NCBI RefSeq assembly: GCF_038049925.1
Contig: NZ_CP145809.1
Coordinates: 2,180,599-2,204,598 of the forward strand
DNA length: 24,000 nt
Source of the DNA: Georgenia sp. M64
GTDB lineage: Bacteria; Actinomycetota; Actinomycetes; Actinomycetales; Actinomycetaceae
Direction: 5' to 3'
The notes beneath the pieces are model-generated. The model searched no databases. It was not told the origin of the DNA and saw only the letters and a list, made by a program, of their open reading frames with translations. Shown piece after piece: positions 1 to 24,000 of the stretch (within the stretch, counting starts at the first letter, position 1; the number at the start of each line of letters is the position of its first letter). The position numbers and the translations under genes were made by a program.

Positions 1-277
1 TCGCCGTCACGCCCGAGACGATGAGCGAGTTCAGCGCCCACGTGGCGAAGTCGCTGTCCCCGAGGTCGGCGTAGTTCTCCCACGAGATGGTGCGGAAGAG
101 GTCGTTGGATCCCGTCAGGCTCCCCCCGGGGTTGAAGGAGGTCGACAGGATGTACAGCAGCGGCAGCAGGCAGTAGGCGATCGCGACGACGCCGACGACG
201 TGCCGCCAGCCGATCTCGCGCCACCAGCGGCGTCCGCGGGGCCTACCGTCGTTGTAGACCGTCGTCGTCTGGGCCAT
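1..277 (-). CDS. malG: Sugar ABC transporter permease, MalG-like (N-terminal 92 codons; gene runs off the window start)
   Basis: Hand translation from ATG at 277-275 gives MAQTTTVYNDGRPRGRRWWREIGWRHVVGVVAIAYCLLPLLYILSTSFNPGGSLTGSNDLFRTISWENYADLGDSDFATWALNSLIVSGVTA. This shows a TM1 helix plus a periplasmic loop typical of MalG-type permeases. Its ATG sits 1 nt after the malF stop (TGA 281-279). It is not in the ORF track because it is truncated. The listed 115..813 ORF is out of frame and rejected. Confidence 0.7.
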   Translation of the reverse strand, partial: MAQTTTVYNDGRPRGRRWWREIGWRHVVGVVAIAYCLLPLLYILSTSFNPGGSLTGSNDLFRTISWENYADLGDSDFATWALNSLIVSGVTA

Positions 278-278
278 C

Positions 279-1877
279 TCAGATCTCCTCGAGCGTGCGG
301 GTGCGACGGAAGCCGAGCCAGGAGATGACCCCGACGACCAGGAAGATGACGATCGCCATCGCCGAGGCGAGGCCGTAGTCCCGGGCGCCGCCCTCGAAGG
401 CCGTCGCGTAGACCAGGGTGATGAGGATGTCGGTGGCGCCCACCTGGACCGGGGAGTCGGGGAAGTTCGGCCCGCCGCCGGTGAGCATGAAGATGAGCGA
501 GAAGTTGTTGAAGTTGAACGCGAACGAGGCGATGAGCAGCGGCGCGGTCGCCACCAGCAGCAACGGCAGCGTGATCGAGCGGAAGATCCGCAGCGGGCCC
601 GCGCCGTCCATCTTGGCCGACTCCATGACGTCGCCGGGCAGGGACTGCAGGGCACCGGTGGCCACGAGGAACATGTAGGGGAACCCCAGCCAGAGGTTCA
701 CCCCGATGATCGAGAGCTTGGCCAGCCACGGGTCGGTGAGCCACTGCACGCCCGCCCCGCCGAGGATGACGTCGTTGATGAAGCCGAAGCGCTCGTTGAG
801 CATCCCGCGCCACACCAGCGCGGCGAGGAAGCCGGGGAAGGCGTACGGGAGGATGAGCATGGACCGGTAGAAGCGCCGGCCCTTGACGCGCGGGTCGTTG
901 AACACGATCGCGAGGAAGAGGCCCAGGGCGAACGTCGTCGCCACGGACAGCCCGGCGAAGACGAACGTCCAGACGAAGATCTGGAAGAACGGGCCCGCGA
1001 GGCGGTCGCCGGTGACCATCTCGAGGTAGTTGTCGAAGCCGACCGCGACGCGCCAGCCGGGCGTCAGCGCGGTGCCGTCCTCGCTGACGAAGCTGCCCTC
1101 CTCGTTCGGGCGGTAGACCGTGCCGTCGTCGGTGTTCGTCATCGTGTCCGCGGCCTCGTCGTAGCTGTAGAAGCTGCGCGAGACGAACCCGCTGGTGCCG
1201 TTCTGGGTGCGGATGGAGCCCTCGTTGGGGTCCTCGGCGATCGGCACCCGCAGGTTGGTGACGGCCTGCTGCTGCTGCGCGACCTCGGCGAACGGGAGCA
1301 CCTCCCAGCCGGGGAGCTCGACGATGCGCCCGCCCTCGACCTGGGCGTCCTCGACCACCTCGAGCGGCTGCTCGGCGGTGCCGGCGACGACGTCGCCGTC
1401 CTCCTGGACGACCGCGAAGCCGAGCTCCTCGCCGTCCCGCACGACGGCGAGGGGCAGGGTCGGTGCGCCCTCGACGCGGCGGTCGTTCTGCAGCAGGATC
1501 GCGCTGACCGCGTCGGCCTTGGTGGAGTTGTGCCCGTCCCCGTAGTTGGTGAAGGAGACGTAGCCGGTGTACGCCATGACGAACACCTGGTAGACGAGCA
1601 GGAAGAACAGGCCCGGCACGAGGTACTTCGCCGGGATCATCCGCCGGGAGAAGTAGACCCAGTTCACGACGACCAGGGCGAGGACCAGGAAGCCGACGAT
1701 GCCCCAGTGCTCGACGGCCGCGGCGGCGAGGATCCCGTACACCCCGAGCGCGTCGACGAGGGCGACGAGCACGAGCTTGACGAGGAAGCCGGGGCCGAAG
1801 CTGCGCGCGTGCGAGTCGGTCCGGCGTCTGGAGGGAGAGCGCTCCTGCGGCGCCTCGGTGATCTCTGGGCTGGTCAT
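279..1877 (-). CDS. malF: Maltose/maltodextrin-type ABC transporter permease, MalF-like
   Basis: ORF 279..1964. Multiple TM helices, a large extracytoplasmic insert after TM helices 1-3, and the canonical EAA loop (ESAKMDGAGPLRIFRSITLPLL). Start trimmed to ATG 1877 (MTSPEITE...), which is preceded by GGAGGGAG. The upstream 29 codons are R/T-rich and look non-coding. Confidence 0.85.
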   Translation of the reverse strand: MTSPEITEAPQERSPSRRRTDSHARSFGPGFLVKLVLVALVDALGVYGILAAAAVEHWGIVGFLVLALVVVNWVYFSRRMIPAKYLVPGLFFLLVYQVFVMAYTGYVSFTNYGDGHNSTKADAVSAILLQNDRRVEGAPTLPLAVVRDGEELGFAVVQEDGDVVAGTAEQPLEVVEDAQVEGGRIVELPGWEVLPFAEVAQQQQAVTNLRVPIAEDPNEGSIRTQNGTSGFVSRSFYSYDEAADTMTNTDDGTVYRPNEEGSFVSEDGTALTPGWRVAVGFDNYLEMVTGDRLAGPFFQIFVWTFVFAGLSVATTFALGLFLAIVFNDPRVKGRRFYRSMLILPYAFPGFLAALVWRGMLNERFGFINDVILGGAGVQWLTDPWLAKLSIIGVNLWLGFPYMFLVATGALQSLPGDVMESAKMDGAGPLRIFRSITLPLLLVATAPLLIASFAFNFNNFSLIFMLTGGGPNFPDSPVQVGATDILITLVYATAFEGGARDYGLASAMAIVIFLVVGVISWLGFRRTRTLEEI

Positions 1878-1979
1878 CTGGGTGCTCCCTCCGCGCTCAG
1901 CGGTGAGCGCGCGACGTCGGGTCGTGGCGTGGAGGTGCGGCCCCGGACGGGTCCGGGGCCGCACCTGTGTCTCAGCGGA

Positions 1980-3242
1980 TCAGCCGGCGATCTCGGACTG
2001 GAGGTTGCCGATCATCGTGTCCCAGCGCTCCACCGGGGGCACCGTGCCGTTGATGATGTCGACCTCGGCGCCGCCCCACCACTCCCAGACGGCAGCCATC
2101 TCGGGCAGCGCGGGCATGGGGGCGCCGGTCGCGCCGGCCTCGTTGAAGCCCGCGAGGATCGGGTCCTCGAGCGCCTCGGCGGCCTCGGTCATCGCCGGCA
2201 CACGGCCGCCGATGTTGTACAGCTCGGTCTGGACCTCGGGGGTCGCGACGAAGTTGACGAGGAAGTCGTTGACGAGGAGGGCGTTCTCGGAGTTGATGTT
2301 CGGGAAGAAGCCCTGGACGCCCACGAACGGCTGGGCCTCCTCACCGCCGGCGCTCGGCACCGGCAGGACGGAGATGTCCAGCCCGGCCTCGGTGAACTCG
2401 GTGGTGTACCAGGGGCCGGTGATGATGTAGGGCGTCTCGCCGGCGAGGAACGCCTCCTTGGCGACGTCCGCGGAGATGTTCGTGTCGAGGATGCCCGCCT
2501 CGCCCTGCGCCGCGAGGAACTCGGCGAACGCCTGGCCCTCGGGGCCCGCCATGCCGAGCTCGGCGGTGTAGGACCCGCCGTCGCTGACGAAGACGGGGGC
2601 GCCGAAGGAGGTCTGCAGCGGGTACAGGTGGTACGGGTCGCTGCTGGTCGGGTCCTGCTGGATGACGATCGGGTACTCCGAGCCGGTCTCCTGGGCCGCG
2701 GCGATCATCTCGTCCCAGGTCTCGGGCGTCTCGGAGAGGATCTCGTTGTTGCGGACGAGCGCGATGTTCTCGATGGCGTACGGCACGCCGTAGACCTGGC
2801 CGTCGTAGGTCACGGCGTTGAGGGCCGACTCGGAGAAGAGGTCGGCCTTCTCACCGAGGTCGACGGTGCCGACGACGCCGTTGGTGACCCAGCCGCCCAG
2901 GCCGTCGTGGGCCGAGACGATGATGTCCGGGCCCTCGCCGGTCGGCACGGTGGTGATGAACTCGTTGCCGATGTCGGCCGAGGCCTTCTGCACGACCTCG
3001 ATCTCGACGCCGCTCTGCTCGGCGTACTGGGTGCCGATCTCCTCGACGAGGTCGATCCGGGTCTCGTCGGCCCAGATCGTCAGGGTGCCGGTGAGCTCCG
3101 GCGCCTCGGTGCCGGCCTCGGTCGTCCCCTCAGCCGCGGGGGCTGCGGTGGTCTCGTCGTCGGTGGCGTCGCCGCCCCCGCCGCACGCGGCAAGCGCCAT
3201 GGTCATGCCGACCGCGGCCGCAAGGGTGATGCTCCGTCGCAT
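1980..3242 (-). CDS. malE: Sugar (maltose/maltodextrin-type) ABC transporter substrate-binding lipoprotein
   Basis: ORF 1980..3410. Signal peptide with lipobox (MRRSITLAAAVGMTMALAAC-GGGG) followed by a family-1 solute-binding fold. It lies directly upstream of malF/malG. Start set to ATG 3242, 6 nt after AGGAG. ATG 3248 abuts the SD and is less likely. Confidence 0.8.
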   Translation of the reverse strand: MRRSITLAAAVGMTMALAACGGGGDATDDETTAAPAAEGTTEAGTEAPELTGTLTIWADETRIDLVEEIGTQYAEQSGVEIEVVQKASADIGNEFITTVPTGEGPDIIVSAHDGLGGWVTNGVVGTVDLGEKADLFSESALNAVTYDGQVYGVPYAIENIALVRNNEILSETPETWDEMIAAAQETGSEYPIVIQQDPTSSDPYHLYPLQTSFGAPVFVSDGGSYTAELGMAGPEGQAFAEFLAAQGEAGILDTNISADVAKEAFLAGETPYIITGPWYTTEFTEAGLDISVLPVPSAGGEEAQPFVGVQGFFPNINSENALLVNDFLVNFVATPEVQTELYNIGGRVPAMTEAAEALEDPILAGFNEAGATGAPMPALPEMAAVWEWWGGAEVDIINGTVPPVERWDTMIGNLQSEIAG

Positions 3243-3351
3243 CGTCATCTCCTGTAACAGTTGTTGGATGGGTTTCTCTCCCGGTCGCCCTGCGGTGCCA
3301 GCACCGCGGGGAGCCCGATGTGAAAGAGAGTAGGCATGTCGGTAGCCAGAC

Positions 3352-3411
3352 TGCAACAACTTGCAGTAACTTTCAGGCAACAGTTTCATGACAGCCGTGC
3401 AGGGTTGCACG
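3352..3411. promoter_or_regulatory. Candidate MalR (LacI-family) operators in the malE/malR divergent intergenic region
   Basis: Perfect inverted repeat CTGCAA-caac-TTGCAG at 3352-3367; it contains the heptamer CTTGCAG at 3361-3367. A second palindrome, GTGCA-gggt-TGCAC, is at 3398-3411. Both lie between the malE start (3242) and the malR start (3438). Confidence 0.5.
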
Positions 3412-3437
3412 CAGGAACCAGGAGTGGGTCAGTGGCC

Positions 3438-4469
3438 ATGCAAGGGCGCACCAGGCTTACCGACGTCGCCGAGCAGGCCGGCGTCAGCACGGCGACGGTC
3501 TCTCGGGTCCTCAACGGCAAACCCGGCGTGGCGGGCGAGACCCGCCGGGCGGTCCTCGCCGCGCTCGACATGCTCGGCTACGAGCGGCCCGAGAAGCTGC
3601 GATCACGGTCGAACGGGCTCGTCGGTCTGGTGGTGCCCGAGCTGAGCAACCCCGTCTTCCCCGCGTTCGCGCAGTCGATCGAGACCATGCTCGCCACCAC
3701 GGGCTACACGCCGCTGCTGTGCACGCAGTCCCCCGGCGGCATCACGGAGGACCAGTACGTCGACATGCTCCTCGAGCACGAGGTCGACGGCATCATCTTC
3801 GTCTCGGGCCTGCACGCCGACACCCACGCCGACCCGGCCCGCTACCAGCGACTGCAGGAGCGTGGCGTCCCGATCGCCCTCATCAACGGCCACAACCCCG
3901 AGATCGACGCCCCGGCCTTCTCCACCGACGACCGCGGCAGCATGGACCTGGCGGTGCGCCACCTCGTCTCCCAGGGCCACCGCACCATCGGCCTGGCCAT
4001 CGGCCCGGACCGGTTCGTCCCGGCCCGCCGCAAGCGCGACGGCTTCGTCGAGGCCATGCGGAACTACCTCGACGTGTCCGACCCGGCGATCGTCAGCACC
4101 CTGTTCACCGTCGAGGGGGGCCTCAGCGCGGGCACATCGCTCATCGACCTCGGGTGCACCGCGATCATCTGCGGGTCCGACCTCATGGCGCTCGGCGTCG
4201 TGCGGGCCGCCCGTGCCCGGGGCCTGCGGGTGCCCGAGGACCTCTCCGTCATCGGGTACGACGACTCGGCGCTGATCCCGTTCACGGACCCGCCGCTGAC
4301 GACCATCCGTCAGCCGGTCGAGGCCATGTGCCAGGCCGCCGTCACCACGCTCGTCGCCGAGATCGGTGGTTCGAGGGTTCCTCGCACGGAACTGGTGTTC
4401 GTGCCCGAGCTCATCGTCCGCGGCTCGACCGCGGCCGCGCCGGGCAACGTCGTGGGGCTGGCGATCTAG
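3438..4469 (+). CDS. malR: LacI-family transcriptional repressor (maltose regulon type)
   Basis: ORF 3336..4469. N-terminal HTH (RLTDVAEQAGVSTATVSRVLNGKPGV) plus a periplasmic-binding-protein-like sugar-binding core. Divergent from malEFG. Start at ATG 3438; in-frame GTG 3432 is an alternative, 8 nt after AGGAG. Confidence 0.85.
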   Translation: MQGRTRLTDVAEQAGVSTATVSRVLNGKPGVAGETRRAVLAALDMLGYERPEKLRSRSNGLVGLVVPELSNPVFPAFAQSIETMLATTGYTPLLCTQSPGGITEDQYVDMLLEHEVDGIIFVSGLHADTHADPARYQRLQERGVPIALINGHNPEIDAPAFSTDDRGSMDLAVRHLVSQGHRTIGLAIGPDRFVPARRKRDGFVEAMRNYLDVSDPAIVSTLFTVEGGLSAGTSLIDLGCTAIICGSDLMALGVVRAARARGLRVPEDLSVIGYDDSALIPFTDPPLTTIRQPVEAMCQAAVTTLVAEIGGSRVPRTELVFVPELIVRGSTAAAPGNVVGLAI

Positions 4470-4590
4470 CCCGTCGACCGCGTTCCGGGCACCTTCCGCC
4501 ATCAGCCGAGGGGGCGTGCGGCCGGCCCGGCTGGCCTCCGCGCGCCGACGGCGTCAGGATGGTCGGTCGGCGACGGCGGGTCACGCCTCG

Positions 4591-4662
4591 CCCCAGCACC
4601 CCAGCACCCCAGCACCCCAGCACCCCAGCACCCCAGCACCCCAGCACCCCAGCACCCCAGCA
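4591..4662. repeat. Perfect 8-bp microsatellite (CCCCAGCA) x 9
   Basis: Counted directly: nine uninterrupted copies, 72 bp. The array ends 8 nt before the GGAG (4671-4674) that precedes the aglA ATG at 4679. The complement is (TGCTGGGG)9. Confidence 0.97.
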
Positions 4663-4678
4663 CCGACCCAGGAGATCG

Positions 4679-6466
4679 ATGTCCACCCTCACCCGTGCCG
4701 AGCTGACCGTCCACACCCCCACCGAGGGACGTGCCACCTGGTGGCGCGAGGCGGTCATCTACCAGGTCTACCCCCGCTCCTTCGCCGACGGTGACGGTGA
4801 CGGCATCGGCGACCTGCCCGGCATCACCGCACGGCTGGACCACCTGGCGGCGCTCGGCGTGGACGCCGTGTGGCTCTCGCCCTTCTACCGCTCCCCGCAG
4901 GCGGACGCCGGCTACGACGTCGCCGACTACCGCGACGTCGACCCGCTGTTCGGCACCCTCGCCGACGCCGACGCCCTCCTCGCCCGGGCGCACGACCTCG
5001 GCCTGCGCGTCATCGTCGACCTCGTGCCGAACCACACCTCGGACGAGCACGAGTGGTTCGCCGCGGCGCTCGCCGCCGGTCCCGGCAGCCCCGAACGGGC
5101 TCGCTACATCTTCCGCGAGGGCAACGGCGAGACCGGTGAGGAGCCCCCGAACAACTGGGAGTCCGTCTTCGGCGGCCCCGCGTGGACCCGGGTGCGCGAC
5201 CGCGCCGACGCCCCGGGCAGCGCCTGGGCCGAGGACGGGCAGTGGTACCTCCACCTGTTCGACTCCAAGCAGCCCGACCTGGACTGGGAGAACCCCGAGG
5301 TCCGGGCCGAGCTCGAGGACGTCCTGCGCTTCTGGCTCGACCGCGGCGTCGACGGCTTCCGCGTCGACGTCGCGCACGGCCTGGTCAAGGCCGCCGGCCT
5401 GCCCGACTGGGCGGGGCACGTGAGCATGGTCGAGGGCGCCGAGGACGCGGGTGACACCGATCCCGAGCCGCCCGCGGTCCGCTCCCCCGAGGGTCACCAC
5501 GCCCACCCGCCGATGTTCGACCAGGAGGGGGTGCACGAGATCTACCGCGACTGGCACCGGGTTCTCGCGGAGTACCCGGGCGACCGGGTGCTGGTGGCGG
5601 AGGCGTGGGTGGACCCCGTCGAGCGCCTCGCGCGGTACGTCCGCGCCGACGAGATGCACCAGGCCTTCAACTTCGCCTTCCTCGTCTCCCCCTGGCACGC
5701 CCCCGAGCTGCGCGACGTCATCGCCCGTTCCTACCGGGCCAACGACGCCGTCGGGGCGCCGACGACCTGGGTCCTGTCGAACCACGACGTCGTCCGGCAC
5801 GCCTCCCGGCTGGGCCTGGCCCGTACCGGCAAGGGCCCCAACGGCATCGGCGCCACGGACCCGCAGCCCGACGCCGAGCTCGGTCTTCGCCGGGCCCGCG
5901 CCGCCACGCTGCTCATGCTGGGGCTCCCGGGCTCGGCGTACCTCTACCAGGGCGAGGAGCTGGGGCTGCCCGAGCACACCGAGCTGCCGGACGAGACGCG
6001 TCAGGACCCGGCGTTCTTCCGCACCGGCGGGGCCGAGCGCGGCCGCGACGGGTGCCGGGTGCCGCTGCCCTGGGAGCAGGACGCGCCCGGGTTCGGCTTC
6101 TCCCCCACCGGCCGCACCTGGCTGCCGCAGCCTTCCGAGTGGGCCGACCTGGCTGCCGACACCCAGAGCGGCCGGCCCGGCTCGACCCTCGAGCTGTACC
6201 GCGAGACGCTGCGCCTGCGCGCGGAGCTCGGGCTGGGGCTGGGGTCGATGTCGTGGAGCGCCGGGCACGCGACGAGCCCCGACGTCGTCGCGTTCGTCAC
6301 CACGGGCGCGGCCGAGGTCCTCGTCCTGACGAACCTCGGCGACACGGACGTCGCCCTGCCGGCCGGGTGGAGCGTGCTCGTGGCCAGCGGTCCGCTCGGC
6401 GAGGGTGCCGGCGGCGAGGCGACCACCGTGCCGGCCGACACCACGGTGTGGGCGCGGCGCAGCTGA
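4679..6466 (+). CDS. aglA: GH13 alpha-glucosidase / oligo-1,6-glucosidase
   Basis: The real start is inside ORF 3719..6466: GGAG-N4-ATG at 4679, giving MSTLTRAEL...WWREAVIYQVYPRSFADGDGDGIGDL. GH13 conserved regions are present (DLVPNHTS, GFRVDVAHG, EAWV, SNHDVVRH). Confidence 0.9.
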   Translation: MSTLTRAELTVHTPTEGRATWWREAVIYQVYPRSFADGDGDGIGDLPGITARLDHLAALGVDAVWLSPFYRSPQADAGYDVADYRDVDPLFGTLADADALLARAHDLGLRVIVDLVPNHTSDEHEWFAAALAAGPGSPERARYIFREGNGETGEEPPNNWESVFGGPAWTRVRDRADAPGSAWAEDGQWYLHLFDSKQPDLDWENPEVRAELEDVLRFWLDRGVDGFRVDVAHGLVKAAGLPDWAGHVSMVEGAEDAGDTDPEPPAVRSPEGHHAHPPMFDQEGVHEIYRDWHRVLAEYPGDRVLVAEAWVDPVERLARYVRADEMHQAFNFAFLVSPWHAPELRDVIARSYRANDAVGAPTTWVLSNHDVVRHASRLGLARTGKGPNGIGATDPQPDAELGLRRARAATLLMLGLPGSAYLYQGEELGLPEHTELPDETRQDPAFFRTGGAERGRDGCRVPLPWEQDAPGFGFSPTGRTWLPQPSEWADLAADTQSGRPGSTLELYRETLRLRAELGLGLGSMSWSAGHATSPDVVAFVTTGAAEVLVLTNLGDTDVALPAGWSVLVASGPLGEGAGGEATTVPADTTVWARRS

Positions 6467-6482
6467 CCGAAGGCTGACGTGG

Positions 6483-6510
6483 CCCCGCCCGGCCTCCGGG
6501 CCGGGCGGGG
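6483..6510. terminator. GC hairpin between convergent aglA and dus (bidirectional terminator candidate)
   Basis: CCCCGCCCGGCC (6483-6494) / loop TCCG / GGCCGGGCGGGG (6499-6510): a 12-bp perfect stem. No U-tract, as is common in high-GC actinobacteria. Confidence 0.6.
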
Positions 6511-6536
6511 GCGGCGGCCGGGCGGGGCGCCGCTGC

Positions 6537-7853
6537 TCAGCCGCCCGAGACGGAGAGCTCGGCCTGACTGATCATCGCCAGCAGGTCGGCGTCCATGTCC
6601 TGCGAGTCCAGCCAGCCGTCGGGCAGGTGCGGGGCCTTGGGGCTGCCGGCCCGCCCGCGCGGCCCCTCGGCGCTCTCCCCGGGGTAGGCCTGGTCGAGGT
6701 CGAGGGCGGCGAGCCGCTCGTCGAGCTCGGCGAGGGAGGAGACGAGCCCGAGGTCGTGCCGGGCCTCCCCGCCGACGACGTAGCCCTTGAGGTACCACGC
6801 CATGTGCTTGCGCATCTCGCGCAGGGCCCGGTCCTCCTCGCCGAAGTGCTCCACCATGAGCTCGGCGTGGCGCCGGACCGTGCCGGCCACCTCCCGCAGC
6901 CCCGGCCGGACCCGCAGGTCCGACCCGTGCGCGGCGGCGACGAGGTCCGTGAACAGCCAGGGCCGGCCCTGGCACCCACGCCCCACGACGACGCCGTCGC
7001 AGCCGGTGCTGGCCATCATCTCGGCCGCGTCCTCGGCCGACCAGATGTCGCCGTTGCCGAGCACCGGCACGCTCGTCACCGCGTCCTTGAGCCGCGCGAC
7101 GGCCTCCCACCGGGCCTTGCCCGAGTAGTGCTGCGCGGCGGTGCGGGCGTGCAGGGCGACGGCGGCCACGCCCGCGCGCTCGGCCAGCCGGCCGGCGTCG
7201 AGGTAGGTGAGGTGGTCGTCGTCGATGCCCATCCGCATCTTCACCGTCACCGGTACCTCGTGGTCCCGCCCGGCCGACGCCTCCCGGGCGGCGGCGACGG
7301 CCTCGGTGACGATGGCGTCGAAGAGGTCGCGCTTCCACGGCAGCGCCGACCCGCCGCCCTTGCGGGTGACCTTGGGCACCGGGCAGCCGAAGTTGAGGTC
7401 GACGTGGTCGGCGCGGTCCTCGGCGACGAGGATGCGCACCGCCGCGCCGATCGTCGCGGGGTCGACGCCGTAGAGCTGGACCGAGCGCACCGGCTCCTCC
7501 GGGTCGGGGGTGATCATCCGCATCGTCTCGGGCGTGCGCTCGACCAGGGCGCGCGAGGTGATCATCTCGGTCACGTAGAGCCCGGCGGGCGCGAACGGGC
7601 CGGACGGGCCGGCAGCTGCCGGCACGGCCGCCGGCGCGCCGGCGGGCGCGGCAGCCGGCGCGGCGGCACCTTCACCATGGCCGGACGGGAGCGAGCTGGC
7701 GCCGGGCGGGACAGAGGTCGCGCCGGCGGCGGTGAGGCCGGCAACGCCGGACTCGCGGCACAGCCGTCGGAAGGGCGGGTTCGTCACCCCGGCCATGGGG
7801 GCCAGCACGACGGGCGTGCCGAGGGTGACGGCACCGATCTGGAGGTCGCTCAC
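6537..7853 (-). CDS. dus: tRNA-dihydrouridine synthase
   Basis: ORF 6537..7853 with a GTG start. Dus signatures include VVLAPMAGVTNPPFRRLCRE, DLNFGCPVPKVTRKGGGSAL and VTVKMRMG. It contains an Ala/Pro-rich insertion of about 50 aa (see findings). Confidence 0.85.
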   Translation of the reverse strand: MSDLQIGAVTLGTPVVLAPMAGVTNPPFRRLCRESGVAGLTAAGATSVPPGASSLPSGHGEGAAAPAAAPAGAPAAVPAAAGPSGPFAPAGLYVTEMITSRALVERTPETMRMITPDPEEPVRSVQLYGVDPATIGAAVRILVAEDRADHVDLNFGCPVPKVTRKGGGSALPWKRDLFDAIVTEAVAAAREASAGRDHEVPVTVKMRMGIDDDHLTYLDAGRLAERAGVAAVALHARTAAQHYSGKARWEAVARLKDAVTSVPVLGNGDIWSAEDAAEMMASTGCDGVVVGRGCQGRPWLFTDLVAAAHGSDLRVRPGLREVAGTVRRHAELMVEHFGEEDRALREMRKHMAWYLKGYVVGGEARHDLGLVSSLAELDERLAALDLDQAYPGESAEGPRGRAGSPKAPHLPDGWLDSQDMDADLLAMISQAELSVSGG

Positions 7854-9076
7854 CGAGCCATTGTCACCGGCGGGGCCGGGGAGGGGCGAACCGGGCCGAT
7901 CTCGCCGTCACGGTGCCGGTCGCGGGCGGGCGCCCGGCTGACGAGCAGGGCGGCGATGGCCGTCGTCACGGGGATCGCGAGGACGAGGCCCACGGAGGAG
8001 ACGAGGGTGCGCACGATCTCCTCGGCGATCTCCCCGGCCATGAGGGTGTCGAGCAGCGCACGGTCCATGAGCGAGGCGACCATGAGGACCGGCAGGGCGG
8101 TGCCGACGTACGCGAACGCCAGGGTGTAGACGGTCGAGGCGATGTGGTCCCGGCCGATGCGCATCCCCTGGCCGAACAGCCGCCGCCTCGGCAGCGCCGG
8201 GTTGGCGGCGTGCAGCTCCCAGACCGCGGAGGCCTGGGTGATGGTGACGTCGTTGAGGGCACCGAGGCCGGCGATGACGATGCCGCACAGGAGCAGGTCG
8301 GCGAGGGAGAGGTGGGGGAACTGCGCGGCGAGGATGAGCGACTGGTCCGACCCGGCGCCGGTGAGGTTGGCCGACCCGGTCCCCCACACCCCCAGGGTGG
8401 CGGTGACGGCGAGGCCGACGAACGTGCCGAGCAGCGCCGTCGTCGTGCGGATGGAGACGCCGTGGGCCAGGTAGAGCGAGAGGAACAGCATCGCCCCGGA
8501 CCCCACGAGCGCGACGAGCAGCGGCGGGTGGCCGAGCATGAGCGCCGGCAGGACGAACAGGAGGATGACGGCGAGGGAGGTGCCCAGCCCGGCCATGGCC
8601 GCGAGGCCACGCCAGCGGGCGACCGCGAGGACGACGGCGGCGTAGATCGCGACGAGGATCCACACCGGGCTGGAGCGCTCGAAGTCCCAGAAGACGTAGG
8701 GGCTGCCGGTGCCCATGGCGTCCGGGCTGAACATCAGGCGCAGCTCGTCACCGACGCCCATCCCGTTGGCCATGATCTCCGGCGGCACCTGGACCGGCAC
8801 CACCTGGCCTGCGCCGGTGCCGGTGGAGAGCTCCACACGGACCTGCCCGCCGTCGCCGTCGGCGCCGAGCACCTCGACGACCTCACCGGCCTCGATCGTC
8901 ATGCCGGTGCCGGCGAGCGGCACGGAACCGATCGGTGTCTCGCCCCGCGGCCACAGCGCGACCAGTCCGACGACGGTCGCGACGAGGAGGGGCAGGACCA
9001 GCGCGGCGAGGATCGCCCGCACCCGTCGGGCCTCGGCGGGGTTGAGCGGCAGCTCGCCGGAGTGGTGGTGGCTCAC
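7850..9076 (-). CDS. YibE/F-family integral membrane protein
   Basis: ORF 7850..9304. An N-terminal TM helix plus an extracytoplasmic beta-rich domain, then about 7 TM helices with the LNDVTITQASAVWEL / GMRIGRDHIASTVYTLAFAYVG block that I associate with the YibE/F family. Start trimmed to GTG 9076 (VSHHHSGELPL...); upstream codons are R/P-rich junk and the start is uncertain. Its stop, TGA 7852-7850, overlaps the dus GTG (7853-7851). Confidence 0.65.
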   Translation of the reverse strand: MSHHHSGELPLNPAEARRVRAILAALVLPLLVATVVGLVALWPRGETPIGSVPLAGTGMTIEAGEVVEVLGADGDGGQVRVELSTGTGAGQVVPVQVPPEIMANGMGVGDELRLMFSPDAMGTGSPYVFWDFERSSPVWILVAIYAAVVLAVARWRGLAAMAGLGTSLAVILLFVLPALMLGHPPLLVALVGSGAMLFLSLYLAHGVSIRTTTALLGTFVGLAVTATLGVWGTGSANLTGAGSDQSLILAAQFPHLSLADLLLCGIVIAGLGALNDVTITQASAVWELHAANPALPRRRLFGQGMRIGRDHIASTVYTLAFAYVGTALPVLMVASLMDRALLDTLMAGEIAEEIVRTLVSSVGLVLAIPVTTAIAALLVSRAPARDRHRDGEIGPVRPSPAPPVTMAR

Positions 9077-9310
9077 CTGCCCATGCTCGCCCCGCGACAG
9101 GCGGGGACCGCGCAGGCCACGCCGTCCCGGCGGAACCTGGCGGGTTCGCTCCCGCGGCGGCCGCGCCGCCGAGCGCGCACCCTCGCGTCGAGCTCGCGGG
9201 AACCGGGACCGGTCAGCACCCCAGGAGGTCCTCGCTCGACGCGCAGGCACGACCTCGGCGAACGCGGCGCCGAGCGGGCACGAGCTCCCCGCGGGCCGAC
9301 CCAAGCGGTG

Positions 9311-9337
9311 GCGCCGGCGACCCAGGGCCGCCGGCGC
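9311..9337 (-). terminator. Hairpin immediately downstream of glyQS
   Basis: GCGCCGGCG (9311-9319) / 9-nt loop / CGCCGGCGC (9329-9337). It lies 7 nt beyond the glyQS stop (9346-9344). Confidence 0.5.
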
Positions 9338-9343
9338 CGGCGC

Positions 9344-10729
9344 TCAGCAGCCGACGAGACGCTCGGCGAGGTAGCCGCGCACCTTGTCGAGGGAGATGCG
9401 CTCCTGGTTCATGGAGTCGCGCTCGCGCACGGTGACGGCCTGGTCCTCGAGGGAGTCGAAGTCGACCGTGATGCAGTACGGCGTCCCGACCTCGTCCTGG
9501 CGCCGGTACCGCCGGCCGACCGCGCCGGCGTCGTCGAACTCGACGTTCCAGTACCTGCGCAGCTCCGCGGCGAGGTTCTTCGCCACCGGTGAGAGCTGCT
9601 CGTTGCGCGAGAGCGGGAGGACGGCGGCCTTGACCGGGGACAGGCGAGGGTCGAGCCGCAGGACGGTGCGCTTGTCCACCCCGCCCTTGGTGTTCGGCGC
9701 CTCATCCTCGGTGTAGGCGTCGGCGAGGAACGCCATGAGGGAACGGGTCAGACCCGCGGCCGGCTCGATGACGTACGGGACCCAGCGCTCGTTCTTCGCC
9801 TGGTCGAAGTAGCTGAGGTCCTGCCCGGAGTGCTCGGTGTGGGTGGACAGGTCGAAGTCGGTGCGGTTGGCGACGCCCTCGAGCTCGCCCCACTCGCTGC
9901 CGCTGAACCCGAAGCGGTACTCGATGTCGACCGTGCGCTTGGAGTAGTGGGAGAGCTTCTCCTGCGGGTGCTCGTAGTGGCGCAGGTTCGCCGGGTCGAT
10001 GCCGAGGTCGGTGTACCAGGCGGTGCGGTTGTCGATCCAGTACTGGTGCCACTCCTCGTCCGTGCCGGGCTCGACGAAGAACTCCATCTCCATCTGCTCG
10101 AACTCACGGGTGCGGAAGATGAAGTTGCCCGGCGTGATCTCGTTGCGGAAGGACTTGCCCACCTGGCCGATGCCGAACGGCGGCTTCTTCCGGGCGGAGG
10201 TCATGACGTTGGCGAAGTTGACGAAGATGCCCTGGGCGGTCTCGGGCCGCAGGTAGTGCAGGCCGGACTCGTCCTCGACCGGGCCGAGGTAGGTCTTGAG
10301 CATCATGTTGAAGTCGCGCGGCTCGGTCCACTGCCCGCGGGTGCCGCAGTTGGGGCACGCGATGTCGGCGAGGCCGTTCTCCGGGGCGTGGCCCTTCTTC
10401 TCCTCGTACTCCTCGGCCATGGTGTCGGCCCGGAAGCGCTTGTGGCAGCTGAGGCACTCGGTGAGCGGGTCGGTGAAGACGCCCACGTGGCCCGAGGCGA
10501 CCCAGACCTGCCGCGGGAGGATGACCGAGGAGTCGATGCCCACGACGTCCTCGCGGGAGGTGACCATGTGCCGCCACCACTGGCGCTTGATGTTCTCCTT
10601 GAGCTCGACGCCGAGCGGCCCGTAGTCCCAGGCGGAGCGGGTGCCGCCGTAGATCTCCCCCGAGAGGTAGACGAAGCCGCGCCGCTTGGCGAGGTTGATG
10701 ACGTTGTCCAGGCGCGAGGGTGCTGCCAC
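9344..10729 (-). CDS. glyQS: Glycine--tRNA ligase (dimeric class II GlyQS type)
   Basis: ORF 9344..10729 with a GTG start 6 nt after a GGAGTGA Shine-Dalgarno-like element. Full-length match in character to actinobacterial GlyRS ([64 protein letters not shown]). Confidence 0.95.
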
Positions 10730-10965
10730 GGGTGATCACTCCGGTACTCGAGACGGACCCGCACCTGGCTGGCGCGGGCGGGAGCCGGCGGTGACCGGCT
10801 GCGGGGACCAACCTACCGACCGGCGTGCGGGGATGCCGTCCTCGGGAGCCCGGGGGCCGGTGCGTGCGGCGCCGGGAGCCGGCGCGTGCCGCGCGGCGGG
10901 CCGATGCCTGCGGCCTGGACAGCGGTGCGTCGCACCGGCCGTGGTGCGCGCCACAGCCATCAGGT

Positions 10966-11003
10966 TTGACGATCGTTCTCAATACCGATGAGAATGATCC
11001 TCA
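10966..11003 (+). promoter_or_regulatory. znuA promoter with two Zur-box-like palindromes
   Basis: The -35 TTGACG is at 10966-10971; after an 18-nt spacer comes a -10-like GAGAAT at 10990-10995. Box 2, TGAGAATGATCCTCA (10989-11003), matches 12/15 to the actinobacterial Zur consensus as I recall it (TGAAAATGATTTTCA). Box 1, TGACGATCGTTCTCA (10967-10981), is weaker at 10/15. The boxes lie 22 nt apart. Confidence 0.55.
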
Positions 11004-11989
11004 TGACGCGACGCACCCTCCGCACGGCCGCCGCGGCGACCGTCCTGGCGACGACGCTCGCCGCCTGCTCGGGAACCGGTTCGGGCGACGGCGGCGCCGG
11101 CTCCCCCGACGGTGCCGGCGCCGAGGTCCTCGCCTCCTTCTACCCGCTGCAGTACGTGGCCGAGCGGGTGGGCGGTGACCGTGTGCAGGTCGACTCCCTC
11201 ACCCCGCCCGGGGCCGAGCCGCACGACCTCGAGCTCGCCCCGGCCGACGTCGCACGCCTCGGCGAGGCCTCCGTCGTCGTCTACCTCTCCGGCTTCCAGC
11301 CGGCCGTCGACGACGCCGTGGCCCAGACCTCGCCCGAGCACCTCGTCGACGCCGCCGCCCACGCCGAGCGGGCCGGCACCGACGACCACGCCGACGAGGA
11401 GTCGGCCGAGGCCGACGACCACTCGGCCGAGACCGACGACCACGCGGCAGAGGACGAGCACGCGGGCGAGGCCGGCGCCGACCCGCACCTCTGGCTGGAC
11501 CCCACCCTGCTCGCGGAGGTGGCCGTCGACGTCGCGGACGAGCTCGCGGCCGCCGACCCCGACAACGCGCAGGAGTACGAGGCGAACGCCGAGACCCTGG
11601 CCGGCGAGCTGACGGCCCTGGACGAGGAGTTCACCACCGGGCTCGCCCAGTGCGAGATCCGCACCGTCGTCGTCGCGCACGAGGCGTACGGCTACCTGGC
11701 CGAGGCCTACGACTTCGAGCAGGTGGGCATCTCCGGCATCGACCCCGACACCGAGCCGTCGCCCGCGCGTCTCGCCGAGATCGGCGACGTCGTGCGCGCC
11801 GAGGGCGTCACGACGATCTTCACCGAGTCCCTCGTCAACCCCAAGGTGGCCGAGACCCTCGCCGACGACCTCGGCGTCGAGACCGCCGTCCTGGACCCCC
11901 TGGAGGGCCTGGCCGACGACAGCAAGGACTACCAGGTGGTCATGCGCGAGAACCTCGCCGCCCTGAGGGAGGCGCTCGCGTGCGCGTGA
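11003..11989 (+). CDS. znuA: Zinc ABC transporter substrate-binding lipoprotein (ZnuA/TroA family)
   Basis: ORF 10988..11989. Lipoprotein signal MTRRTLRTAAAATVLATTLAAC. Acidic, His-rich loop DDHADEESAEADDHSAETDDHAAEDEHAGE, typical of Zn-specific ZnuA. Start set to ATG 11003; ATGs at 10988 and 10994 are in-frame alternatives. Confidence 0.85.
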   Translation: MTRRTLRTAAAATVLATTLAACSGTGSGDGGAGSPDGAGAEVLASFYPLQYVAERVGGDRVQVDSLTPPGAEPHDLELAPADVARLGEASVVVYLSGFQPAVDDAVAQTSPEHLVDAAAHAERAGTDDHADEESAEADDHSAETDDHAAEDEHAGEAGADPHLWLDPTLLAEVAVDVADELAAADPDNAQEYEANAETLAGELTALDEEFTTGLAQCEIRTVVVAHEAYGYLAEAYDFEQVGISGIDPDTEPSPARLAEIGDVVRAEGVTTIFTESLVNPKVAETLADDLGVETAVLDPLEGLADDSKDYQVVMRENLAALREALACA

Positions 11990-12825
11990 ACGACGGCATG
12001 AACGACGCCGGCTCGCCCGACCGCCCCGCCGCGGCGGGCGGGCCGTCGGCGGAGGTCCCGCTCGCGGTCGAGGACCTCGGGGTCACGCTCGGGCACGCCC
12101 ACATCGTGCGCGGCGTGACCTTCACCGTCGGCGCCGGGGAGATGGTCGCCCTCCTCGGCGCGAACGGCTCGGGCAAGTCCACGCTGGTGAAGTCGCTCGT
12201 GGGGATCGTCCCGGTCACCCACGGCCACGCCCGGGTCTTCGGCGCCGACGTCGGCGACCGGCGCGCCGTCCCGTGGCGCCGGGTGGGCTACGCCCCGCAG
12301 CGGGTCACCGCCACCGCCGGCGTCCCCGCGACCGCGCTGGAGGTGGTGACGTCCGGGCTGCTGGACAACCGGCGGCTGCGGCCCGGCCCCGGCGCCCGGC
12401 AGCGCGCCATGGAGGCGCTGGAGGAGGTCGGCCTGGCCGCCCGCGCCCACCGGAGCGTGCAGGTCTTCTCCGGCGGCCAGCAGCAGCGGGTGCTCATCGC
12501 GCGTGCGCTCGTGCGCCGGCCCGACCTCCTCATCCTCGACGAGCCCCTCGCCGGCATCGACCGGGAGTCGAAGGAGGCCCTCGCCGGCACGCTCACCGGC
12601 CTGCGCGAGCGCGGCACCACCGTGCTCGTCGTCCTCCACGAGCTCGGCGAGCTCCAGGGCCTCGTGCAGCGGGCCGTGGTCCTGCGCCACGGCCGGGTCG
12701 TGCACGACGGCGCACCGCCCGCCCCGGTCCCCGGCCACGACGACCCCGACCACGAGCACGACCACGCCCACGGCGACCAGCCCGTCCCCGGCTACGCCGC
12801 CCCCGACCTCTCCGCGGAGTGGTGA
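11980..12825 (+). CDS. znuC: Zinc ABC transporter ATP-binding protein
   Basis: In the frame of ORF 11650..12825. GTG 11980 lies 7 nt after GAGGGAGG and overlaps the znuA end by 10 nt. Walker [10 protein letters not shown], signature FSGGQQQRV, Walker B LLILDEP. His-rich C-terminal tail [14 protein letters not shown]. Confidence 0.85.
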
Positions 12826-13736
12826 TGGACCTCCTGACGACCCTCGGCGACATGCTCGCCAGCCCCCTCATGCGCCGAGCGCTGCTCGTCGCCCTCCTCG
12901 TCGGCCTCTCCGCGCCCGTCGTGGGGACCTACCTCGTCCAGCGGCGCCTGGCCCTCCTCGGCGACGGCATCGGCCACATGGCACTGACCGGCGTGGCGGC
13001 GGGCTGGCTCGCCGGCGCCGCCGTCGGCCTCACCCCGCACGACGTCCTCGCCGTGCCGGGCGCGGTCGTGGCCGCCGTCGCGGGCGCCATCGCCGTCGAG
13101 CTCGTCCGGGAGCAGGGCCGCACCAGCGGCGACGTCGCCCTCGCGCTGCTCTTCTACGGTGGCATCGCCGGCGGCGTCCTCCTCATCGGCCTCGCCGGCG
13201 GGACGTCGGCCAACCTCACCGGCTACCTCTTCGGCTCGATCTCGACGGTGACGACGACGGACGTGTGGCTCACCGTGGTCCTCGCCGCGGTCATCCTCGG
13301 CGTGGGTCTGGGCCTGCGGCCCGCGCTGTTCGCGCTCAGCCACGACGAGGAGTTCGCCCGGGCCACCGGCCTGCCGGTCCGTGCGCTGAACATCACCGTC
13401 GCGGTGACGGCGGCTCTCACGGTGTCGGTCTCGATGCGTGTCGTGGGCGTGCTGCTCGTCTCCGCACTGATGATCGTCCCGGTCGCGGTGGCCCAGCTGG
13501 TGGCCCGGTCGTTCCGGGCGACCATGGCGCTGGCCATGACGATCGGGGTGGTCGTGACGGTGGTGGGCCTGTCCATCACGTACTTCCGGTCGCTGTCCCC
13601 CGGGGCCACGATCGTCATGCTCGCCATCGGGCTGTACGCCGTAGTATCGGTGCTGCGCCCGTCGCTCCGGCGTCCGGCCGGGGAGGACCCCCACCTGGAC
13701 GTGGACGACGACGTCGAGGTCCGGGAGGCGGTGTGA
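12825..13736 (+). CDS. znuB: Zinc ABC transporter permease
   Basis: In the frame of ORF 12273..13736. ATG 12825 overlaps the znuC TGA by 1 nt. About 8 TM helices and ZnuB/TroCD-like blocks (LALLGDGIGHMALTGVA, ALMIVPVAVAQL). Confidence 0.85.
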   Translation: MDLLTTLGDMLASPLMRRALLVALLVGLSAPVVGTYLVQRRLALLGDGIGHMALTGVAAGWLAGAAVGLTPHDVLAVPGAVVAAVAGAIAVELVREQGRTSGDVALALLFYGGIAGGVLLIGLAGGTSANLTGYLFGSISTVTTTDVWLTVVLAAVILGVGLGLRPALFALSHDEEFARATGLPVRALNITVAVTAALTVSVSMRVVGVLLVSALMIVPVAVAQLVARSFRATMALAMTIGVVVTVVGLSITYFRSLSPGATIVMLAIGLYAVVSVLRPSLRRPAGEDPHLDVDDDVEVREAV

Positions 13737-14129
13737 TGCTGCGGATGACGCGCCAGCGCGCCGCCGTCAGCGGGATGCTCGCCCGGACGCGGGACTTCCG
13801 CAGCGCGCAGCAGCTCCACGAGATGCTGCGCGAGGCGGGCGAGTCGATCGGCCTGGCCACGGTGTACCGGACGCTGCAGTCCCTCGCCGACGCCGGCGAG
13901 GTGGACGTCCTGCGCATCGCCGACGGCGAGACCCGGTACCGCCGGTGCGGCCGGTCCGAGCACCACCACCACCTGGTGTGCCGCGGCTGCGGACGCACCG
14001 TGGAGGTCGAGGGCGCCCCGGTGGAGCGGTGGGCGGCCGAGGTGGCCCGGGACAACGGCTTCGTCGAGGTGGACCACACCGCCGAGCTGTTCGGCACGTG
14101 CGCCCGCTGCGCGGAGAGGGAAGCAGCCC

Positions 14130-14137
<8 letters not shown>
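13736..14137 (+). CDS. zur: Fur-family zinc uptake regulator
   Basis: In the frame of ORF 12503..14137. ATG 13736 overlaps the znuB TGA by 1 nt. Sequence MLRMTRQRAAVSGML...ATVYRTLQSLADAGEV, with HHHHLVCRGCG and CARC metal sites. Located at the end of znuACB. Confidence 0.85.
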
Positions 14138-15650
<1,513 letters not shown>

Positions 15651-15668
15651 TGATGAGCCGCCCACACC

Positions 15669-15699
15669 GAGGGGCCTCCCGCACTGCGGGAGGCCCCTC
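15669..15699. terminator. Strong hairpin between convergent rpf and uppS
   Basis: GAGGGGCCTCCCGCA (15669-15683) / C / TGCGGGAGGCCCCTC (15685-15699): perfectly complementary 15-nt arms. Confidence 0.7.
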
Positions 15700-15814
15700 G
15701 TCGTTCGCGCCGCGGGCCCTCGTCGTTGGCGCGGGACGCCCTCGTCGTTTCGCGCGGCGGGCCGTCGTCGTACGGGTGGGTGGCCCTTCGTCGTCGTGCG
15801 GGCGATGGCCCTAG
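15692..15814. repeat. Degenerate ~23-bp tandem array (5 copies + partial) downstream of uppS
   Basis: Copies start at 15692, 15715, 15738, 15760 and 15782. All share the core GGCCC(T)(T)CGTCGT. A sixth partial copy, GGCCCT (15807-), runs into the uppS stop (CTA 15811-15813). The first copy overlaps the 3' arm of the terminator hairpin. Confidence 0.7.
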
Positions 15815-16599
15815 ATGCCCTCGGGCCGGTCCACCGCCCCGCCGTAGCGGCGGTCGCGACGGGCGTAGGTCTCCACGGCACGCCACAGGGTGCGGCGGTC
15901 GACGTCGGGCCAGGCGTCGTCGATGAAGACCATCTCGGCGTACGCGGACTGCCACAGCAGGAAGTTCGACGTGCGCTGCTCCCCGCCCGTGCGCAGGAAC
16001 ATGTCGACGTCGGGCAGGTCCGGCTCGTCCAGGTGCCGGGCGACGGTGCGCTCGGTGACCCGCTCCGGGTCCAGCCGTCCGGCGGCGACCTCCCGGGCGA
16101 TGCTGCGGGCGGCGTCGGCGATCTCGGCCCGGCCCCCGTAGTTGACGCACATCGTCAGCGTGCACACCGTGTTGTCCCGGGTCTGCTCCTCGGCCCGCTC
16201 GAGCTCGGAGACCACCGAGCGCCACAGCCGCGGGCGTCGGCCGGCCCAGCGCACCCGCACGCCCCAGGCGTCCATCTGGTCCCGGCGGCGGTGGAGGACG
16301 TCGCGGTTGAAGCCCATGAGGAAGCGGACCTCGTCCGGTGAGCGCTTCCAGTTCTCGGTGGAGAACGCGTACGCCGAGACGTGCGTGACCCCGATCTCGA
16401 TCGCCCCGGCGACCACCTCGAGCAGGGCAGCCTCCCCCGCCTTGTGACCCTCGACGCGGGGCAGGCCGCGGGCGTTGGCCCACCGGCCGTTGCCGTCCAT
16501 GACGACGGCGACGTGCCGCGGCACGAACCGCGGGTCGATCGCGGGGGCGCGCTCGCCCGAGGGGTGCGGCGGCGGCGGGACGGGCGCGGCGGCGCTCAC
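15811..16599 (-). CDS. uppS: Isoprenyl transferase / undecaprenyl-diphosphate synthase
   Basis: In the frame of ORF 15811..16884. GTG 16599 overlaps the recO TGA (GTGA). Canonical [24 protein letters not shown] and [20 protein letters not shown] motifs. Upstream ORF codons are R-rich junk. Confidence 0.9.
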
Positions 16600-17327
16600 G
16601 CGCGCTCGACCATCCGCAGGGAGCGCAGCTGGCGCTCGAGGTGCCACTGGAGGTAGGACGCCACAAGTCCCGAGGCCTCCTTGCGCTCGCGCGGCTCGGA
16701 CGCGTCGGCCTGGGCCCAGTCGCCGGAGAGCAGCGCGCCGAGGAGCGACATCGTCTCCCGGGCGGGCGAGGCCGAGCCGGGTGGACGGCAGGAGTCGCAC
16801 ACCGCGCCGCCGGCCGCGGCGTTGAACCCGCGGTGCGGACCGTCGGTGCCGCACCGGACGCAGTCGTAGCAGCTGGGCGCCCACCCCGCCACGGCGAGGG
16901 CGCGCAGGAGGTAGGAGTCCAGCACGAGGGAGGCCGCGTGCCTGCGCGTGGCCAGGGAGTGCAGGGCACCGACGAGGAGGAGGTACTGCTGCGGGAACGG
17001 CTCGCGCTCGATCTCGGTGAGCCGGGCCGCGGTCTCCGCCATGGCGTGGGCGGTCGTGTACAGCCCGTAGTCCTCACCGAGGTTGCGCCCGTAGGGGGCG
17101 ATGGTCTCGACCTGGGTGATCGTGTCCAGGCTCCGGCCCAGGTGGAGCTGGATGTCGACGACGCCGAACGGCTCGAGCCGGGCACCGAACTTCGACGAGG
17201 TGCGCCGCACCCCCTTGGCGACGGCGCGGACCTGGCCGTGCTCACGGGTCAGCAGCGTGATGATGCGGTCGGCCTCACCGAGCTTGTGGGTCCGCAGCAC
17301 CACGGCCTCGTCCCGGTACAGCTTCAC
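16596..17327 (-). CDS. recO: DNA repair protein RecO
   Basis: ORF 16596..17366. Start trimmed to GTG 17327 ([31 protein letters not shown]), which matches the usual RecO N-terminus. A Cys-rich Zn motif CYDCVRCG...CDSC is present. Confidence 0.9.
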
Positions 17328-17350
17328 CCGTTCATTGTCCCCCACCGGCC

Positions 17351-17388
17351 GCCGCCCCGGCCCCATGGCGCGCGGGGCACGGGGCGGC
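17351..17388 (-). terminator. Hairpin downstream of leuA
   Basis: GCCGCCCCGGCCCC (17351-17364) pairs with GGGGC-a-CGGGGCGGC (17374-17388), leaving one bulged A. It lies between the leuA stop (17403) and the recO start (17327). Confidence 0.5.
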
Positions 17389-17402
17389 CCGGCCGCAACG
17401 CC

Positions 17403-19160
17403 TCAGCGCCCGGCGCGGTTGACCGCCGAGACGATGGCCTTGAAGGACGCGGTCATGGTCGAGGGGTCGATGCCCACGCCCCACAGCACCTGTCCACCCA
17501 CCTCGCACTCGACGTACGAGGCGGCGGTGGCGTCCCCGCCCTCGGACAGCGCGTGCTCGGCGTAGTCGAGCACGTGGACCTCCACGCCCACCTCGCCGAG
17601 GGCGTTGACGAACGCGTCGATCGGGCCGTTACCGGTGGCGGCGAGGACCTTCTCCTCCCCGCCGTCGACGAGGGTCACGGTGAGGACCGCGTCGGTGCCC
17701 TCCCCCGCCGTCGTGAGGGTGGTGCCCTTGAGAGCGAAGCGGCCCCACGGCTCGAGGCCCATCGCGGCGGTGTGCGGCAGGTACTCGTCGGCGAAGATCG
17801 ACCAGAGCTGCTCGGCGTCGATCTCCCCGCCGTAGGCGTCGGTGTGCTTCTGGACGATGCCGGACAGCTCGATCTGCAGGCGGCGGGGCAGGTCCAGGTG
17901 CCGGGTCGAGGAGAGCAGGTAGGCCACCCCGCCCTTGCCGGACTGGGAGTTCACCCGCACGACCGCCTCGTAGCTGCGGCCGACGTCCTTGGGGTCGATC
18001 GGGAGGTACGGCAGCTCCCAGACGACGGCCTCCTCGGCGCCGCCGGCCGCCGCGACCTTCTCCGCGCGGGCCGTGAAGCCCTTCTTGATGGCGTCCTGGT
18101 GCGAGCCGGAGAAGGAGGTGTAGACGAGGTCGCCGCCGTAGGGGTGGCGGGGGTGGACGTCCATCTGCGTGCAGGCCTCGACGGTGCGGCGGATCCCGTC
18201 GATGTCGGAGAAGTCGATCATCGGGTCGATGCCCTGGCTGAAGAGGTTGAGGCCGAGCGTGATGAGGTCGACGTTGCCGGTGCGCTCGCCCTGGCCGAAG
18301 AGGCAGCCCTCGACCCGGTCGGCGCCCGCGAGCAGCCCCAGCTCGGCCGCCGCGACACCCGTGCCGCGGTCGTTGTGCGGGTGCAGCGACAGCGCGACGT
18401 GCTCGCGCCGGGTGAGGTTGCGGCTCATCCACTCGATCTGGTCGGCGTAGACGTTGGGGGTGGCCCGCTCGACCGTGGCCGGGAGGTTGAGGATGATCTC
18501 CCGGCCGGGCTCGGGCTGCCAGACGTCCATGACCGCCTCGCAGACGGCGAGGGCGAAGTCCAGCTCGGTGTCGACGAAGATCTCCGGGGAGTACTGGTAG
18601 CCGAAGACGGTCTCGTCGCCGAGGACCTTCTCGGCGTAGGCCAGGACCTCGCGCGTGCCGGCGACGGCGAGCTCCTGGGTGGCCTCGCGGTCGTTGTGGA
18701 AGACGATGTCACGGAAGACCGGGGCGGTGGCGTTGTACAGGTGCACACTCGCCCGGGGGAAGCCGACGAGGGAGTCGATGGTCCGGTGGATGAGCTCGGG
18801 CCGCGCCTGGGTCAGGACCGAGACGGTGACGTCGTCGGGCACCGCGTCGTCCTCGACGAGCGAGCGCACGAAGTCGAAGTCGGTCTGCGAGGCGGCCGGG
18901 AAGCCGATCTCGATCTCCTTGTAGCCCATCGTCACGAGCAGGTCGAACATCCGGCGCTTGCGCTCGGCGTTCATCGGCTCGATGAGGGACTGGTTGCCGT
19001 CACGCAGGTCGGTGGAGAGCCAGCGGGGGGCACGGGTGGTGCGGCGGGTCGGCCACTGCCGGTCGGGCAGGTCGACCGGGTTGACCTCCACGAAGGGCCG
19101 GTACTTCGACACCGGCATGGCGGAGGGCTGCTGGGCGCTGATGCGGTCTGCGGTCTTCAT
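17403..19160 (-). CDS. leuA: 2-isopropylmalate synthase (long actinobacterial LeuA type)
   Basis: ORF 17403..19160. Sequence MPVSKYRPF...WLSTDLRDGNQSLIEPM, with HPHNDRGTGVAAAELG, plus the C-terminal regulatory domain. Confidence 0.95.
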   Translation of the reverse strand: MKTADRISAQQPSAMPVSKYRPFVEVNPVDLPDRQWPTRRTTRAPRWLSTDLRDGNQSLIEPMNAERKRRMFDLLVTMGYKEIEIGFPAASQTDFDFVRSLVEDDAVPDDVTVSVLTQARPELIHRTIDSLVGFPRASVHLYNATAPVFRDIVFHNDREATQELAVAGTREVLAYAEKVLGDETVFGYQYSPEIFVDTELDFALAVCEAVMDVWQPEPGREIILNLPATVERATPNVYADQIEWMSRNLTRREHVALSLHPHNDRGTGVAAAELGLLAGADRVEGCLFGQGERTGNVDLITLGLNLFSQGIDPMIDFSDIDGIRRTVEACTQMDVHPRHPYGGDLVYTSFSGSHQDAIKKGFTARAEKVAAAGGAEEAVVWELPYLPIDPKDVGRSYEAVVRVNSQSGKGGVAYLLSSTRHLDLPRRLQIELSGIVQKHTDAYGGEIDAEQLWSIFADEYLPHTAAMGLEPWGRFALKGTTLTTAGEGTDAVLTVTLVDGGEEKVLAATGNGPIDAFVNALGEVGVEVHVLDYAEHALSEGGDATAASYVECEVGGQVLWGVGIDPSTMTASFKAIVSAVNRAGR

Positions 19161-19165
19161 CGGTT

Positions 19166-19316
19166 CCTCGTCGCTCGTGCGTGATGGCCGGGCACGACGA
19201 CCGCCGCGACGAGGGGCCGGCCGTCAGTTGGCCTCGTCGCGGCAGAGAAGGAGCAGCTGGTGCTGCACGGACCTGCGCACATCACGAGGCTACCGCCCGC
19301 GGTGGGCACGAGTCAC
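19166..19316 (-). promoter_or_regulatory. leuA leader: putative promoter, Leu leader peptide and alternative hairpins (attenuator)
   Basis: On the minus strand: -35 GTGACT (19316-19311), an 18-nt spacer, -10 TAGCCT (19292-19287), then GTG 6 nt later. Arm A GCCGCGACGAGG (19243-19232), arm B CCTCGTCGCGGC (19214-19203) and arm C GCGACGAGG (19174-19166) follow. Arm C overlaps the leuA SD. B is complementary to both A and C. Confidence 0.6.
19224..19280 (-). CDS. Putative leucine leader peptide (18 codons: M/V-RRSVQHQLLLLCRDEAN)
   Basis: Hand translation of the reverse complement of 19224-19280. Four consecutive Leu codons, CTG CTC CTT CTC (19256-19245), come immediately before hairpin arm A. The stop, TGA 19226-19224, lies in the A/B loop. 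An in-frame GTG at 19268 is an alternative start. Confidence 0.55.
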   Translation of the reverse strand: MRRSVQHQLLLLCRDEAN

Positions 19317-19340
19317 CTTCCGGACGGGGTCGTCTCAGCA

Positions 19341-19458
19341 TTCAGGTGGTCGCCGGCGTTCAGGTGGTCGCGGTCAGCTGGGCGCGCCCTGTGGTCGGCC
19401 GCGCTCAGGTGGCGGCCGGCGTTCCAGGCGGTCGCCGGCGTTCAGGTGGTCACCGGTC
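19341..19458. repeat. 18-19-bp repeat family TTCAGGTGGTCGCCGGCG (2 + 3 copies)
   Basis: Copies at 19341-19358, 19359-19376, 19404-19421, 19422-19440 and 19441-19458. They are degenerate at 1-6 positions (A2 is the most diverged). A 27-bp unique segment splits the two clusters. Confidence 0.75.
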
Positions 19459-19539
19459 AGGCGGCGGAGTCGCGGTGACTACGGAGGAACCGGGGTGGGT
19501 CAGCCCGTCCGGCGCACCGGACTCACCCCGCTTCATCCT

Positions 19540-19623
19540 GAGTCGCCGAGGTGGGGGCGTGATTCGCCGAGGTGGGGGCGTGCTTCGCCGGGGAGGAGGC
19601 CTGACACGCCGAGGAGGGGCCTT
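19540..19623. repeat. 21-bp tandem repeat x4 (GAnTCGCCGAGGTGGGGGCGT)
   Basis: Copies at 19540-19560 and 19561-19581 match 20/21. Two more diverged copies are at 19582-19602 and 19603-19623. Confidence 0.8.
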
Positions 19624-19637
19624 GTCAGGGTCGGGAC

Positions 19638-19687
19638 GTGTCAGGGCACTCGGCTCATCGTGGTGTCAGGGCACCCGGCTCATCGTG
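19638..19687. repeat. 25-bp tandem duplication that includes the stop codon of the 140-aa gene
   Basis: GTGTCAGGGCACTCGGCTCATCGTG (19638-19662) and GTGTCAGGGCACCCGGCTCATCGTG (19663-19687) differ by 1 mismatch. The functional stop (TCA 19666-19668 on plus) lies in copy 2. An inverted copy of the TGTCAGG core, CCTGACACG, is at 19600-19608. Confidence 0.9.
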
Positions 19688-20088
19688 ATCGGTGGCGGGA
19701 TCTCCCCCGCCCAGCCCACCGGCGCGAGGGGGATCCGCCCGTCGCGGGCACGGGCGTCGAACTCCTCGCTCAGCCGCACGAGCTCACGCTGGCGCGTGTA
19801 CCCCGTGGAGCCCGCCCGGAACTGCCGCACGAGGAGCCAGCCGGCGAGCGGGAACGCGACGGCGAGGACGAGCCAGCCCACCGCGAGGCCGGACATGATC
19901 GAGGCGAGCCCCATGAGCACCACACCGGCGACCAGGCCGGCGCCGATGGTGCGCAGGGAGAAGGCGCGCGAGACCCCGTCACCCGTCACCGCGTGGAACT
20001 CCGCCCAGGCGCGTGCGCGGAACTCGGCGACGGAGCCGGCGTCCTCGGGAGCGCGTCCCGGCACACCACCGCGCCGCGCCCCGCTCAT
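19666..20088 (-). CDS. Small two-TM membrane protein of unknown function (candidate immunity/accessory protein of the T7SS cassette)
   Basis: These are the last 140 codons of ORF 19666..21504. ATG 20088 is preceded by GGAGGAGG and overlaps the stop of the upstream gene (ATGA). Two hydrophobic helices (TIGAGLVAGVVLMGLASIMSGL and AVGWLVLAVAFPLAGWLLV). The rest of the 612-aa ORF is an out-of-frame artefact. Confidence 0.65.
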   Translation of the reverse strand: MSGARRGGVPGRAPEDAGSVAEFRARAWAEFHAVTGDGVSRAFSLRTIGAGLVAGVVLMGLASIMSGLAVGWLVLAVAFPLAGWLLVRQFRAGSTGYTRQRELVRLSEEFDARARDGRIPLAPVGWAGEIPPPITMSRVP

Positions 20089-20888
20089 CGGGCCTCCTCC
20101 CCCTGCAGGACGTGCACGCTCTGGGCCACCATCGTCGCCAGGCGCGCGCACGACTCCAGCGAGCCGCGGTGGAACGTCGAGGCCGTGACGACGACCAGCG
20201 CTCCGGCCGCCGGGAAGGGCAGGTGGATCTCGGCGGAGCCGTGCTCGAGCGGCTCCGTCCCCGGCGGCACGGTCATCCCGGCGTGCTCCTGAGCGGCCCA
20301 GTCCAGGGCGTCGAGCCGCACGACGGCGGCTCCGGCGGTCACCGGGGTGGTCACGGTCTCGACGTGCGCGCCCGGGTGCCGGGCACGAAGGGCCCGGGCG
20401 AGCATGACGTGCTGCGCGACGGGGGCGTCGTCCGGCAGCGGGGGCAGGTCGTGCACCTGCACCGAGAGCTGGACGAACACACCGCGCACACCGTCGAGGA
20501 CGTCGGAGGTTCCTGCACCGCCGGCACCATCGGCGACGTCGGAGGTCTGCGCGCCGCCGGCACCGCTGTCGATTCCGGGGGTGCCTGCTCCGTCGGTGGC
20601 GTCGGACGTCCCTGCGGCGCCGGCACCGTCGGCGTCCGCCGGGTACACCGCGCTCACCAGCCCGGCCCATATCACCGGCCGGCGCAGCAGGCCCCGGCGC
20701 AGCACGAGGAGAGCTCCGGTGACCGCGTCGACGTCGGCGCCCGGCGCGTCCCGCCCGACCCGCTCGGCGATCTCCGCCCGCGCCTCGTCCTCGCTCAGGT
20801 GCAGCCGGAGGTCGAGCATGTCGCGCGGCACGAGTGCCTCGACGGCGCGCGTCACGGGTGCCGTCGTGCCGGTGGTGACCGCGCTCAT
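20085..20888 (-). CDS. Hypothetical cytoplasmic protein with internal acidic Gly/Ala repeat (T7SS-cassette gene 3)
   Basis: In the frame of ORF 20085..20999. ATG 20888 is preceded by GAGGAG and overlaps the upstream stop (ATGA). 267 aa with no TM helix. It carries a DGAG(A/G)AGTSD(A/V) repeat block at aa 84-132. I recognise no family. Confidence 0.65.
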   Translation of the reverse strand: MSAVTTGTTAPVTRAVEALVPRDMLDLRLHLSEDEARAEIAERVGRDAPGADVDAVTGALLVLRRGLLRRPVIWAGLVSAVYPADADGAGAAGTSDATDGAGTPGIDSGAGGAQTSDVADGAGGAGTSDVLDGVRGVFVQLSVQVHDLPPLPDDAPVAQHVMLARALRARHPGAHVETVTTPVTAGAAVVRLDALDWAAQEHAGMTVPPGTEPLEHGSAEIHLPFPAAGALVVVTASTFHRGSLESCARLATMVAQSVHVLQGEEAR

Positions 20889-22066
20889 CGGGCCAGCTCC
20901 TCGGACGTGAGGTAGGCGGTGCCCGCCGGGAGGTCCCACGGGTTGTCGACGTCGTGGGCGGTGACCTGCTGGACGAGCGGAACGCCCGTGATGACCCACT
21001 GCGCCTGGTTGGACTTGATCTTGACGGCCTGCCAGAGCAGCTCGTCGGCGTGCATCTCCGTGGTGGTGAAGAGGCTCGGCGGGAGCTCGACCGGCTGCCC
21101 GTCGACCCCGCGCACGACGGTGGGCGCGGTGCCCACCCCGGTGGTGCGCCGGATGTGGTTGATCCGGCTGATCGCCTTGCCGGCGATCTTCCCCACGCCG
21201 AGGCCGGCCAGCCCCCAGGCGACGGCGGACCAGTCGCCGTCAGCCGCGACGGCCAGCGCGGTGTCGGTGGCGAGACCGGCGGCGCCGACCACCGAGGCGC
21301 CCAGCGCGAGGAACGGCGCCGCGGGCGGGAAGACGAACAGCGAGACGCCGGCCGCGACGGCGAGCCCGGCGGAGGCCCAGCCGCAGAAGGCGGAGATGTC
21401 GGACAGGCTCGGCGCGATGGACCGGATCCAGTCGCCCACCTCGGAGGAGGAGACCCACCCGCCGAAGTCGCGGACCCAGTTGCCGATCGTGGCGGACCAG
21501 CCACCGCCGAAGGACATGTCCCCGGCGGCGTCGAGTCGGGCCGCGTAGGACTTCGAGGCGTCGTTGAACTCGTCGTGGAGGCGGTCGGCGGCGGCGCGCA
21601 GGGCGATCACGCGGTCGGCGGCGGCGTTCGCCGCGGCGAGGGCCTCCTCCCGCTCGCCGGGCTCACCCGCACCCGGCCCCATCTGCAGGTAGGGGACCGC
21701 GGCGGAGACGGCGGCGCGCTCGGCCCCCAGGGCGACACCGAGGTCGGCGTCGATGGTGGCCGCGCGAGCCTGGAAGCCCGCGAGGTCCTCGGCCCAGCCG
21801 GACAGGACGTCCCCGGCCTGGCCGAAGGCGGTCGCGATGGTGCTCAGGCGTGGCGGGAACTCGACCATCGCCTCCTGGTAGGCCCGCGCGGTCTGGCCGG
21901 TCCACAGGTCGGTGCGCGCCCCCTGGAGGAACGCGGACATCTCGGCGACGTCGTCGCCGAGGTCACGGAAGAGGCGCGCGAGGTCCCGGGTGCCCTCGAC
22001 GTCGCCCGGGGTGGGGTCCCAGCCGAGGTTCTCCAGCACCCGTGAGGCGGTGAGGTACCCGCTCAT
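20885..22066 (-). CDS. WXG-hairpin N-terminal domain protein with glycine-zipper hydrophobic region and small C-terminal domain (candidate T7SS-exported effector)
   Basis: ORF 20885..22066 with GGGAGAGG SD; its ATG overlaps the upstream stop (ATGA). N-terminus LGWDPTPGDV...DLWTGQTARAYQEAMVEF has W55-T-G57 between two long helices. A Gly/Trp-rich segment follows (GGGWSATIGNWVRDFGGWVSSSEVGDW). The hydrophobic block at aa ~226-297 contains GLAGLGVGKIAGKA. A 94-aa C-terminal domain completes the protein. Confidence 0.75.
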   Translation of the reverse strand: MSGYLTASRVLENLGWDPTPGDVEGTRDLARLFRDLGDDVAEMSAFLQGARTDLWTGQTARAYQEAMVEFPPRLSTIATAFGQAGDVLSGWAEDLAGFQARAATIDADLGVALGAERAAVSAAVPYLQMGPGAGEPGEREEALAAANAAADRVIALRAAADRLHDEFNDASKSYAARLDAAGDMSFGGGWSATIGNWVRDFGGWVSSSEVGDWIRSIAPSLSDISAFCGWASAGLAVAAGVSLFVFPPAAPFLALGASVVGAAGLATDTALAVAADGDWSAVAWGLAGLGVGKIAGKAISRINHIRRTTGVGTAPTVVRGVDGQPVELPPSLFTTTEMHADELLWQAVKIKSNQAQWVITGVPLVQQVTAHDVDNPWDLPAGTAYLTSEELAR

Positions 22067-22365
22067 CCGTGCCTCTCCCGGGTGACGAGCTGCTCGGCGA
22101 GACGCAGGTCGAGGGTCTCGAAGGCCTCCAGGACCTGCCCGAGGAAGGTGCCGGCCTGCCGGCCCTGCTCGCGCACCTCGTCGAGGCTGTCGTCCCAGCT
22201 GTCGGCGAACTCCACGACGTCGTCGTGGAGGATCCGCGCCCCGACCGCGAGCCCGGACATGCCGCGCAGCGTGTCGTGCACGGACGCCATGCGCTCGTCC
22301 AGGCGCGTGAGGTCGTCCCGGACGTCCTCGACGTAGGCCCGGTCGACGATCAGCTCGTCAGACAT
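22063..22365 (-). CDS. Small (100 aa) all-helical protein, WXG100/EspC-size (candidate effector partner)
   Basis: ORF 22063..22365 with ATG preceded by GGGGGAGAG. Acidic. Two predicted long helices are separated by GMSGLAVGARIL. It ends ...AFETLDLRLAEQLVTRERHG. It is translationally coupled to the 393-aa gene. Confidence 0.7.
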   Translation of the reverse strand: MSDELIVDRAYVEDVRDDLTRLDERMASVHDTLRGMSGLAVGARILHDDVVEFADSWDDSLDEVREQGRQAGTFLGQVLEAFETLDLRLAEQLVTRERHG

Positions 22366-22379
22366 CTCTCCCCCTCGTG

Positions 22380-22407
22380 CGCGGCGCGGCCCGGAGGCCG
22401 CGCCGCG
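22380..22407 (-). terminator. 12-bp GC hairpin between the WXG100 gene and the four-gene cassette (partial terminator/attenuator candidate)
   Basis: CGCGGCGCGGCC (22380-22391) / CGGA / GGCCGCGCCGCG (22396-22407). It sits 53 nt after the WXG100 stop and 15 nt before the next ATG. Confidence 0.55.
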
Positions 22408-22459
22408 ATGTGCGTGCTGGCTGCCGACCGAGGGCGATCCCCCGCCGGCTCCCCACCGG

Positions 22460-22750
22460 TCAGATGCCGGCGGCCAGCTGCGAGTCGGTGTCGGCCAGCG
22501 CCTGGGCGGCGTTGGTGAGGTACTGCGACAGGTCCTGCAGGCCCTCGATGGTGGTCTGCGCGCCCTGGGTGAACTGCTGGTAGGACTCGTTGAACCGCAC
22601 CGAGGCCTGGTCCGTGACGAACCCGGACTCCACCAGGCCCTGGATCTGGGCCTGCAGGCGCTGCAGGTCGGCGACGATCTGCTCCTTCGCGGTGACGAGG
22701 TTGTTCGCCTCGCGCTGCATCTCGTCGTAGGAGACGTTGATGTTGGCCAT
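22460..22750 (-). CDS. WXG100-family (ESAT-6/EsxA-like) type VII secretion substrate
   Basis: In the frame of ORF 22460..22825. ATG 22750 is preceded by AAGGGGGAAG. 96 aa, helix-turn-helix. The layout is YukE/EsxA-like, including the C-terminal ...LTNAAQALADTDSQLAAGI. Adjacent to eccC. There is no Trp anywhere; the turn reads E-S-G-F. Confidence 0.85.
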   Translation of the reverse strand: MANINVSYDEMQREANNLVTAKEQIVADLQRLQAQIQGLVESGFVTDQASVRFNESYQQFTQGAQTTIEGLQDLSQYLTNAAQALADTDSQLAAGI

Positions 22751-22841
22751 GTGCTTCCCCCTTCTCGTGGTCCGGCCGCCTTCCGGCCGGATCCGCTGCC
22801 CTATTCCTACCGGTATGGGGGGCACCGTGTCGCGCTCCCCC

Positions 22842-22887
22842 GATGGGGAGAACTCCCCATCACCACCCTGGCTGCGACGACGTCGTC
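22842..22887. promoter_or_regulatory. Two palindromes upstream of the WXG100 gene
   Basis: GATGGGGAG-aa-CTCCCCATC at 22842-22861 and the perfect 12-mer GACGACGTCGTC at 22876-22887. They lie in the 195-bp gap between the eccC stop and the WXG100 start. A 5'-UTR hairpin, TCCGGCCG-ccttc-CGGCCGGA, is at 22771-22791. Confidence 0.35.
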
Positions 22888-22945
22888 ACGCCCGCGTCCC
22901 GCTCCCGCTGCCGGTCACCGACGCGGCTGAGCTCGACCTGCGCCC

Positions 22946-24000
22946 TCACTGCACCAGCGGCAGCTGGACGCGTCGCACCTTGCCACGGTCCACGGCCAGC
23001 CCCCGCCCGGGCGGGAACTCGGCCCGCTGCACCCGGGGGAAGCTCGTGCGGAAGATCGTGTCGCCCTCGATGCTCTCGGGCTGCAGGGCGATCCCGCGCC
23101 GGCCGTTGCGGACCTCGGCGAGCAGCGGCCACGACGACCCCCACGCCGACGTCTCGGCCTCGGCGACGACGAGGTGGTCGTTGCGCCGGGCCGCCTGGAT
23201 CAGCTCGGTGAGCGGCCGCTCGGCCGGACCGGAGAGGAAGTCCGCGAGGCTCTCCACGACGAGGACGATCCCCGTCTCCCCGTCCCCGGGCGGGCGCCCG
23301 AACAGCGGCAGGACCTCCTTGGCGACCTCGGCGACGTCGGCCGCGCCGGTCGCCGAGCGCTCCCAGCCGGGCAGCCCGGCGAGCTCCGAGCGCCGGGCGG
23401 CCAGATGGACGAACCGGGCGTCGGGTCGGGCGGCGCGCACCGACGCCGTGAGCCAGCGCAGGGCGTTGGTGCGCCCGGACTCCGGGGGGCCGGCGACGAG
23501 GAACGTCCCGGCCGGGGCGAAGCCGACCGGCTCGAGCGTGTCGTCCGCGACACCGAGGACGGGCCACCCGTCGACGCTCGCCGGCATCTCGCGGGCGGGC
23601 ACGAGCGCCGGCAGGCGCCGGACCGGGGGCGCCTCGGGCGTGCCGCCGCGGCGCAGCGTCCCGGCGAGCGACTCGACGGCGCGGACCTGCTCGGCGAGGT
23701 TCGGGCTCCCGCCGAGGACGGCGATCTGCATCTCCAGCCCCTCGGGCGTGATGGCGCGCCCCGGCGGGGAGGCGGGGTCGAGGACGTCCTTCGGCGCACC
23801 GAGCTGGAGGTAGGCCTGCTCGTCGGCCTGGCGCATGACCACCCGCCGGGGCAGCGAGCCGGTCACCGAGATGGGGATTGCGCCGGGGCGGTCGGCCGTC
23901 ACCGCGACGTGGACCCCGGCGGAGCGGCCGTCGACGAGGATCTGGAGGAACAGCTGGTACCAGGGGGCCCGCCCGGGAACGGTCTCCCAGTCGGCCCGGA
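22946..24000 (-). CDS. eccC: Type VII secretion FtsK/SpoIIIE-family ATPase EccC (C-terminal ~350 aa; gene continues beyond window end)
   Basis: The track ORF 22946..23902 starts at an internal GTG. The same frame stays open to nt 24000 (…RADWETVPGRAPWYQLFLQILVDGRSAGVHVAV-TADRPGA…). This is the last P-loop domain (FLVAGPPESGRTNAL, IVLVVESLADF). The WXG100 gene lies immediately downstream. Confidence 0.9.
   Translation of the reverse strand, partial: RADWETVPGRAPWYQLFLQILVDGRSAGVHVAVTADRPGAIPISVTGSLPRRVVMRQADEQAYLQLGAPKDVLDPASPPGRAITPEGLEMQIAVLGGSPNLAEQVRAVESLAGTLRRGGTPEAPPVRRLPALVPAREMPASVDGWPVLGVADDTLEPVGFAPAGTFLVAGPPESGRTNALRWLTASVRAARPDARFVHLAARRSELAGLPGWERSATGAADVAEVAKEVLPLFGRPPGDGETGIVLVVESLADFLSGPAERPLTELIQAARRNDHLVVAEAETSAWGSSWPLLAEVRNGRRGIALQPESIEGDTIFRTSFPRVQRAEFPPGRGLAVDRGKVRRVQLPLVQ

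Follow-up and report, generated by a model that had tools for sequence, protein, structure and literature searches.

The DNA analysed here, which we call the window, is a stretch of 24,000 nucleotides from the soil bacterium Georgenia sp. M64, a member of the Micrococcales and not a streptomycete. It contains the gene layout malE <- -> malR -> aglA, where the names 'malR' and 'aglA' are given by analogy. The features with which we are concerned are the following:

1980-3242, minus strand: gene for a sugar-binding, lipoprotein-type SBP ('malE' in the layout)
3438-4469, plus strand: 'malR', gene for a LacI-family regulator of 343 aa (Pfam LacI and Peripla_BP_3; orthologues of 343 aa)
4477-4516, plus strand: 40-nt spacer segment, delimited by alignments, present in M64 and in the SRR11888059 lineage, missing from G. 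muralis
4525-4575, plus strand: invariant 51-nt block, delimited by the alignment of three array-bearing lineages
4559-4561, plus strand: upstream ATG, sharing the aglA frame in M64 only and not considered a start codon
4591-4664, plus strand: octanucleotide microsatellite or VNTR, (CCCCAGCA)9 followed by CC (TRF, sequence, shuffles, alleles in relatives)
4665-4678, plus strand: junction from the array to the start codon, with the Shine-Dalgarno (SD) sequence AGGAG (4670-4674) and a 4-nt spacer, invariant in 3/3 lineages
4679-6466, plus strand: 'aglA', gene for a GH13 alpha-glucosidase of 595 aa with its true start at ATG 4679 (alpha-amylase family, Pfam PF00128, 2e-100)

The malR reading frame spans positions 3336-4469, and its real start is ATG 3438, as in the orthologues of 343 aa; its stop codon is found 209 nt 5' of the aglA ATG, which delimits the malR-aglA spacer. 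AglA is 100% identical to a Georgenia sp. M64 database protein (P0121, glycoside hydrolase family 13, 595 aa) and 94% identical to its G. muralis homologue, while a further candidate homologue (P0122) was dropped, being a C-terminal fragment. Exact look-ups of the 595-aa AglA, of an extended form of 635 aa (see below) and of the long MalR reading frame matched no record. A scan of positions 3200-4900 found neither a sigma-70-like consensus promoter nor an intrinsic terminator, and no operator-like palindrome was found in the malR-aglA spacer. The divergent malE-malR spacer, which is AT-richer, contains a perfect palindrome, ACTGCAA-caac-TTGCAGT, at 3350-3367, then related AACTTTCAGG/CAACAGTTTCA motifs, and G. 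muralis has the identical sequence over this stretch; the palindrome is probably a LacI/MalR operator. A role of the array spacer as MalR operator was rejected, since it contains nothing like the ACTGCAA-N4-TTGCAGT of the malE-malR region.

Directly 3' of the malR stop codon, the segment 4477-4516 is an indel, absent from both G. muralis strains. The block at 4525-4575, directly 5' of the array, is unchanged in all three array-bearing lineages, although the flanking genes reach a third-position identity of no more than 0.87-0.94. This means that something there is constrained. The block is a candidate for the aglA promoter or for a regulatory element, and a weak promoter-like pair, TGGCCT-17-CAGGAT, is located inside it at 4532-4560.

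The array and its alleles in Georgenia

At 4591-4664, TRF reports a period of 8, 9.2 copies, 100% matches, 0 indels and a score of 148, which is the highest of the 57 rows for the 24-kb window. With its flanks the array reads cg(CCCCAGCA)9CCGACCCAGGAGATCGATG: the ninth unit ends at 4662 and is followed by the 8 nt CCGACCCA, by GGAG (4671-4674), by ATCG and by ATG 4679. The initial annotation had described nine perfect 8-bp units ending 8 nt 5' of GGAG-N4-ATG, and both the sequence and TRF confirm that this geometry is exact. When a probe of two units was searched with up to 2 mismatches, it had 8 matches in the window, all within the array; on 100 dinucleotide-preserving shuffles the mean number of matches was 0.05, and 0/100 shuffles reached 8. 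Made of perfect head-to-tail copies of a unit within the 1-9 bp range of such repeats, far above chance, the array is an SSR. No match to Rfam at or above the gathering score was obtained anywhere in the 24-kb window, a metagenome scan for the junction between array and SD gave 0 matches, and a literature search with the raw octamer returned primer noise only. To our knowledge, an 8-bp G4-capable unit has not been described so far in Georgenia.

Other repeats are present in the window. The ~530 nt 5' of leuA (19161-19690; leuA is at 17403-19160, minus strand) are packed with degenerate tandem repeats, namely an 18-mer x6.9 (19341-19456), a 21-mer x3.9 (19539-19619) and a 25-mer x2 (19638-19687), with no Rfam match. 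A 30-bp x2.6 repeat (15363-15439, 93% identity) is located in an Rpf-like gene (14902-15612), between the Transglycosylase and LysM domains, and a 22/45-bp array (15686-15801) occupies the convergent spacer before an undecaprenyl-diphosphate synthase gene. In the 3' part of aglA, (GCTGGG)3.2 at 6226-6244 encodes LGLGLG and shows 7-bp complementary matches to the array core CCCCAGC, at a distance of ~1.56 kb in one mRNA; this complementarity is probably a coincidence.

The following alleles were found at the orthologous site:

Georgenia sp. M64 (the window): 9 copies
G. muralis OZ336861 (L001): 5 copies
G. muralis type strain RKRA01 (L128): 5 copies
Logan assemblies SRR11888059 and SRR11888060 (L129 and L130): 4 copies each

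In every allele (9, 5, 5 and 4 copies) the array is perfect and uninterrupted. The DNA of malR and aglA is 95-97% identical among the three array-bearing lineages, and the array is a VNTR, its copy number differing at an orthologous site with conserved flanks. Slipped-strand variation of the copy number had been put forward for this array, with a comparison of relatives as the way to check it, and this comparison bears it out: the number varies from 4 to 9. The SD-side junction of the array is identical in 3/3 lineages; the 5' junction of G. muralis differs from that of M64, and the SRR lineage has flanks of the M64 type. The two G. muralis strains differ by 1 nt in malR and both have 5 copies, and the SRR11888059 and SRR11888060 assemblies both have 4. 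As near-identical strains share their copy number, the rate of length change is not extreme. At this divergence we would expect ~7 substitutions over 144 nt of arrays (our own estimate), and 0 were seen. This indicates that the arrays are homogenised faster than they are mutated (or else selected); purifying selection could also be the cause of the perfection of all alleles.

One might suspect an artefact of sequencing or assembly, so that the array or its copy number would not be real. Arrays of short units are error-prone, and a G. muralis contig from Logan (L002) breaks off within the array. We nevertheless find this explanation scarcely credible, as five assemblies, made independently and covering three lineages, all have the array at the same site with identical SD junctions. 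For the 4-copy allele the source is short-read k-mer assembly (31-mer graph); its periodic run of 34 nt is shorter than k plus the period, and by this reasoning it should assemble without collapse.

The octamer array is absent from four more distant Georgenia (yuyongxinii, TF02-10, soli and AZ-5), whose AglA is 72-79% identical and which keep the malR->aglA order with C>G spacers of 195-267 nt. Present in M64 and in the 5-copy and 4-copy lineages and absent from these four, the array appears to be a young VNTR. At the position of CCCCAGCACCGACCCAGGAG in M64, TF02-10 has CCCCGACCAGCACCAACCCGAGAAGGAG, which on the strength of one short similarity is a plausible seed for the expansion.

The same octamer in other bacteria

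An exact scan for (CCCCAGCA)3, with one genome per species, gave matches in at least 120 other species; the matches listed include Streptomyces, other Actinomycetota, Acidobacteriota, Chloroflexota, cyanobacteria and Proteobacteria. Among these matches, arrays of 3 to 11 copies number 62, 28, 14, 9, 5, 3, 0, 2 and 1 respectively. The fall-off with copy number is roughly geometric, and nine copies belong to the top few per cent of the arrays listed. In the same DNA, 7 other arrays of 7-9-bp units with at least 6 copies were counted in 874 kb, and arrays of 6-9-bp units with as many copies amount to ~8 per Mb. The initial annotation had called perfect repeats of this length rare in high-GC actinobacterial intergenic DNA: this is a fair description, but the rarity is not extreme.

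The arrays listed are almost always intergenic, and 107/120 of them are flanked by decayed in-register copies. In these decayed copies the C-tract positions match at 0.69-0.79 vs 0.65-0.90 for the AGCA positions, and CCCC is kept intact in 28% and AGCA in 37%. At 100 high-GC loci, where coding regions were called from GC3, spacers of every type were found (co-directional 32 + 20, divergent 19, convergent 16), and upstream of a gene the C-rich strand coincided with the sense strand 55 times vs 41 (p=0.18). The downstream genes are unrelated (FAD oxidase, DAO-family oxidase, class I tRNA synthetase, TPS exoprotein, ThiE, FAA hydrolase, ThiC). A survey of at least 120 species with no preference for a strand or a type of gene and no preservation of the G tracts argues against a general function, and we rejected a general strand- or G4-specific one, which the absence of orientation bias, of a common downstream family and of G-tract preservation does not allow. 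As far as these sequences can tell, the pattern looks like the signature of sporadic birth and decay of microsatellites, unlike that of a conserved strand-specific element or of a selected G4.

Some of these arrays have particular neighbours. In L053 (minus strand; TPP 3589-3479, array 3255-3232), (CCCCAGCA)3 is located between a TPP aptamer and the start of a DAO-family thiO-like gene; in L116 (TPP 2879-3003, array 3074-3097) it is located between a TPP aptamer and the start of thiC, 3' of the intrinsic terminator of the riboswitch. A third array is found 5' of thiE (L093), where the end of the contig cuts the upstream region. At three other loci (L009 2353-2460, L099 (rc) 449-560 and L121 1926-2050) the array abuts an element of ~65 nt with terminal inverted repeats GATCTTGCACTTTCTG ... 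CAGAAAGTGCAAGATC, and L009 has two such elements in tandem, with another C-rich microsatellite between them. From its sequence, this element looks like a palindromic element of the MITE/REP type flanked by microsatellites.

Possible effects of the array on aglA

The array is placed 5' of the SD and of the real start codon, which shows that it is not translated. A different possibility had been raised in the initial annotation, where translation from ATG 4559 would add an N-terminal extension to AglA and couple its frame to the number of units. Taken further, the copy number modulo 3 would set either an AglA extended by 40 aa or an out-of-frame uORF that overlaps the start of aglA. M64 itself fits this arithmetic: ATG 4559 is 120 nt 5' of ATG 4679, in frame and with no stop codon (the translation is MVGRRRRVTPRPSTPAPQHPSTPAPQHPSTPAPQHRPRRS-M...), and this ATG belongs to the invariant 51-nt block. 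The coupling itself does not stand. Over the four genomes the two ATGs are 120, 83, 83 and 80 nt apart, which places them in one frame only in M64, and in G. muralis the upstream ATG opens an ORF of 36 codons which ends out of frame inside aglA. No SD was found 5' of ATG 4559, nor any TANNNT placed for a leaderless start. The GC3 of the 40 codons from this ATG is ~0.73 vs 0.88-0.99 in real genes, and the 40-aa peptide has no hydrophobic core for a signal peptide. All of the aligned AglA homologues (9/9) begin at the Met of 4679, none of them having an extension, and the identical 595-aa database protein of M64 starts there too. The array is thus unlike an in-ORF SSR switch, whose repeats follow a functional start codon and precede the remainder of the ORF. 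Hence, we rejected the extension and the frame coupling, which we regard as very improbable and close to refuted. Readings of the array as a protein linker or as a telomere were likewise rejected, the array being internal and non-coding.

The minus strand of the array reads (TGCTGGGG)9, with nine G4 tracts and TGCT loops (G4N4), and is a canonical G-quadruplex motif (at least 4 tracts of at least three G, with loops of 1-7 nt). Neither strand of the 24 kb has another G>=4 x4 motif, and G3-type motifs number six in total; the mean G4Hunter score of the array is -2.0 over 4591-4662, and it is the longest G4Hunter region in the window. With G4-aware folding and DNA parameters, two tandem four-layer G4s are predicted at -52.7 kcal/mol, vs 0 without the G4 terms, and with these parameters no hairpin of the G-rich strand competes (0 kcal/mol); the C-rich DNA strand is predicted to be unstructured by a model which does not treat i-motifs. 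The earlier description of the array as a G4 former is therefore confirmed for the motif, and the folding is an in-silico prediction. A length-preserving variant of the array which breaks the G tracts is (CCTCAGCA)9. The G4 tracts and 4-nt loops recall the (T4G4)n of Oxytricha and canonical G4 motifs, and the nine tracts of the array suffice for two tandem G4s. The loops are however TGCT and not T4, and the array, unlike the telomere overhang of Oxytricha, is internal double-stranded chromosomal DNA, known as a predicted motif only.

On the RNA side, the leader containing the array is predicted to be ~70-75% unpaired, and in RNA folding the accessibility of the SD and of the AUG is nearly constant from 0 to 12 units. 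At the 5' junction M64 and G. muralis each have a potential hairpin, of different build, which does no better than shuffled sequences (z -1.3 and -0.45 respectively). No other tract of the window, whichever strand is read, is as strongly biased to C over G as the array region: its 78 nt contain 49 C and 10 G (z=5.1), and it scores 0.50 vs 0.33 for the next best. A rut site is defined as a stretch of RNA of at least 70-80 nt that is free of structure and of ribosomes, rich in C and poor in G, and in which the C are regularly spaced (PMC6407284). The array of M64 fits this composition, being ~74 nt long, C-rich (62%), G-poor (12%), unstructured, with regularly spaced C and untranslated after a stop codon. 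Natural rut sites are not tandem repeats, unlike the array, and the arrays of the relatives are only 34-45 nt long.

These properties suggest two ways in which the length of the array might act on aglA. On the DNA, the (TGCTGGGG)9 template strand could fold into one or two G4s, possibly with an i-motif opposite, and, depending on K+ or on supercoiling, block or modulate RNA polymerase on its way into aglA. The window's only motif of its kind, directly 5' of the SD on the template strand and with two stacked G4s and no hairpin competitor in the predictions, is what one would look for. Yet the support is purely in silico, and the folded form has to compete with double-stranded DNA in a duplex of 73% GC. 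C4 tracts usually need an acidic pH to form an i-motif. The decayed copies in other species do not spare the G tracts, and no strand preference relative to genes is seen. In Mycobacterium smegmatis, moreover, genes with a PQS in the gene itself, in the promoter or in intergenic DNA, whichever strand it was on, did not change their expression in response to G4 ligands (PMC8931766). We consider an action of this kind quite improbable.

On the RNA, (CCCCAGCA)n could be a rut site tuned by its copy number in the malR-aglA spacer: Rho would be loaded more readily on a longer array, and at times of poor occupancy of the aglA RBS this would depress the transcription of aglA compared with that of malR. 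The composition and the predicted lack of pairing speak for it, and the malR-aglA spacers are C>G in all six Georgenia (C 0.43-0.47, G 0.30-0.37). That neither a promoter, nor an intrinsic terminator, nor an operator-like palindrome appears in the spacer is compatible with co-transcription, and in two unrelated genomes the array is placed between a TPP riboswitch and the start of a thi gene. However, with 4 or 5 copies the array is too short, so that a full-length rut would exist in M64 alone; the C-rich strand is not significantly the sense strand in other bacteria, where convergent spacers have the array too; and an initiating ribosome would partly cover the array, the SD being 8 nt 3' of it. 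We regard Rho loading as unlikely. A broader possibility, in which the array would be a heritable attenuator, tunable by its copy number, between the gene of a regulator and that of an enzyme, seems to us improbable as well.

Origin and meaning of the array

The MIRU-VNTR loci of mycobacteria and the short tandem repeats of M. leprae are intergenic, belong to high-GC Actinomycetota, vary in copy number between strains and are used as typing markers. The array shares with MIRU-VNTR its intergenic position, its strain-variable copy number and its high-GC host; its unit is 8 bp long and that of MIRU 40-100 bp. Its nearest look-alikes in sequence are the cyanobacterial STRR heptamers, with the unit CCCCAGT, which like the array are C-rich tandem units of 7-8 bp in intergenic or intercistronic DNA. 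No function is known for these intergenic or intercistronic heptamers (PMC2670836). The array is not a member of the STRR, which have 7 bp and many dispersed copies in filamentous cyanobacteria, whereas here the unit has 8 bp, one array is found in 24 kb and the host is a Georgenia.

A contingency locus with a simple repeat of the intergenic or 5'-UTR type is known from Haemophilus influenzae, where the heptamer (ATCTTTC)n is found upstream of hmw1A and hmw2A, and more repeats mean less expression (PMC12721329, PMC8262952); the RNA of the repeat forms with a G-rich arm a long hairpin, which is cleaved by RNase III and controls expression (PMC12721329). The array resembles this system in having a perfect tandem unit of 7-8 bp before a start codon, probably in the leader, and polymorphic among close relatives; its place in the leader is compatible with an influence of repeat length on expression. 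It differs from it in that its RNA is predicted to be mostly unpaired, with a flat accessibility of the SD, in that aglA encodes a cytoplasmic sugar hydrolase and not a surface antigen, and in that near-identical Georgenia strains do not differ in copy number.

All this leads us to think it likely that the array is a young, slippage-driven VNTR in the non-coding malR-aglA spacer and that any effect it has on aglA is no more than graded. The array would have expanded in the G. muralis/M64 clade, probably from a C-rich leader motif (CCAGCACC[A/G]ACCC, just 5' of the SD), and would change its length by replication slippage. This turnover would be faster than point mutation, so that the alleles stay perfect, and too slow for near-identical strains to differ. 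The array would presumably be transcribed, giving the aglA leader or the malR-aglA intercistronic RNA a C-rich tract free of structure, and the G-quadruplex-capable DNA complement of the array may add to its instability. A change of length would cause at most a graded shift of aglA expression, and would neither switch the gene on or off nor alter its product. Most likely the array is nearly neutral, and any effect on aglA would probably be graded, through Rho acting on the C-rich leader or through a G4 on the template strand. The invariant 51-nt block, taken together with the strongest C>G tract, may reflect a regulatory role of the leader as a whole.

This well-bounded 8-bp VNTR, found in a little-studied actinobacterial genus, can be used as a marker for strain typing in the G. 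muralis/M64 clade. It is also a warning for assemblers, one short-read contig breaking at the array, and for annotators, whom the open frame through the array invites to a false N-terminal extension of 40 aa.

If the array were an attenuator after all, the passage from 4-5 to 9 units would make a full-length Rho-loading tract, a double G4, or both. The malR:aglA ratio would then be reset, and a free-living actinobacterium would have a 'tuning knob' for its sugar catabolism; the (CCCCAGCA)n arrays of at least 120 other species would be a recurrent source of such knobs. Should its length tune aglA through Rho or a G4, tuning by SSRs would extend from host-adapted pathogens to the housekeeping catabolism of soil Actinomycetota, and the alleles of 4, 5 and 9 units would form a natural allelic series for the effects of G4s and rut sites in a high-GC bacterium.

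Follow-up and report, generated by a model that had tools for sequence, protein, structure and literature searches.

The mycobacterial ESX-1 operons espA-espC-espD and espE-espF-espG-espH encode a WXG protein of ~390-400 aa together with a hairpin protein of ~100 aa, as well as cytosolic chaperone-like proteins. Among the T7SSb proteins, TspA-TsaI of S. aureus and TelE-TipE are membrane-active toxins with membrane immunity proteins. TspA and TelE are LXG or LXG-like Firmicutes proteins that start with a helical T7SS targeting domain, end in a glycine-rich, membrane-active part and are paired with a small WXG-like protein; their loci include an adjoining gene for a small membrane protein and a variable region beside the core secretion genes. 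TelE of S. gallolyticus, which is paired with TipE, is described as a glycine-zipper T7SSb toxin (PMC10434224). [quoted passage not shown] Schaalia odontolytica uses an Esr-linked Esx system to export the effectors AesA/AesB against epibionts (Wang et al., bioRxiv Sept 2026, PMC13622651); according to that preprint, the candidate substrates encoded outside the Esx cluster each adjoin a small WXG100-like hairpin gene, and in some Esr-linked Esx systems EccC is fused to EsrG, the FHA output protein.

Here, a stretch of 24,000 nucleotides from Georgenia sp. M64 (the window) was analyzed, focusing on four genes located 3' of eccC and esxA. No experimental work on this four-gene set was found in the literature.

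Locus layout and the variable island

The gene order given in the preliminary description was reproduced at every coordinate. On the minus strand, the 3' end of eccC, encoding an FtsK-SpoIIIE ATPase of the eccC/essC type (22946..24000, 350 codons), is followed by esxA, which encodes a canonical WXG100 protein of 96 aa (22460..22750; Pfam WXG100 9.1e-17, TIGR03930 5.5e-12), a GC hairpin with a 12-bp stem and a UCCG loop (22380..22407), and the ORFs of 100 aa (22063..22365), 393 aa (20885..22066), 267 aa (20085..20888) and 140 aa (19666..20088). The NCBIfam EccCb model matched the eccC 3' end at 1.2e-22 and 80 bits, far under the family cut-off of 346.55; in near-identical metagenome contigs (L090, L091) the full-length eccC encodes a protein of 1465 aa that begins with an FHA domain and also contains FtsK. 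The hairpin, located just within the edge of the variable island described below, is present in both the MFE and centroid folds of region 22366-22459 and has no U tail; it may adjust the ratio of esxA to the cassette, as an attenuator or a processing site. An Rfam scan of the whole window matched no family.

Orthologues of each ORF and pN/pS values of 0.04-0.32, indicative of purifying selection in comparison with one 99%-identical strain, mark the four ORFs as real genes. They are joined by ATGA overlaps at 22066-22063, 20888-20885 and 20088-20085, and a GGAG-rich stretch lies 4-13 nt 5' of each start, so that the overlaps and individual Shine-Dalgarno sequences reported earlier are indeed seen. 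The obligate co-translation of a complex that had been suggested on the basis of this coupling does not follow. The gene table of contig L090 has 4-nt start/stop overlaps at seven junctions, including recO/uppS and MoxR/DUF58/TgpA/eccC; such overlaps are thus routine at the locus, and three in a row are an operon marker and nothing special.

The cassette occupies a variable island on the minus strand between the conserved esxA and leuA (19270..22451), as delimited by blastn against G. daeguensis (L007): homology is 85% up to 22452, is reduced to two weak patches in the island, and is 88.7% from 19269. The cassette proteins share only 36-41% identity with their G. daeguensis counterparts, compared to 90% for LeuA, 93% for EsxA and 76% for the EccC C-terminus. 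Upstream of leuA, Tandem Repeats Finder and a repeat search revealed a repeat-rich spacer with three tandem arrays (19341..19687; 18 nt x6.9, 21 nt x3.9 and 25 nt x2), the last of which duplicates the final 22 nt of the 140-aa gene, including the stop codon. The cassette had previously been regarded as an accessory insertion beside leuA. It is not a recent one: G. satyanarayanai, G. daeguensis and related MAGs have the same module at the same place between esxA and leuA, and comparison of these loci identifies it as an old but hypervariable island.

All four families were found together in the window as well as in L001, L002, L006, L007, L085, L086, L088 and L090-L093, and 39 Streptomyces-type modules show a parallel four-gene arrangement. 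An EssC-like FHA-FtsK ATPase was located at a distance of <=10 kb in 40 of 86 sequences. Strains 94-98% identical to the window share the order MoxR, DUF58, TgpA, FHA::EccC, EsxA, 100, 393, 261/267, 140, leuA, and a transglutaminase gene is directly 5' of eccC in L006 and L007 as well. This gene content (MoxR, DUF58, transglutaminase and FHA-fused EccC upstream) identifies the secretion locus as one of the Esr-linked Esx type. The co-occurrence and the EccC linkage in the loci surveyed bear out the earlier proposal that the four genes form one unit tied to a T7SS locus, a unit which, judged from these comparisons, is kept across Actinobacteria.

The four cassette proteins

The preliminary description could assign none of the four proteins to a family; this no longer applies to the first two. 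Profile matches place the 100-aa protein in a WXG100/EspC-like helical-hairpin family, with conserved residues G42, F53, W57 and D86. The Pfam matches are weak (WXG100 in 10 of 27 members, T7SS_ESX_EspC in 8 of 27), and the window's own protein gave no Pfam match, EspC model included. Of 84 actinobacterial loci surveyed (Georgenia, Streptomyces and Catenulispora), most have a gene of this family immediately 5' of a T7SS_signal gene.

The 393-aa protein begins with a predicted helical targeting domain of the WXG100/T7SS_signal type followed by a coiled coil (residues 1-185; 21512..22066, minus strand). W55-T-G57 is located at the helix turn, and W55 and G57 are invariant in the family alignment. 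PF21725 (T7SS_signal) matched 13 of 14 family members, the best at 5.9e-11, and the WXG100 model 8 of 14; the match to the window protein itself (1e-4, 22.7 bits) is under the 27-bit gathering score. Against solved structures, the family profile matched EsxA proteins, the best being 2vs0 at 4.6e-6. The AF2 model has block-mean pLDDT values of 73-95 across residues 81-170 and is poor in the C-terminal half (below 50); Foldseek aligned it to EsxA 3zbh with a target-normalised TM of 0.81 at a non-significant E-value. These profile matches assign the protein to the WXG100/T7SS_signal superfamily. They agree with the effector and partner suggested before, in that the 100-aa and 393-aa proteins have the build of a small WXG-like partner and a putative substrate bearing an N-terminal WXG/T7SS_signal targeting domain. 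One homologue, P0008, carries the source name "phage shock protein A".

A Gly/Ala/Trp-rich hydrophobic block follows (residues 186-300; 21167..21511, minus strand), with 2-3 predicted membrane helices at ~226-267 (Kyte-Doolittle segments) and 279-296, the family motif A-x-D-G-D-W...G-L-G-x-G-K, and invariant P248, W279, G290 and G292. A hydrophobic segment of at least 1.6 is present in 123 of 123 superfamily members. The small C-terminal domain of about 95 aa (residues 301-393; 20885..21166, minus strand) is restricted to the Georgenia-type group and contains the alignment motifs PSLFT, K-x-x-QA and PWDLP...AY. It matched no known family in PDB and Pfam searches and is, by this measure, novel. 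Streptomyces relatives align to the 393-aa protein only over residues about 13-300, and the Georgenia-group homologues are alignable across 99% of the length, which means that there is no C-terminal domain swapping of the polymorphic-toxin kind. No toxin domain was found in Pfam and PDB searches, and no YxxxD/E export motif by visual inspection.

The 267-aa protein is soluble, with no strongly hydrophobic segment by hydropathy analysis, and lacks the C-terminal FHA domain that is usual in its family. Only 9 real relatives were found among 1.84 billion cluster representatives, and five of these nine have the FHA domain. Pfam and PDB searches gave no match, and the AF2 model is poor (pLDDT 45). 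Using hhalign, the family was related to a Streptomyces family of roughly 220 aa (probability 86.6%, E 4.4e-6) that is encoded two genes 3' of the T7SS_signal gene. A hypervariable low-complexity insert is encoded at 20491-20653, and the protein length varies across near-identical strains (267, 261, 255 and 234 aa). Since most relatives have a C-terminal FHA domain, the protein is ill-suited as an immunity protein, and the family features point instead to an adaptor or chaperone that works in the cytoplasm and is linked to phosphothreonine. The M64 form has neither this FHA domain nor the FHA-bearing membrane proteins of sister species, so that phospho-regulation cannot run through the 267-aa protein here.

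By hydropathy, the 140-aa protein is predicted to lie in the membrane; it has a pair of neighbouring hydrophobic helices (about residues 42-90) and a conserved C-terminal tail, DARA-x-x-G-x-IP...GW. Among the loci examined, its family was detected in the Georgenia-type group only, with orthologues 34-43% identical in L001, L002 and L007. The pN/pS of its gene is 0.32 relative to the 99%-identical strain, with five conservative changes within the helices. Such a two-helix protein could be an immunity protein.

Comparison with described systems

With respect to the ESX-1 esp operons, the 393/100-aa pair has the same sizes, and members of the 100-aa family weakly match the EspC model. However, the window's own protein does not, the small gene precedes the large one in the cassette, contrary to the esp order, and no sequence match of the cassette proteins to EspA, EspD or EspG was detectable. 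A hydrophobic membrane block is not known from EspA or EspE. The window also has the elements of TspA and TelE, namely a targeting domain, a partner, a Gly-rich block, a membrane neighbour and a variable site; but the LXG Pfam model matched none of the window proteins, nothing in those systems corresponds to the soluble protein of the FHA family, and the toxicity and immunity established there are candidate roles for the window proteins. As for TseJ, the 267-aa family is, too, encoded in a T7SS cluster with an FHA-bearing ATPase (PMC11217815), whereas DUF6382 is unmatched in that family at any threshold and the window protein lacks the FHA domain.

As described in PMC13622651, the AesA/AesB system shares with our locus MoxR, a vWA-type protein (DUF58 here), a transglutaminase, an FHA domain N-terminal on EccC, EsxA, an adjacent small helical partner gene, and FHA/threonine-phosphorylation signalling linked to secretion. 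By description, AesB-type proteins also resemble the 393-aa protein in a ~180-aa N-terminal helical bundle, a Gly-rich region not amenable to AlphaFold modelling and a short conserved C-terminal region. They differ in having FXG rather than WXG at the helix turn, and an intrinsically disordered Gly-rich part where the window protein has a hydrophobic block with predicted membrane helices. Moreover, the GYNVP/GYVNP sequence required for AesB function is in no 393-aa family member examined, and nothing equivalent to the 267-aa or the 140-aa gene was seen in the part of the Schaalia report consulted.

A candidate substrate module and competing readings

On balance, we lean towards reading the four genes as a substrate module for the Esr-linked Esx (type VII) secretion system. 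Most likely they encode a membrane-active protein that is secreted, its small helper and a pair of dedicated accessory proteins. In favour of this are the WXG100/T7SS_signal N-terminus, the hairpin partner gene, the linkage to the secretion ATPase, the co-occurrence and the variability of the four genes, the FHA domains in the 267-aa family and the Schaalia precedent. Against it count the sub-threshold T7SS_signal score of the window's 393-aa protein, the missing Pfam match of its 100-aa protein, the missing YxxxD/E motif, the poor AF2 models, the FHA domains absent from M64, and the three membrane helices, which would be uncommon in a T7SS cargo.

It seems unlikely, if well worth considering, that the genes form an interbacterial toxin-immunity cassette, in which the 393-aa protein would be delivered to competitors as a TspA/TelE-type toxin that depolarises membranes or forms pores, with the 140-aa protein as membrane immunity protein, the 100-aa protein as Lap-like export partner and the 267-aa protein as second immunity protein or chaperone. 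The WXG-type N-terminus with its small partner, the GxxxG-like spacing in the Gly/Ala-rich block, the adjoining two-helix protein with its few substitutions within the helices, and the hypervariable island with conserved flanks, which recalls the variable modules 3' of essC in Firmicutes, all fit such a cassette. The toxin/immunity-like character proposed in the preliminary description is compatible with the 140-aa protein. The missing toxin domain (Pfam, PDB) and the mostly FHA-fused 267-aa family, a fusion that is not a feature of immunity proteins, speak against it. The collinearity of the Georgenia-group homologues, the single cassette per locus examined, where no orphan immunity gene arrays were seen, the conserved multi-paralogue rather than polymorphic nature of the Streptomyces family, and the pN/pS of the 393-aa gene (0.04, equal to that of leuA) also argue against it.

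Less probable still is the reading in which the proteins belong to the secretion machinery or to the circuit controlling it, the 393-aa protein being a membrane subunit that docks on EccC via its WXG-like domain and the 267-aa (FHA) and 140-aa proteins being Esr-type signalling adaptors that gate secretion. A Pfam scan of the Georgenia, MAG and Streptomyces loci found no EccB/EccD/MycP-type core genes beside the ATPase; FHA domains are found in EccC, in adjoining membrane proteins and in the majority of 267-aa family members, and conservation of the module reaches from Micrococcales to Streptomyces. A machine part would, however, hardly be expected to diverge so much faster than EccC and EsxA, to occur in several paralogous copies in Streptomyces loci, to have its last two genes in swapped order and its FHA domain dispensable in some lineages, or to be located amid purine biosynthesis genes on a 14-kb contig with no Esx gene (L088). 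In addition, the analogous helical pairs of Schaalia are secreted effectors dispensable for EsxA/EsxB export (PMC13622651). The L088 module, distant from any Esx gene, could also suggest an operon unrelated to type VII secretion, for example in envelope stress or membrane remodelling, that is beside esxA by chance, as could the source name of P0008 and the Foldseek placement of the long helical bundle near BAR-domain proteins. We regard this as very improbable, given the invariant WXG, the profile matches to solved EsxA and T7SS_signal, the consistently present hairpin partner gene and the recurrent EssC-like ATPase; the BAR-domain matches are non-significant (E above 0.2) and generic for long helical bundles.

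If the genes are a substrate module, the 100-aa hairpin would pack onto the N-terminal helices of the 393-aa protein, forming a composite helical-bundle signal that the C-terminal ATPase domain of EccC would recognise, so that both proteins would be exported together. The Gly/Ala-rich hydrophobic block may then insert into the membrane of a target cell or of the producer, and three inserted helices would leave the small C-terminal domain outside. The roles of the other two proteins are inferred from localisation, domain fusion and gene context alone. The 140-aa protein would be a membrane partner, most likely shielding the producer from 393-aa insertion or, alternatively, providing a docking site. 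The 267-aa protein may act as a dedicated cytoplasmic chaperone or adaptor for the aggregation-prone 393-aa substrate; in sister species, the FHA domain of its family would couple export to the Esr threonine-phosphorylation signal, a domain that the M64 lineage would have lost.

Gene order and the secretion locus

On the minus strand of the window, the layout put forward in the preliminary description was confirmed: the 3' end of eccC (22946-24000; NCBIfam EccCb, 1.2e-22, far below the family cut-off) is followed by the WXG100 gene esxA (22750-22460; Pfam WXG100, 9e-17), by a GC hairpin (22407-22380; stem of 12 bp, loop UCCG) between esxA and the first ORF of the cassette, and by four ORFs encoding proteins of 100, 393, 267 and 140 aa, each of which shares an ATGA overlap with the next (22066-22063, 20888-20885 and 20088-20085). 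Purine-rich stretches resembling Shine-Dalgarno sequences can be observed ahead of all four starts, as had also been claimed. The ATGA coupling is not a special mark of the cassette, as 4-nt overlaps occur at 7 junctions of the locus in a near-identical contig, housekeeping pairs included.

All four ORFs are real genes: orthologues were found for each of them, and in the comparison with a strain whose LeuA is 99% identical, pN/pS was 0.04 for the 393-aa gene, 0.16 for the 100-aa gene, 0.10 for the 267-aa gene and 0.32 for the 140-aa gene, with a value of 0.04 for leuA itself. Short-range positive selection on the four cassette genes was not seen in this range (0.04-0.32). An entry of Georgenia sp. 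M64, 'hypothetical protein V5H98_09995', has exactly the sequence of the 267-aa protein (100% identity). A search of the whole window against Rfam gave no family match, no canonical terminator or sigma-70 promoter was found within 19100-23000, and the PADLOC anti-phage defence models matched neither the four cassette proteins nor the neighbouring FHA proteins.

Two contigs that are 94-98% identical to the window (L090 and L091), found with the exact sequence of the window EsxA, reach further upstream. Both present the gene order MoxR-like AAA+, DUF58, TgpA-type transglutaminase, FHA::EccC (1465 aa), EsxA, cassette and leuA. The MoxR-like AAA+ gene matches PDB entry 2r44 at 2e-30, and a transglutaminase gene directly upstream of eccC is also present in an Actinomycetaceae MAG (L006) and in Georgenia daeguensis (L007). 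L090 and L091 thus present the make-up of an Esr-linked Esx cluster (MoxR, vWA, transglutaminase and FHA output), with DUF58 as the vWA-type protein, and the window's locus, judged by its predicted genes, matches the Esr-linked Esx loci of Wang et al. (PMC13622651), the type VII locus type through which Schaalia odontolytica exports AesA and AesB. No EccB, EccD, EccE or MycP was found in the approximately 8.5 kb upstream of esxA in the two contigs. In the window, eccC and esxA lie directly upstream of the cassette. Of 86 collected sequences, 40 have within 10 kb an EssC-like ATPase of the FtsK type, about 1500 aa long and FHA-like at its N-terminus, although its gene is often cut by the end of the locus.

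The MoxR-like, DUF58 and TgpA genes are linked by 4-nt overlaps to FHA::EccC (L090 1-8549, L091 1-8445). On the other side of the cassette, there is a gene between leuA and recO whose product has 344-409 aa and no recorded Pfam family (window 15763-17375; gene tables of L090 and of another close relative, L085).

The 393-aa protein and the adjacent 100-aa protein

Taken alone, the 393-aa protein matches PF21725 (T7SS_signal) with 22.7 bits (E 1e-4), under the gathering score of 27, and its PPE and WXG100 matches are likewise sub-threshold. At the level of the family the assignment is clearer, as PF21725 is matched by 13 of 14 diverse members (best 5.9e-11) and WXG100 by 8 of 14, and the family profile matches the solved EsxA structures 2vs0 (4.6e-6) and 3zbh (4.9e-5) over positions 19-95. 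The earlier statement that none of the four proteins could be assigned to a characterised family was thus overturned for the 393-aa protein by these family-level PF21725, WXG100 and EsxA matches; its own score remains sub-threshold. Its N-terminus presents a helix-turn-helix of about 100 aa with a W-x-G at the turn, W55-T-G57, in which W55 and G57 are invariant in alignments A1 and A4. The AF2 model contains helices at 23-53 and 58-129; its block-mean pLDDT is 73-95 for residues 81-170, and no part past residue 185 is modelled. Foldseek searches with this N-terminal part gave no significant E-value, and the superposition on EsxA 3zbh has a target-normalised TM of 0.81 with an rmsd of 1.5 A over 85 columns.

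Downstream of this region, residues 186-300 are rich in Gly, Ala and Trp and strongly hydrophobic, with Kyte-Doolittle segments at 226-267 and a third candidate helix at 279-296; a comparable hydrophobic segment is present in all superfamily members examined (123/123). The C-terminal 95 residues form a small domain, kept only in the Georgenia-type group, with the motifs PSLFT and PWDLP...AY, which matched nothing in Pfam or PDB; no toxin domain was found in this part by these searches. In the Georgenia group, homologues align over 99% of their length, the C-terminal domain included, and no exchanged C-terminal toxin domain was found among those that share the N-terminus.

Only a few relatives were returned by word-indexed protein searches, probably owing to Ala/Gly-rich composition, and a genome pattern scan for the 393-aa protein and an exhaustive HMMER search for the 267-aa protein proved more informative. 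The pattern scan (one genome per species) gave 314 relatives. Those of full length come only from Georgenia and Actinomycetaceae MAGs, at 36-40% identity, and relatives of residues about 13-300 alone are found in many Streptomyces, Catenulispora, Thermocrispum and other actinobacteria.

Two known types of substrate were considered and set aside. The preliminary description drew a parallel with Lap-LXG toxin-immunity operons; the 393-aa protein does not match PF04740 (LXG), and only EsxA gives a weak LXG match; judged by these profiles, the protein is not an LXG toxin. A PE/PPE/EspG-like trio was dropped, as the PPE match is weak (E 0.017) and no EspG signal was detected. PPE4 and PPE15 superpose on the N-terminal part with a target-normalised TM of 0.5-0.6 at E about 1, a generic helical similarity.

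The 100-aa protein itself gave no match to Pfam or NCBIfam. Among 27 diverse members of its family, WXG100 is matched weakly by 10 (best 5.1e-5) and T7SS_ESX_EspC by 8 (best 4.9e-5), and a few match EspB_PE, DUF6317 or DUF6507. BLASTP of the window EsxA against the 100-aa orthologue of Georgenia satyanarayanai (L001) gave 4e-4 in a small local database, and a PDB profile search with the family brought up generic helical proteins only, designed helical bundles among them. In most of 84 loci, the gene of this family directly precedes that of the T7SS_signal protein. We read the 100-aa protein as a putative divergent hairpin of the WXG100 clan. Hairpins of this clan are the usual kind of co-secretion partner.

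The 267-aa and 140-aa companion proteins

The family of the 267-aa protein is small, with only nine true relatives among 1.84 billion cluster representatives in an exhaustive HMMER search. A C-terminal FHA domain is present in five of these nine representatives, and also in the orthologues of G. satyanarayanai, G. daeguensis and a Georgenia sp. MAG (L008). It is absent from the window's protein, and no FHA remnants or decayed genes were found by tblastn in the window, spacer included. The 267-aa protein has no strongly hydrophobic segment, and its AF2 model (pLDDT 45) yields fold matches that are noise.

A profile-profile comparison connected this family with a family of soluble proteins about 220 aa long (probability 86.6%, E 4.4e-6, 113 columns), whose gene in Streptomyces and Catenulispora is the second one after that of the T7SS_signal protein. 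When aligned jointly, the two families are collinear between an N-terminal motif, 'VP-x-GF-x-x-LP', and a C-terminal one, 'V-x-VPFP-x-G...V-x-T'. Neither family matched Pfam at E up to 10, a search in which the HMMER filters drop most weak matches, and neither was matched in the PDB sequence profile search. The DUF6382 domain of TseJ, the FHA protein of a T7SS variant, and the pseudophosphatase N-terminal domain of EsrG1 were also looked for in the 267-aa family, and no Pfam or PDB sequence match was obtained. An Eag/PsbP-like chaperone fold, which the 'VP-x-GF-x-x-LP' motif might suggest, was considered and not retained.

The coding sequence of the 267-aa protein includes a low-complexity repeat at window 20491-20653, the units of which span about 27-36 nt and encode GG-x-x-x-SDV-x-D. 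The repeat varies in length among near-identical strains, giving proteins of 267, 261, 255 or 234 aa, and the sequence of the repeat unit is also different in L090.

The 140-aa protein contains two adjacent predicted membrane helices (residues about 42-90) and a conserved C-terminal tail, and no member of its family was detected outside the Georgenia-type group. A two-helix membrane protein of this kind, a candidate cognate immunity protein, is always present in the module; the other protein encoded downstream of the 393-aa gene is usually fused to FHA in its family. The spacer between its gene and leuA is rich in repeats. A 25-nt tandem duplication at 19638-19687 takes in the last 22 nt of the 140-aa gene, stop codon included, so that a second copy of the 3' end of the gene sits after the real stop; further tandem arrays are located at 19341-19456 (18 nt x6.9) and 19539-19619 (21 nt x3.9).

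Distribution, variability and possible role of the cassette

All four families occur together in the window, its close relatives L085 and L090-L093, G. satyanarayanai, G. daeguensis, the Actinomycetaceae MAG, two metagenome contigs (L002 and L086) and contig L088. The usual order is small, large, two-helix and 267-like gene, and the last two genes are swapped only in the window's lineage. A Streptomyces-type parallel was found in 39 modules, in which the genes for a hairpin and a T7SS_signal protein are followed by those for two further proteins, one of about 289 aa and a 267-related one of about 220 aa; these loci often carry several paralogous T7SS_signal proteins each, some of about 1500 aa.

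In L088, the four-gene module (3515-6481) lies among purine biosynthesis genes, and no Esx gene is present on the 14.3-kb contig; its two-helix membrane gene, absent from the source annotation, is an ORF within 5175-5759. In L020, L030, L040 and other Streptomyces loci, several divergent paralogues within 20 kb share an N-terminal 'DP-x-PGD' helical domain and constitute a large multigene family; membrane proteins of about 400-500 aa occur among them as well as proteins of about 1500 aa, and extra copies of the small hairpin gene are found at secondary positions in some of these loci. Another Streptomyces locus, L012 (1-13802, Streptomyces sp. NPDC020917), contains a compact cluster in which an FHA-like FtsK/EssC ATPase (about 1510 aa) is grouped with a hairpin, a membrane protein of the T7SS_signal type and the products of three unannotated genes (about 250-294 aa); the cluster adjoins Tad-type pilus genes (T2SSE, T2SSF). 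No EccB/EccD/MycP-type match was found among the ten neighbouring ORFs scanned. This type of cluster, which is also present in other Streptomyces loci, looks like a minimal Esx-like system, of which we found no description in the literature searched.

The cassette lies in an island at 19270-22451, between esxA and leuA. Identity to G. daeguensis is 90% for LeuA, 93% for EsxA and 76% for the EccC C-terminus in the flanks, and 39%, 40%, 41% and 36% for the 100-, 393-, 140- and 267-aa proteins, respectively. Nucleotide homology ends just past esxA (22452) and restarts at 19269, 109 nt upstream of leuA, and the G. daeguensis island additionally contains three genes that the window lacks, namely a second esxA and the genes for a 293-aa protein and for an FHA protein of 695 aa. 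Given the low short-range pN/pS, the island looks like a fixed slot holding alternative cassette types rather than a region of steady fast evolution. The cassette, which the preliminary description took for an accessory insertion, is therefore no recent arrival beside the leuA block but an old, exchangeable part of the Esx locus. In Firmicutes, variable modules are located downstream of essC, and the window's island resembles those. The two G. daeguensis copies of esxA (6612-6902 and 7217-7507) both encode 96 aa and score alike in Pfam, and the nucleotide identity of either region to that of the window's single esxA is about 85%.

According to the preprint of Wang et al. [quoted passage not shown] In the same preprint, candidate substrates outside the Esx cluster each have a small WXG100-like hairpin gene beside them, and EsrG, an FHA output that is sometimes fused to EccC, couples threat sensing by MoxR, vWA, transglutaminase and kinase proteins to the secretion of particular substrates. 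Small WXG100-related genes beside candidate T7SS substrates, and FHA proteins such as TseJ that recur in newly described T7SS variants, were noted by Garrett et al. (2024, PMC11217815). The cassette appears functionally closest to the AesB-like/WXG100-like pairs of Esr-linked Esx loci and to membrane toxins of the TspA/TelE type. Membership of the 393-aa protein in the AesB clade is not supported, as judged by motif and helix turn: the AesB motif GYNVP/GYVNP is absent from all members of the 393-aa family and from every scanned ORF of the 84 loci and the window, and the helix turn is WTG in the 393-aa protein and FXG in the AesB clade. A C-terminal FHA domain, expected of FHA output proteins of the TseJ/EsrG type, is lacking in the window's 267-aa protein and present in part of its family. 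We found no description of the 267-aa or 140-aa families, or of a four-gene module conserved from Micrococcales to Streptomyces, in the literature searched. The general logic is already established, and the recent preprint frames the locus type; the cargo with its two companions is widespread and as yet uncharacterised.

The best-supported reading, which we hold with moderate confidence, takes the cassette for an Esx substrate module. A composite export signal would be formed by the helices at the N-terminus of the 393-aa protein together with the 100-aa hairpin, and the hydrophobic Gly-rich block of the 393-aa protein would be the working part that enters a membrane. The soluble 267-aa protein may act as a dedicated cytoplasmic chaperone or adaptor, whose FHA domain would read threonine phosphorylation in most lineages, and the two-helix 140-aa protein may be a membrane partner, probably protecting the producer. 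In this reading, the assignment of domains, the genetic linkage, the behaviour of the genes as a unit and their variability are observed, and export, entry into a membrane and the roles of the two accessory proteins are inferred.

A classical toxin-immunity pair is rather unlikely, as no toxin domain was found, the homologues are collinear over their full length, the 267-aa family is usually FHA-fused and the loci examined contain no immunity arrays. It is less probable still that the cassette encodes components of the secretion machine or of its control: it diverges fast relative to EccC and EsxA, a module copy is unlinked in L088, and paralogy is observed in Streptomyces. An unrelated membrane operon is very improbable.

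Beyond the substrate module itself, we tentatively propose a wider picture, of which we are considerably less confident. The cassette may represent a new Actinobacteria-wide module, in which a membrane-inserting protein with a WXG head is encoded together with its hairpin partner, a small membrane protein and a soluble protein that is often fused to FHA. Through this module, a T7SS would export or insert a multi-helix membrane protein, licensed by a dedicated phosphothreonine-reading adaptor. This would constitute a new class of Esx effectors that has a checkpoint of its own and serves to fend off epibionts or competitors, and whose cassette types are exchanged between strains at the fixed esxA-leuA slot.

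To our knowledge, almost no cargo of actinobacterial Esx systems outside mycobacteria was known until very recently. The cassette provides a concrete and compact candidate, a substrate pair of a family that extends from Georgenia to Streptomyces, together with two companion families that lack annotation, one of them connecting the cargo with FHA/threonine-phosphorylation signalling. Should it be merely a toxin-immunity pair, it would add one more member to a well-known class. If the substrate-module reading is right, the passage of aggregation-prone membrane proteins through a type VII system would become directly testable, as would the choice of particular substrates by a threat-sensing pathway (Esr) and the reason why the esxA-leuA region is swapped between otherwise near-identical genomes.

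Follow-up and report, generated by a model that had tools for sequence, protein, structure and literature searches.

The window, that is the whole stretch of 24,000 nucleotides from Georgenia sp. M64 analysed here, carries on its reverse strand the 3' part of an EccC/EssC-type ATPase gene, a WXG100 gene and, directly downstream of both, a cassette of four genes: one of 100 aa, the 393-aa gene under study (the target), one of 267 aa and one encoding two transmembrane (TM) helices. All three junctions within the cassette are ATGA overlaps, and the related loci L003, L004, L005 and L008 have the WXG100 and ATPase genes in the same order. The features are as follows:

19666..20088 (-): two-TM protein of 140 aa, ATGA overlap with the 267-aa gene; candidate membrane immunity protein
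20085..20888 (-): 267-aa soluble protein (cluster 22 core), ATGA overlap with the target; candidate chaperone or cytoplasmic neutraliser
20885..22066 (-): target coding sequence, 393 aa, with a PF21725-like type VII secretion system (T7SS) targeting domain, Gly/Trp-rich linker, hydrophobic block and 94-aa tail
20888..21169 (-): C-terminal domain (tail), aa 300-393; clade-restricted, pLDDT < 50
21176..21391 (-): hydrophobic block, aa 226-297, from hydropathy and alignment; pLDDT ~70
21392..21511 (-): Gly/Trp/Ser-rich amphipathic linker, aa 186-225; 18% G, 9% W, 20% S
21512..22003 (-): helical targeting domain (helix 22-48, W55-T-G57 loop, helix 57-127, helix 135-185), from AlphaFold, profile matches and hhalign
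22001..22027 (-): conserved motif L14-G-W-D-P-T-P-G-D22, directly ahead of helix 1; pLDDT ~95
22063..22365 (-): 100-aa partner gene (cluster 1), WXG100/EspC-like helical hairpin, ATGA overlap with the target
22460..22753 (-): canonical WXG100 (EsxA-like) gene, 97 aa; PF06013 61.5 bits, TIGR03930 45.7 bits
22946..24000 (-): EccC/EssC-type FtsK-like ATPase gene, 3' part; TIGR03925 (EccCb) E 4.8e-17, under cutoff

The target gene is real, and is one of a large actinobacterial family found beside a type VII secretion ATPase. Its reading frame opens with ATG and encodes 393 aa, with the same translation as quoted in the earlier note; its GC3 of 0.85 is consistent with coding in a genome of 72-76% GC, and a 99%-identical protein is present on two independent metagenomic contigs. 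The frame and the features described for it stand. An Rfam search of the window found nothing, and a scan of this GC-rich DNA for promoters and terminators was uninformative.

The N-terminus had been proposed to be a T7SS targeting domain of the WXG or LXG kind, and the first of these holds, given relatives that match PF21725 (T7SS_signal), a confident helix-WxG-helix model and the adjoining WXG100 gene and ATPase. As judged from sequence, it is well supported as a divergent PF21725 (WXG100-like) member: the target itself scores 22.7 bits, under the cutoff of 27, which counts against the reading as an exported effector developed below, and membership via transitive homology is well supported because 21 of 24 aligned relatives match PF21725 at E <= 0.01 (best 1.1e-10) and 8 of a separate set of ten exceed its cutoff. 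Other profiles also score below their cutoffs, namely WXG100 (14.6 bits, cutoff 27.3), TIGR03930 (18 bits, cutoff 44.85) and, weakly, PPE (PF00823, 15.6 bits, cutoff 26), while neither the LXG domain PF04740 (at E <= 1) nor the EspA/EspE Pfam family gave a match; LXG, PPE and EspA/EspE membership were consequently rejected on profile scores.

An AlphaFold model built from a 7-sequence alignment was poor (pLDDT 52), and a rerun with 24 sequences was good for aa 10-185 only, with the helices of the targeting domain mostly at pLDDT 85-98; the tail is therefore unusable for fold comparison. The model agrees with the mapped position of W55-T-G57 (nt 21904-21896) between two long helices, and the third helical stretch, earlier put at up to about aa 180, appears as helix 135-185. 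W55 and G57 do not vary in either family alignment (A1 or A2), where they are numbered W54 and G56 because the initial Met is omitted, and the D, P and G positions of the L14-D22 motif are invariant in the close-family alignment. Foldseek found no match in the PDB at E <= 0.001; the matches were generic long-helix proteins (BAR domains), and the non-significant ones include PPE4 (TM-score 0.41-0.55). No segment resembling a signal peptide was seen, none of the family members having a hydrophobic segment that begins before aa 60.

The 100-aa partner has invariant G42, F53 and W57 and carries an [FY]xxxD/E motif (F82-E-T-L-D86), a motif kept in all 17 diverse members of its family. Eight of these 17 match WXG100, five match the EspC family below threshold, and one matches EspB_PE (E 0.002); a match to TIGR04197 is marginal (E 0.055). 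The [FY]xxx[DE] motif corresponds to the FxxxD of Lap1 and the YxxxD/E of T7SSa export motifs (PMC10801868). Upstream, the ATPase frame is open to 23998 and runs off the end of the window, and its orthologues in Georgenia and Actinomycetaceae are ~1,600-1,700 aa long with an N-terminal FHA domain.

On balance we lean towards the view that the adjacent EccC/EssC-type T7SS exports the target as a substrate (effector), which acts at a membrane. In favour of it are the WXG-type N-terminus, the lack of a signal peptide, the gene order and the recurrence of the cassette in related loci, the export-type motif of the partner and, as set out below, the presence of the module in RHS proteins, the family-wide hydrophobic block, the co-variation of tail and downstream gene, and the precedents of EsxX and the Tap-Eat loci. 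In the mechanism that we envisage, the 100-aa protein and the N-terminal helix-WxG-helix of the target would come together in a four-helix bundle, the [FY]xxxD of the one and the WxG of the other providing a composite export signal for the ATPase, and the long helices 57-127 and 135-185 would make up a stalk like that of LXG, PPE and EspB-type substrates.

The Gly/Trp-rich segment reported after the helices is indeed present at aa 186-225, and its counterpart in Streptomyces relatives is AP(D/E)EPGxWD.... The hydrophobic block that follows had been described as about 70 residues with glycine zippers; its extent (aa 226-297) stands, although only two segments (226-246 and 250-273, connected by an FPPAAP turn) reach a Kyte-Doolittle value of 1.6, and the third helix (279-297) is amphipathic and bears K293 and K297. 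The sole true GxxxG run, G288/G292/G296, lies in this third helix, several [GAS]xxx[GAS]xxx[GAS] runs occur within aa 225-270, and 24 diverse relatives all keep P247 and G292. At Kyte-Doolittle values of 1.6-1.9 the block is only moderately hydrophobic and could, against the effector reading, just as well anchor the protein stably in the producer membrane. The block had also been tentatively placed in a variable C-terminal toxin module, which proved not to be the case: it is conserved across the family, being found in 253 of 263 sampled members with its first start at a median of aa 225.

That family is very large and unstudied, the target being a compact representative of ~1,790 clusters of relatives (at 50% identity, mostly ~400-450 aa) recovered by profile search. 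Word-index searches were nearly blind to it, returning 6 matches for the single sequence, 6 for a 24-sequence profile and 1 for a tail profile, and it was revealed only by an exhaustive HMM search together with a genome pattern scan. A gene of ~100 aa followed by one of ~420 aa is a recurrent pair in 64 of 80 related loci, often in several copies per locus. Among Streptomyces relatives, proteins of ~1,500 aa share the N-terminal module and the first hydrophobic helix, and continue into DUF6531, RHS repeats, an Rhs core and a C-terminal domain; an hhalign comparison of the target with the N-terminus of such an RHS protein gave 98% probability over residues 12-263. Our literature search found no paper on PF21725 or on the target's family, and no secretion or toxicity data for any of its members.

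Within the Georgenia clade each retrieved locus has a single copy of the gene, which is syntenic and conserved from end to end; a component of the system would look like this, and the pattern counts against the effector reading. The earlier note had named an invariant C-terminus in core T7SS components as evidence against a toxin, and in the closest relatives (Georgenia and an Actinomycetaceae MAG) the C-terminus is indeed conserved and the T7SS locus syntenic. A rather unlikely alternative is that the target stays in the membrane as a component or adaptor of this T7SS variant, its hairpin lying in the producer membrane with both ends cytoplasmic, and the WXG-like domain and 100-aa protein docked on the EssC-like ATPase; the target itself would not be exported. 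The constant single copy in a T7SS locus and full-length conservation across Georgenia, the Actinomycetaceae MAG and the window would suit such a role, as would the basic cluster K293, K297, R300, R305 and R306, which under the positive-inside rule fits a cytoplasmic C-terminus. Moreover, no recognisable EccB, EccD or MycP-type components occur in the parts of the loci seen, and FHA proteins abound in the loci, whose ATPase bears an FHA domain, as in T7SSd and T7SSe, variant systems whose components are poorly defined (PMC11217815). However, Streptomyces loci hold several paralogous cassettes with differing tails and downstream genes, which would be unusual in a core component, the module also stands at the head of RHS toxins, the partner has an export-type [FY]xxxD motif, and EccC was found within the retrieved flanks (up to 10 kb) of only 20 of the 80 loci.

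The tail of the target opens with a basic stretch (R300, R305 and R306) and carries the motifs PSLF, KGxQAxW (or KxxQAxW), PWDLP and AYLE (or AYL). The description of this 94-aa domain as an orphan does not strictly apply, since at least 13 other proteins carry the same domain, which has no match in Pfam, NCBIfam or the PDB. The tail shows no catalytic signature and no conserved residues of catalytic type beyond the four motifs; this, together with the low confidence of its model, counts against the effector reading.

Across the family tails are diverse: 246 of them gave 57 clusters, so that at least 57 types are present, and the tail type co-varies with the family of the downstream gene and also tracks the N-terminus. 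Among pairs with at least 60% N-terminal identity, the tail type is the same in 836 and different in 3, and the best apparent swap (P0146 against P0152) looks like a frameshift. Tail type thus changes together with the N-terminus, which means that there is no classical C-terminal swapping, and the co-divergence of the two without recombination is a further point against the effector reading. The polymorphism that the earlier note proposed to look for consequently holds in part: tails are diverse family-wide and the module is fused to RHS proteins, but no exchange of tails between close N-termini was found.

These results bear on a second alternative, a classical polymorphic toxin whose activity resides in the 94-aa C-terminal domain (which might, for example, be enzymatic or bind a target in the cytoplasm), with the block as a translocation device only and the 267-aa protein as cognate immunity. 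The 57 tail clusters, the co-variation of downstream gene and tail type, and the RHS-fused relatives that place cargo behind the same module all speak for it, and three membrane passes with an outside N-terminus would put the basic-flanked tail in the target cytoplasm. Nevertheless we consider it quite improbable, as the domain spans only ~85 aa with no catalytic-type residues outside PSLF, KGxQAxW, PWDLP and AYLE, belongs to no Pfam, NCBIfam or PDB family, and was not found swapped among close N-termini. Additionally, the 267-aa superfamily is common to cassettes with different tails, which argues for recognition of a conserved part of the protein and not of the tail.

This 267-aa protein falls, as a remote member, into the c3/c6/c9 superfamily, which follows family genes in Streptomyces (hhalign against c3, 88.7%, E 2.6e-6; against c6, 82.3%, E 1e-5); a single superfamily comprises c3, c6, c9 and the c22 core. 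It has no Pfam or PDB match; its best PDB match, a PsbP-like protein, has an E of 0.42 and leaves a PsbP/DUF1795 (Eag-like) fold unsupported. Georgenia homologues are fused to FHA domains, a hint of a regulatory or adaptor role over immunity and, as such, a point against the effector reading. In both Georgenia and the Actinomycetaceae MAG, the target homologue is immediately followed downstream by the homologue of the 140-aa protein. Neighbour families c2, c3, c4, c6, c9, c12, c14 and c16 have no Pfam model, the c3 and c4 representatives have no NCBIfam model, and PDB sequence and profile searches with the target, tail, 267-aa protein and partner family gave nothing meaningful.

If the target is an effector, the 267-aa protein may serve in the producer to keep the hairpin 226-273 and the zipper helix 279-297 soluble or harmless. 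After export the block would enter a membrane, in all likelihood a neighbouring cell's, and either perturb it directly or carry the small, basic-flanked C-terminal domain across, while the 140-aa two-TM protein would shield the producer's own membrane.

A third alternative is a T7SS-dependent physiological and non-antagonistic role in the producer envelope (development, integrity or signalling), comparable to EspA/EspC-type pairs or Streptomyces Esx, which we regard as very improbable. The sizes of EspC and EspA resemble the ~100-aa and ~390-aa pair, EspC-family matches, albeit sub-threshold, occur in the five partner-family members noted above, and the target gene adjoins leuA, recO and uppS in the core genome, a position that would suit such a role. 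Yet the gene order is reversed relative to espA-espC, the failure of the target to match EspA/EspE weighs on the other side, and paralogue expansion with variable tails and RHS fusions points to conflict systems. More generally, PE/PPE-EspG and EspC/EspA systems resemble the cassette in setting a ~100-aa helical hairpin with an export motif beside a larger WxG-bearing partner; the matches of the cassette to PPE, EspC and EspB_PE are nevertheless all below threshold, the locus has no EspG homologue, and PPE proteins lack the hydrophobic block.

The effector reading finds closer counterparts in the LXG/Lap systems of T7SSb and the mycobacterial Tap/EatA (PMC10801868, PMC13444075), which share a small WXG100-like partner immediately upstream with an FxxxD or YxxxD/E-type motif, an elongated helical toxin N-terminus, protective genes downstream (here candidates) and linkage to EssC/EccC. 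In contrast to these, the cassette has one partner gene instead of two or three, and the target has a conserved hydrophobic block between targeting domain and tail and no recognisable toxin domain. T7SS-mediated antagonism in Actinomycetota was only recently demonstrated, and Tap-Eat-immunity loci are known across the phylum (PMC13444075). The earlier analogy with TspA holds in so far as TspA, TelE and EsxX (PMC10434224, PMC12744356) combine a WXG-like helical N-terminus with a Gly/Ala-rich hydrophobic region containing GxxxG; in those proteins, however, the zipper is the variable C-terminal toxin, whereas the block of the target is conserved, internal and ahead of a variable tail or RHS cargo, and no sequence similarity of the target to the three was detected. 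For the glycine-zipper T7SS toxin EsxX, soluble immunity (ExiAB) and membrane immunity (ExiCD) are provided by separate proteins (PMC12744356), an arrangement that the soluble and membrane gene pair downstream of the target recalls.

The question touched by these comparisons is how T7SS effectors of monoderm Actinobacteria get through the membrane of a recipient; Georgenia-like organisms and Streptomyces are monoderms and, unlike hosts of PE/PPE systems, are not known to have a mycomembrane. If the block is a delivery or pore device, the four-gene cassette would offer a small and tractable test system for T7SS targeting, chaperoning and membrane entry; if the target is instead a component of the machine, it would help to characterise the FHA-rich T7SS variants of Actinomycetota, which are poorly understood.

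A wider proposal, which we hold to be doubtful, is that the Trp-rich linker and hydrophobic block, conserved throughout the sampled family, serve actinobacterial T7SS effectors specifically for membrane translocation. Once exported, this module would insert into the membrane of the recipient and take any cargo behind it into the target cell, be it an ~85-aa domain or an entire RHS cage, with the c3/c6/c9/c22 superfamily as its TM-shielding chaperones. The T7SS would thereby have an equivalent of the prePAAR/TMD Rhs effectors and Eag (DUF1795) chaperones of the T6SS, reportedly described by Ahmad et al. in 2020. The likeness lies in TM helices N-terminal to RHS or small cargo and in a dedicated, co-encoded soluble protein; the secretion system is a different one, there is no sequence relationship, and both the chaperone role and the fold of the 267-aa protein are putative. 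PF21725 is described as a putative T7SS secretion signal domain of actinobacteria, including Streptomyces WXG-RHS polymorphic toxins (Zhang et al. 2012, PMC3482391), and its proteins have a helical WxG N-terminus homologous to that of the target. The model (241 positions) covers the helical domain only, leaving the hydrophobic block and tail of the target outside any model, and by comparison with PF21725-DUF6531-RHS proteins the target has its 94-aa tail where the RHS cage stands.

The best-supported reading of the 393-aa target protein, drawn from its architecture, gene linkage, motifs and module reuse, is that it would be an exported, membrane-acting T7SS effector. Its gene stands in a minus-strand run ordered ATPase, WXG100, 100-aa partner, target, 267-aa gene and 140-aa gene, then leuA, recO and uppS, and housekeeping genes fill the remainder of the window. 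The ORF and translation given in the earlier note, its placement of W55-T-G57 and the succession of a Gly/Trp-rich segment and a hydrophobic block were all borne out:

22946 to window end, minus strand: EccC/EssC-type ATPase (TIGR03925, E 4.8e-17)
22460-22753, minus strand: WXG100 gene (PF06013, 61.5 bits)
22063-22365, minus strand: 100-aa partner gene
20885-22066, minus strand: target CDS, ATG start, 393 aa
21904-21896, minus strand: W55-T-G57, mapped on the target translation
aa 186-225 of the target: Gly/Trp-rich segment
aa 226-297 of the target: hydrophobic block
20085-20888, minus strand: 267-aa gene
19666-20088, minus strand: 140-aa gene, two TM helices

The target has a third-position GC of 0.85 in a region of 72-76% GC, consistent with coding, and two independent metagenome contigs encode a 99%-identical protein with the same neighbouring genes. 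Within the cassette, the 100-aa/target, target/267-aa and 267-aa/140-aa junctions are all ATGA overlaps, suggesting a single translationally coupled operon.

The N-terminus of the target is a divergent PF21725/WXG100-superfamily targeting domain. Its own matches are sub-threshold (PF21725 T7SS_signal, 22.7 bits vs a cutoff of 27, PPE and WXG100 in Pfam; WXG100_ESAT6 in NCBIfam), but among 24 aligned relatives 21 match PF21725 (best E 1.1e-10) and 13 match WXG100, W55, G57 and W91 are invariant, and eight of ten relatives in a separate set exceed the PF21725 cutoff. An AlphaFold model from the 24-sequence alignment comprises helices at 22-48, 57-127 and 135-185, with the WTG loop between the first two (pLDDT mostly 85-98). 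A T7SS targeting domain of the WXG kind, one of two proposed, is thus upheld, whereas the LXG alternative was rejected, as no Pfam LXG match to the target was found. Foldseek against the PDB gave nothing significant, only generic long-helix proteins, PPE4 among them. Close relatives conserve the motif LG[WFY]DPxPGD (aa 14-22) directly before helix 1, and it reappears in more distant ones.

Word-index searches yielded only six relatives of the target, all conserved end to end. With an exhaustive profile search, the number of representative clusters rose to 1,790 at E <= 1e-3 (594 at E <= 1e-10), most of them 360-480 aa long and matching just profile positions ~11-310. Of 263 sampled members, 253 possess the hydrophobic block, which first begins at a median of aa 225, and P247 and G292 do not vary among the 24 aligned relatives; the block therefore belongs to the conserved module and not to a variable toxin domain. 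The earlier interpretation is supported in part: it holds for the WXG targeting domain, but the block is not a variable C-terminal toxin module. No N-terminal signal-like segment was found among the 263 members. In the target, Kyte-Doolittle values of at least 1.6 are confined to two stretches, 226-246 and 250-273, separated by FPPAAP; the third helix of the block, 279-297, is amphipathic, contains K293 and K297, and carries the block's sole strict GxxxG run (G288/G292/G296).

A matching gene arrangement beside leuA/recO/uppS is found in Georgenia satyanarayanai, while G. daeguensis, a Georgenia MAG and an Actinomycetaceae MAG share the order ATPase, WXG100, [FHA proteins], 100-aa gene and target. 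An N-terminal FHA domain is present in the orthologous EccC-type ATPases of the Georgenia and Actinomycetaceae loci (L003:401-5185, L004:345-5552, locus and internal coordinates), which several additional FHA proteins accompany; in Georgenia these include multi-TM proteins that end in FHA domains and homologues of the 267-aa protein with an FHA fusion (L004:7550-9694, L005:3624-5015, L005:5016-6395, L004:11381-12667). This distribution of FHA domains suggests a phospho-regulated, T7SSd/e-like variant (PMC11217815), and the loci are closer to the EssC-like, FHA- and kinase-associated variants of Garrett et al. (PMC11217815) than to a classical ESX system. The main rival to an effector role arises here: in the Georgenia clade the target gene is single-copy within its locus, syntenic and conserved over its full length, which favours a membrane-resident part or adaptor of this FHA-rich T7SS variant.

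A genome scan recovered 80 loci, mainly from Streptomyces with some from Catenulispora and Pseudonocardiaceae, and recurring elements were derived by clustering all neighbouring genes. The ~100-aa partner gene is present in 64 loci, in most of them immediately preceding the family gene, and 20 loci have EccC inside the flanks retrieved (up to 10 kb). Downstream genes are drawn from few families, comprising one soluble superfamily (clusters c3, c6 and c9; hhalign 95-98%), a second superfamily (c4 and c14) and membrane proteins (c12 and c25). Multiple cassettes per locus are frequent, and such paralogue expansion counts against a resident component. Reading of representative sequences, rather than profile searches, indicated that cassettes in Streptomyces loci (e.g. 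L026, L036, L065, L073, L080) adjoin a conserved Tad/Flp-type pilus-like block (clusters 10, a CpaF/TadA-like ATPase, 11, 7, 15 and 17). A Ser/Thr kinase (cluster 13) is frequently adjacent to EccC.

The 94-aa tail had been called orphan, and it indeed has no match in Pfam, NCBIfam or PDB (AlphaFold pLDDT < 50); yet an HMM built on aa 306-391 found it in only ~14 distinct proteins, with conserved motifs PSLF, KGxQAxW, PWDLP and AYLE. Tails are diverse across the family (57 clusters among 246 members, typically 80-170 aa), but the exchange of C-termini between like N-termini, proposed as the hallmark of a polymorphic toxin, is not seen: pairs with at least 60% N-terminal identity share a tail cluster in 836 cases and differ in 3. 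Tail type follows N-terminal divergence, and it varies in step with the family of the downstream gene as well. The clearest exception, the pair P0146 and P0152 (95% identity over ~313 aa, diverging abruptly past GAKGAKLAA), looks more like a frameshift than a genuine exchange of tails, since P0146 continues as an Arg/Pro-rich sequence. A polymorphic toxin recombining in the classical way is therefore rejected; the family instead consists of diversified paralogues with modular reuse. Seven Streptomyces members are 1,300-1,550 aa long; one (L062:2193-6674) combines PF21725, DUF6531, RHS repeats, an Rhs core and a C-terminal domain, and its homology to the target spans the Trp-rich linker and first hydrophobic helix (hhalign 98%, residues 12-263). 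A catalogue of actinobacterial WXG-RHS toxins was given by Zhang et al. (PMC3482391). The RHS fusions in the target family also argue against a resident component.

Among 17 diverse partner-family members, G42, F53 and W57 are invariant, eight match WXG100, five the EspC family, and one each EspB_PE and WXG100_2, with a marginal TIGR04197 match in one representative. All 17 carry [FY]xxx[DE] near the C-terminus (F82-E-T-L-D86 in the window copy), in agreement with the export motifs of Lap1 (FxxxD) and PE/EspC-type proteins (YxxxD/E; PMC10801868), which further disfavours a resident component. In the 267-aa protein, distantly related to c3 (hhalign 88.7%, E 2.6e-6) and c6 (82.3%, E 1e-5), neither a signal peptide nor a TM helix was found. 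Since one superfamily is found beside cassettes with differing tails, the 267-aa protein is inferred to recognise the constant portion of the target, most plausibly the hydrophobic block. A low-complexity Gly/Ala/Asp/Thr/Ser insertion at ~aa 88-135 (ADADGAGAAGTSDATDGAGTPGIDSGAGGAQTSDVADGAGGAGTSDVLDG) is missing from its Georgenia, Actinomycetaceae and Streptomyces relatives, and the Georgenia homologue ends in a fused FHA domain that the window's copy lacks. In both G. satyanarayanai and the Actinomycetaceae MAG, the target homologue is immediately followed by a conserved counterpart of the 140-aa two-TM protein. A protective pair made up of a soluble and a membrane component has a precedent in ExiAB and ExiCD of EsxX (PMC12744356).

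For an exported effector, the partner and the helix-WxG-helix of the target would form a composite signal, with the long helices acting as a stalk and the 267-aa protein shielding the hydrophobic hairpin and zipper helix prior to export. Once exported, the block would insert into a membrane, either perturbing it or carrying the basic-flanked tail across, and protection of the producer would fall to the two-TM protein. T7SS substrates of this general kind are known, in which a WXG-like N-terminus is combined with a Lap/Tap-like partner encoded upstream and protective genes downstream (PMC10801868, PMC13444075, PMC3482391), as are T7SSb glycine-zipper membrane toxins (PMC10434224, PMC12744356). 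Unlike these, the target family has a conserved internal hydrophobic block as part of its delivery module. RHS toxins and proteins with small tails have this block in common, and an accessory superfamily of its own, for which there is no Pfam model, goes with it. We found no paper on PF21725 or the target family.

Between the two-TM gene and leuA lie tandem arrays at 19341-19456 (18-nt period, ~6.9 copies) and 19539-19619 (21-nt period, ~3.9 copies), and at 19638-19687 a third array has two 25-nt copies, the second of which makes up the end of the two-TM coding sequence, stop codon included. A further two repeats, both inverted (19161-19243), lie directly upstream of leuA, and no Rfam family matches 19161-19665. 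Elsewhere in the window, Pfam gave nothing at E <= 1e-4 for two long minus-strand ORFs, of which that at 4502-6268 (588 aa) failed a GC3-based coding filter and that at 13223-14326 (367 aa) passed a looser version of this filter. The product of a plus-strand ORF at 14902-15612 resembles resuscitation-promoting factors and has a transglycosylase-like domain, a linker of AP(A)-containing repeats and a LysM domain.
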